A DNA stretch of 40,036 bases, from positions 1 through 40,036 of the IMG/VR virus record IMGVR_UViG_3300032233_000872; one strand, given 5' to 3'. A program made the position numbers and the translations under genes. The notes beneath the pieces were generated by a model. It saw only the letters and a program-made list of their open reading frames with translations. It was not told the origin of the DNA and did no database searches. How positions within the stretch are numbered: position 1 is the stretch's first letter; each line of letters opens with the position of its first letter. Shown here piece after piece: positions 1 to 40,036 of this stretch. The stretch is from a virus (taxonomy: Duplodnaviria > Caudoviricetes).

Positions 1-123
1 CTGTAGCCCATGTGTTCACATATGACTGACGCATACATCATGTCTTTCGGTAGATCTACAAGAACAGGAGTTTTACCTTTCAGCACTACATCGCACAAAC
101 AATCAAGGTCGTGGTCTTTATGA
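1..123. repeat. Direct terminal repeat, left copy (circular assembly overlap)
   Basis: 1-123 (ctgtagccca...gtctttatga) is identical to 39914-40036. Confidence 0.97.
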
Positions 124-178
124 CCACAACCCGGTTTGTTCAACATCCACATTGCCTTTGGATGTAGTGCCACTCCTA

Positions 179-204
179 GGCGTGATCCCATGAGGGATCT
201 CGCC
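179..204. other. Small hairpin upstream of the replication operon
   Basis: GGCG-t-GATCCC-atga-GGGATC-t-CGCC inverted repeat; no clear U-tract on the minus strand. Confidence 0.45.
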
Positions 205-268
205 GTTTCAGGGTTTCTCTTTCTACCCCCACCCCCTGTAGTCCCCCTCCCCCGTGACGACACAGGGG

Positions 269-299
269 AGTCTAGACCATAGGTTGTTTCATCTGTCAA
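269..299 (-). promoter_or_regulatory. Possible housekeeping-sigma promoter for the replication operon
   Basis: Minus strand TTGACA (299-294), 19-nt spacer, TAGACT (274-269); intergenic and pointing into the origin-spanning ORF; spacer is long. Confidence 0.45.
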
Positions 300-309
300 C
301 GGTTCTTTT

Positions 310-465
310 TTACTCCCGCTCAAATGCCCTCATTTCTGTAGGTGGGTGCTTACCGCTGTTAGAGCATTTGGGAGGCTCAGAGAGCCGTACAAAGGTCGTG
401 ACAGCCTTCTTGCACTTGGAGCATACCCATAGGGTTGCGTTCTTTATGGTCGGAGGTCTACCCAC
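310..465 (-). CDS. Small putative zinc-finger protein, 51 aa (not in ORF track)
   Basis: GTG start, MGRPPTIKNATLWVCSKCKKAVTTFVRLSEPPKCSNSGKHPPTEMRAFERE; CxxC...C-x5-H; overlaps the stop of the upstream gene. Confidence 0.65.
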   Translation of the reverse strand: MGRPPTIKNATLWVCSKCKKAVTTFVRLSEPPKCSNSGKHPPTEMRAFERE

Positions 466-988
466 GGTCAGTCCCGAAGAACTCGTCACACAAATCTAGG
501 TACTCCGTTGTCAACTGTTCCATCCTCGGAAAAATGTAATGAATATCCTGAATAGCATCAGCCAACTTTTCGGCAATCTCCCTCCACTTGTTGCGCTCCG
601 CTGTGAGCGCCCTCATAGTGGCAGACTGCATAGCAATAACATCCATTTCTGTCTCCTTCTTTTGATTTTCAATTATCTCTTTCTTCATGTGTAAAGTTTT
701 CTCCCACGGTTCAGGTGGGGTGATGGTGCTTTTTCCCTGATACCCACTTTGCGCCCAATGAGGCTTGATATCTTCATTAACAGGGATGGTGCTGTGTACT
801 CCTTTCTGGCTAGTGACAGGCATGTGAACCTCTGCAAGAGCGAGAACATTCTTGGGGTCATTACCCAACAATGCTTCGTACAAAATGTCCTGAGCCTGAG
901 CACCATAGTCAGCCTTAATGAACGTTGTTACTGTTGCGGTTACTGTATAAAACATTTTTCTCCTTAGTTTGTTTTCCATTGTAGCCAC
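458..988 (-). CDS. Hypothetical protein with C-terminal coiled coil
   Basis: 176-aa ORF packed in the minus-strand operon; exact start uncertain. Confidence 0.7.
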   Translation of the reverse strand: MATMENKLRRKMFYTVTATVTTFIKADYGAQAQDILYEALLGNDPKNVLALAEVHMPVTSQKGVHSTIPVNEDIKPHWAQSGYQGKSTITPPEPWEKTLHMKKEIIENQKKETEMDVIAMQSATMRALTAERNKWREIAEKLADAIQDIHYIFPRMEQLTTEYLDLCDEFFGTDRG

Positions 989-1392
989 GGATCGTCGTGG
1001 CGGTCTTGTGAATATTCATATAACTCGTATGCAGCCTCAAGATTATTTCTAGGGTTCAACAACTCGGTTGACTTAGAAACAATCTTCTTGCTACGTAAAT
1101 ACGTAATCCAACTATAGTCATTGATCTGAGCCAAGCCCCAATCCCGTGACCAAGTAGAACCGTCACTACGACTGTTCTCATTGATCGCTTTGGGCATACA
1201 GCGTGACTCACGCCAAATGATCTTGTCCAATCTGACCCAATCCCTACGGGAGAAACCCACATCAAGTGCGAGCCTACGCCATTGCGGACAGTTGTCTTTT
1301 GGTTTGTTTGCGTTAACGGTAGAAACAGAAATGGTTGGGACTGTTAGCCCAACCACCACTGCCATTGCAAGTTTGGATATACGTTTAGTCAT
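964..1392 (-). CDS. Secreted lytic transglycosylase (SLT/lysozyme-like fold)
   Basis: N-terminal signal/anchor helix; IIWRESRC (catalytic Glu-Ser), DWGLAQIN, LLNPRNNL, terminal PW; AGGAG RBS. Confidence 0.85.
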   Translation of the reverse strand: MTKRISKLAMAVVVGLTVPTISVSTVNANKPKDNCPQWRRLALDVGFSRRDWVRLDKIIWRESRCMPKAINENSRSDGSTWSRDWGLAQINDYSWITYLRSKKIVSKSTELLNPRNNLEAAYELYEYSQDRHDDPWLQWKTN

Positions 1393-1606
1393 TATTACTC
1401 CTTAGAACGGTTGTTAAGACACTTTGGCATTCGCCCAAAGCATTAGTGAGAGACTCGTACTCATCACATAGTTCGGCATAATGTTTTCCACCCCCTTTCG
1501 GAAATCGGGCTAACTTCTTGGCTAGTTGGTCAGTGCCAATCCCAAGGGATTTGACTACTGAACACAACTCGTCAACACTGAATTGAACTTCTACAATATT
1601 TTCCAT
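1385..1606 (-). CDS. Hypothetical helical protein, 73 aa
   Basis: Start moved to MENIVE (1606) because of the AGGAGA RBS. Confidence 0.7.
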   Translation of the reverse strand: MENIVEVQFSVDELCSVVKSLGIGTDQLAKKLARFPKGGGKHYAELCDEYESLTNALGECQSVLTTVLRSNND

Positions 1607-1613
1607 AATTCTC

Positions 1614-1871
1614 CTAAAACGGTTGGGTAAACAGGGATTCAAGCCTGTCGTAAATGTCTGCTGTCAATCCACTTTTCAGTGGATAGTCAAGTCTATAGAT
1701 CTCTTCCAGCAAATCCATCGCATAGCGCAGATCTAACGCAAGATTTCCATACTCTTGATGCAGTTTGATGTTCTCTAACTGAGACTCCTTGAGCCAGTCC
1801 CGTAGTTTTTCTACGGAGACGTGGTGCAAGTTGATGGGTTCACCTTCATACGGCATGACTATTTGATCCAT
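1614..1871 (-). CDS. Hypothetical coiled-coil protein
   Basis: Likely start MDQIVM at 1871; packed between neighbours. Confidence 0.65.
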   Translation of the reverse strand: MDQIVMPYEGEPINLHHVSVEKLRDWLKESQLENIKLHQEYGNLALDLRYAMDLLEEIYRLDYPLKSGLTADIYDRLESLFTQPF

Positions 1872-2107
1872 TCCGCAAATACACGCACCCACTCATCGGT
1901 ACGCAAACCAGTGATATTATCCCAAGGGTAAGCATCGGCATACAAGTATCCGTCACGGACATGGAAGTTGATATCCCATTCACCACGACCATGCCATGTT
2001 TCCCAATCCTCCCAATTCTCTTTAGGGTTCATCTCATGAATGATGCGTGTCGCATAACCATGTGCAAAACCTTCAACATCATCTGTCATTACTAGTTTCT
2101 TATTCAT
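1859..2107 (-). CDS. Hypothetical Trp/Asp-rich protein
   Basis: Start MNKKLV at 2107 with AAGGAGA RBS and ATGA overlap. Confidence 0.7.
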   Translation of the reverse strand: MNKKLVMTDDVEGFAHGYATRIIHEMNPKENWEDWETWHGRGEWDINFHVRDGYLYADAYPWDNITGLRTDEWVRVFAEWIK

Positions 2108-2322
2108 TCTTTCTCCTTTATGTTTTTTGTTATTGAACCTAACCCCAGCATTTCGATGGTAGAGAATGGCACATAGTGCCATGTCTCCCTCCACTTGATG
2201 CCTTCGTAATCAACTACAACCACTTGAAGATCCATGAGATTGACCCCTGTCTCTTCATAGTTTGTAACCGTTACAAGCCCCCTACGGGTGGCTATCTGCA
2301 TATTACACTTGATAGATATCAT
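2104..2322 (-). CDS. Hypothetical protein, 72 aa
   Basis: Start MISIKC at 2322 with GAGGAG RBS. Confidence 0.6.
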   Translation of the reverse strand: MISIKCNMQIATRRGLVTVTNYEETGVNLMDLQVVVVDYEGIKWRETWHYVPFSTIEMLGLGSITKNIKEKE

Positions 2323-3295
2323 ACTGCTCCTCATCACTGGTGTTAGAGAACTTGAACGAACCATAGTTCGGTGCTGTCGGAACAAACGTGTTGTTACACC
2401 ACTGAACCACCTCGTCCTCGGTCATCTTGCGGTAGAACGGCTCATAGTTCTGATCCTCATCATTATCCCAACAATGACAATCTTTCACCAACCAGCCACA
2501 CCACATGCATGAGCCACAAGTGTGACACTCGTGAACGTCCTCGTTCACAAGGTCATACACTTCGTTGGTGCCACAGAACGGACACTCAACCTCATACATG
2601 TCGCCATACCAATCCTCATCATCGTCCAACATGTATGTGTCACGTTCTATTGGTGTACGTGTAGTGTACGTGTTGCCAGTCCACGAACCATAACCATACG
2701 AAGAACTGTAGCCGTACGATGACTTAGCCGGTGCAGGTGTGTAACAGTACGAATAGTTACTCCACCACACGCCATCAGACCAGTGACCATCAGACTCGTT
2801 GAGAATATAGTACTCAGAGTTCGCATGACGGTCAGCAGTAAGCACAACCAACTTAGAACCCTTAGCCCAATTCTCTAAAGACTTACGGACAGTAAGATCA
2901 TCAAGAGCGTACACACCACCCAACGATGGCAGATACTCTGACGCAAAGATGTTCGTGTCACTACGATTGTCACCTACAGCGGGTTTGATGGGCAGAATGC
3001 CGTTGTGACCAACGACAGTTAGATCATCAGTACCTACCTTGAACGGATGACAATTCGTGGTGTCAGTAACACCATGAGTTGTTATACGTGAATGAAAGAT
3101 GGCATGACCCTTGACTCGTGAACGAACCTCAGTGAAGCGTTCTAACACTTCCTCAAAGTTCATACCCTTGCCAGTGACAATGGAATCGCCCATATGAACA
3201 GCGAAACCAAAACCATCATCATTGTACTTAGCACCGTTGCGTAGATCTTCCGAGTCCACATCAACGCCACTAGGAATAAAAGTTAATAAACACAT
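2303..3295 (-). CDS. Class II (Ntn) glutamine amidotransferase with Cys-rich C-terminal domain
   Basis: N-terminal MC nucleophile, NDDGFG, HSRITTHG, NCHPF, GHNGI, RSDT; C-terminal CPFC...CHTCGSCMWC...CHC. Confidence 0.9.
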   Translation of the reverse strand: MCLLTFIPSGVDVDSEDLRNGAKYNDDGFGFAVHMGDSIVTGKGMNFEEVLERFTEVRSRVKGHAIFHSRITTHGVTDTTNCHPFKVGTDDLTVVGHNGILPIKPAVGDNRSDTNIFASEYLPSLGGVYALDDLTVRKSLENWAKGSKLVVLTADRHANSEYYILNESDGHWSDGVWWSNYSYCYTPAPAKSSYGYSSSYGYGSWTGNTYTTRTPIERDTYMLDDDEDWYGDMYEVECPFCGTNEVYDLVNEDVHECHTCGSCMWCGWLVKDCHCWDNDEDQNYEPFYRKMTEDEVVQWCNNTFVPTAPNYGSFKFSNTSDEEQYDIYQV

Positions 3296-3312
3296 TCAGT
3301 ATACCTCTTTCC

Positions 3313-3337
3313 GATAATCCCGACGGTCGGGATTATC
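3313..3337. repeat. Palindromic element copy 1 (core only)
   Basis: GATAATCCCGAC-g-GTCGGGATTATC, 12-bp arms, 17 nt from the GATase start. Confidence 0.95.
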
Positions 3338-3368
3338 ATTTGTTTTTTGTTGAGTAATGCTATTGGTT

Positions 3369-4823
3369 CTAGTAAGAACTACGTGCATCAGAACGCTTGA
3401 TTAGTGACACAAGATTACTGTACTTAGGGTCATGTTCAACCCAATCAGCAAACACATTGAAGTCCATCTTGTGATGTTCTTTCATCTTGCTGACACGCCC
3501 TGCACTAGTGTACGCCCACAATGCATGAGTGAACTCTAGATAACCCAAAGCACGATTAGGATTCAACGCACCAGCGAAACAACGCAACTCAATAGTGTGT
3601 TGGTTACGACAATTCACAGCAACACTACGATCACCATACGAACGGTGACGTGCATAACCATAAATGTTGTCCAACTCATTCTCCGTAATAGTCCCATAGT
3701 GACTGTTACGTGAAGAGATGCGTGTCATTGCAGGCACGTTGTGATAGATGAACGACAAGAACCCGTAAAGATGCGGGCTAGAACTAGTACGTTCATGCAA
3801 ACGCTTAGTATAGAAAGCGTTGCGGTTGATATGGATATGGAAACCAACATCATGATTGTAACTAGGGTCATGATATTTGTATGAACGGAAACCATACTGG
3901 CTTAAAGCCTTGAATGGTTGCCAATCAAAATAGTTCTGATACATGTCAAGCGTATGAGGTTGTGTAACAATCTCAAAGCCATCACGCAATGAACCATCTT
4001 CCTTGAGGTATAGGTGCTCTTTGTCAATCATGTCCTGAAAGAAACTCGCACCATGATACAGATCGCACTTCTCTGATTCTGTTTCGCATTCAAAGCCCAT
4101 CATGGGTTCATGAACAAACTCTGAACGGTTGAAACGATGCTGACCACGAATCATCATTGCACGATCGTCTTCAGTACCAACAAAGAAGATGCGGTCATCA
4201 GCATCACGCATTGCACTGTAATTGAGAATGAGTCCACTATTGTCGTCACAACTGCATGGTCGGTCATCATCTTCATGATAAACCTCATCACACTGCTCAC
4301 AAGTTGCTATGCGATTCTCAAAGCAACTATGACAATAGTAATCGTCTCTACGATAACGGTTGTCAAACTGGTAGTAGTCACCATCACATATGTTGAGCAT
4401 TTCACCACACCCAGCACATTCTCTGGCATCTTCCTCACATGCCGTACACAATGTGATGTGTGTGTGTTCCCTGCTACTAAGACGCACAGGTTCCTCACAC
4501 CATTCACATTCATCAGCACAACTAGGACACACCGAAGTCATGAGATACTCTCTCTGCCCCTGCAAAACAGAGGTAACGACAATATTCTCAGGATCGTGCA
4601 CCCTAGGAACCAACCTAGTGTCGTAAGACCGTATGAAGTTCATCACCTCATGGTGTCTTGCGTCAGAGCAATCGGCACATTGAACCACAGCGTACTGTGG
4701 AAACAATGGACGATCACTGTAGTCAGTTGGCACTGTGTGCTGACTCAGGTACGTACGGTAAGAACCGTACCCGTGTTGCTCAATAATTCTGTCCCCGAGG
4801 GACATATGGGTTCCGTTAGGCAT
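3369..4823 (-). CDS. Putative amidoligase (COOH-NH2 ligase, glutamine-synthetase-like fold) with multi-CxxC N-terminus
   Basis: GFECETE, KEDGSL..GFEIVTQP, GFHIHIN, RSVAVN, TIELR motifs; seven CxxC pairs in the N-terminal half; start MPNGTH at 4823 with AAGGAG RBS. Confidence 0.88.
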   Translation of the reverse strand: MPNGTHMSLGDRIIEQHGYGSYRTYLSQHTVPTDYSDRPLFPQYAVVQCADCSDARHHEVMNFIRSYDTRLVPRVHDPENIVVTSVLQGQREYLMTSVCPSCADECEWCEEPVRLSSREHTHITLCTACEEDARECAGCGEMLNICDGDYYQFDNRYRRDDYYCHSCFENRIATCEQCDEVYHEDDDRPCSCDDNSGLILNYSAMRDADDRIFFVGTEDDRAMMIRGQHRFNRSEFVHEPMMGFECETESEKCDLYHGASFFQDMIDKEHLYLKEDGSLRDGFEIVTQPHTLDMYQNYFDWQPFKALSQYGFRSYKYHDPSYNHDVGFHIHINRNAFYTKRLHERTSSSPHLYGFLSFIYHNVPAMTRISSRNSHYGTITENELDNIYGYARHRSYGDRSVAVNCRNQHTIELRCFAGALNPNRALGYLEFTHALWAYTSAGRVSKMKEHHKMDFNVFADWVEHDPKYSNLVSLIKRSDARSSY

Positions 4824-4867
4824 TGTATTCTCCTTGTTTGTTTGTTTATATTTGTTTACCACTAGGT

Positions 4868-4933
4868 ATTAGTTAGTGGAGTTGAACACATAATCCCGAC
4901 AGTCGGGATTATGTGTTCTCACCATCAACCAAT
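4868..4933. repeat. Palindromic element copy 2 (extended hairpin)
   Basis: 17-bp perfect arms GAACACATAATCCCGAC-a-GTCGGGATTATGTGTTC (4884-4918) plus imperfect outer stem. Confidence 0.95.
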
Positions 4934-5260
4934 CAACTGAACTTTTCCAGTAAGTGTCCACCCTTTCCACGCTTCACTTCCATCAACCAATATTTTGTTT
5001 CCATTCTTGTATTGGAGGAAAAGAAACTTTTTACCCTTAGCCGTATCCTTGTCAAAACTATTTATAGCAGACAAATAATTCTTTTTTGTTTCACCAGAAC
5101 GATACACACCAATTTCTGTCATACCAATACCATTTGGTTCTGTTCTATACCACAACTCGCCATTAGATATGTAAAGCGTCTGAATAAACCAAGAAACTTC
5201 TTTAATTGGAGTTGAGTTAACAGAATGTATCATTCGCACTCTGTCGTTATAGTAATACAT
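4925..5260 (-). CDS. Hypothetical protein
   Basis: 111-aa ORF, TAATG coupling to the upstream gene. Confidence 0.7.
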   Translation of the reverse strand: MYYYNDRVRMIHSVNSTPIKEVSWFIQTLYISNGELWYRTEPNGIGMTEIGVYRSGETKKNYLSAINSFDKDTAKGKKFLFLQYKNGNKILVDGSEAWKGWTLTGKVQLIG

Positions 5261-5592
5261 TATTCAGTCTCACTATCTTCACTCGGTTCAGTAACAATCT
5301 CAAAGCCATCAAATAACGACAGATATGTTTCCGCCCTACCAATCGCCTTATGCAAAATTACTGCTTCAGTTTCCTTACCAAGCAAAAGGTTTATGATGGT
5401 TTCCTCACCATATTCGCTCATATCGTACCATTCGTTTAATGGGACTAACCTAACCCCAAAAAAACTTCTTGGACTATGAACTACTAAAGCAAGTTCTTTA
5501 GTGTGGTAACCATCAAACTTGTACTCAACAATAGAAAGCCAATGGCTTTTTCTGCTAAGACCAATAGTGATCCGATCGTGTTCAGCATTCAT
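5260..5592 (-). CDS. Hypothetical protein
   Basis: 110-aa ORF, tightly packed. Confidence 0.7.
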   Translation of the reverse strand: MNAEHDRITIGLSRKSHWLSIVEYKFDGYHTKELALVVHSPRSFFGVRLVPLNEWYDMSEYGEETIINLLLGKETEAVILHKAIGRAETYLSLFDGFEIVTEPSEDSETE

Positions 5593-5594
5593 TT

Positions 5595-5915
5595 CTATAT
5601 CTCCATTCCATAAGTGAGACGATTGAAGTCTCTAGTTGCCCAATAATGATCTTCAATAGCGTTATCCCATTCTTTATACATAATCACAGTCATACCGATT
5701 GCGCCAGTCTGCACTACAGCAGATATCACAACTGCACCGAGAGTTTGCGAACCCCAATATTCTTTAATCAAGAACTGATAGTTCACAAACGTAGTCATAG
5801 CCCACAAAATAAGCCACATAAAAAATACATAGCCACTCGTGTTCCGTTCAATCCTAGTGCGATTAACCTCGCTGTAGGCTTCACGAATATTTTGCAGATG
5901 TTGTTTCTTATCCAT
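5595..5915 (-). CDS. Two-TM membrane protein
   Basis: Start MDKKQH at 5915 with AAGGA RBS (the longer track ORF runs through the hairpin); two hydrophobic segments. Confidence 0.75.
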   Translation of the reverse strand: MDKKQHLQNIREAYSEVNRTRIERNTSGYVFFMWLILWAMTTFVNYQFLIKEYWGSQTLGAVVISAVVQTGAIGMTVIMYKEWDNAIEDHYWATRDFNRLTYGMEI

Positions 5916-5948
5916 TTCATTTTCCTTTTCTACTAAACACAATATCCG

Positions 5949-6012
5949 ATTGTGAATAGTGGTCGCCACATAATCCCGACAGTCGGGATTATGTGACAGC
6001 ACCATCAACAAT
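5949..6012. repeat. Palindromic element copy 3 (extended hairpin)
   Basis: 14-bp perfect arms CACATAATCCCGAC-a-GTCGGGATTATGTG (5967-5995); basal stem ATTGT/ACAAT. Confidence 0.95.
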
Positions 6013-6018
6013 TACTTA

Positions 6019-6405
6019 TTACGTATAGCGCACATCATAAGCAAACAAATAAGCAGTATGTTCATTAACTACTCCATTTACCTCAGTGCATACACTGATG
6101 GCAACATCGGTGTATTCATAACCACCAGCACGAACAGAAAGATAATTATCATCTTCCCCTGATGACGGATCCCAAAGAAACTCAATGTAATCGCAACCCC
6201 AGTTGATATCACTAGCGTATTTTTTTGCGAAGTCCAATGCTGAATGAAGATCAAAAAACAATCTACGAAAGTCTCTATGACCATACTCGCTGTCAGAAAC
6301 GTAAACAACATAAGCAGTTTTGTAACTATTGGCTGTTCTGTTAAACACGCAACAGTTACTAACCCACTCATCTGAGATCGCTTTAAGTTCTGATACCAAT
6401 TTCAT
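6019..6405 (-). CDS. Hypothetical protein
   Basis: 128-aa ORF lying between hairpin copies 4 and 3. Confidence 0.75.
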   Translation of the reverse strand: MKLVSELKAISDEWVSNCCVFNRTANSYKTAYVVYVSDSEYGHRDFRRLFFDLHSALDFAKKYASDINWGCDYIEFLWDPSSGEDDNYLSVRAGGYEYTDVAISVCTEVNGVVNEHTAYLFAYDVRYT

Positions 6406-6451
6406 ATCTTTATATCTCTCTCTCTATGTCTGTTTGTATTCCCTACCCGCA

Positions 6452-6514
6452 CTTACGAATAGTGGTGGGGACATAATCCCGAACTCGGGATTATGTCACC
6501 GCACCATCAGTAAG
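6452..6514. repeat. Palindromic element copy 4 (extended hairpin, variant centre)
   Basis: 13-bp arms GACATAATCCCGA-ac-TCGGGATTATGTC (6470-6497); basal stem CTTAC/GTAAG. Confidence 0.95.
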
Positions 6515-6519
6515 AACTA

Positions 6520-6756
6520 TTACGAATACCAATCCGTGATAGTTGTCCCGTCAATAATGGGCTTAATGATGCCGTTGCCAAAATTGCACAACTTCACACG
6601 AGCACCCAACGAGAACTCGTCGCAAAGATAATCACGCATGTAATCAGCCTTTGCAAGATACTCGCACTCACGAAACATGAAGCACTCACCGTCCCACATT
6701 TCAATCCACACTTGATTGCCCTGTAGGAACACTCCTGCTACATTTGTCTCACTCAT
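6520..6756 (-). CDS. Hypothetical protein, 78 aa
   Basis: Start MSETNV at 6756 after purine-rich GAAAGAGAGAA; between hairpin copies 5 and 4. Confidence 0.7.
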   Translation of the reverse strand: MSETNVAGVFLQGNQVWIEMWDGECFMFRECEYLAKADYMRDYLCDEFSLGARVKLCNFGNGIIKPIIDGTTITDWYS

Positions 6757-6814
6757 TATATTCTCTCTTTCTGCTTTAACTGCCACACTGTAGTGCGAAC
6801 AGTACCGCCACAAT

Positions 6815-6881
6815 AATTGTGAACAGTAGTGGTGCCATAATCCCGACGGTCGGGATTATGGCAACCGTACCGCTAACAATT
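6815..6881. repeat. Palindromic element copy 5 (extended hairpin)
   Basis: 15-bp arms TGCCATAATCCCGAC-g-GTCGGGATTATGGCA (6833-6863); basal stem AATTGT/ACAATT. Confidence 0.95.
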
Positions 6882-6885
6882 CTAA

Positions 6886-7299
6886 TTAAAGAATGTTCTG
6901 CAATGCCTTGATCAAAGCGAGACGCTCTGCCTTGGTGCACTTCGCATACTTTGATGCCTCATCAACCGCATTGAACTTCTTTGCTGTTGTTGTTTTCTTG
7001 CCACCAAGTTCACGCATCGTGAAGTACGATGCGTCGGATGCCTTAGCAAACTTGTTGTAGCAGTTGATCGCACTGCTGATCTTGTTCTGGATCGTCTTGA
7101 CGCTCTTGTCTGTTTTCTTTGCGATCTCTTTCGCAATGACGATCTTCACGCCTTGCTTGAGATCTTTTTCTGTTGCCTCCAACAACTCAACCAAACTCTT
7201 CCCAAACAACCACAAGTTCTCTTGTGACGTTCCGACTGAGTTCACGTAAGCGATTCCGCTTGCGATGGTCGTTGCTGTTGTTGCTGTGTTGCTTTTCAT
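6886..7299 (-). CDS. Lys/Ala-rich protein with possible HTH; first gene of the early operon
   Basis: 137 aa, AAAGGGG RBS; AKEIAKKTDKSVKTIQNKIS resembles a helix-turn-helix. Confidence 0.75.
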   Translation of the reverse strand: MKSNTATTATTIASGIAYVNSVGTSQENLWLFGKSLVELLEATEKDLKQGVKIVIAKEIAKKTDKSVKTIQNKISSAINCYNKFAKASDASYFTMRELGGKKTTTAKKFNAVDEASKYAKCTKAERLALIKALQNIL

Positions 7300-7325
7300 T
7301 TTTCTGTTCCCCTTTCAAGGGATAG

Positions 7326-7348
7326 ATAATCCCGACGGTCGGGATTAT
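7326..7348. repeat. Palindromic element copy 6 (core only)
   Basis: ATAATCCCGAC-g-GTCGGGATTAT, 11-bp arms, 26 nt from the 7299 start. Confidence 0.95.
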
Positions 7349-7587
7349 GGTTTGGATAGGCGACCACACACACACTGCATGGCTTATTGCACGCTTGTAT
7401 GCGCTGTCTCCCATATATAGTTATTGCTCGTATTGGCGCCTTTCGCTTGTTGCCCAATATGGGGAAGGGTTTGCGGTTTTGCGCTACAGCAGGCATGGGC
7501 GCATGGCCCCCCACCCGTACCCCAAATCAAAGGAGTCCCGACTCGTGCGTGTCTGAATTTATTTTCTTTTCTATTCTGGATAGGTAA

Positions 7588-7603
7588 AGTGACCTAGGTC
7601 ACA
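7588..7603. promoter_or_regulatory. CRP/GlxR-like palindromic site
   Basis: AGTGA-CCTAGG-TCACA matches TGTGA-N6-TCACA at 9/10; perfect 14-bp palindrome 7589-7602; intergenic. Confidence 0.5.
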
Positions 7604-7617
7604 TACCACTGTAGTGT

Positions 7618-7887
7618 CTAGCAGTCCCACTTTTTGAGTGATAGTGCTTTACGTGTTGGTCGTCCTTTGGAGTCTTTCATTGGTCCGGGCATACCGCCCA
7701 TTCGTGCGCAGAACGACTTACGTCGTGCTGCTGACTTGGGACTCTTGGCTGCTTGTTTTGCTGATACTGGTGGTTTTAGGGTTCCACCTGTTTGCGCTTT
7801 GTATGAGGCTCTGCCTTTGGCGTTGAGTCCGCCTGCAGGGTTTTTGCCTTCTTTGCGTGTCCATGCTGCTGTTTTTTTGCTTGCCAT
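7618..7887 (-). CDS. Conserved basic phage protein (DUF6321-like)
   Basis: WTRKEGKNPAGGLNAKGRAS...RRKSFCARM...LKKWDC pattern recalled from aquatic phages. Confidence 0.75.
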   Translation of the reverse strand: MASKKTAAWTRKEGKNPAGGLNAKGRASYKAQTGGTLKPPVSAKQAAKSPKSAARRKSFCARMGGMPGPMKDSKGRPTRKALSLKKWDC

Positions 7888-7991
7888 TACTTCTTCTTAG
7901 TACCCATTTTTTTAGGCATTGCAGAGTTTAACATCATTTTGCCGTTAGGCATTTTGTGCATCTTCTTAGATGCACTTTTTGCGTGTTTCAT
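7887..7991 (-). CDS. Tiny basic Met/Lys-rich peptide, 34 aa (not in ORF track)
   Basis: MKHAKSASKKMHKMPNGKMMLNSAMPKKMGTKKK; AAGGAG RBS; TAATG coupling to the next gene. Confidence 0.7.
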   Translation of the reverse strand: MKHAKSASKKMHKMPNGKMMLNSAMPKKMGTKKK

Positions 7992-8028
7992 AGTTGCTCC
8001 TTATTGTGCTTCTGGGATGTAGTGCCAA

Positions 8029-8070
8029 TGTCTTTCAACTGTAGTGCCTACAGTTTCAAGACAGTTTTTT
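8029..8070. terminator. Hairpin with plus-strand T-tract (possible terminator or leader structure)
   Basis: TGTCTT-tc-AACTGTAG-tgc-CTACAGTT-tc-AAGACA followed by GTTTTTT. Confidence 0.4.
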
Positions 8071-8097
8071 CTCTTCCCCCCCTATAGTCCCCCCCGT

Positions 8098-8137
8098 TTG
8101 TAACATCAAGCATTTAGTTACAAAAACAACAGTTAGT
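8098..8137. promoter_or_regulatory. Back-to-back GTTACAA motifs (divergent putative phage promoters)
   Basis: TTGTAAC (8098-8104), 12 nt, GTTACAA (8117-8123); the plus copy is 21 nt before the TerS ATG. Confidence 0.65.
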
Positions 8138-8566
8138 ATGGCATCTACAGAAGCACTATTAACCAGCGATCAGCAACGGTACATGGACTGGCTATGCACC
8201 GCTCCATCTGAACGTGTACCCTCTTCTAAGAAGCAGTATGCGATCCTTGCGTCTGTAGATGTCACAACTCTACGACGCTGGGAAAAGAAACCAGCATTCC
8301 GACAAGAATGGCAGACCCGTGTGGACGACCTTCAAGGGTCGCCTGAGCGTACTCAAGCGTTGTTGGACACACTGTACAACAAGGCTCTGGAAGGTGACAC
8401 CAAGAGTGCCCAGTTGTATCTGCAGGCTACTAACCGTATGGCTCCTGCCACGATTGAGGTTAAGAGTGAGAAACGTTCTGCCGAGTTGTCTGATAGTGAG
8501 TTGGACGAACTAATTGCTGCTATGGCATCTAGAGAAAAGCAGTCTAGGGCTTTGAAGGTTGTTTAG
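8138..8566 (+). CDS. Terminase small subunit-like HTH protein (phBC6A51-like)
   Basis: VDVTTLRRWEKKPAF HTH, LYNKALEGDTKSAQLYL, LSDSELDELI; first late gene, upstream of TerL. Confidence 0.7.
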   Translation: MASTEALLTSDQQRYMDWLCTAPSERVPSSKKQYAILASVDVTTLRRWEKKPAFRQEWQTRVDDLQGSPERTQALLDTLYNKALEGDTKSAQLYLQATNRMAPATIEVKSEKRSAELSDSELDELIAAMASREKQSRALKVV

Positions 8567-8685
8567 TGCAATTGGTTGAATGTGATCGTTGTGGTGAACA
8601 GTACCCGAATAATTGGGGCAAATGCCCCAGTTGTGATTCGGGTGAACATCCCACTGTAGGAGGTTTTGATGATGAAGATTACTAG
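8566..8685 (+). CDS. Small zinc-ribbon protein, 39 aa (not in ORF track)
   Basis: GTG overlapping the TerS stop; VQLVECDRCGEQYPNNWGKCPSCDSGEHPTVGGFDDEDY, two CxxC. Confidence 0.65.
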   Translation: MQLVECDRCGEQYPNNWGKCPSCDSGEHPTVGGFDDEDY

Positions 8686-8863
8686 TTTGGCTGTAGTGGG
8701 TTTGTTCTTTTTGGCTGCATGTAGCGATTCTTACCGTTACCCTTGCCAAGATCCTGCCAAGGCTAGGACACCAGAGTGTTCTTGCACTCCTAGGACAAAG
8801 AATAAGGCTCTTGGGGCTATCCAGATTCCTACCACTGATGGTGTTCGTGGAGTAAACTGCTGA
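8669..8863 (+). CDS. Small Cys-rich lipoprotein
   Basis: AGGAGG RBS; signal peptide with LAAC lipobox; YRYPCQDP...PECSC. Confidence 0.7.
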   Translation: MMKITSLAVVGLFFLAACSDSYRYPCQDPAKARTPECSCTPRTKNKALGAIQIPTTDGVRGVNC

Positions 8864-9135
8864 TGGCTCGTAAGGAACGCCTAACAGAAGAACAACTGAA
8901 TACCCGTTTACGATTTGTGATCGGTGTAGTGCTTGCTGCTGTGTTGGCTGGCACTATGGGGTCGGTATTGTATTCTTTGATTTATGTGACTCAACCTATG
9001 GAGCAGTCACCGAACGATAAAGCATTTTTTGATTTGATCACACCGATTGCAACATTCCTTGTCGGAACGTTGTCTGGTGTGATGATTTCTAATTCTAATA
9101 ATAAGAAAGATAAGGATACTAATGGCGAACACTAA
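8863..9135 (+). CDS. Two-TM membrane protein
   Basis: Two hydrophobic helices separated by QPMEQSPNDK; TGATG coupling to the lipoprotein gene. Confidence 0.75.
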   Translation: MARKERLTEEQLNTRLRFVIGVVLAAVLAGTMGSVLYSLIYVTQPMEQSPNDKAFFDLITPIATFLVGTLSGVMISNSNNKKDKDTNGEH

Positions 9136-10225
9136 AATATCGGCTTTAACCGCAGTAACAAGTTTAACTGGTGCCGAAACTATTCCTGTTGTACAATCTA
9201 GCGTAACAAAAAAGGCTACTCTTACTGATCTTCTCAACCTTGAACCACCGGGATTAAAGAATCTGATCCATAACGGCAACTTTATTGTTGACCAGCGTGG
9301 TAACGGTACAACACATTCGGTTGCTGTATCTACTACAGCATTTTCTTATTATGTTGATCGTTGGTTTGGCAACTCTACTGGCGCAGCATTAACAGGAAGT
9401 CTTATTACTGGTCTTGGAACCAGCCGATACAACTACCGTTTAACTGGTATTGTTTCCAATACGGGTTTTAACGTTGGACAACGTGTTGAATCAATTAATG
9501 TTGGTCATCTTGCGTCATCTACAGCAACCTTGCAATTCAAGGTTGCCAGCAGTTCTTTGACAACTTTAACTTACACTATTAGTTATGCAAACACTGCGGA
9601 CACGTTTGGAACGCTTGGTTCTCCAACAAAAACAACTATTGTTACTGGTTCCGTAGCGGTAACAGCAACTTTGACTAGGCAAACAGTTTCTTTCACTATG
9701 CCTGCTAACGCATTTGGTGTTGAAATATTGTTTACTGGTGGTGCACTGGTTGCTGCGCAAACTTTTACTTTGGCTGATGTTCAACTTGAGTCTGGTTCTG
9801 TTGCTACGGCTTTTGAAACACGCCCATATCAAACAGAGTTGGCTTTGTGCCAACGTTATATCAACGGCTTTACTACAAGCACATACCCGGGAACCACATT
9901 AGGTGGTTATACCGTAGGTGTTGGTTATTCAACATCTACAACCAACACTCATGTTTTTGTTCCCTTTGCGGTGCCGTTAAGAGTTAGAGCAACGGGAATA
10001 ACAACACCAACATCTTACGGTAGTTTCAACTTGTTTAATGGTTCAAACACTAGCGGTACTCCAACCGCAATTGCTTACGTTAACCAATCTGGACAACAAC
10101 AAGGAATGCTAGCGGTAACCACAACGGCAGCAGCACCAACATTGACTGCTGGACAGGGCGCCTATTTGCAATACACCTATGCTTCTGGGCATCAACCTGT
10201 TCTTTTTACTGGAGCCGAACTGTAA
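9122..10225 (+). CDS. Fibre/receptor-binding-like virion protein
   Basis: MANTKISAL N-terminus, KNLIHNGNFIVDQRG, DRW, VQLESGSVATAFETRPYQTELALCQRY; Thr/Ser/Gly rich. Confidence 0.7.
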   Translation: MANTKISALTAVTSLTGAETIPVVQSSVTKKATLTDLLNLEPPGLKNLIHNGNFIVDQRGNGTTHSVAVSTTAFSYYVDRWFGNSTGAALTGSLITGLGTSRYNYRLTGIVSNTGFNVGQRVESINVGHLASSTATLQFKVASSSLTTLTYTISYANTADTFGTLGSPTKTTIVTGSVAVTATLTRQTVSFTMPANAFGVEILFTGGALVAAQTFTLADVQLESGSVATAFETRPYQTELALCQRYINGFTTSTYPGTTLGGYTVGVGYSTSTTNTHVFVPFAVPLRVRATGITTPTSYGSFNLFNGSNTSGTPTAIAYVNQSGQQQGMLAVTTTAAAPTLTAGQGAYLQYTYASGHQPVLFTGAEL

Positions 10226-10228
10226 ATA

Positions 10229-11809
10229 ATGGAACTCAATGACCTTCTCAACGAGAAGGAATGGAGGATCTGCAAAGGTCCAGAAAACGCTACCAACGAA
10301 GAACTCGTTGATGCTTTCGTCTATTTCTGCTCAAATTACTGGTTTATTAAACATCCCGAAAAAGGTCGCATCAAGTTTGATATGCGTGAAGCACAGGTTG
10401 AAACTGTTGCTGCATGGATAGATAACCGTTACAGCATCGTTCTCAAGGCTCGTCAAATCGGTTTCTCCACACTGGCTAGCGCATACGTGTTCTGGGTCAC
10501 TTTCTTTTGGAAAGACCGTTTTGTGATCATGTTGTCACGTACTGAACGTGAAGCAATGAAACTACTAGCCAAGTCCAAATACGGCTTCAAGTTCCTGCCA
10601 AAATGGATGGTACTACGTGGACCTAGCATTATTGATAATAACCAACTAAAAATGTCTTTCTCTAATGAGTCTGCTATTGAATCATTGCCATCAGGTAACG
10701 ATCCTGCTCGTGGTGAATCAGTATTCCTCGTTGTAGTTGACGAAATGGCGTTCTTGCCCAACAGTGACGAAGCATGGGCTTCTATTGAACCAATTGCCGA
10801 CGTTGGTGGACGAGTCATCTGCCTCAGCACTGCCAACGGTGAAGGCAACATCTTTCATGAATTATGGGTTGGTTCCCAAACAGGGAACAATCAGTTCAAG
10901 GGTGTGTTCTTTCCTTGGTCTGCATCTGACCGTGATGACGAGTGGTATGAGGCTAAGAAACGCCAACTGCCTGACTGGCAGTTAGCGCAAGAATATCCAA
11001 GTGACCCTGATGAGGCTTTCATTCGCTCTGGGCGCCCCGTATTTGACATTGATGCACTACGAGCCTTGGAAGTAGAAGAACCTGCTAGGGGCTATTTACA
11101 TGTGTACTCGGATAAACATATTGAGTTCCGTGAAGATGGTGGGGAACTAGCCATTTGGCAGTTCCCTGAAGTTGGTGGTATTTATTGTATTGGGGCTGAC
11201 GTTGCGGAAGGTTTAGGTCATGGTGACTACAGTACAGCACACATTATTAACGGTTACACACAGGAAGTTGTAGCGCACTGGCATGGTCACATTGACCCTG
11301 ACCTTTTTGGAGAACACGTCCTATACAACCTAGGACTGTTTTACCATGGTGCCCTAGTAGGTGTTGAATCCAACAACCACGGGCTAACCACACTAAAGGC
11401 ACTACAACGAGCAGGTTATAAAAATATCTTCCGTCAACGTCGTTTGGCTCAACGCACACCTGTTGCTACAGAAATCTTGGGTTGGCGTACCACGGCAGCG
11501 TCTAAACCTTTGGCTATTGACGAACTAAACGGAATGATCCGTGATGGTTTACTAGATCTTAGGTGTGAACATACTATTGCTGAAATGCGAACTTTTATTC
11601 GTGAGGCTAATGGTAAGACTCATGGTTCTCCGCATGACGACCGTGTCATGTCTTTGGCTATTACTAACCAAATGTTGAAATACATTTGGTTGCCTGAATA
11701 CCAGATTTCTCAAGAGCCACCTAAGAATAGTATGGCTTGGTGGTCTAGGCATATTCCTAATAAACAGCAACCAAAGTTTGTTCTGGGTTCATTCGCATCA
11801 AGAACGTGA
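10229..11809 (+). CDS. terL: Terminase large subunit
   Basis: LKARQIGFST (Walker A), VVVDEMAF (Walker B), STANG, GADVAEG..GDYS, VESNN, HDDRVMS. Confidence 0.95.
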   Translation: MELNDLLNEKEWRICKGPENATNEELVDAFVYFCSNYWFIKHPEKGRIKFDMREAQVETVAAWIDNRYSIVLKARQIGFSTLASAYVFWVTFFWKDRFVIMLSRTEREAMKLLAKSKYGFKFLPKWMVLRGPSIIDNNQLKMSFSNESAIESLPSGNDPARGESVFLVVVDEMAFLPNSDEAWASIEPIADVGGRVICLSTANGEGNIFHELWVGSQTGNNQFKGVFFPWSASDRDDEWYEAKKRQLPDWQLAQEYPSDPDEAFIRSGRPVFDIDALRALEVEEPARGYLHVYSDKHIEFREDGGELAIWQFPEVGGIYCIGADVAEGLGHGDYSTAHIINGYTQEVVAHWHGHIDPDLFGEHVLYNLGLFYHGALVGVESNNHGLTTLKALQRAGYKNIFRQRRLAQRTPVATEILGWRTTAASKPLAIDELNGMIRDGLLDLRCEHTIAEMRTFIREANGKTHGSPHDDRVMSLAITNQMLKYIWLPEYQISQEPPKNSMAWWSRHIPNKQQPKFVLGSFASRT

Positions 11810-11826
11810 CAAACTAATCTAATACT
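11806..11826 (+). promoter_or_regulatory. Putative late promoter motif
   Basis: GTGACAAACTAATCTAATACT directly before ATG 11827; no RBS. Confidence 0.65.
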
Positions 11827-12054
11827 ATGGCGATTTATACCTGCAAAGACTGTTCAACCAAATTTGAACACGACGATCTACCTCGTCGTGGAGAATACTG
11901 TTTCAAATGCCACCTAAAAGGCATTCGTTTAGGCTTTACCTACGGCAAAGAACAATTCCACGGACCCACTATTGGGGAACAGGCACGTCAACAGGTAGCG
12001 CAAGCAAAAGCAGCCGGCATTAATGCCGAACCAGTCGGGAGCCGTTGGATCTAA
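11827..12054 (+). CDS. Zinc-ribbon protein
   Basis: YTCKDC...YCFKCH. Confidence 0.75.
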   Translation: MAIYTCKDCSTKFEHDDLPRRGEYCFKCHLKGIRLGFTYGKEQFHGPTIGEQARQQVAQAKAAGINAEPVGSRWI

Positions 12055-12254
12055 TGAATTGGGCTGTCGCTATTGTTGTAGCAATCATCACTGGTCCAGT
12101 TGTAGTGCTACTACAAATGTTGAGGCGAGAAAACACTCAACAACATAGCGAGTCTCGAGATTTACTACACCACATGGTCCTCAAAGTGGACCGTGTGGAT
12201 GAAAACCTAAACAAGCATATCAAGGAGCATAATAATGGTAATCAAACTAAGTGA
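12054..12254 (+). CDS. Single-TM membrane protein with coiled tail (lysis-associated?)
   Basis: TAATG-coupled start; hydrophobic N-terminal helix; ends LNKHIKEH; next to the holin. Confidence 0.7.
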   Translation: MNWAVAIVVAIITGPVVVLLQMLRRENTQQHSESRDLLHHMVLKVDRVDENLNKHIKEHNNGNQTK

Positions 12255-12438
12255 ACAACAAAAAGCAATGTTGGCATCATACGTCCGTTCAGCAGTAGGT
12301 GCTGGAGTTGCAGTTTACGCTACAGGTAACCATAACCCTAGTGACTTGGCAAAGGCTGCTGTTGCAGCGTTGTTGCCACCTTTGATGCGTTTTCTTAACC
12401 CTAAAGATGGTGCTTTTGGACTTGGTGGTTCTAAATAA
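12235..12438 (+). CDS. Putative holin
   Basis: 67 aa with two hydrophobic segments, LASYVRS...LMRFLNPKDGAFG; AAGGAG RBS. Confidence 0.6.
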   Translation: MVIKLSEQQKAMLASYVRSAVGAGVAVYATGNHNPSDLAKAAVAALLPPLMRFLNPKDGAFGLGGSK

Positions 12439-14240
12439 TGGCACGCAGTAGTAATGCTGATTTGCTGAAAAACTATCGCACAAAACTTAGCCAGACTAAG
12501 CGTATGCGTAAACAGGAACAGTTTGACGATACGTGGAAACGTATGTTGGATCTTTACCGTGGACGACACTACGAGAACTACTCTGACGAGGATCGTTTGT
12601 TGGTTAATATGGCATTCTCAACGATCAACGTTATTGCTCCTAGTGTTTCTGTAAATCATCCTAAGATTACTGTTTCTGCTCGGCGTCCAGAGGACGCTGA
12701 CAAGGCTACTGTTACTGAAGCAATTGTTAACTATTGGTGGCGACACTATGGGTGTCAGCCACAGTTCCGTTCTGCAGTAAAAGACTTCTTGATTTTTGGT
12801 CATGGTTGGATTAAAGTTGGTTACCGTTTTGTTGAAGAAGAACGAGTAAAGAACGCTGATCCCAACGTCGAAGAAAACGACGTTGTAGATCTTGTTCCTG
12901 AATCTAATGTTGAAACAGAACTTATTGTTCTTGAGGATCGCCCATTCATTGAACGCATTAGTCCTTTTGATGTGTTTGTTGATCCAGACGCTACATCAAT
13001 GTATGATGTGCGCTGGATTGCCCAACGTATCAAACGTCCACTTGTTGATGTAAAGAACGACCGCAGGTATAACTCTAGTGCTCGTTCTGAGGCTCAACCT
13101 TCCTTGTACTCCAAGTATGGTGATGATGTTCAGATTAAACAACCTTATGGGGAAGAACGTGATGCGTATGTTGAGGTTTGGGAATTGTATGACATACCAA
13201 AGAAAACTATGGCAGTTTTCTGTGATGGTCCAGACAAGTTCCTGATTGCTCCAACTAAGATTCCTTTTGCTTTCGGTCATCCTTTTGTGATGCTCAGGAA
13301 CTATGAGGTTCCAGAGCATTTCTATCCAATGGGTGAACTAGAAGCCATTGAGTCATTGCAACACGAATTGAACGCTACTCGTACACAGATGATGAATCAC
13401 CGTAAACGGTTCTCACGTAAATGGTTGTATAAGGAATCTGCGTTTGATCCTGATGGTCGTTCTGCTTTGGAATCTGATGAAGATAACATCATGGTTCCTG
13501 TTGCCGGTGACGAACCACTATCGGGTGTAATTGTTCCAATGCCTGCAGTTATTAGTCCACCAGAGTTCTACAACCAGTCAAGTCTTATTGCTGGTGACAT
13601 GGACCGTGTTTCAGGTGTGTCTGATTATATGCGTGGAGCAATGCCCGAGATCCGTCGTACTGCTACTGAAGCATCTATTGCACAGGACGCTAGCAACGCT
13701 AGAGCGTCTGACAAGTTGGCTGCAATTGAATTGTATATTGGCGCTACAGCACAACGATTGGTTGCTTTGGCACAACAATACATGACTGGTGAACAGGTTG
13801 CTCGTGTTGTTGGTTCTAACGCAATCCCATTGTGGGTTAAGTTTGACCGTGACTACATTGAAGGCGATTTTGATTATGAGGTAGAGGGTGGTTCTACTGC
13901 TCCTGTTAATGAGTCGTTCCGTCGTCAGATGGCTTTGCAAATGGTTGATGCTATGGCACCGTTTGTGGGCGCTGGTGTAGTGGACATGGCTGCTTTAGCA
14001 CGACACGTACTGCAGTTTGGGTTTGGTATTAAATCTCCTGAAGCGTTCCTTGCAGGTCCACCACCTCAACAAGAGATGGCTCCTGAACAAGGTGGAATGC
14101 CACCTGAACAGGGTGGAATGCCACCGCAAGGAATGCCACAGATACCACAACAGATGCCACAGGGTGAACCTATGGCTCCTGAAGGTGGGATGCCGCCAGA
14201 ATTGGCAGCAATTCTTGGTGGTGGCGCACCAATGCAATAA
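12438..14240 (+). CDS. Portal protein (P22-like)
   Basis: 600 aa between TerL and scaffold; GHGWIKVG, ERISPFDVFVDP, TATEA; Pro/Gln/Met/Gly-rich tail. Confidence 0.9.
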   Translation: MARSSNADLLKNYRTKLSQTKRMRKQEQFDDTWKRMLDLYRGRHYENYSDEDRLLVNMAFSTINVIAPSVSVNHPKITVSARRPEDADKATVTEAIVNYWWRHYGCQPQFRSAVKDFLIFGHGWIKVGYRFVEEERVKNADPNVEENDVVDLVPESNVETELIVLEDRPFIERISPFDVFVDPDATSMYDVRWIAQRIKRPLVDVKNDRRYNSSARSEAQPSLYSKYGDDVQIKQPYGEERDAYVEVWELYDIPKKTMAVFCDGPDKFLIAPTKIPFAFGHPFVMLRNYEVPEHFYPMGELEAIESLQHELNATRTQMMNHRKRFSRKWLYKESAFDPDGRSALESDEDNIMVPVAGDEPLSGVIVPMPAVISPPEFYNQSSLIAGDMDRVSGVSDYMRGAMPEIRRTATEASIAQDASNARASDKLAAIELYIGATAQRLVALAQQYMTGEQVARVVGSNAIPLWVKFDRDYIEGDFDYEVEGGSTAPVNESFRRQMALQMVDAMAPFVGAGVVDMAALARHVLQFGFGIKSPEAFLAGPPPQQEMAPEQGGMPPEQGGMPPQGMPQIPQQMPQGEPMAPEGGMPPELAAILGGGAPMQ

Positions 14241-14242
14241 AT

Positions 14243-14266
14243 GTTACAAATAATATCTATCTATAG
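14243..14266 (+). promoter_or_regulatory. Putative late promoter motif
   Basis: GTTACAAATAATATCTATCTATAG between portal and scaffold. Confidence 0.65.
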
Positions 14267-14287
14267 GAACAACCGAGTAAGGACTCC

Positions 14288-15055
14288 ATGAGCGATACAA
14301 ATGAATATGCAATCACTGAAGTAGACCCCATTATTGATGGACAAGTTGAAAGTGTTGAAAGCGAACCTTCTTCAAGTGCTGAAGATTACTTTTCTTGGGA
14401 TGAGTATGCTGACCGTAAAGTCAAACTACCTGTCGCTGGTGAAGAGATTGAAGTACCTTTAAAGGAGGCGTTGGCTGGTTATCAACGTCAAGCGGATTAT
14501 ACCCGTAAGACACAGGAACTCAGTCAGCAAAAGCAACAAGTACAGTTTGCTAGTGCCTTGCAAGAGGCTTTAGATAAAGATCCTGCATCTACAGTTGAGT
14601 TACTACGAAACCATTATGGTTTAAATAACGAAATTGTTGAAGAAGACGAATATATGGACCCTTGGGAAAAACAGTACCGAGAAGTCAATAAGCGTCTGCA
14701 GTCTTTTGAAGAGTCACAAGCATTGCAAGAGATTGAAAAAACTGTTTCTAGGTTGCAAAGCAATTATGGTGAGGATTTCGATCCGAATGAAGTTGTTGCT
14801 AAAGCCTTAGCAACTGGTAATAATGATTTGGAAGCCGTTTATAAACAAATTGCTTTTGACAGACTTTGGGAGAATCAAAAACAGATGAATGCTAAAAGTC
14901 AGAAAGAAAAGCAAATTATTGAATCTAAACGGCAGACAGGGATTGTTTCTGGTGCTGGTACTTCAGCAGCAACAACTACATCATCTACTGCACCTGTCTC
15001 TTCTTTGAGAGACGCTTTTGATTTGGCTAAACGCCAACTTGGAATTTCAAACTAA
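14288..15055 (+). CDS. Capsid scaffolding protein
   Basis: Acidic N-terminus, GYQRQADYTRKTQEL, helical; directly upstream of the MCP. Confidence 0.85.
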   Translation: MSDTNEYAITEVDPIIDGQVESVESEPSSSAEDYFSWDEYADRKVKLPVAGEEIEVPLKEALAGYQRQADYTRKTQELSQQKQQVQFASALQEALDKDPASTVELLRNHYGLNNEIVEEDEYMDPWEKQYREVNKRLQSFEESQALQEIEKTVSRLQSNYGEDFDPNEVVAKALATGNNDLEAVYKQIAFDRLWENQKQMNAKSQKEKQIIESKRQTGIVSGAGTSAATTTSSTAPVSSLRDAFDLAKRQLGISN

Positions 15056-15080
15056 TCACATCTATTTATAGGAGGCTACA

Positions 15081-16022
15081 ATGCCGGGAAATGCTAACTT
15101 TGATGCACTCTTGTCAACCACCCTTGCGAACTACCGTTCACAACTCACTGACAACGTGTTCACCGCTCGTCCACTTACTTACACCCTTATGGACAAGGGT
15201 CGTATCCGCATGCTTAACGGCGGAACAAAAATTGTTGAACCACTGATCTACGGTCAGAACGATACTGTTAAATCGTACTCTGATTACGATTCAATCAACC
15301 TTACACCTCAGACGGGTATCTCGGCTGCTGAATACGAGTGGAAGCAGTATGCTGCTTCAATCTCAATCAGCGGTATTGAAGAAGCCAAGAACAATGGTGA
15401 ACAAGAAATCATCAACCTTTTGGAAGCAAAAATCATGCAGGCTGAAGAGTCATTGCGTGAAGGTTTCAACCAAATGTTCTTTGCTGATGGCACTGGCAAC
15501 AGTGGCAAAAACTGGAACGGTCTTGGAAACCTTGTTGAGGCTTCGGGTACCGTTGGTGGTATTGACCGTGCAGGAACAGGCAACTCTTTCTGGCAGTCAT
15601 ACGAAGAGAACACTGCAACCGCTTTGACACTTGCTCAAATGGCTACCGCTTACAACACCGTTTCTGTTGGTAACGATCACCCAGACACAATCCTTACTAC
15701 CCAAACTTTGTTTGAAAAGTATGAAGCATTGCTACAACCACAATTGCGTTACACTGACACCAAGACTGCTGATGCAGGCTTCCAGAACTTGTTGTTCAAG
15801 GCTGCCCCAATCATGTACGATGTGCATTGTACTGCTGGTGTAATGTACTTCTTGAACACCAAGTACATCACGCTTGTTGGTCATAGTGCCAAGTGGTTCC
15901 AGCAGACCGATTTCATCCGTCCAGAAGACTTGGATGCTCGTTACGCTTTGATCATGTGCTACGGCAACTTGACTGTACGTAACTGCAAGAAGCAAGGCAA
16001 GTTGACCGCTAAAACGGCATAA
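15081..16022 (+). CDS. Major capsid protein (HK97 fold inferred)
   Basis: 313 aa after scaffold, strong AGGAGG RBS, biased codon use, terminator downstream. Confidence 0.88.
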   Translation: MPGNANFDALLSTTLANYRSQLTDNVFTARPLTYTLMDKGRIRMLNGGTKIVEPLIYGQNDTVKSYSDYDSINLTPQTGISAAEYEWKQYAASISISGIEEAKNNGEQEIINLLEAKIMQAEESLREGFNQMFFADGTGNSGKNWNGLGNLVEASGTVGGIDRAGTGNSFWQSYEENTATALTLAQMATAYNTVSVGNDHPDTILTTQTLFEKYEALLQPQLRYTDTKTADAGFQNLLFKAAPIMYDVHCTAGVMYFLNTKYITLVGHSAKWFQQTDFIRPEDLDARYALIMCYGNLTVRNCKKQGKLTAKTA

Positions 16023-16028
16023 CTGAAA

Positions 16029-16068
16029 GTGGGGGGGGAAACCCCCCACATTCTTATTTCTATTCTTT
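16029..16068 (+). terminator. Rho-independent terminator-like hairpin after the MCP
   Basis: GTGGGGGG-ggaaa-CCCCCCAC followed by T-rich ATTCTTATTTCTATTCTTT. Confidence 0.65.
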
Positions 16069-16098
16069 AAACAAATCATCTATTAATTAGGAGGCAAT

Positions 16099-16506
16099 AT
16101 GCCACTCGTAGGAAACACCACATCAGGCGCACTCACCCGTACACGTATCGCAGATTACATTGCTGCATCAGAATCAGTAACTCCTGTTGCTGTAACTGAC
16201 GCTGCTCGTGTAGCAACTGCAGCAGAACTTTTTGTTAGCAAACTGTTCATACAAACCCCAACAGCAAACCGTACCTTCACTACACCAACTGGTGCAGAGT
16301 TGGCTACAGGTCTTACTGATGAGGTTGTTGGTTCATCATTTGAATTTACTATCGTTAACCTTGCTGGATCATCGTACAGCATTACGTTGACCGCTGGTGC
16401 ATCTGGAGTTACTATTGTTGGTAATGCTGTTGTTGCTGCTGCAACATCAGGTACTTTCATTGGTGTATTTACTGCTGCCAGCACGGTTTCTATTTACCGT
16501 AAGTAA
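16099..16506 (+). CDS. Putative capsid decoration/minor capsid protein
   Basis: Ala/Thr/Val-rich beta-type protein right after the MCP, with AGGAGG RBS. Confidence 0.65.
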   Translation: MPLVGNTTSGALTRTRIADYIAASESVTPVAVTDAARVATAAELFVSKLFIQTPTANRTFTTPTGAELATGLTDEVVGSSFEFTIVNLAGSSYSITLTAGASGVTIVGNAVVAAATSGTFIGVFTAASTVSIYRK

Positions 16507-16516
16507 TATTTAATCG

Positions 16517-16574
16517 GTGGTGGTGGACTAGTAACATCGGAGTATGGACAACTAGCCACCACCACTATTATTTT
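16517..16574 (+). terminator. Long hairpin with T-rich tail
   Basis: GTGGTGGTGG-a-CTAGT / 18-nt loop / ACTAG-CCACCACCAC then TATTATTTT. Confidence 0.55.
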
Positions 16575-16596
16575 CCAAATACAATTAGGAGCAATA

Positions 16597-17280
16597 ATGA
16601 GTATGAGTGACCTTTCATCGTATGCGATGATGTTTTCCAACAGCAATGCTGGCGGCAAAATGCCTAAAGGTAAAAAGAAGAAAGCATCAGCACCTAAGGC
16701 TACTGTGCGTTCTAAGCCTAAGGCAGATAGAACAGCGGGAATGCCTAACAAGGCACAACGTACAAGCACTACAGCAGGTATGCCTAACCGAGCACAGGTT
16801 GTTAACCCACGTACTTTAGGTATGCCTAGCAGTAGTCAGTCTACAGCCGTTAAGGGTGGTCGTGGCAAGTCTAGTGGTGCTGGTGTACCGCAACGTCCTT
16901 CTAGTGCTGCACAGATGCGTGCACAAGAATCTGGCAAGGGTCGTGCTGGTGCTAGTGCTGCTGATAAGCGTCGTATGGAATCATCTAGTGCTAGGTCTGG
17001 ACCTAAGAATGTTTCAGTTGGTGTTGGTACTAACCGTACTTATGAGCAAGCCAATATCAAGGCTGGTTCAAAGAATAAGCCTGTTGGTTCTGCTCGTTCA
17101 ATGGAATCACCAAAAGGGACTAAGGCTGCTACAGCCCGTACTGGTTCTGCCCGTGGTGTAGAGTCACCAAGCACTCCTAAGAAGTATGGTTCTGCTCGTT
17201 CGGTTGAACAACCAGCGAAGAAGGATCGTAGCAATACTAGTGCTGCTGCTCGTCGCAAAATGGAAAGCCGTTCACGCTAG
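16597..17280 (+). CDS. Basic, low-complexity, repeat-containing protein
   Basis: 227 aa K/R/S/A/G-rich; TAGMPNxAQ-like x3 and GSARxxExP x3; AGGAG RBS. Confidence 0.75.
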   Translation: MSMSDLSSYAMMFSNSNAGGKMPKGKKKKASAPKATVRSKPKADRTAGMPNKAQRTSTTAGMPNRAQVVNPRTLGMPSSSQSTAVKGGRGKSSGAGVPQRPSSAAQMRAQESGKGRAGASAADKRRMESSSARSGPKNVSVGVGTNRTYEQANIKAGSKNKPVGSARSMESPKGTKAATARTGSARGVESPSTPKKYGSARSVEQPAKKDRSNTSAAARRKMESRSR

Positions 17281-17301
17281 TTACAAATCACTCTAATAGT
17301 G
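17280..17301 (+). promoter_or_regulatory. Putative late promoter motif
   Basis: GTTACAAATCACTCTAATAGTG before ATG 17302. Confidence 0.65.
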
Positions 17302-17535
17302 ATGAGTAACTCTAAAACTTCCCAATTAGCCCACACCATGTATGGCAATCCCATTAGTGGAATTCGCCCTGCATCAAACGTACCCGGATCAAAGATGGCT
17401 ACAGCCAGCGCACCCTACACGGGGCGCCAACGCTGTATCGCCAACAATGACACTTGTGAAGGTCCACAGGCTAAAGGGACAGAACATTGCATTGGTCACC
17501 TGAGGGCTATGGAGAAAGGTCGTGACGTCGGATGA
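17302..17535 (+). CDS. Small C3H zinc-finger-like protein
   Basis: RCIANNDTCEGPQAKGTEHCIGH; start at 17299 (GTG) or 17302 (ATG). Confidence 0.7.
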   Translation: MSNSKTSQLAHTMYGNPISGIRPASNVPGSKMATASAPYTGRQRCIANNDTCEGPQAKGTEHCIGHLRAMEKGRDVG

Positions 17536-18239
17536 GTACATCAACAGAACTTGTTAACTTAGTCCGAGAAATCATTGACCTTGATGAAGCAGATCTGCCC
17601 ATCTCTCTGGTACGTACGTACTTGCGAGATGGGTATGACCGTGTAATCAACCTTGAACGCACTTGGCCGTTCTTTGAAACAACTACATCGTTTAACACTG
17701 TAGTTAACCAGCGAGAATACCCTACTAGTGGTATTGGTGCAGGAAACTTTAGAGAGATTACCAGCATGGTTGATACCAGTATTTCTGGTAACCGTTTGCG
17801 TTTAATTGCTCTTGAAGATGCTGAACGTATTTGGTCTGGCAGTTTGGACACTGCTGCTCGCCCAATGTATTTTGTTGAATGGAACAGTACACAGTTTTTG
17901 TACCCTAAACCTGATCAGATATATACGATCAATGTTCGTGGTTACCGTAAACAAACTTACGACTGGGTAAATGATGGGAACGTTGAAGTTGACTGTGATG
18001 AACGTTTACACACTGCTCTAGCGTATTATGCTTTGTCTCGTGCTTACCAGCGTCAGGAAGATGCTGAGATGGCTGCAATGTATAAACAGTCTTTTGATGA
18101 GGCTGTAACGTTGGCTCGCAAAGAGATCATGCGTATCACTAGTCATCGTCCTGCTATTTTGTCTGGCGGTTTCCCTTACGTCAGTTATGATCGTTGGACA
18201 CAGAATCTTGGTAGAACTCTAAGAAATTATCAACCGTAG
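17532..18239 (+). CDS. Head-tail adaptor / tail tubular protein A-like
   Basis: 235 aa, WPFF, LYPKPD, HTALAYYAL; position before the nozzle gene. Confidence 0.75.
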   Translation: MSTSTELVNLVREIIDLDEADLPISLVRTYLRDGYDRVINLERTWPFFETTTSFNTVVNQREYPTSGIGAGNFREITSMVDTSISGNRLRLIALEDAERIWSGSLDTAARPMYFVEWNSTQFLYPKPDQIYTINVRGYRKQTYDWVNDGNVEVDCDERLHTALAYYALSRAYQRQEDAEMAAMYKQSFDEAVTLARKEIMRITSHRPAILSGGFPYVSYDRWTQNLGRTLRNYQP

Positions 18240-18245
18240 GTTCGT

Positions 18246-19958
18246 ATGGCTAAAGGTTTACAGTTATTTAGACAAGACGATTTCACGGGTGGTTTAAACC
18301 TTCGTGCCGACCAGTTCCAGTTGGGTGCTAACGAATCACCCAGCATGTTAAACGTTGAGATTGATCCTAGGGGTGGTGTCGCTAGCCGTGGTGGCATGAG
18401 CACAATTGTTTCTACTAACATTGTTACTGGTTTATCAACTTTTAGTGGTTTAACTATCATTACTGAAGATGGAGATCTTTTAACTGGTGAGGGTGGAGAT
18501 TTTTTTGTTACCGAAGTTATAACTAGTGGTTGGAATCCCAAGAACCTTTTTGCTTTCAATGGTTCTACTCACCAGTTGATGTTGTCAACTGGTTTTGATA
18601 CATCTAACGGTCTTGTTTATCAAGGTACTGGCTCAAACTTCACTAGCACTACAATCCCTGTGGTTAATCCTGATGGTGCTACTTTTGCTTCTTGGGGTTC
18701 CACATTGTTTGTTGCTACTGGTGGACAGTCATATTCTTGGAATGGTTCTAGTGCTACAGCGTTGTTGGCTAGTGGTGACACTGTTGCTGGTGGTCTTGCT
18801 GTTGTGTGGGGTACAGCATCGGATCATATGCCTCAGGCTAAACATGCTATTACTCATGCAGGTAAAATGTTTGTTGCCAACACCAAAGAGTATGTTTCTG
18901 GTGTCTTGACTTCTTTTCCTAACCGTATTCGTTGGTCTGACGAGGCTGTAGTGAACCCTACTAGGTGGACTGCAGCAAACTATATTGACATTAACGATGG
19001 TGGTCAAGGCATTACTGCGTTGGCTTCGTTCAACGGTGTTTTAATTGTATTTAAAGAGTTTGGTGTTTACGCTATTCTTGGTTACAACTCGGATAACTTT
19101 CAAGTTATCCAGTTGTCAAACAAGGTGGGAACAATAAACCAGAACACTGTTTGTACTACCGAACGTGGAGTATATTTTTTCTCTTGGCCTGACGGACTAT
19201 ATTTCTATAACGGCAAACAGATCATGGACGTTTTCGAGAATATTCGTCCTATTTTAAAAACTTCTAAAGTTAACTCAAGTAGTACTAACAAGATTTATGT
19301 TAATAGTATTAATGATCGTGTATGGGTTTCGTTACCTTATTCCGAAAACGAAACGTTAACTTATCCTAGTGTTTCTTTTGTTCATGACCCTACATTGGGG
19401 ACTGCTGGTTGGACCATGTTTCAAACAGGAGATGATTATGGTGTTTCTGGTGGATGTACTTTCACTAAAAGTGATGGCACTGTTATTAATGCTGCAGCGC
19501 ATCCTGTTGCCGAGTCTGTTTTGAATGTTGATATAAAAGCAAATCAAGTGGACAATGTTTCTGGTGTTGACGAATCTTTTGATAGTTACTATAGAACTAG
19601 ATGGATTGATGGTCGTAACTATTCTATGAAGAAAATGTTTCGTAGACCTGATTTTGTTTTGAAACAAACCGCTACTGCACGCACTTTAACTATTGGTGTT
19701 TATCATGATTATGAAGAGGCTTCTGAACAAAAAGAATTTGGTATTGATCTAGCATCTGCTGGTTCTGCAGCATTGTGGGGTACGGCACGTTGGGATATTG
19801 ATCGTTGGGGTTCTGCTAACCAAGGTGCTGTAGTGCTAGCGGGTTCTAATCTAGGGTTGGCTAGAAGTGTTCAGTTAAAGATTTCTGGTCCTACAAGTTT
19901 ATCTTGGGGTGTTGACAGTTTTACTATTAAATATAATCCACGAAAGGTGAAAGCATAA
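18246..19958 (+). CDS. Tail nozzle / tail tubular protein B-like (P22 gp10-like beta-propeller)
   Basis: DFTGGLN start, NRIRWSD, LIVFKE, GVYF/GLYFYNG; follows the adaptor. Confidence 0.78.
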   Translation: MAKGLQLFRQDDFTGGLNLRADQFQLGANESPSMLNVEIDPRGGVASRGGMSTIVSTNIVTGLSTFSGLTIITEDGDLLTGEGGDFFVTEVITSGWNPKNLFAFNGSTHQLMLSTGFDTSNGLVYQGTGSNFTSTTIPVVNPDGATFASWGSTLFVATGGQSYSWNGSSATALLASGDTVAGGLAVVWGTASDHMPQAKHAITHAGKMFVANTKEYVSGVLTSFPNRIRWSDEAVVNPTRWTAANYIDINDGGQGITALASFNGVLIVFKEFGVYAILGYNSDNFQVIQLSNKVGTINQNTVCTTERGVYFFSWPDGLYFYNGKQIMDVFENIRPILKTSKVNSSSTNKIYVNSINDRVWVSLPYSENETLTYPSVSFVHDPTLGTAGWTMFQTGDDYGVSGGCTFTKSDGTVINAAAHPVAESVLNVDIKANQVDNVSGVDESFDSYYRTRWIDGRNYSMKKMFRRPDFVLKQTATARTLTIGVYHDYEEASEQKEFGIDLASAGSAALWGTARWDIDRWGSANQGAVVLAGSNLGLARSVQLKISGPTSLSWGVDSFTIKYNPRKVKA

Positions 19959-20800
19959 TGCCTTCAATGACAACAACATACACATTTACTAACGGTAACG
20001 TTATTGATTCTCTTCAGATGAACACAAACTTCAACGATGTTAAAGCAGCGTTCAACACTAATGCTGTTCAGGTTGACGGTACTGTTAAAGCAACTGAAGC
20101 ATCTTTGAATGACGGTATTGTTACAACTGCTAAATTGGCAAACCTTGGTATAACAACAGGCAAGATTGCTGATCTTGCCGTTACTGCAGCAAAAATTGCT
20201 GATAGTACTATTACTAGTTTAAAGATTGCTGATGATACTATTGTTAATGCTGATATTAACTCTGCTGCAGCAATTGTTGATACCAAGTTGGCTACTATTG
20301 CTACTGCTGGGAAGGTGTCTAACTCTGCAACTACAGCAACTAGTGCTAACACTGCTAGTGCTATTGTTGCTAGGGATGGTTCTGGCAACTTTACTGCAGG
20401 TACAATTACCGCATCTTTGAGTGGTAACGCTACATCCGCAAACAGTGCAACTACTGCTACAACTGCTACTAATGCCACTAATGCTACGAACGCAACGAAT
20501 GCTACTAATGCTACAAACGCTACTACTGCTGCGAACCTTACTGGTTTTGGTAGAGGTACTGTTGTTACTACTTTTACTGGACAGTCTGCTCAAAACAGGG
20601 TAAGAATGCTTGCTTCTTTTGCTCACGGTTTAGGTGGTCAACCTAGTGGGGCTGCAGTCTATAACGGTGATGGTAGTGCAATGCAAGGCTTGTTCCATGT
20701 GTTTTCGGTTGACGCAACAAACATTACTGTTGAGGCTGTAGATTATTCAAACCAGTTTATTAGTATTACTGGTCGTATCTATTGGATGGCGTACCGATAA
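19958..20800 (+). CDS. Tail fibre-like protein
   Basis: MNTNFNDV, repeated (V/I)TxxK(I/L)AD, IVARDGSGNFTAG and (TNA)n. Confidence 0.75.
   Translation: MPSMTTTYTFTNGNVIDSLQMNTNFNDVKAAFNTNAVQVDGTVKATEASLNDGIVTTAKLANLGITTGKIADLAVTAAKIADSTITSLKIADDTIVNADINSAAAIVDTKLATIATAGKVSNSATTATSANTASAIVARDGSGNFTAGTITASLSGNATSANSATTATTATNATNATNATNATNATNATTAANLTGFGRGTVVTTFTGQSAQNRVRMLASFAHGLGGQPSGAAVYNGDGSAMQGLFHVFSVDATNITVEAVDYSNQFISITGRIYWMAYR
20440..20530 (+). repeat. Degenerate 9-nt (Thr-Asn-Ala) coding tandem repeat
   Basis: ATTATTATNATNATNATNATNATNATTA with varied third positions. Confidence 0.85.
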
Positions 20801-20803
20801 ATC

Positions 20804-22261
20804 ATGACTGCTAGTGCTCCTGATCGTTGGGCTGCCCCGAACTATGCCAGTTTTACTGGGTCTGATGCAACACCGTTGCAACAGACGTTCCAGTCTTTGT
20901 CTACGTATTTGGAGAAAATTAATAACAGTGTGACGATTGCTAGTGCTGCTGGTGTTTCTAGTTTGGCTGGTACAGCCAACCAAATAACGGTGTCAGCATC
21001 AACTGGTGCAATCACAGCGTCGTTTCCAACCAACTTGGTGTTGGCTGGAAACGTTTCGGTTCCTGCTGACGGGAAAATTATTGATACCGCCAATGCTAAC
21101 TATTTTACACCTAAAGACCAGTATGGAAACATGTACCATAAACTTACTAGTGGTAGTTTTTATGTTGATGCAAACACTTACTATTTCCGTAATCAGGCAA
21201 CCACAAACTTGTTTACTATTGATGTAAACGGTACTTCTTCCAGTTTGGGAACCTTTACTGCTTATACTGGCACTAAAACAATAAACTTAGGTGCGTGGGA
21301 TGCTAGTTCAGCATGGACAAGCGTGTGGAGTACAAACGGATATCTTTTGTTAGGACACACAAGTGGAGACTCTAACATTTATTTGAGGACAAGTGGTGTT
21401 GGTAACGTAAGAATTGGTGGTAATGGAAACAACACTTTAGAAGTAGGCAGTGCTTCGGCTTCTATTACAGGTTCATTTACAGTTAGTAATTATATTGCTT
21501 CTGGCTCAACAGGCGTAACTGATGCTGGTTCTGTTTCTGCTACTGGCTGGTTTCGCCCTACAGGGAATACTGGCATATATTTTCAGTCGTATGGTGGTGG
21601 CTGGTGGATGACGGATTCAACTTGGATTCGTAGTTACAACGGTAAAAATGTTTATGTGGATGCCGAGGTAAGATTCGGTTACTTGTTTTCAAGCAATGCA
21701 ACCCGTTATCGGGGTTCGTACGGTGGTATGAGTTTTGGCAACAACGGCGCACTTAACAACTGGGATGGAATAGAATGGCAGTCCCCATACTCCCAAACTT
21801 TGATGGTTGGTCAAATTGGCGCTGCAGGCTATTCAGGAATGTATTACAACAACAACACATGGTCTTGGCTGTTCAACTACGGCACAATGGTAATCCCTTC
21901 AGACGTTAGATACAAAAGAGAAATTCAACCATTAACTATCGGGTTAAATTTTATTAAAGCGTTAGAACCAATCTCATATCTGAAACTTACCGAATCACCT
22001 GATGATGACCCTGATGCAACTCAAGGTGGTTACTACTATGGTTTCTCTGCACAGAACGTAAGAGCAGCCTTAGATGCTTGTGGTGAAACACGAGACGTAA
22101 GAATACATGACATTGGTGGACCTAACATGGGTCTAGTGGCTTGCACAGAGGATGCTGTTTATGACAGGCAGTTTATAGGTCTTACAGAGTTTATAAGCCC
22201 AATAGTTCTTGCTATACAAGAATTAGAACAAAGAGTATCACAACTAGAAGGAACAGTATGA
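20804..22261 (+). CDS. Tail fibre/spike with C-terminal intramolecular chaperone (peptidase S74-like)
   Basis: SDVRYKREIQPL...LEPISY...GFSAQNV...AIQEL; GWFR...YGGGWWMTDSTWIR segment. Confidence 0.85.
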   Translation: MTASAPDRWAAPNYASFTGSDATPLQQTFQSLSTYLEKINNSVTIASAAGVSSLAGTANQITVSASTGAITASFPTNLVLAGNVSVPADGKIIDTANANYFTPKDQYGNMYHKLTSGSFYVDANTYYFRNQATTNLFTIDVNGTSSSLGTFTAYTGTKTINLGAWDASSAWTSVWSTNGYLLLGHTSGDSNIYLRTSGVGNVRIGGNGNNTLEVGSASASITGSFTVSNYIASGSTGVTDAGSVSATGWFRPTGNTGIYFQSYGGGWWMTDSTWIRSYNGKNVYVDAEVRFGYLFSSNATRYRGSYGGMSFGNNGALNNWDGIEWQSPYSQTLMVGQIGAAGYSGMYYNNNTWSWLFNYGTMVIPSDVRYKREIQPLTIGLNFIKALEPISYLKLTESPDDDPDATQGGYYYGFSAQNVRAALDACGETRDVRIHDIGGPNMGLVACTEDAVYDRQFIGLTEFISPIVLAIQELEQRVSQLEGTV

Positions 22262-22416
22262 GCAACACAGATATTCAAGTAAAACCAGAACACGTCATTG
22301 AAAGCCTGAGTCGGCAAGTAGCCGAACAGGCACAAAAGATTGCCATACTGGAATCTTACCTACGTCAAATGCAAGAAGAACCTAAGGAAGCCCCTAAGGC
22401 TGTAGTTGACCTGTAG
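22258..22416 (+). CDS. Small coiled-coil protein, 52 aa (not in ORF track)
   Basis: ATGA overlap, AAGGA RBS; MSNTDIQVKPEHVIESLSRQVAEQAQKIAILESYLRQMQEEPKEAPKAVVDL. Confidence 0.7.
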   Translation: MSNTDIQVKPEHVIESLSRQVAEQAQKIAILESYLRQMQEEPKEAPKAVVDL

Positions 22417-22436
22417 GTGACAAAAGGACTATTTGT
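22417..22436 (+). promoter_or_regulatory. Putative late promoter motif
   Basis: GTGACAAAAGGACTATTTGT before ATG 22437 (this copy also contains AAGGA, a possible RBS). Confidence 0.55.
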
Positions 22437-22874
22437 ATGAGCAACATTGACTTTAGCCCTTATCAGGCACAGAAAGACGCTAGGAAGGCGCAGTACGGAG
22501 CCACCACGGCTCGTAATGCGTATTCCCGTTTCCTGTCCCAAACTAGAGGCAACCGCAATCTTTTTGATATGCAGAATGCTCAAGAAAAACAAACACCCTC
22601 ATTTGTGTCATCCTTTAGGCAACGTGGTGTAGCAGGTCCGGGTGTGCAGTCTGGTATTTTCACTAAAGGTCTGCAAGATTATGCTAACCAGCAGTTCACT
22701 GATATGTCTAGAGCACAGCAGGATCTTGCTAATGAGATGTATGGTTTTGATTTGACTGATCAGCAATCTTTGGCTGACTATGAGTCAGGCAATGCTGATA
22801 TTGATGTTCAGAAGCAACGTGAGATTGCTCAGGCTGCTGCTACTTTAAATTCGTTCAAACCGTTCATGTCGTGA
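22437..22874 (+). CDS. Putative internal virion (ejection) protein
   Basis: Gln/Ala-rich helical protein, RGVAGPGVQSGI; first of four post-tail genes. Confidence 0.6.
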   Translation: MSNIDFSPYQAQKDARKAQYGATTARNAYSRFLSQTRGNRNLFDMQNAQEKQTPSFVSSFRQRGVAGPGVQSGIFTKGLQDYANQQFTDMSRAQQDLANEMYGFDLTDQQSLADYESGNADIDVQKQREIAQAAATLNSFKPFMS

Positions 22875-22881
22875 GGTAATT

Positions 22882-23790
22882 ATGGCTCCACCTAAAAAGA
22901 AAACCAATAACAGTGCTGCTGGCTTCCGCATGGCTGACGAAGCAGCAACCAAAAAAGCAGGTAAGAACGCAGTAACCACTGTGCCTACTACTGTCACACC
23001 TACGCCAACTGGTTCTGGTATGAAGGGCATGAGTGCTAATGATGCTTTTGCATTGTTTAGACAAATGGGTCTTTCTATGGGTGGGGGAGGAGGTTCTAAC
23101 TCCAGTATGGTTAATGCCGCTAATCAACTTGCTTGGGAAAAACAAAAGTTTCGCATGGAACAAAACGCTAAACTTCAGCAAGAACTTTATGATCGTCAGG
23201 TTGCTGCAAATCAAACTGCTAGAGATGCAACTGCATTGCAAAATCAACGTACAGGTTTAGACGAATATCTTGCTGGCATTCAGGCACAAATTGATGCTGG
23301 TCCTAGTGGTTATGGTCAAAAGCAAGAGGCACTCAAAACTCAACTTGGTGGTATTTATGATACCGCTAAGTCAACAATGGGTACTAGCCAATCAGACTTG
23401 GAGAAGTCTTTGGCTACTATGACTAATCCTTTTGCTGGTTATCAGGCTCAGGCTGCACCAACGTTTGATACAACCAACTTGAGAAACCTTCTTGAAGGTT
23501 CACAAGTTGGTATAGATCCTTTGGAACGTCTTGCTGCACTACAGCGAAACGAGAACACTAGTCAGGCTAATGCTTTCCAAAACTTGATGAGTACTCTGGG
23601 TAATGTTTATCAGGGTTCTATGTCTGATCGTTTGGCTAATGTTAAGCAAGGTAATACTTATGCTAGTGGTCAGGCTGATTTAAATAAGGCTGCTTTAATG
23701 TCGCAGTTATCGGGTGAACAGTCTGACATTCTAGAGAAGTTGAAGCAGGCTCTTTTGGCAGGCAAACTACAACGTGGACAGTTAGGATAA
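22882..23790 (+). CDS. Putative internal virion (ejection) protein
   Basis: Gln/Ala/Gly-rich, Cys-free, helical. Confidence 0.6.
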   Translation: MAPPKKKTNNSAAGFRMADEAATKKAGKNAVTTVPTTVTPTPTGSGMKGMSANDAFALFRQMGLSMGGGGGSNSSMVNAANQLAWEKQKFRMEQNAKLQQELYDRQVAANQTARDATALQNQRTGLDEYLAGIQAQIDAGPSGYGQKQEALKTQLGGIYDTAKSTMGTSQSDLEKSLATMTNPFAGYQAQAAPTFDTTNLRNLLEGSQVGIDPLERLAALQRNENTSQANAFQNLMSTLGNVYQGSMSDRLANVKQGNTYASGQADLNKAALMSQLSGEQSDILEKLKQALLAGKLQRGQLG

Positions 23791-23793
23791 TTT

Positions 23794-24885
23794 ATGGCTC
23801 CTCAACCAATGCCGGACCTCAACCCTCTTTTGGCTATGATGCTTTTAGGCAAACAGGGAAAATCAAATCTTAGTGGTATTTCTTCCATGACTGGAATGAT
23901 GGACAATCCTTGGATTGGTATCTTGACTGGAGCATACGATCCATTGTCGCAACAGAACCAAGCAGACATACCTGATTCACCTACATACAATTATATTGCT
24001 AATGACCCTAATAGTCCATTAACTGTTAAACGTGTAGCACAAGCAATTGTTGAAGAAGGATTACCCATCCATGTAGTGCAAAATGAAATTAATAGCATGT
24101 CTAGTGATGGTGGTTACTCTAAAGAAGAGTTAAAGTCTTTGGCTAATAAACTTGCTGTAGAAAAGGCTGATGTTGATAAAGCAAAAGGTACTGCTGCTAA
24201 AAGTAACATGTTTTCTAAAGGCGGTTTCTCAAACTATACTGAACAGTATTCTGACAATCCTTCTTTAGCACCTTTTAGTGATGAGGCTAGAAAGTATATG
24301 TCTAGTTTGGCTAATCAGGCTTCATCTATGCGTAGTGAGGCTAATCTTTCAACAAGAAATATGGCTGGACAAAATAAGAAACTTGCTAAAAAGAATCTTA
24401 GTGTTCCAGAAATTCAAAAACTTTTGGATGATGTTCAAAATGAGAAATATAACTTGGAAGATCAAACTGCGTGGTGGTCGCCACAGGCAGCAATTAATGA
24501 CATTGCACCTTTGAGTGTTTTAAAAGGAGTATTTAGGAATCCTTTTAAAAAACATGAAAATAAAGATAGAAAACTTAAAGGCGAACTTAATGCTCAGGAA
24601 GAGGCTTTGAAGAAGAAACTTTCTCAGGCTAAGGTTGCTGAAAAGAAGTTTGGCAAGGGTCAGAAAGCACCTATAAACGAAGTTTATGGTGACTTGTCTG
24701 ACCCAAAAAACTTGGCTAAATACTTTGAGATTCAAAGCAAAATTCAGACTGCTAACCAGTTGGAGAAAAAAGCCAGCGATTATGGTGGTTCTGTTATTTC
24801 TAAGGCTGAGCAGGAAGGGCGTACCCCATTCATGGACCAGTATGCTCAACGTGCCCTTGCCCTTAGAATGCTTACGGGTCAATAA
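23794..24885 (+). CDS. Putative internal virion (ejection) protein
   Basis: 363 aa, helical, Cys-free, directly before the giant protein. Confidence 0.6.
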   Translation: MAPQPMPDLNPLLAMMLLGKQGKSNLSGISSMTGMMDNPWIGILTGAYDPLSQQNQADIPDSPTYNYIANDPNSPLTVKRVAQAIVEEGLPIHVVQNEINSMSSDGGYSKEELKSLANKLAVEKADVDKAKGTAAKSNMFSKGGFSNYTEQYSDNPSLAPFSDEARKYMSSLANQASSMRSEANLSTRNMAGQNKKLAKKNLSVPEIQKLLDDVQNEKYNLEDQTAWWSPQAAINDIAPLSVLKGVFRNPFKKHENKDRKLKGELNAQEEALKKKLSQAKVAEKKFGKGQKAPINEVYGDLSDPKNLAKYFEIQSKIQTANQLEKKASDYGGSVISKAEQEGRTPFMDQYAQRALALRMLTGQ

Positions 24886-24907
24886 GTTACAATTAGCATT
24901 ATAGTAT
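24886..24907 (+). promoter_or_regulatory. Putative late promoter motif
   Basis: GTTACAATTAGCATTATAGTAT before ATG 24908; no RBS. Confidence 0.65.
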
Positions 24908-27900
24908 ATGACTAACTATGATCCTCGTCTTGAACTTGCCCGACGTTTAGCCAACAGCCGTAAGACCAATACCCCATTGAACTTTGGGAATAAAATCAAT
25001 GTACCTACTACTGGTATAACTGATACTAAAACTAGAGATCTGTATAATCAGGTTACTGATACTAAACTGAGCATTACACAGCAGAATCCTAACTTGGCTG
25101 CACAGGTTCGTGCTATTGGTGGTGGATCATCCAGTAGTTTTGGCAGGCTTGGACGCAACCTCTTGGGTGTAGTGACCACAATAGACACTCCTAGGCGTGC
25201 TGTTATTTCTACTGTGCGTGAAGTAACAGATGTTCTTGATAGTGATCCCAATACGAAAGGTCGTCTTTCGGATTGGGCTAAACAGACCAAAGACCCTACT
25301 TATGGTTTTGGTAAAGCATTTCCAATGCAAGGTAACTTTGGTCGTTTTGTTGGGTTCATTGGTGACGTTGGTTTAGATCCTTTAACGTATGTTACTGCTG
25401 GCGCAAAAGGTGCTGCAACGTTTGGTGAACGTCTTGCATTGTATGAAACTCTTAGGGCTAAAGGTATTTCTACTGAAGTTGCTGGACAGTTTCTCCAGAG
25501 AGGTAAGACTGCTTTGACTAAGGCTGGTGTCACTAGCGAACAGTTGGCAGATATGGGTTTGAAGCGTTCTGGCATGTACATGTTTGGTTCTAAGTTGCGT
25601 ATCCCTTTGTCTGGTCCTGTTGGTGAAGCAATTCTTTCTGGCACATCTAGGGCTAAAGTTGGTTTTACTGGTACACGTTTGGGTGAAGTTTTGCAAAAAG
25701 GTTTCATGGGTACTGGGAAGAATCAAGAACAATGGATTCGTAGTTTTCGTTTGGCTTTAGCACGTAACGAACCATTGCCATTAAACATGCTAAAAGGCGC
25801 TGAACAGATTGCTGGTATTCCTGCTCGTGACATTGCCGTAGGGTTTTTAAATGCTAATACTGCTAGAGAAGCAGCACAAAATATTGCAAAAAAAGAATTT
25901 GGTATTCGTGTTGGAATAATGTTGAATGAGATTGGTCCAGAAAATATTGAACCATATCGCAATACTGTTTATCAAGTTATGGAAGGTACTAGACCTGCTT
26001 CTAATGCTGCTGAACAAAAACTTGCTCAGGATTTAAGTAAAATATATCAGGATGTTTGGGAGACGGTTAAAACTAGATATCAAGCAGTTGACCCTGAGGC
26101 AAGTAAAGGTTTTGTTAACGAGTATTTTCCTTGGGTAATTACTGATGATGCAAAGAAAATTTCTGCTGACCTTGATGCTCCTTGGGTTAAAGATTTGATG
26201 ACTGTTCTTGAACCTAATCCACTTGATCTTCAGGGTTCGTTTAAATCACGAACTTTGCAAGAAGGAAACAAATGGTTTTGGACAGTGGAGAATGGTGTCA
26301 AGAAAGACTATATTCTTAAAGAAGCAGATCTTAACATTACACGGTTGAATGAAATTTCTCGTAATGCTATTGGTGTTGACTTTTGGAAAACTGATGCTGC
26401 AGATGTTCTTGGTATCCACTATGTTGATTCTGCCAGCAAGAATATGGGTTTGCTTGAGTTGATTAAAGATCTTGATAGGTCTGGTGTTGCACGTAAAACT
26501 CTTCGTGAAGCAGGACAATATGAGGAGATGACTGCTGCACATGCTGCTGCTATGGGTTTGAAAGTTGAAGAACGTACTCAAGGGTTGAAAGATCTTGTAG
26601 ATGCTGTTGGAAATGCTGTTAAAGAGGTTAACGGTCGTTTGCCGGGTGCTGTAAAAGATCTCGAAGGTGTAGTGCTAAAGGCTGATCAAGAATTGGCTGC
26701 AGCAACCGTTGAAGCAGCAAGAGCAGGTCTTTTAAAGAACACTATTGTTCCAGATGAGTTTGTTGATTATTTCAATATCTTTAAAGAAGAACTAGCAAAA
26801 AATGCTGACTATGGTGCTGCTGTTCGTGCGGTTGAAGCAGAGATGGAAAGAGTAACTGGAAAACAAAACATTTTTGATTTAAAACAAAGATTCTTTGATT
26901 CATTTGAAAAAACTCCAGAATGGCAATTAATTCGTGATGATATACCTATTCTAACTGGACAGATAAGAAGAGGTCCAGCGGCGGCTAGAACTGTTGAGGG
27001 TGGTTTAGAGGGATGGCGTTCTAGAGTTGCGAACTTTGGTAGACCTGTTGCTGAAGTACCTTTAGTTGGTCCTACTACTCGTGAAGCAACAGTCAATGCT
27101 GCATCTATGGCTGCAGCGAAGAAACAACTATCTAATGCTAAACGAAAGTTAACCAATCTTCGTTCGCAATACGACAATATTTTTGAGTCAGAAATTCCTC
27201 ACCTTGCTGCTGCTACTAACGAAATGTTAGATAGACAAATTTCAAGCATTGATGATTTAGAGATTGCTATTGCTCAATGGCAAGATGAGGCTGACGCTTT
27301 GGCTCGCAGTATTCCTGCTACCAAAGGTCAGATAACTAAAACACAAAAAGGTATTAGCACTACAGCAGTTGCGTCTATGGAACAGCAGGCTAGGGTCAAT
27401 GCTCATCTGAAAGAGGTTAACGATTTAGCAGCAAGTATTCTTGATGATCTTGAACAGGCTATTCAACGTCACGAAGAATTTGTTGAATTAAGTAATATTT
27501 TGTCTACTTCAATGGACAAGATCATTGATGGTAAACGTGTTGCTGGCGTTGATGCTAAAAGACTTAAATCTATTATTGCTGGTACTGGTACAGGTAAAAG
27601 TTCTATAGAAACTTTTGGTAAAGATACTGGTGCGGTTAAACAATGGATTGGTGAAAACATTGACGGATTAGATTTCTTTAAAGAAATTCAATCCGTTGTT
27701 GGTGTTGCAAATGTTATAACTAAAGATGGTGTTAAAAGGATGACACTATCCGAAGTTTTTGAAGTTGTTGCTAGGGCTGGAATAGATATCAATAGTACGT
27801 TGGACAGTATTAATGCCGCTGCTTTTGTTATTGCTAGGGATATAAAATTTTATGGCAAGGATGCTGTCCCTGAAGTTTTGACTTCTTTGCGTAATGAATT

Positions 27901-30900
27901 GATGGAAATGGTCAAGATACAGGCGGAAAAAGTTGGGTTTGCTCAACGTGCACGTATGGGCGATCAAGTGTTCAAAATTGCACCAGAAGTTAAAGATGCA
28001 GAACAAAGAATAAATTATTTCTTTAAAGTAATAAATAAAAATGAAGATCTTTTAACGCAACTTGAAAAACGTTGGGAGTTTAGTGATATTGCTCGTGAGC
28101 ATATCAACCTTGCAGGGATTGACGTCAATATAAATTTTGAAGATTATTTGAATGAGCATGCTTCACTATTTGGTTCAGACATATTAGATGATCAAGCATT
28201 TGTTGATTCGTGGATAAGACAACCTGAAAACACTACACTTGCGCAAATACTTGAACTTAACGACGATAACTTTAAAAGATTTACTGATGAATTAGATACG
28301 GCAAACAAAAATATTGATGAACTTTGGAATCAGTACGGTGACAGAATCTCTACTATGAGATCACACAAAGCATTGAAGGACTCCAAGGGTAAACCAATGC
28401 AGTTTTCACGTCAAGACCTTGAAGGTCTTACTTATACTACGCAGGAATATGCACAGCAGTTAACTGACCGACTTGCTGCTTATACTGTTGCTAGCGAAGT
28501 TGAACGCAGGTTCTCTGCCTTGGGCATGGAACTTGCGTTAATGGGTCATGAAGTACCTACCGATGGTATGCATGCCGCAATTATGCGTAAAGTTGCGCAA
28601 GAACATTTAGAGGCTGTATCAGCGTCACAAAATACTATTACTACAGCCTACAACAAACTTTCTGCGATAAGAGATGAGTATGAGGTTATTCGTGGTGCTG
28701 CACAATCACCATCATATGCGGGTGAAACCCCTCAAAATGCTTTGAACAGGTTGTTTGAAGAAGCATACGAATCTGAACCCGAAGCAATGAACCAAGTTTT
28801 TGGTTCTATTATTAAATTCCATTCTGACGTAAAAGGATATGAAAGCAGACTTAAAAGTTTTGGTGCTAAAAGAAGAGCAGAATACATTGAGCCTGTAAAT
28901 GCTTTCTTTGAAAGTACACCTGCTTTAAAACAGATGGTCCTTGAAGTAGGGTTGACAAAGGTTGATGTAGATGCTGTGGGTAGAGAATCTCGTATCAGGG
29001 CAATAGTTTTAAAGCAACTAACTGACGAAAATTTTGATCCAGCAATCTTGAATGTATCTGATCAAGAGGTGCAAGCAATTAGGGGAAGAGCACGAGAATT
29101 AGTATCTTTGGATCGTCAAACAAGAGGACAGAAAACAGAATTTGTTGCAGATCAATTGCGTCCTTGGTTTAACGAGGTTCAACCTTATGTGCGATATACT
29201 GAAAAGGATGCTAAGAGAGCATTGAAAGTTTTTGCACCTTTGAATGATGAGTATTCCATTAGGCGTTTCTTTGTTGATCAACTTGGTGGTTCTAGACGTA
29301 CTCGTGCAGCAAATTCTTTGAGTGCTGGGCAAACCTCTATACAAACCATTCCCGGTGCTTTAAATGTTGAACTTTCTAATATTCGTTCAAGAAGCCGACA
29401 TATTTTTAATGTTCTTGATCCGCAGACAGATATAAACGAATTTTTGCGTGATCCTTTCGGTTTGCCTACTGGACCTTTTTCTTATCTTGAAAGTTTGAAG
29501 GGTTTAAGCAATACTTTAGATCAACAAATTAAAAGAGTTTCTGGTCTTGATTCAGTTAAAGGTATTGTTACTGCAGAAAAACAAGCATTAAAAGTTGGTG
29601 AATCTGCAAGACTTGCTAATGCAAGACTTGCCGAAACTGACCCTACAGCGGCTATGGCTGCTAGGTCGTCTAAGTATGTTTTGACTCCAGAGAACCAGCA
29701 GAAAGTTGCTAACGCTGTACGTAAAATGCGTGCAGAACATCTTCGTTTGACAAATAAACCCGAGTATGCAATTGCTTTGCATGATCAACAAATGACTGAA
29801 GTCTTGCGTAAACTTGCTGCTGTTGATGGTCACACAATGTCTGATTTGCGCAGTGGTGATGCAGGATGGGTTATATCACCTAAGCCAAGTAAAATTAAAC
29901 TTGCTGATCATGGTGTAGATGATACTATTGCAAACACGTATTTTAAGATTGAAGATGCTGCTGGTGAATACACTGTAGACAGTTATCTTATCAGTCCTGA
30001 TGGTACTAGAGTTATCAACGTTGAACAGTCATCACGAGCAATGGCAGCCAAAAGGGAAATGATTAATAAAGAAATCAGACGTTTAATGAAAATAAACTCT
30101 GATGATCCAATGATTGACAAACTTATTGATGAATCAAATGCTTTGATTGTGCAAAAGTGGCGTCACGTAACTGTTAAAAAAGTTAGAGATGCTAGCGAAG
30201 AAGTTGATGTTGCTAACATGTTTAAGTTAAGCACTGTTCAAACGCCTATTGATAAACTTGAAGGTGAAGCGTTAACTAATAGTATTCTTTTTGGTGGTAT
30301 TACTGGTGAACAGTCTGCACAAAATGTTGCTGACATTATTACTAGTGTAAGATTTGCTACTGAGAATAAATTTGCTACTTTCATGGACCCTAATGCTGCT
30401 AGGGTTAGAAGCCAGACAGCGGACTATTTGTTTGCTAATGATGTTATTGATGACAACATGCGCCAGATGATTAAATCTGGTGCACCTATATCTGATGTAT
30501 TGAATAATCTTATTAGAACACCTGATGGTTCATCTACGACAATTGGTGATATTATTCGTAATTGGCAGTATTCTTTGCTTGGCAAAGAAGCAACTGTGCC
30601 AATTGATCAGTTTCAGTCTGAGGTTGTTTCAAAATTAACTGGTCTTGAAGGTCGTTTGTCTTTCTCCGAGGACGAGTGGGGTGCATTGTTTACTACGCCT
30701 TTCTCTGATGGTGAGGCATTAAGAACCACAAGTAGAATTAGATCTCTTGAATCTCAGTTAAATAAGTTTCGCAAGGCCGCACAAGATGGTCGTAGTCTCA
30801 TTGAGGAAAATGGCGCTCGTGTAGGTGTCCAAAAACGTATTCGAGAAATTGAAGCAGAGATTGCTGATCTTAATCTGCAACTAAAAACTAGGTCTAAAGC

Positions 30901-33700
30901 AACACAGGGTGCTGCTTTGACCAAGTTTCAACAGTTGTTTGATCAGTTTGACTCTGCACGTATTAATGCCCAGAATGAACTTGCTAAGTGGCGCAAGTAT
31001 GCTGATGAAGGTTTAGAAAAAGTTGTTGTAGAAACCCCTAGAGGTCCTAGGAGTGTTTCTGTAGCGTCAAAACTTCAGGAGTTGGAAACTGCTTCTACTC
31101 GCATTAAGAGTCTTAATGATACGGTTGACAATTTTATTGTCAGCCGTACTGGCACTACAGCAAGTGCTGAGAATATTGCTTTCCGCAGAAATGGTTTACA
31201 ACGTTCTTGGGAGTCATCTCCTTCTTACCGTACCATTGCTAATGTTGAGGCTATTTCTTCTAGTCCAGAAATGCAGTTTTATAAATCTCAACGTTCAAGC
31301 GTTAGAGATTTAGAAAAAACCAAGGCAGAGGTTGATAAGCAAATCAAAATTAAACGTGGCAATCTTTCTTATACCGAGAAAGAACTTGTTGAATCTGCGC
31401 AGCAGATTATTAATACTGTTAAAGAGTTTGATGGTGGTGACTTGTCTACTGTTGGACCACTCATGGATTCTTTACGGAATGCTTTTGTTATAACTGCAGA
31501 CAATACTGTTCAGGCTGTAAAGTATGATGGTCTTAGCAGGGATATTCCTAAGGCTACTAAAAATCTTATTGCTGAAATTCAGGCTAGTTTTCCAGAGCAA
31601 CTTCCGTTGTTCACTGTTGATGCTAAGCGTGTACAGCAATTAGAAGAGGCTGTTAACGTTGCTCGTTTTAATGCTTTTGAAAATAGTTTTCTTGTAGGTC
31701 AAGAGACACGTCATGCTAAAGATGCTATGAGTCCGTACAATAAGCAGATAGCAGATCTGCGTGCACGTTTGGTTACGTTACGTGGCAAAGAAGCAGCACA
31801 GTTTACTGAACAGGAAGCATTGTTGGAACGTATTGCTACTGCTATGGGTATTAGCGAAGAGGCTAAAGCAAAAATTCAACGTGAATGGGTTGATGGTTAC
31901 GGCGTTAATAGAAAAGGTCAAGTTTCTACTAAGCCTAAAGCGAAACGAGTTGCTGGTATTTTGCCTAGTGCGGAAGAACGTGTTGTAGCAGCACAAAGTT
32001 TGTATAACTATATTTCATCAGAATACAATAGTATTCTTCCTAGGTTTGAAATTGCTGCAAACGTTTCTGATGCTATTGAATTAAATGTTAGACCAAAAAT
32101 TGAAGAGATGACTCGTCTTATTAAACAAAAGAAAGATTTTGGTAGGGTTGCTATTCGTGGTGAAGCAACCACATCAACATATAAGGGTGTTACTACTGTA
32201 AGGGATGCAAACCTTGAACAGTTCCAAACTTGGTTAAAGGAGGCTACTGATGCCTTGGATGTAGCGTCACTAGATCCTACTGATCCTTTAAATGCTGTTT
32301 TGGCTGAGGCTGCCAGAGCGCAAACTGTTTACGCAAACACTTTGCTTAGCACTAATCAACTCAAGGCTTTCCAACAAATAGAATTAGCAAGATCGTTTCC
32401 TAGTTATATAACTGATGAAATTGTTAAACGCTCTGATGAAGCGTATGTGAGTTTAGCAAAGATTGGTTTGCCGGGTATGGAAGTACCTCAAGAAGTTATA
32501 AATATGTTTGGTGAACTGCGTAGATTTAAAGACCCTGCTTTCTCTAGGGGTTTTACTAAATTCCTTGATACTTACACAAAGTTTTTTAAACGTTACGCAA
32601 CACTCAGCCCCGGCTTCCATGTGCGTAACGCAATGACTAACTCATTTGCATTGATTGCTGCTGGCGGTGATGTTAGGAATTTCCCTGCAGGTTTGCGCAT
32701 GTTTAACGATATGGAAAGAGCGTTGAAGAGTGGCACTACATTGGACGACTGGTTGTTGTCTATTGCTGATCCTGTTCAACGTTCTTATGCTGATGTTGCT
32801 TCTCGTTCAATGTTTGCTGCTGGTGGTGGACAAACTGAAGAACAAATTGGAAAGTTTTTGAGCGAAAAAGGCGATAACTATATTGTTGGTAAGAGTCGTC
32901 TTGTTGGTGGGAAGATTGAAAACTCTGCACGTTTCATGCTTGGTTATGATAGTGCTGTTAAAGGTTTTGATTTCAATGTTGCTGCAGCACGTACAAAACG
33001 TTTCTTGTTTGACTATGAAGATATCGGTCAGGTTGACCGAGCAATGAAAACTATTATCCCGTTCTGGATGTGGACTAGTCGAGCATTGCCTTTGCATTTG
33101 ACTAACATGATTGTGAATCCTAAGCCGTATCAAATATATCGTTCATTTGAACGCAACTTTGAATTCAAAGAAAAACTTGATTTGACTCCTGATTGGGTCA
33201 AGGGACAGGGTGGATTTAAAATTACCAGTGGGATGTATTTGATGCCTGATCTGGGATTCAATAAAATTCCAGAAACAGTTGGACAGATTGGTGATCCAGT
33301 TAAACTGTTGGCAAACGTCAACCCTGCGCTCAGGGTTCCTTTGGAATTGGCTGTTAATAAACAGTTTTATAACAACAGGCAGTTCTCTGATAAACCTAAA
33401 GATATTTCTGGTGGTGGTACAGCAAACTTCTTGTTGCCACTACTTGAGGCTTTGGGTAAAGGCGGAACCAACGCAGAAGGTAAACAAGTCGCTAACGAAA
33501 AAGCATTGTATTTGCTTAGTAGTTTGTTGCCTACTGTTGGTCAGGCTGAACGACTATTACCATCCAGTCCTAGTGGTAAGTCAAACTTACTTGGATATTT
33601 GGGTGTGCCGCTACGTAGTGAATCAGAGTCAATGAAGCAAGCATCATTGTATGAAACATTAAACAAGTTAAATAAGTTAAACAATAGTCAGGGGTTCTAA
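24908..33700 (+). CDS. Giant internal virion / large polyvalent-type protein, 2930 aa
   Basis: Uninterrupted ORF; N-terminal DVGLDPLTYV; C-terminal SPGFHVRN...FDYE...IPFWMW; long helical middle. Confidence 0.8.
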   Translation: MTNYDPRLELARRLANSRKTNTPLNFGNKINVPTTGITDTKTRDLYNQVTDTKLSITQQNPNLAAQVRAIGGGSSSSFGRLGRNLLGVVTTIDTPRRAVISTVREVTDVLDSDPNTKGRLSDWAKQTKDPTYGFGKAFPMQGNFGRFVGFIGDVGLDPLTYVTAGAKGAATFGERLALYETLRAKGISTEVAGQFLQRGKTALTKAGVTSEQLADMGLKRSGMYMFGSKLRIPLSGPVGEAILSGTSRAKVGFTGTRLGEVLQKGFMGTGKNQEQWIRSFRLALARNEPLPLNMLKGAEQIAGIPARDIAVGFLNANTAREAAQNIAKKEFGIRVGIMLNEIGPENIEPYRNTVYQVMEGTRPASNAAEQKLAQDLSKIYQDVWETVKTRYQAVDPEASKGFVNEYFPWVITDDAKKISADLDAPWVKDLMTVLEPNPLDLQGSFKSRTLQEGNKWFWTVENGVKKDYILKEADLNITRLNEISRNAIGVDFWKTDAADVLGIHYVDSASKNMGLLELIKDLDRSGVARKTLREAGQYEEMTAAHAAAMGLKVEERTQGLKDLVDAVGNAVKEVNGRLPGAVKDLEGVVLKADQELAAATVEAARAGLLKNTIVPDEFVDYFNIFKEELAKNADYGAAVRAVEAEMERVTGKQNIFDLKQRFFDSFEKTPEWQLIRDDIPILTGQIRRGPAAARTVEGGLEGWRSRVANFGRPVAEVPLVGPTTREATVNAASMAAAKKQLSNAKRKLTNLRSQYDNIFESEIPHLAAATNEMLDRQISSIDDLEIAIAQWQDEADALARSIPATKGQITKTQKGISTTAVASMEQQARVNAHLKEVNDLAASILDDLEQAIQRHEEFVELSNILSTSMDKIIDGKRVAGVDAKRLKSIIAGTGTGKSSIETFGKDTGAVKQWIGENIDGLDFFKEIQSVVGVANVITKDGVKRMTLSEVFEVVARAGIDINSTLDSINAAAFVIARDIKFYGKDAVPEVLTSLRNELMEMVKIQAEKVGFAQRARMGDQVFKIAPEVKDAEQRINYFFKVINKNEDLLTQLEKRWEFSDIAREHINLAGIDVNINFEDYLNEHASLFGSDILDDQAFVDSWIRQPENTTLAQILELNDDNFKRFTDELDTANKNIDELWNQYGDRISTMRSHKALKDSKGKPMQFSRQDLEGLTYTTQEYAQQLTDRLAAYTVASEVERRFSALGMELALMGHEVPTDGMHAAIMRKVAQEHLEAVSASQNTITTAYNKLSAIRDEYEVIRGAAQSPSYAGETPQNALNRLFEEAYESEPEAMNQVFGSIIKFHSDVKGYESRLKSFGAKRRAEYIEPVNAFFESTPALKQMVLEVGLTKVDVDAVGRESRIRAIVLKQLTDENFDPAILNVSDQEVQAIRGRARELVSLDRQTRGQKTEFVADQLRPWFNEVQPYVRYTEKDAKRALKVFAPLNDEYSIRRFFVDQLGGSRRTRAANSLSAGQTSIQTIPGALNVELSNIRSRSRHIFNVLDPQTDINEFLRDPFGLPTGPFSYLESLKGLSNTLDQQIKRVSGLDSVKGIVTAEKQALKVGESARLANARLAETDPTAAMAARSSKYVLTPENQQKVANAVRKMRAEHLRLTNKPEYAIALHDQQMTEVLRKLAAVDGHTMSDLRSGDAGWVISPKPSKIKLADHGVDDTIANTYFKIEDAAGEYTVDSYLISPDGTRVINVEQSSRAMAAKREMINKEIRRLMKINSDDPMIDKLIDESNALIVQKWRHVTVKKVRDASEEVDVANMFKLSTVQTPIDKLEGEALTNSILFGGITGEQSAQNVADIITSVRFATENKFATFMDPNAARVRSQTADYLFANDVIDDNMRQMIKSGAPISDVLNNLIRTPDGSSTTIGDIIRNWQYSLLGKEATVPIDQFQSEVVSKLTGLEGRLSFSEDEWGALFTTPFSDGEALRTTSRIRSLESQLNKFRKAAQDGRSLIEENGARVGVQKRIREIEAEIADLNLQLKTRSKATQGAALTKFQQLFDQFDSARINAQNELAKWRKYADEGLEKVVVETPRGPRSVSVASKLQELETASTRIKSLNDTVDNFIVSRTGTTASAENIAFRRNGLQRSWESSPSYRTIANVEAISSSPEMQFYKSQRSSVRDLEKTKAEVDKQIKIKRGNLSYTEKELVESAQQIINTVKEFDGGDLSTVGPLMDSLRNAFVITADNTVQAVKYDGLSRDIPKATKNLIAEIQASFPEQLPLFTVDAKRVQQLEEAVNVARFNAFENSFLVGQETRHAKDAMSPYNKQIADLRARLVTLRGKEAAQFTEQEALLERIATAMGISEEAKAKIQREWVDGYGVNRKGQVSTKPKAKRVAGILPSAEERVVAAQSLYNYISSEYNSILPRFEIAANVSDAIELNVRPKIEEMTRLIKQKKDFGRVAIRGEATTSTYKGVTTVRDANLEQFQTWLKEATDALDVASLDPTDPLNAVLAEAARAQTVYANTLLSTNQLKAFQQIELARSFPSYITDEIVKRSDEAYVSLAKIGLPGMEVPQEVINMFGELRRFKDPAFSRGFTKFLDTYTKFFKRYATLSPGFHVRNAMTNSFALIAAGGDVRNFPAGLRMFNDMERALKSGTTLDDWLLSIADPVQRSYADVASRSMFAAGGGQTEEQIGKFLSEKGDNYIVGKSRLVGGKIENSARFMLGYDSAVKGFDFNVAAARTKRFLFDYEDIGQVDRAMKTIIPFWMWTSRALPLHLTNMIVNPKPYQIYRSFERNFEFKEKLDLTPDWVKGQGGFKITSGMYLMPDLGFNKIPETVGQIGDPVKLLANVNPALRVPLELAVNKQFYNNRQFSDKPKDISGGGTANFLLPLLEALGKGGTNAEGKQVANEKALYLLSSLLPTVGQAERLLPSSPSGKSNLLGYLGVPLRSESESMKQASLYETLNKLNKLNNSQGF

Positions 33701-34236
33701 TGAAATATCCATACAAAAAACTTGTATTGCCAAAAGCGTTAGCAAAAGTTGAGAACGGGAAACTAGACGTAAAAACTCTGATGAAAGTTAAGTGTGGTGG
33801 CGTCATGTTCGTTGACGCTGCAAATAAGTTTAATGAGATGTATGATGCTGCTGTTAAGGATGGGATTAAGTTCAAGAACGTAGGCGACTATCGGTCGGCT
33901 GAGGCTCAATTGAAACTCTTCAAAGAACGCTACCGTCTCGCTGAAGATCGTGACTGGAAAGACAAGAAGAAAGGTATCTTATTGGATACCGATCGTGTCA
34001 AGCGAGTTTACAATGGTGAGACGTGGTTGCTTCGGAATGGGTTCGCTCCGTGTTCTACTCCACAAAAATCTAATCATGGGTACGGTCTAGCGATTGACCT
34101 TGATGTTACTAACAAGAAAACTTTGGAATGGTTGTGTGCTAATGCACCAACGTACGGTTTCTTTTTACAGTCTGATGATCCGTCTAGCCGTGAGTTTGAG
34201 GCGTGGCATTGGCAGTACTGTGGGGTTGATGCGTAA
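33700..34236 (+). CDS. Endolysin, M15B (VanY-like) Zn peptidase
   Basis: YRSAEAQLKLF, SNHGYGLAID (SxHxxGxAxD), WL..NAPTYGF, EAWH. Confidence 0.88.
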   Translation: MKYPYKKLVLPKALAKVENGKLDVKTLMKVKCGGVMFVDAANKFNEMYDAAVKDGIKFKNVGDYRSAEAQLKLFKERYRLAEDRDWKDKKKGILLDTDRVKRVYNGETWLLRNGFAPCSTPQKSNHGYGLAIDLDVTNKKTLEWLCANAPTYGFFLQSDDPSSREFEAWHWQYCGVDA

Positions 34237-34492
34237 CCAACTGTCGTACCATCCCTAGGGGGATGTAGATGACATGATCGTAAAAACCGTCGGGTGTTGA
34301 TGACTGTGCGATTGTTAAATGCAGTTTTTTTCCACCGTCTTCTTCCGGTATAAGGTAGCCGCAGGTGCGAACAATATGTTCGCCACTGTCGGCGTCTTCT
34401 AGTTCTGCCCAGTGACCTTCACCTGCGTGTGCGTCAGCCCAATGAACTTCCACTACAGCGTCAGTCTTCGTAAGGGTTGATTCCGTTTGCAT
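34184..34492 (-). CDS. Conserved hypothetical phage protein
   Basis: VEVHWADAH...RTCGYL...IAQS...IPLGMV pattern. Confidence 0.7.
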   Translation of the reverse strand: MQTESTLTKTDAVVEVHWADAHAGEGHWAELEDADSGEHIVRTCGYLIPEEDGGKKLHLTIAQSSTPDGFYDHVIYIPLGMVRQLVTHQPHSTANATPQTHG

Positions 34493-34742
34493 GGAGTTCC
34501 TCTTCTATCATGCCAATGATGTTTGCCATAAACTTGATGATTATTACTGATGATGCTAAATGACCTTTCATTGATTTCTCAAATGTTTTGCATAGGTCAA
34601 TCGCTGATGAGCGTGGCGCAGATAGAAAGAGGTTGATCTGGGCTGCTTCGTTGTCCCTGATGATGCGGAACGATTCTTGGATTGATTCAATTTGGTCTTC
34701 GGGGATAATGTCATAGATCCAGTCGTCACTTTCTTCGTTCAT
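34461..34742 (-). CDS. Hypothetical protein
   Basis: 93-aa ORF in the minus-strand operon. Confidence 0.7.
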   Translation of the reverse strand: MNEESDDWIYDIIPEDQIESIQESFRIIRDNEAAQINLFLSAPRSSAIDLCKTFEKSMKGHLASSVIIIKFMANIIGMIEEELHANGINPYED

Positions 34743-34896
34743 TATCTACAACGATCCAATTTGCTGGTACACCATTAGATACCTGACCTTCTCCGACTGT
34801 TACGGAACCTTTACCGTATGTTAGTTCTAACATTTTTACGATTGAATACAATGCTGTTGGTTTTGCGAATCCGATTGTGACTTGCGTTGTTTTCAA
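34726..34896 (-). CDS. Hypothetical protein, 56 aa (not in ORF track)
   Basis: TTG start overlapping the upstream TGA; fills the gap; MKTTQVTIGFAKPTALYSIVKMLELTYGKGSVTVGEGQVSNGVPANWIVVDNERRK. Confidence 0.55.
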   Translation of the reverse strand: MKTTQVTIGFAKPTALYSIVKMLELTYGKGSVTVGEGQVSNGVPANWIVVDNERRK

Positions 34897-35111
34897 TTGT
34901 GCCCTGCGTTCATTGATGACCGCATTTGCCCCTCAATGCTACGTGCTGTCTCTTCTAATGCTTGTGCTGATTCTTCACCGTAGTTGAACTCAATGAAGTA
35001 CAGGATCGCCATCACTTGTGATGCGAGCCATGGTGCGTCAATGACCATTGGGGCTTCTTGTTCAGTCTGCGGTTCCTGCGGTGTAATGTCATTCGTCAAT
35101 TTGATCTCCAA
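34893..35111 (-). CDS. Hypothetical protein
   Basis: 72-aa ORF, TTG start after AGGA, overlapping both neighbours. Confidence 0.65.
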   Translation of the reverse strand: MEIKLTNDITPQEPQTEQEAPMVIDAPWLASQVMAILYFIEFNYGEESAQALEETARSIEGQMRSSMNAGHN

Positions 35112-35475
35112 TTCCTAGTCGTTTAAGTATTGTGGGGTTTGTTAACATTATATCTCTAAGTTGTCCGAAAGCGGCATCTCTTAGTCGTGAGGCGTGCATT
35201 CTTGATATGCCGAGTCGGTCACCCAGAACTTGTAGTGTGACCCGCTCAGAATTGATTGCATCAATTATGTAGCGGTCTTGTTCGGATAGTTGCTCCATGC
35301 ATTCGGCTACTGCCTCACGGAATGGTTGTAGTTCTTCTAGAGACTCTTCAGGTTCGTCATACGGTGCAGCAGCCATCAACGCCTCCATGGGCGTTAATGG
35401 TCTGCCAGCACCAATGTCATGACTATCTAGGTAAGCGTCTAGCGACACTGCCCTAATTGGTTGTGCTTCATTCAT
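35089..35475 (-). CDS. Stand-alone sigma-70 region 4-like HTH protein
   Basis: LSEQDRYII...TLQVLGDRLGISRMHASRLRDAAFGQLR; 128 aa, no region 2 evident. Confidence 0.8.
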   Translation of the reverse strand: MNEAQPIRAVSLDAYLDSHDIGAGRPLTPMEALMAAAPYDEPEESLEELQPFREAVAECMEQLSEQDRYIIDAINSERVTLQVLGDRLGISRMHASRLRDAAFGQLRDIMLTNPTILKRLGIGDQIDE

Positions 35476-35906
35476 GATATGTTAATTGTGTCCGTTTTTG
35501 CATTCAGTCTGTGGATGGTACATAAGTCAATTGGTATTTCTATAAACTGTTCCCACCTTGTGTACTTGGTGCGTTTAGAAACTATCGGGCTGGTAAACAA
35601 TGCTTCACCTGTAGTGACTAGAGCGTGATCACGTTCATCATTTAACATGACAAAGAATGTATTCGGTTTAGCAAACTTTGCTTTACGTGCAGAGAAGTGA
35701 ACACAATCGTAAGGGAATGTTTTTCCCTTCCAGTTGTGTTTTACTTCAACTTCCACACCTGTTCCGGTAGATGTAATCAAATCAATACCATATTTGTCTT
35801 CGTTAACTGCAGCAATGACACCATGTTTCTTCAACCATTTGATTACAAGTTCTTTGGCAGGGTCATCTTCTGCATAGGTTTCTGCACTGAATGGTTTGTG
35901 GCTCAT
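35472..35906 (-). CDS. PD-(D/E)xK-like nuclease
   Basis: YGIDL...VEVEVKHNW. Confidence 0.55.
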   Translation of the reverse strand: MSHKPFSAETYAEDDPAKELVIKWLKKHGVIAAVNEDKYGIDLITSTGTGVEVEVKHNWKGKTFPYDCVHFSARKAKFAKPNTFFVMLNDERDHALVTTGEALFTSPIVSKRTKYTRWEQFIEIPIDLCTIHRLNAKTDTINIS

Positions 35907-36250
35907 ACTTTGATTGCTTTCAGTTCACGAACCTGAATGTCGTCGTCAAACGCAACGCCGTTTAAGCCGTCTAGAATTGATTTCACATAGTTATCTATGT
36001 CTCCTTGCAGTGCACTTGGTGTAGGAGAGTCCAGTTCTTGTATGTGTACGATAAAATAGTTTTTCCCGAACTCAATTTCAACGGATACGGGCTTGTCTTT
36101 GAAACGTTTTCGTTTGTCCCATCCTGCTGCAACTTTTGCTTCAAACTCATGAGTTGTTTTAGGTGTGAAGACTCGTCCTCGTCTGAACCTTGGTCGTTCT
36201 TTTGCTTTGGGTCTGAACTCATATCTTTGCGTATGCTTTTTTAGTGCCAT
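35903..36250 (-). CDS. rusA: RusA-like Holliday junction resolvase
   Basis: KERPR, DIDNYVKSILDGLNGVAFDDDIQV. Confidence 0.9.
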   Translation of the reverse strand: MALKKHTQRYEFRPKAKERPRFRRGRVFTPKTTHEFEAKVAAGWDKRKRFKDKPVSVEIEFGKNYFIVHIQELDSPTPSALQGDIDNYVKSILDGLNGVAFDDDIQVRELKAIKV

Positions 36251-36258
36251 TCATGAAT

Positions 36259-37179
36259 CTACCTTTCACCATAAACCCTTGTTATCAGTCTAATCATTTC
36301 TTTCTCAGCATCGGGACGTAAGTGAAACTTTCCCCAACGCTTGTCTGCTGATTCAAGCAACTTGTAACACTGTTCAGGTGTGAACCCTTGCTCCTGTAGT
36401 AGCGCAACAAACTTATACAAGGTGATGGATCTGTCACTTCCAACCCGAGGTCCGTCACGCCATACCATCATTGGGAATGGACCCATCATTGATATGAGTT
36501 CTTCCACATCGGCACTGTCCACATTGTCTATGACAACAGTTCTGGTGACAGGTGGCTTGTACAAGGACGCTATGGATTCCAACTGCTCAGGTGTAGTGCG
36601 AGATACCAAGGCTTGAGTAACAAACTCATGCAAAGGCATTTGTTTGTTCTCGGCATCCAGCATGTATCGGAACTTTGTTTCCACACGTTCCTCATCAAAG
36701 TTCAGGGCACTCGGATACGGCAAGCGCACATAGTTCCCTAATCCGCCCCTCAGTTCCTCCTGTTTAGGATTAACTTCGGTTGGGGGGTAGTCAATGACCT
36801 GATGGGCTGCAAGGAACGCACGCCTCATTGTGGGGGCTGAAACAGTCTTGTTAGTGAACACCCAAATGTGGTAGCCCTTACGGGTTTTCTCTACCCATGC
36901 TGGGATCTGTTTCATGTTGAACGCTAGTTGCAGATTTAATGCTGCATCTAGATCGTCAACATCAATGTCACTGCAACCCCATACACACCGTTCACCATCT
37001 GGCATTGGCACTACAGGATACACCCCGATGAGTTCTACCCCATGTAAGTGTCGCCAAAAGGATTCTTGTGTCAATGGTTTACGTGCACAGCCTCCTGCCC
37101 AAGTTCCGTGTGCGTCTCCACGTCCACGGAACAATGTCATGAAGTCGCCTGAGATGTCTTCAGTCTCTATCATCATCAT
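36259..37179 (-). CDS. Archaeo-eukaryotic primase (AEP) / primase-polymerase
   Basis: GVYP, SDIDVDD (motif I), EKTRKGYHIW (motif II), GNYVRLPY (motif III), helical C-terminus; start likely in the MMM run at 37179-37173. Confidence 0.85.
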   Translation of the reverse strand: MMMIETEDISGDFMTLFRGRGDAHGTWAGGCARKPLTQESFWRHLHGVELIGVYPVVPMPDGERCVWGCSDIDVDDLDAALNLQLAFNMKQIPAWVEKTRKGYHIWVFTNKTVSAPTMRRAFLAAHQVIDYPPTEVNPKQEELRGGLGNYVRLPYPSALNFDEERVETKFRYMLDAENKQMPLHEFVTQALVSRTTPEQLESIASLYKPPVTRTVVIDNVDSADVEELISMMGPFPMMVWRDGPRVGSDRSITLYKFVALLQEQGFTPEQCYKLLESADKRWGKFHLRPDAEKEMIRLITRVYGER

Positions 37180-37318
37180 CCAATGGTTTTTGTCTTCTGA
37201 TGCTGGGTTCCTTGAGTTCTTCTTGTGCGTCATACTTGAACCAAGTATGTAGCACTGTTGATACAGCAACACCAACCATCGCTAAAGAAACCAACGCAAT
37301 ACCTATAAACAATCTCAT
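37160..37318 (-). CDS. Small single-TM membrane protein, 52 aa
   Basis: Start MRLFIG at 37318, GGAG RBS, ATGA overlap with the helicase stop. Confidence 0.65.
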   Translation of the reverse strand: MRLFIGIALVSLAMVGVAVSTVLHTWFKYDAQEELKEPSIRRQKPLDDDDRD

Positions 37319-38370
37319 AGCATCTCCGTTTGTTTCCATGTTTGTTGACGTAGGTATTGGTCGGGTAGTTCCCCGTTCTTTAGTTCCCACAAACGTCCTG
37401 TGCGTACATCCAACTCAAAGTCCACATCATCAACAAGGCTACCTGCTGGACGTTTATTCTTCAGCAGTGACATTGTTAGCGTGTACTCATGGATACGTTG
37501 GTCGTGCTTCAGTTCGTCGAGACGTTCTTGCGCACGTTCACTGTGGTTGCGTTCCAGTTTCTCTTGAAGTTCGTTGATCTCTGATGCGATCTCGTACTTC
37601 TTACGGCGAACACCAATCACTGTTGTTGCTTGTTGTTCACCACCGAACGAACCTGATGACATGGTTAGTTTTTTACCGTCGGCTCCTGATGTTCGTGATG
37701 TCTGATGCAACACCATTAACGGGATGTCGTGCCTACGTCCGAATGACTTGAGGAACTGTGCTTTTGCCGGCACTGTTTCTCCTGCTTCAACAAGTTCTAG
37801 ATAGTCCACTACAACGAGTTCGGGTTTATCGCCCCATACGTCACATACTTCTTTGTAGCCACGTTCCATATCGCTAGGTACTAGTGGTTGGTCAAATACA
37901 GCGAGGTTAGGGAAGTCTTCTTCGGCTGTACGCCTCAGTAGGTTGATTGCGTCTGCGTCATCGCAGGCAATGCGGTTCTCTAAGTCTCTTGCGTCAACGC
38001 CGTGATGCATGCAAGCAAGTTTGGTTAGTACCAAGGTGCGTGGTTCATCAGGGATGAACAGTGCTATCCGTTTGTCACGGTTAGCGAGCAGTGTGTGTAA
38101 CAACGCTAACGTTTTTCCACCGTGGCTGTAACCAATCATTAGTGCGAGTTCTCCTGCAGCGATACCACGCATTTCTTTGTCAAGTGGGTCAATGCCCAAG
38201 TAGACACGTTCGTTAGGCGACTGTGCCCAACGAACAAAAGATTCTGCAGCGTCACTGAGTGGCGAGTACATACGATATTCGGGTAGGGAAACGGAAACAG
38301 GGGGCATTGCTGCCCCCTGTTCTACCGTATCCCAGCCCGCAATTATTTCTTCTGCGGTTAATCTAGGCAT
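37315..38370 (-). CDS. dnaB: DnaB-like (SF4) replicative helicase
   Basis: GELALMIGYSHGGKT, VVVDYL, HQTSR, GGEQQA, KNKR. Confidence 0.85.
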   Translation of the reverse strand: MPRLTAEEIIAGWDTVEQGAAMPPVSVSLPEYRMYSPLSDAAESFVRWAQSPNERVYLGIDPLDKEMRGIAAGELALMIGYSHGGKTLALLHTLLANRDKRIALFIPDEPRTLVLTKLACMHHGVDARDLENRIACDDADAINLLRRTAEEDFPNLAVFDQPLVPSDMERGYKEVCDVWGDKPELVVVDYLELVEAGETVPAKAQFLKSFGRRHDIPLMVLHQTSRTSGADGKKLTMSSGSFGGEQQATTVIGVRRKKYEIASEINELQEKLERNHSERAQERLDELKHDQRIHEYTLTMSLLKNKRPAGSLVDDVDFELDVRTGRLWELKNGELPDQYLRQQTWKQTEML

Positions 38371-38375
38371 CTAAG

Positions 38376-38801
38376 TTACTTACCCTTTGGTGGCCAGAAA
38401 GCCTTGTCGCCACTGGTTGCTTTGAACCAAGGACGTTTCGGGTTTGCGGCTAGTCCGTCACGGTTGTCATACACTTCAGACACGCCTGACTTCTTGCATT
38501 CTGCAAGGAGCCAGTTCGGAATGTCGCCGTGTTGATCACCACGTACTTTGATGGTGAACCCTGATGACGGTGCTGACTCAACTTGAGTTACTGCACCGAA
38601 TGCTGATTCAAGTGTTTGTGTTGCTGCTTCAACATTTGCGGTCTCACCGTAAATGCTGTCCATCAAAACATCCTTGATCTCAACGAAGATCAAAGTGAAA
38701 CGATTCACTGTGTCTTCTGCACTGAGTTCTGTTGTTGTGCCTGTTAGTTCGCTAGCAATTTTTGCTGCTACCTGTGTGATGATTGACCTATCTTTATCCA
38801 T
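38376..38801 (-). CDS. Hypothetical protein, possible ssDNA-binding/recombination accessory
   Basis: Start MDKDRS (TAATG-coupled, GGAGG RBS); between nuclease and helicase; C-terminal VYDNR...NPKRPWFK...FWP. Confidence 0.65.
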   Translation of the reverse strand: MDKDRSIITQVAAKIASELTGTTTELSAEDTVNRFTLIFVEIKDVLMDSIYGETANVEAATQTLESAFGAVTQVESAPSSGFTIKVRGDQHGDIPNWLLAECKKSGVSEVYDNRDGLAANPKRPWFKATSGDKAFWPPKGK

Positions 38802-39643
38802 TACTGAGCCTCCTGACTCCATTGTTGCTCCACGTCGGAGACGTGTGAGCCTTTACATATTGACCACCACGAACACCATGATTCTGAACATAGGAAGTGT
38901 TGGTCATTTATCGGCCAGTTTGATTCCCTGCCGATCCGCATTGCAGATTGCACGATTGATGCAGTCTGTTTTACGATCCATTGTCCATGTGCTTCTGTGC
39001 GTTGCACTGGAACAATTTGTCCCTGCGAGTTATTCGCTCTGGTCATTACACCAAAGTTAAACGTGACAGGGAAGTGTGAAAGTTCGTTGAACACAGCAGC
39101 GTAAGCATACACGCTTGATTGCACGTTTTGCTTCTGCTTCTCTGATTGTGAGTATTTACGTGAGGATGTTTTCCAATCCCACAACACACCGTCGGGACTG
39201 AGGTAGTCCATTGTGCCTTCAAACCAAATCTCGTACAAGTCGTTGCCAACCTGAACTGATGTTGGTGTGGGTACTTTGAACTTGTACTCAACCTCACCAC
39301 CGAACGTAACGTGAGGCATGATGTCTCGCACCCATGTTTCTGCCATCAACCCTGTGTGGGGCATCATGGTGTCGGGCTTGATGTTTGTTTGCTTCCAGTT
39401 ATCTTCAGCCATCAACGCTTCTAGTGACTCTTGCGCTACGCCTGCGATCTTCGTGGGGTCAAGATCGCCAACTAGCACACGTTCAATAGCAGCGTGCACT
39501 GCCGTACCCATGATGGTTGCATCTGATCCTGATCGGAACTCTGGGTGTGTGATTTGGAACTTGCCTCGTTGCATACACATGAGTGTGTCACCGAGCCATG
39601 ATTGGCGGACATAAATACGTTTGTTATCTTCTTCTATTTTCAC
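38801..39643 (-). CDS. Cas4/RecB-like PD-(D/E)xK exonuclease
   Basis: GTAVH, E, GTMD, DWKT, QxxxY; one N-terminal plus three C-terminal Cys (CSESWCSWWSIC). Confidence 0.85.
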   Translation of the reverse strand: MKIEEDNKRIYVRQSWLGDTLMCMQRGKFQITHPEFRSGSDATIMGTAVHAAIERVLVGDLDPTKIAGVAQESLEALMAEDNWKQTNIKPDTMMPHTGLMAETWVRDIMPHVTFGGEVEYKFKVPTPTSVQVGNDLYEIWFEGTMDYLSPDGVLWDWKTSSRKYSQSEKQKQNVQSSVYAYAAVFNELSHFPVTFNFGVMTRANNSQGQIVPVQRTEAHGQWIVKQTASIVQSAMRIGRESNWPINDQHFLCSESWCSWWSICKGSHVSDVEQQWSQEAQ

Positions 39644-40036
39644 TTGTTAGAACCTTTCGTTCCGTTATAAATATATCGCCGTTTGGAGATATATGACTGT
39701 GATATTTCTATTTCAAACATTTCTTTTACTTGTTTTATTACTGTTGCATTTCTCACACCTGCATCTATTGACTCACGTATGAACTCTTTTGCTTCGGGTG
39801 TGACTTTGTTATTCATTGTCCAACCCGTTTTAATATTATTAGTGTTAAGCATGTCGTGTGCTCTCGCACACATGCCCAACATTGTTAATAGTTTCTCCGT
39901 AGTCCACGGTGCGCTGTAGCCCATGTGTTCACATATGACTGACGCATACATCATGTCTTTCGGTAGATCTACAAGAACAGGAGTTTTACCTTTCAGCACT
40001 ACATCGCACAAACAATCAAGGTCGTGGTCTTTATGA
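39640..40036 (-). CDS. Origin-spanning protein with Cys/His N-terminus and HTH-like C-terminus
   Basis: Frame stays open through the terminal repeat to ATG 146/152 or GTG 173, adding MLNKPGCGHKDHDLDCL; C-terminal VKEMFEIEISQSYISKRR. Confidence 0.7.
   Translation of the reverse strand, partial: HKDHDLDCLCDVVLKGKTPVLVDLPKDMMYASVICEHMGYSAPWTTEKLLTMLGMCARAHDMLNTNNIKTGWTMNNKVTPEAKEFIRESIDAGVRNATVIKQVKEMFEIEISQSYISKRRYIYNGTKGSNK
39914..40036. repeat. Direct terminal repeat, right copy
   Basis: Identical to 1-123. Confidence 0.97.

Follow-up and report, generated by a model that had tools for sequence, protein, structure and literature searches.

The early arm of a complete 39.9-kb podophage, analysed here as one window of 40,036 nucleotides, carries six palindromes whose cores are probably operators for the first-gene protein, a predicted homodimer and likely early repressor that would act on its own promoter and on downstream sites. 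We infer direct binding of this protein to the palindrome, repression rather than activation as its effect, and, for the inner sites, either a roadblock or action over a distance. Bound to the palindromic core of operator 1, the homodimer of the 6886-7299 product would repress the promoter of its own gene, and at the cores of the five downstream operators it would likely throttle the remainder of the early transcript. The four inner operators each form the tip of a distinct predicted mRNA hairpin directly past a stop codon, and the conserved arms likely double as short homology islands through which ordinary recombination swaps genes and operator between relatives. The features involved are collected in Table 1.

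Table 1. Features of the early arm, in order of position in the window
Feature	Position	Strand	Remarks
Class II glutamine amidotransferase-like gene	2303..3295	-	GATase_4 E 0.0099; GlmS N-terminal part E 3e-5
Operator 6	3313..3337	.	core plus 1-bp extension
484-aa gene	3369..4823	-	putative amidoligase, which we presume from its motifs; PHROG 16683 (function not known)
Hairpin A	4868..4934	-	operator 4890-4912 at tip
Three-gene unit	4925..5915	-	genes 5595-5915, 5260-5592 and 4925-5260
Hairpin B	5948..6014	-	operator 5970-5992 at tip
Variable 128-aa gene	6019..6405	-	present in L043 and L078; replaced in L156
Hairpin C	6452..6515	-	operator 6473-6494 at tip, with 4-nt centre as in L156 and L078
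Variable 78-aa gene	6520..6756	-	homologue in L078 and L123; replaced in L156, L043 and L145
Hairpin D	6815..6881	-	operator 6837-6859 at tip; 4 nt past regulator stop codon
First early gene, 137 aa, basic, all-helical	6886..7299	-	predicted homodimer; likely operator-binding regulator; recognition helix about residues 64-81
Operator 1	7326..7348	.	core only, without outer stem; overlaps inferred transcription start; 26 nt ahead of regulator start codon
-10-like box TATCCA in CTATC/G context	7353..7358	-	4 nt upstream of operator 1; putative early promoter, from sequence

A sequence-only reading of this DNA had described six perfect stems, at 3313-3337, 4884-4918, 5967-5995, 6470-6497, 6833-6863 and 7326-7348, each with one minus-strand start downstream (3295, 4823, 5915, 6405, 6756 and 7299); the stems were reproduced exactly and all of the starts match. 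The half-site ATAATCCCGA occurs 12 times exactly in the window, arranged as six dyads, and at no more than one mismatch it gives 14 matches, against a mean of 1.11 and a maximum of 4 in 100 shuffles. The six copies are restricted to the early arm of the genome, as that reading had also held: a search of the 31.9 kb that begins at TerS gave no extra copy at up to three mismatches and the majority spacing. The dyad centre measures 5 nt in five copies and 4 nt in the copy at 6473. The 10-bp core is indeed invariant within the window, but a relative with the same core has a variable innermost base, which leaves the 9-bp ATAATCCCG as the conserved half-site. Pairing of the bases outside the core is likewise present at the four inner copies, but absent at 7326 and almost absent at 3314, and the idea of core and arms as a single conserved structure had to be given up, since the two evolve separately among relatives. 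At the position of operator 6, L123 has an unrelated hairpin, plus an additional operator hairpin upstream. An Rfam search of 3000-8200 returned nothing credible (one snoRNA at 14.5 bits against a gathering score of 41).

Each genome has a core of its own: the close relatives L123 and L145 (96-97% TerS identity) have the same flanks around different cores. Among 45 related loci in which 3 kb or more of sequence lies upstream of TerS, a dyad array and a small basic first-gene protein were both present in 36, with 2 more by a relaxed search, and both were missing from 7, which could encode a protein too divergent for HMMs built on the positives; 2-6 operators were found per locus. The locus L195 was excluded for its two dyads with unlike spacers. 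Across 27 phages, Mantel tests gave r 0.586 (p 0.0005) for palindrome against first gene, and 0.585 given TerS, compared with r 0.17 for palindrome against TerS and -0.165 given the first gene. A sliding window reached its maximum at residues 70-81 (partial r 0.415), within helix 64-81, on a cross-group alignment that is uncertain because the subgroups of this only loosely single family align poorly (the window group had no significant hhalign match to the other groups, probability 0.7%; 7/10 subgroup pairs above E 0.001). The protein outside the helix still has a partial r of 0.233 with the palindrome, and as the gene and the palindromes are linked, co-inheritance accounts for part of the signal. 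A within-group test on 59 non-independent pairs, for a window picked after seeing the data, gave a partial r of 0.38 for the helix and -0.03 for the rest.

Individual comparisons also bear on this helix. Five phage pairs at 95-99% TerS identity differ both in their first genes and in their palindromes. The window protein and that of L156/L078 share 82% identity inside the helix and 26-27% outside it, with an identical half-site, while L199 and L228 share 55% inside and 73% outside and have different half-sites. Outside the helix the L159 protein is nearer to L172/L184; its helix and half-site are common to L171/L175/L204. A GQR motif in the protein accompanies an outer AGT in the half-site in 9/9 cases, compared with 0/19 without GQR. 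One subgroup has a nearly identical helix and a different outer half-site.

Structure prediction supports a dimeric protein. The predicted homodimer of the window protein scored 0.72 against 0.00 for the best control, on a mark reached by 20/30 solved homodimers and 1/23 single chains, with at least 86% contact agreement between runs and pLDDT of at least 79; the predicted interface comprises mostly the N- and C-terminal helices. Fold searches with the window protein's own model gave no clear match and listed no ParB-type domain, and a helix-turn-helix match remained sub-threshold (Sigma70_r4_2, E 0.045). A PDB sequence search with alignment A1 returned no relevant entry. For the model of a relative's protein (L184), DNA-binding domains of KorB/ParB/SopB/VirB accounted for 7 of the 50 best VIA rows and for the 3 best Foldseek rows, the latter with E above 1. 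The KorB match is weak (Z 4.9, rmsd 3.3 A, 87 aligned), lying below that of an unrelated importin (Z 5.4), and six further ParB-family rows have Z 3.6-4.3. Membership in DUF3102 (PF11300) was considered and dropped, with no Pfam match among 16 + 18 proteins; in the Atlas, DUF3102 is a neighbour of L184 (24/30 matches, 0.92) together with a plasmid partition protein (0.89), and the 139-149 features shared with DUF3102 are below the 170 typical of members. These neighbours and ParB-family matches, along with the lack of any integrase match among the 48 ORFs, would suit a reduced ParB/parS-like centromere in which protein and sites hold or partition phage DNA in a non-integrated carrier state. 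We regard this as distinctly improbable: the 48 ORFs yielded no match to a ParA-like ATPase, the 137-aa protein has no Pfam match to a CTPase domain, and the sites are located at the promoter and at gene borders.

An operator for a dimeric phage protein, one of four options in the sequence-only reading, is best supported for the core. Beyond the tracking of the first-gene protein, half-site changes are one-sided (44 uncompensated, 1 compensated), the palindrome lies inside the first-gene ORF in L159, L172 and L184, and cores without outer arms are common among relatives. All evidence pointing to binding would suit equally well a protein that uses the same sites to activate or antiterminate early transcription, the hairpins being terminators that are passed with the help of the bound protein. 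The hairpins do stand after stop codons, and the -10-like box is without its usual last T, as is seen in activator-dependent promoters. In 12/28 dereplicated phages a CTAT[CG] box precedes the edge of the first copy by 6-26 nt, and none was found in the 33 nt scanned upstream of the inner sites. Activation is nevertheless unlikely, because the overlap of operator 1 with the inferred start and the sites inside the ORF are both repressor positions. No U-tract follows any inner hairpin on the mRNA strand (0/4), and the ATT, ATC, TTG or GTG start codons of the first gene in many relatives suit a protein that is kept scarce.

The four inner copies carry an additional basal stem of ~12 bp that was overlooked earlier, and their RNA fold z values range from -5.96 to -7.40, compared with -1.79 at 7326 and -2.87 at 3314. 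Covariation in this outer stem, proposed before as a check, is at a level matched by 0/500 shuffles: 90.2% of 468 cells are paired, two-sided change affects 12/18 pairs, and G·U pairs number 51 on the mRNA strand against 6 on the opposite strand. The total stem approaches 30 bp and is interrupted by an internal loop. (Arms-only folding with a pair-count cut-off was too permissive for classing copies and served only for reading contexts.) The arms of hairpin A enclose five other cores in L123, L145, L159, L172/L184 and L179, and hairpin C was likely imported from a relative of the L156/L078 kind. The earlier suggestion of an RNA processing or stability hairpin is supported for the outer stem of the inner four alone, which is likely an element of the RNase III type.

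It is quite unlikely that the whole element is only such a T7-like RNase III site, with a free tip homogenised within each genome by gene conversion. The basal stem does show the strong covariation and the strand bias that this would produce, and the length and internal loop are compatible with the substrates of about two helical turns described in the available text of PMC1540722. One L043 copy has both arms altered in step; it and the short centre at 6473 suit a hairpin better than a rigid operator. An RNA role alone leaves unexplained the tip's tracking of one helix in the first-gene protein, the armless and in-ORF cores, and the 44-to-1 excess of one-sided changes. N4-type promoters for a virion RNA polymerase, another of the earlier options, would fit the early location and the giant virion-type ORF at 24908-33700 (2930 aa). 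The hairpin promoters of the N4 virion RNA polymerase have a conserved loop sequence and go together with that polymerase. Here the loop differs in sequence and length, a regular-expression motif search and a family search detected no polymerase, and the core goes with the small first-gene protein, so that this explanation appears scarcely credible.

Gene content between the hairpins is not fixed: no two close relatives agree in it, and in the comparison with L156 it is the hairpins that stand out as conserved islands. Within the three-gene unit, L043 is without 5260-5592 and 4925-5260, and L123 and a run X3 contig are without 5260-5592; run X3 contigs depart from the window sequence into the L123 core at 4890. 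The proposal that the palindromes shuffle gene units is borne out to the extent that content changes between them, and site-specific recombination with integron-like cassette excision would account for this. It is highly improbable, in that the deletions in L043 and the run X3 contig stop at gene borders without a core, no recombinase or integrase, including tyrosine recombinases, was matched among the 48 ORFs, and none of 5 joints listed from 4 contig sets was core-to-core (contigs drop rare forms). A host recombination enzyme acting at the palindromes is possible.

No cultured close relative was found, the best INPHARED matches being at 53% (TerL) and 39% (capsid). A metagenome search with the core pattern gave 3 loci (L015, L043, L078) that resemble the window by blastn, among 120 listed of ~320 estimated; the remaining listed loci, showing no such resemblance, were taken as chance or terminators. 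A GTDB scan gave 2 loci, one being a 38-kb phage-like contig in a MAG. Eighteen relatives of the amidotransferase (L125-L142, 33-37% identity, AT-rich) had only AT-rich low-complexity palindromes among the rows listed and were dropped. A literature search, with most subscription papers outside its coverage, returned no publication describing the family or the element.

Several known systems bear comparison, among them the T7 early-region layout, used for RNase III sites, and phiC31 CIR. One parallel in arrangement is with the stoperators of Cluster A mycobacteriophages, which in the available text of PMC9283540 and PMC6550527 comprise many sites at the promoter and in short intergenic gaps, with a motif distance that follows repressor distance across relatives, as it does here; the repressor is proposed to block initiation and elongation. 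Those sites are asymmetric, oriented 13-mers, bound by a monomer and present in >20 copies per genome of temperate phages, whereas the window family has symmetric dyads limited to the early arm, few per locus, with a predicted dimer encoded by the first early gene and no integrase found. KorA and KorB of IncP plasmids, as far as the accessible part of PMC2665229 describes them, are dimeric global repressors with dispersed symmetric operators, and among regulator-type folds the L184 protein matches the KorB DNA-binding domain best, albeit weakly. The window protein is under half the length of KorB, without a CTPase match, and belongs to a phage and not a plasmid, and its specificity switches fast between near-identical genomes.

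The 17-bp dyad repeats of Cluster O (PMC4351075) and the ESAS of Cluster K (PMC3203893) share invariant arms, a variable centre, intergenic or in-ORF positions, and indels through recombination between repeats. According to the available text of these reports, no cognate protein is given and no RNA stem encloses the repeats, though the supplements of the Cluster O and Cluster A papers may name such proteins; Cluster O has >30 copies genome-wide, and the motif is common to a whole cluster where the window family replaces it. PeSL cassettes of T4-type phages (available text of PMC2839356 and PMC4122927) likewise combine conserved intergenic stem-loops with a variable early region and gene swapping, and exchange at the elements is present in the window family, with the L043 and run X3 deletions as exceptions. 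PeSLs pair a strong sigma70 promoter with a proven terminator, unlike the window, which has 7 sigma70-like sites against 10.9 expected, no U-tract at the inner hairpins and a genome-specific dyad tip. T7 early RNase III sites of the R1.1 type likewise lie between early genes and form, on the mRNA strand, a long stem broken by an internal loop; in the portion of PMC1540722 available, they have no repeated, protein-tracked palindrome. Of the window hairpins, only the four inner copies would present the required length of about two helical turns of conserved dsRNA.

The early arm adjoins the packaging genes and may perhaps be the first DNA to enter. It is conceivable, though doubtful, that the system provides heteroimmunity in a family of non-integrating podophages, where a CTPase-less KorB/ParB-type dimer, as the first protein made, would roadblock the early arm of incoming kin, with escape by a swap of regulator and then in-place rewriting of every operator through hairpin-arm homology. 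Phage dyad arrays of this kind were described in the available text of the Cluster O and ESAS reports without a cognate protein, and the analysis puts forward a candidate for one. It also provides 28 natural protein-operator pairs with ~15 spellings, among them proteins that are 72% identical yet have different sites. With this series a recognition code can be put directly to the test, and it is a source of small candidate repressors that would be orthogonal to one another. Regulator and dispersed sites are replaced together in phages whose TerS is 95-99% identical and in which no integrase was detected; this prompts one to ask what selection maintains immunity-like diversity in phages of this sort, and by what route several sites come to be rewritten at once. 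The system would be a variant of stoperator/KorB-type control already known, in which relatives exchange protein and palindrome together and retain the predicted hairpins that surround the palindrome.

The window assembles as a complete circle with a terminal repeat of 123 nt and represents a podophage with portal and capsid matches of the P22/SU10 type. It also encodes a helicase, a primase, an exonuclease and RusA, and among the 48 ORFs scanned nothing matched an integrase, ParA or an RNA polymerase. The six dyads described in the sequence-only reading were recovered at exactly its coordinates, in a leftward early arm starting ~800 bp upstream of the terminase small subunit (TerS) gene. The window holds 12 exact half-sites (single arms of the core), where chance would give 1.11 on average with one mismatch allowed, and the array is real. 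An Rfam search of the early region returned nothing.

Features of the window and of related loci
Locus	Position	Strand	Feature	Comment
Window	2303-4823	-	Neighbouring genes for a putative amidoligase and a class II glutamine amidotransferase	Own operator before each; amidoligase has a Cys-rich N-terminus and is presumed from its motifs
Window	3313-3337		Operator 6	Last copy
Window	4868..6881		Hairpins A-D	Four inner copies
Window	6886-7299	-	First early gene (candidate regulator), 137 aa	ATG start
Window	7326-7348		Operator 1	First copy
Window	7353-7358		CTAT[CG] box	
Window	20165-20530	+	Tail-fibre-like gene	Internal 9-nt periodic repeats; Thr/Ala/Asn-rich
Window	24908-33700	+	2930-aa ORF, probably an ejected virion protein	Nothing informative in Pfam, PHROG or NCBIfam; polymerase motif absent
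Window	35089-35475	-	Stand-alone sigma-70 region 4 protein	86% identity in genome G001, whose core differs; candidate later-stage activator, not operator binder
L123	~925-975		Short tandem duplication within one operator	
L123	~3150-3180		Unrelated hairpin replacing the core	At position of window operator 6
L043	2215-2255		One copy with both half-sites altered in step	Suggests template-switch correction of the palindrome

RNA folding of the four inner copies gives hairpins of ~65 nt (z -5.96 to -7.40) whose stability on the mRNA strand exceeds that on the other by 2-5.5 kcal/mol; the first and last copies comprise hardly more than the core. The window core is kept, with a centre of 4 or 5 nt, in one contig (L001/L124/L156) and in metagenome contigs L043, L078 and L015. 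Locus L123 (84-87% DNA identity to the window across long blocks) keeps the window outer arms around the core CAAG(A/T)TATACC-N4-GGTATATCTTG, and L145 (TerS 97%) keeps them around CAAGAATTACC-N4-GGTAATTCTTG, each in all four copies. Arms like those of hairpin A hold three further cores in L159, L172/L184 and L179, and contigs of metagenome run X3 follow the window up to 4890 and then carry the L123 core. Because relatives keep the arms but carry other cores, the arms are position-specific and the core genome-specific; the two had been read as one conserved structure, of which the arm pairing stands and the unity does not. A second outer-arm family surrounds other cores in eight loci (L164, L171, L175, L176, L181, L191, L204, L209), its 3' arm often bearing an ACTRYTCA-like motif similar to the window basal stem.

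Selection on outer-arm pairing, as proposed earlier, is supported by 26 aligned copies, where 90.2% of 468 cells are paired and 12 of 18 outer-stem pairs show two-sided change. None of 500 shuffles reached the covariation score (slid controls paired 31-59%), a test that leans in favour because the structure was derived from the same, related sequences. In the 12 pairs of the basal stem the mRNA strand has 51 G·U cases and the other strand 6. The outer stem is formed in one strand, that of the transcript. A U-tract is missing from every inner hairpin, and sigma70-like sites are no more frequent than expected (7 vs 10.9). With its internal loop and length of about two turns, the stem resembles RNase III substrates (PMC1540722) and is a putative processing site.

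Cores recur across the family. The best 80 of 334 loci from a TerS scan were kept, and a multi-copy dyad with constant spacing is present in 36 of those 44 whose upstream sequence reaches 3 kb or more. With L234 added from a GTDB scan, array and first-gene protein are both present in 36 of 45 loci; in L188 and L234 the protein is present and the array was seen on relaxed search, and seven have no array and no detectable first-gene protein (five of them examined again by the relaxed search). In these seven (L196/197, L202, L215/218/223, L225) TerS is present and the early region opens with other genes. Approximate copies number just 2 in 181 kb downstream of TerS and 127 upstream, the latter partly by construction. 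Many copies have no outer stem, several overlap the regulator stop codon, and the first copy lies inside the regulator ORF in L159, L172 and L184. Half-sites depart from their own genome's form on one side 44 times and in mirrored fashion once (some 3-mismatch matches may be chance), so the core decays like operators rather than hairpins. Together with the stem-less copies and the tracking of the first-gene protein, this favours the earlier option of putative operators for a dimeric phage protein.

The gene behind the first copy encodes a basic protein of 133-170 aa. Dereplication at 90% reduced the 45 loci to 28, 27 with TerS. In these 27 phages palindrome similarity correlates with first-gene protein similarity (r 0.586, p 0.0005; 0.585 given TerS) and little with TerS (r 0.17; -0.165 given first-gene protein). 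A protein-palindrome correlation is expected from linkage alone; the crossed cases argue for protein-DNA recognition. In five pairs with TerS identity of 95-99%, first gene and palindrome both differ. Scanned along the protein in a sliding window, the correlation is highest at window residues 64-81 (partial r 0.31-0.42) and has another maximum at 88-99. Between the window and L156/L078, identity is 82% in an 11-residue helix and 26-27% elsewhere, and the half-site is the same, whereas L199 and L228 share 55% in the helix and 73% elsewhere and differ in half-site. L159 is nearer L172/L184 outside the helix and has helix and site in common with L171/L175/L204; L188, outside the covariation set, pairs a TIR-type helix with a TGATA half-site like the rest of its subgroup. 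Within subgroups the helix gives a partial r of 0.38 and the remainder of the protein -0.03 (59 non-independent pairs; helix picked after the fact). A GQR motif occurs in 9/9 phages with outer AGT and 0/19 others, probably reflecting few independent events.

In the AlphaFold model of the window protein (pLDDT 81) a short turn separates helix 45-63 from helix 67-83; a Pfam match to Sigma70_r4_2 at 57-77 stays below threshold. A homodimer is predicted (0.72 vs best control 0.00; pLDDT at least 79; runs agreeing in at least 86% of contacts); 20 of the 30 solved homodimers pass the mark used, as does 1 of the 23 single chains. Fold searches with this model found no fold; the L184 model matched DNA-binding domains of KorB, Spo0J, ParB, VirB and SopB by two aligners, each weakly, and the Atlas comparison linked the L184 protein to DUF3102. 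Homology of first-gene proteins across subgroups is shown in part only.

Gene content between hairpins varies, as the proposal of shuffling at the palindromes held: between 6012 and 7270 the window resembles L156 only at hairpins (islands 6414-6526, 6816-6888), intervening genes differ in each of L043, L078, L145 and L123, and one gene lies behind a C-type hairpin in L156 and behind A-type hairpins in L145 and L123. Copy 6473 looks imported: its centre is 4 nt long, and across 114 nt it is 95% identical to the L156 copy. Deletions in L043 and X3, however, stop at ordinary gene borders, and among the contig joints listed none runs from core to core. Ordinary recombination via short homology, as described for PeSLs and Cluster O repeats, would be enough, making a site-specific system unnecessary.

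No description of this phage family was found in the literature searched. In its proposed mode of action the array resembles the Cluster A repressor-stoperator system and KorA/KorB operators, but it belongs to neither: its sites are symmetric and the protein has no CTPase domain. New here are a switchable putative operator set apart from conserved RNA arms, a signal placed on one helix and a second motif, the near-complete co-occurrence of array and first-gene protein, and, from modelling, the predicted dimer with a KorB/ParB-like lead.

In many loci the regulator gene seems to use a rare start codon, preceded by a good ribosome-binding site, namely ATT (L160/162/163/167/170, L177/178, L213/216/219, L228/229/233), ATC (L201/206), TTG (L187/199/200/230/232) or GTG (L172/173/184); such starts would keep the protein scarce. 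In 12 of 28 phages the edge of the first copy is preceded, 6-26 nt upstream, by a CTAT[CG] box, and from the window box operator 1 covers the inferred transcription start. From operator position we infer repression by the first-gene protein. Host polymerase would transcribe the regulator gene first, and the predicted dimer would then close its own promoter. The inner operators sit at the hairpin tip, where the palindrome merely extends the stem, and dimers at these downstream sites may act as a roadblock or long-range anchor, restricting the early genes in time.

Follow-up and report, generated by a model that had tools for sequence, protein, structure and literature searches.

Six copies of a core palindrome, ATAATCCCG-N4/5-CGGGATTAT, lie within 4 kb in the early region of this phage genome, and in four of them the palindrome forms the tip of a longer hairpin. 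The palindromic tip is a signal separable from the outer stem that carries it. Sequence comparisons with relatives make the tip a most likely operator for the protein of gene A, the first early gene, which probably binds it on DNA. The outer stem very probably acts as RNA. Together with a second, downstream pairing of its 3′ arm, it fits processing by an RNase III-type enzyme, each downstream mRNA gaining a 5′ hairpin. We refer to the whole 40,036-nt stretch of DNA analyzed here as the window; positions are counted from its first letter.

Palindromic tips and gene A

The tip is a 7-4/5-7 palindrome, in which a 7-bp inverted repeat flanks a spacer of 4–5 nt; the spacer varies and the arms are constant. 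Copies 1 (3314–3336) and 6 (7326–7348) consist of the core only, as the preliminary description of this DNA had said of the first and last copies, and neither is assigned to a strand. Copy 1 lies upstream of a gene resembling class II glutamine amidotransferases, and copy 6, just upstream of gene A, is a putative autoregulatory operator. The cores of copies 2–5, which have outer stems, occupy positions 4890–4912, 5970–5992, 6473–6494 and 6837–6859. No seventh copy was found at up to five mismatches in the whole 39,913-bp circle. Spacers of 5 nt and of 4 nt (copy 4) are both present in this genome, which would be awkward for a rigid dimer.

Within one genome the tips are near-identical, and across relatives they take at least 21 forms. 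Tips without any stem are common among relatives and occur even in coding sequence (L153, L166, L178), the same outer stem carries unrelated tips (L123, L149, L153, L166, L176, L258), and close relatives have swapped the tip wholesale while retaining the stem. The tip is separable: it occurs without a stem, is exchanged with the stem left in place and changes in step with the first early protein. Its half-sites are inverted, its spacer varies and neither depends on the RNA context, as expected for the operator of a dimeric helix-turn-helix protein. In most relatives, the first site lies at gene A’s ribosome-binding region or within its first codons. An exact search for the core in viral contigs gave zero matches; a looser pattern gave 121 loci among the matches listed, nearly all of them single terminator-like hairpins of unrelated phages, and the only relative among these was the contig behind L096–L098 and L122.

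Gene A (6886–7299, minus strand) encodes a 137-aa protein of an unclassified family and is the likely binder of the palindromes. The structural model contains a helix, a three-residue turn and a second helix at residues 67–83 (mean pLDDT 81.5), a topology like that of helix-turn-helix proteins. This second helix, which includes KTIQNKISSA and is encoded at 7051–7101 on the minus strand, is the putative recognition helix according to the model and to a covariation peak with the half-site. A homodimer prediction scored 0.70, compared to 0.00 for the best of three controls. Of solved structures, 20 of 30 pairs and 1 of 23 single chains attain the mark. Across runs at least 81% of contacts agree, with pLDDT of at least 79, and helix 67–83 lies mostly outside the interface.

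Database searches gave few leads to the protein’s family. Neither Pfam nor PHROG contains a family that gene A matches significantly, and 32 members of its own family have no Pfam match; a Pfam hit to Sigma70_r4_2 has an E-value of only 0.045. Atlas leads to DUF3102 and HTH domains fall below 0.9; those bearing on a ParB/KorB-like or DUF3102 family score 0.86–0.88, and there is a weak Atlas lead to a plasmid partition domain as well. A fold search with the model found no match at E ≤ 0.001 in the PDB or BFVD, the best VIA comparison (Z 6.9) fell on unspecific helical bundles, and the profile had no significant match among PDB sequences. The DUF3102-like 294-aa early protein of SP6, itself a weak DUF3102 match (E 0.13), showed no homology to gene A by hhalign or HMM. 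No gene A homologue was found in cultured phages.

We compared the identity of helix 67–83 with the identity of the half-site across 27 dereplicated proteins, with a correction for the remainder of the protein and for TerS. The partial correlation is 0.49, a value that none of 5000 permutations reaches, and for the 41 other gene A windows covariation with the half-site peaks at 0.28; the relatives in this comparison are not independent. Half-site AGTTGGT goes with a DK[GS]D helix motif in proteins that are only 19–36% identical elsewhere, and this phage and L150 have a common half-site and a common helix motif, KTIQNKI, at the same 19–36% identity elsewhere. Conversely, pairs with 97–98% identical TerS DNA have unrelated gene A proteins and unrelated sites. 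Some pairs are exceptions to the link: L216 and L225 have a common half-site and helices that are 33% identical, L207 agrees with L193 and L216 at 6 of 7 bases with a helix identity of 25–33%, and L182 agrees with L208 at 6 of 7 with one of 8%. Gene and sites also occur together. Among the 45 of 80 fetched loci that have at least 2,400 nt upstream of TerS, 35 have gene A and a palindrome set, 7 have neither, 3 have palindromes without a gene A HMM match and none has the gene alone; all 7 palindrome-less loci lack gene A and come from few lineages.

What gene A does at the tips is a separate matter, and we give repression an even chance. Most palindrome sites are far from any predicted promoter, as in the Cluster O mycobacteriophages, where the authors were doubtful that the repeat acts in transcription (PMC4351075). 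With the weak leads to DUF3102 and a plasmid partition domain, and with a fast switching of specificity that suggests conflict between phages, this distribution would suit a different task: anchoring or organizing the incoming DNA, setting the pace at which the genome enters, activating transcription or keeping out co-infecting relatives. We consider such a task unlikely, given that the first site mostly sits at gene A’s ribosome-binding region or first codons, the usual place for an autorepressor, and that no match to ParA or an integrase was found in the phage genome. A promoter scan returned 9 promoter-like sites compared to 12.6 expected, with no clear sigma-70 promoter at the first site. 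Since neither integrase nor ParA was found and the first site has no clear promoter, we infer the purpose of repression.

Outer stems and their second pairing

Copies 2–5 extend into hairpins of 66, 64, 63 and 67 nt on the minus strand (4868–4933, 5949–6012, 6452–6514 and 6815–6881), coordinates and lengths that agree with the preliminary description. On this strand, they fold with z-scores from −7.5 to −8.1, and none of 200 shuffles folds as well. Several of the features first described were recovered: CCACUA in copies 2–5 and UGAUGG in copies 2–4, the exchange of basal stem AUUGU/ACAAU for CUUAC/GUAAG, and starts 6, 5 and 4 nt past the stop codon for copies 3, 4 and 5, with copy 2 overlapping its stop at 4925. 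The hairpins fall into two classes. Copy 2 is class II, with a 3 × 4 internal loop, UGA (4919–4921)/AACU (4880–4883), and copies 3–5 are class I. The UGAUGG/CCACUA helix with an A-C mismatch, originally drawn for copies 2–4, holds only in copy 2; in class I, folding and covariation define instead a 7-bp helix between a U-C mismatch and a C/AC loop, which reads GAUGGUG/CACUAUU in copies 3 and 4. The expected preference for folding on the minus strand appears in copies 2, 3 and 5, by 3.2 to 7.1 kcal/mol, and not in copy 4, where over 6452–6514 the plus strand (−34.7) folds as well as the minus strand (−34.0).

Covariation in homologous elements, on which the structural claim had been made to depend, was found in relatives. 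Two-sided compensatory changes affect 20 of 33 scored columns (11 of 16 and 9 of 17) among close relatives. Pairing is kept in 291 of 304 and 214 of 221 cells, which none of 5000 arm shuffles reaches, and the scored columns hold 89 G-U cells and zero A-C cells; these counts omit mismatch columns, and pairing was itself the requirement by which the 7-bp helix of class I was placed. Asymmetric loops are invariant, with UGA/RAYU in 19 of 19 unique elements of class II and C/AC in 18 of 18 of class I; both motifs doubled as anchors for classing the elements. Compensatory changes keep hairpins of 25–30 bp, about two helical turns, as in RNase III sites. The elements match no Rfam covariance model; two weak, chance-level matches below the gathering score both fall outside them. 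A structured RNA or single-stranded DNA element between early genes had been proposed; the conserved sense-strand outer stem bears this out, except that the elements are not one RNA motif. A single-stranded DNA role is less likely than an RNA role. G-T wobble favors one strand in single-stranded DNA too. A tally of sense against antisense folds (27 of 27, from 69 sites) does not count as evidence here, since the sense fold had served to select its entries.

Words resembling D- and T-loops in the class II flanks suggested a tRNA-like reading, which we rejected: compensatory pairing runs through those bases and opposes a T-loop. ARAGORN found zero tRNAs. The class II pattern also matched 7 unrelated single-copy loci among 20 (L245, L248, L249, L252, L253, L260 and L261).

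The 3′ arm of the stem has a second partner downstream in 34 of 39 elements, compared to 6 of 42 in the upstream control; the 5′ arm thus has no general partner on its upstream side. In the window, the alternative hairpins on the minus strand join the 3′ arm to the downstream leader at 6803–6828 for copy 5 (p = 0.02 against shuffled downstream sequence), 6443–6462 for copy 4 (p = 0.04) and 5932–5960 for copy 3 (p = 0.01), and for copy 2 they pair CCACUA with a downstream UAGUGG at 4859–4879 (p = 0.005). The long stem and the downstream hairpin are mutually exclusive, and both folds leave the ribosome-binding site free. The preliminary description had missed this pairing and the tip as a separate layer of signal.

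Some high-GC bacteria have hairpin terminators that lack a U-tract. The stems could remain uncut, with the tips still serving as gene A’s sites, and work as U-less terminators, pause sites or folding switches that tune read-through or translation of the next gene; hairpins beginning 4–6 nt past stop codons and two mutually exclusive pairings of the 3′ arm would suit such a role. We find it improbable: copies 2–5 have no U-tract and a terminator scan calls none of the four, no promoter is seen between an element and the next start codon, the ribosome-binding site is free in both folds, and the invariant loop sequences suggest recognition by a protein. A predicted RNase III-type cut of the stem is, in our estimation, rather probable. 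Internal loops restrict RNase III to cutting once, and protective 3′ hairpins remain (PMC1540722, PMC3867540), and the Streptomyces coelicolor enzyme cuts an intergenic hairpin at a 4/4 loop (PMC10126417). Many tips in distant relatives lack the long stem, and consequently processing is not general to the family. None of the sequencing runs listed contains RNA from the phage.

Proposed mechanism and cassette exchange

The combined explanation, that the tip is gene A’s likely DNA operator placed within a conserved RNA stem likely cut by a host RNase III-type enzyme, seems to us evenly poised. The early region would be read as one long transcript. Cleavage at the asymmetric loop, or next to it, would end the upstream message in the upper hairpin, and the freed 3′ arm would refold into a 5′-terminal hairpin ahead of an A-rich leader and the ribosome-binding site, so that separate, stabilized mRNAs would result, as in T7. 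Gene A, made first, would dimerize and occupy all six tips in double-stranded DNA, damping its own transcription and that of the downstream early genes by autorepression and as a roadblock. The processing stem would obtain its tip ready-made, from the palindrome. Through recombination or gene conversion between copies, the genes would be shuffled and, after a swap of gene A, the new operator spelling would spread. Concerning the host, the only full-length match of TerS to a genome contig is a 38-kb contig in a MAG, which we did not trust as a host call, and SLT homologues indicated no host.

The genes between the elements, all on the minus strand, differ in how well they are kept. Between copies 5 and 4 lies a variable cassette gene (6520–6756; 78 aa from its ATG, or 97 aa from a TTG at 6813), and between copies 4 and 3 a variable 128-aa gene (6019–6405) whose place is taken in L122 by an unrelated gene. 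A variable three-gene cassette (4925–5918; 106, 110 and 111 aa) separates copies 3 and 2. The 484-aa early gene between copies 2 and 1 (3369–4823) is conserved, matches PHROG families of unknown function and is, we presume from its motifs, amidoligase-like. Cassette exchanges and gene gains and losses are bounded by element edges. Copy 4, whose 4-nt spacer is identical to that of L122, was likely imported, judging by this identity.

Swaps that end at the elements would also be expected if the whole hairpin were a DNA recombination substrate, a single-stranded fold of the attC, REP or PeSL kind that shuffles cassettes, with gene A reading the extruded hairpin. The strand asymmetry suits single-stranded DNA too, one arm contains a tandem 10-bp duplication, and L123 retains a leftover older palindrome. 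We regard such a substrate as very unlikely. No recombinase or HUH transposase was detected in the phage genome, homology of 60–90 bp suffices for ordinary recombination, stemless sites are common, and the downstream hairpin and the position before ribosome-binding sites point to mRNA. That the tips are hairpin promoters for an N4-like virion RNA polymerase is scarcely credible: the early region has multiple hairpins and the virion module has a giant candidate (2930 aa, 24908–33700), but this protein has no polymerase match in PHROGs, Pfam, NCBIfam or PDB sequences, the arms are kept and the loop is not, and it is gene A that the tip tracks, not the structural module.

Relation to known systems

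The T7 early-region map contains RNase III signals, and like those of the R1.1 type the elements here are long, irregular, intergenic early hairpins; their asymmetric internal loop could limit the enzyme to one cut, with a protective 3′ hairpin left behind. R1.1 is described as an RNase III substrate (PMC1540722). In contrast to R1.1, the elements here have a swappable tip tied to a phage protein and a 3′ arm with a conserved downstream partner, their cut is only predicted, and the phage is not T7-like.

Three families of dispersed phage elements resemble these sites, as far as the consulted parts of the reports describe them. The 7-3-7 repeat of Cluster O mycobacteriophages also has 7-bp inverted arms and a variable spacer, lies mostly between genes of the leftward region and has been proposed as a set of sites for a dimeric protein and as recombination points for indels; those parts give 34 copies of one cluster-wide sequence and mention neither an identified reader nor an RNA stem (PMC4351075). 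Here, the copies instead number 4–6, the spellings at least 21, and a candidate reader covaries with them. The operators and stoperators of Cluster A phages are likewise dispersed, phage-specific, mostly off promoters and divergent with their cognate repressor, but they are asymmetric 13-mers, 20–30 per genome, in temperate phages (PMC6550527). The six sites here are palindromic, confined to early genes and partly within RNA stems, and no integrase was found. PeSL of T4-type phages are short repeated regulatory elements between variable early genes and serve as joints for shuffling, as here; each consists of a terminator and a sigma-70 promoter (PMC2839356, PMC4122927), whereas our elements have no U-tract, no promoter and a protein-linked palindrome. 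A literature search that left most subscription papers outside its scope found nothing matching this element or system.

A broader reading is tentative, and we would call it doubtful. This uncultured, apparently lytic podophage family may use a fast-switching lock-and-key, in which the gene A helix and four to six operators are respelled together, even between phages whose terminase DNA is 97–98% identical, and which would serve co-infecting relatives as a code for exclusion or immunity. One branch would have turned its operators into the tips of an RNA processing element with two states, by which downstream mRNAs are capped with a hairpin after the cut, and the same elements would be the joints through which genes and spellings spread. 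If the assignment of gene A is true, it identifies a reader for a type of dispersed phage palindrome left without a protein partner in the Cluster O mycobacteriophages. It would also provide about 20 naturally matched pairs of protein and site on one small scaffold, suited to the study of DNA-binding specificity switching and a source of candidate orthogonal repressors, and would define two compact RNA stem classes with a predicted built-in refolding step. The question it raises is how five or six separated sites change in concert, and intermediates are visible, both in copy 4 here, which is unconverted, and in the older palindrome of L123.

Folding, covariation and second pairing of the outer stems

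The six repeats, every one intergenic, are confined to 3314-7348 of the leftward arm. Each has a core palindrome (copies 1-6 at 3314-3336, 4890-4912, 5970-5992, 6473-6494, 6837-6859 and 7326-7348), which in copies 2-5 sits within a longer minus-strand (sense) hairpin at 4868-4933, 5949-6012, 6452-6514 and 6815-6881. The preliminary description had the coordinates, lengths, stop-codon spacing and basal swap of these hairpins right. All eight folds (four hairpins on two strands) were better than 200 of 200 shuffles. The claim that the sense strand folds more stably held for three hairpins and failed for copy 4 (-34.0 sense versus -34.7 plus strand), and the UGAUGG/CCACUA register with an A-C mismatch, described as recurrent, was found in copy 2 and was wrong for copies 3-5. 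An Rfam search returned no match on the elements.

The stem set comprises 69 sites from 15 loci, with 24 elements assigned to class II and 20 to class I by their loop motifs. Class II (copy 2) has a lower helix, an N-C mismatch, three base pairs, a UGA/RAYU loop and an upper helix, and class I (copies 3-5) has a basal helix, a U-C mismatch, seven base pairs including an invariant G-U, a C/AC loop and an upper helix. With the mismatch columns and the two outermost class I columns left out of scoring, and the class I 7-bp helix located by requiring pairing, 291 of 304 class II cells and 214 of 221 class I cells were paired among these related sequences, which none of 5000 whole-arm shuffles matched. 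Two-sided changes occurred in 11 of 16 class II columns and 9 of 17 class I columns, and the scored columns held 52 (class II) and 37 (class I) G-U cells and no A-C cells. All six positions of the class II upper helix were paired in 19 of 19 unique elements, with at most four pair types per position, in a set partly retrieved with a pattern that fixes this helix. A third stem type, unscored and with a class I-like 3' arm (RCURYUCA), occurs at the first site of loci L165, L169, L170, L185, L198 and L203.

A second possible partner for the lower 3' arm lies in the sequence immediately downstream. This pairing reached p <= 0.05 against shuffled downstream sequence in 18 of 21 class II and 16 of 18 class I elements, and the matching upstream test did so in only 1 of 23 and 5 of 19. 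The downstream partner varies along with the arm (CACAAU/AUUGUG versus CACAAA/UUUGUG) and is followed by an A-rich leader and then a ribosome-binding site.

Tip palindromes and their candidate reader

The relatives are 80 loci anchored on the terminase small subunit gene (TerS), the best 80 of 334; among the 54 with at least 1,500 nt upstream, a repeated palindrome was present in 43 and absent from 10 by our own count, and the call in the remaining locus, L219, was judged spurious. The nearest relatives retain the outer stem and carry different tips, which are near-identical among the copies within one genome: L122 has an altered spacer in four copies, every copy in L244 and L258 bears point variants, and the palindromes of L123, L149 and L153 are unrelated to the window's. 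Each site consists of 7-bp arms around a spacer of 4 or 5 nt, which differs among the sites of a genome; 18 half-sites were tabulated, plus three from L123, L244 and L258. A long stem is missing from many sites, and the first gene of L153, L166 and L178 contains the first site in frame. This combination, with arms conserved, spacer free and RNA context of no consequence, is the hallmark of sites that dimeric proteins bind on duplex DNA.

Nearly every relative orders the genes between its sites differently, and the edges of the elements are where blastn similarity breaks off: in the comparison with L122, it stops at 6012, returns at 6414-6526 and again at 7270. Copy 4 carries the 4-nt spacer of the L122 type, whereas L244 shares the flanks but has a tip of its own. 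In L123, a different palindrome (3155-3180), possibly an older form, takes the place of copy 1; a new site embedded in a stem lies just upstream of it, and one arm (930-980) carries a 10-bp tandem duplication. The copy 4 spacer, the L123 palindrome and the arm duplication look like snapshots of concerted change.

Extra far-downstream sites, of a kind absent from the window, occur in L165, L154, L222 and L198 (7388, 6662, 6728 and 4831 from the TerS start); that of L165 precedes an exonuclease-like gene and that of L198 is apparently in coding sequence. In most of L001-L121, a loose palindrome pattern retrieved recurrent single TAATCCCG-loop-CGGGATTA hairpins between A/T runs from unrelated phages, which probably act as bidirectional terminators.

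A link between the tips and gene A, the first early gene (6886-7299, minus strand), was recorded as a hypothesis ahead of its testing. Its helix-turn-helix-like stretch is preserved in L122, whose half-site is identical; homologues occupy the same position across the family, to which a search added 110 representatives. Of the 45 loci extending at least 2,400 nt upstream, gene and sites occurred together in 35 and were both missing from 7; no locus had only the gene, and 3 had sites without an HMM match (L149, L208 and L214). L149 and L208 have a same-sized ORF in the gene's place, aligned by position; the Fisher p of 2.6e-6 overstates the association because the loci are related. In a sliding window over 31 proteins, covariation with the site was highest at KTIQNKISSA, where partial r was 0.40-0.47; windows that did not overlap the helix gave no more than 0.21. 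With the rest of the protein and TerS controlled, 27 dereplicated proteins gave r = 0.49, reached by 0 of 5000 permutations, against at most 0.28 in 41 other windows.

Some loci are especially informative. L153, L165, L169 and L198 have AGTTGGT and DK[GS]D in common, although the rest of their proteins is 19-36% identical; L193 and L222 differ in both helix and site but are 72% identical over the remainder of the protein; and L169/L170 and L201/L207 have TerS DNA 97-98% identical and unrelated gene A and sites. The exceptions are L216/L225, L207 with L193 or L216, and L182/L208, which have common sites at low helix identity.

AlphaFold models gene A as all-helical (pLDDT 81.5); three residues form the turn between helix 45-63 and helix 67-83, the putative recognition helix. 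Its homodimer prediction scored 0.70 (best control 0.00), with contact agreement of at least 81% and pLDDT of at least 79; among solved structures, 20 of 30 pairs and 1 of 23 single chains attained the mark. The predicted interface runs through the N-terminal helices and the C-terminus, and most of helix 67-83 stays outside it. The gene A product is likely the reader of the tips. The family is unclassified, DUF3102 and HTH being leads only, and homology to the SP6 early protein was not detected. Gene A apparently starts with ATT, ATC or TTG after a good ribosome-binding site in L171 (7074-7523), L202, L207, L210, L154, L195, L181, L193 and L224, which suggests deliberately weak translation. 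A small hairpin at 7304-7323, directly after copy 6, covers its likely ribosome-binding site.

Proposed mechanism and known systems

Hairpins at the 5' end stabilise mRNA. If the stems were cut at their internal loops, the 3' arm could refold into such a hairpin, which would release and protect the downstream message. RNase III is governed by helix length and internal loops, and the loops can limit it to one cut and leave a protective 3' hairpin (PMC1540722, PMC3867540); S. coelicolor RNase III cleaves an intergenic hairpin on both sides of its 4/4 loop (PMC10126417). Because the first site lies at the start of gene A, autorepression is suggested, and later sites may act as roadblocks.

A literature search of article texts found no paper on this hairpin element or the gene A family. 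The stem would work like T7-type RNase III signals. The tip would work like Cluster O repeats and like stoperators, but lacks features that define stoperators; as joints the elements resemble PeSLs, but again lack features that define PeSLs.

Genome setting

A complete, circular phage genome (39,913 bp, with a 123-nt end repeat) makes up the window, and searches of it detected neither an integrase nor ParA nor an RNA polymerase. The virion module runs rightward (TerS at 8138, TerL, portal, Mx8-like capsid) and the small-gene arm leftward; the layout suggests that the latter is the early region. Upstream of it lies a GAGTC-CC-GACTC inverted repeat (7533-7544; motif 7529-7544), possibly a genome-end or packaging signal, and in many relatives a GAGTCCC word precedes the first site by roughly 170-240 nt. 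A conserved gene pair at 2303-4823, possibly a peptide- or wall-modifying host-takeover module, joins a class II glutamine amidotransferase-like gene to one that we take to be amidoligase-like, with homologues in 19 mycobacteriophage records (e.g. Marvin). A 2930-aa virion-module protein (24908-33700) has no significant match in PHROGs, Pfam, NCBIfam or PDB sequences. An SLT/lysozyme-like gene with an N-terminal hydrophobic segment (964-1392) lies in the leftward arm, not the virion module, and a GC-rich 11-bp hairpin in the 5' part of the helicase gene (38296-38321) is conserved in L122.
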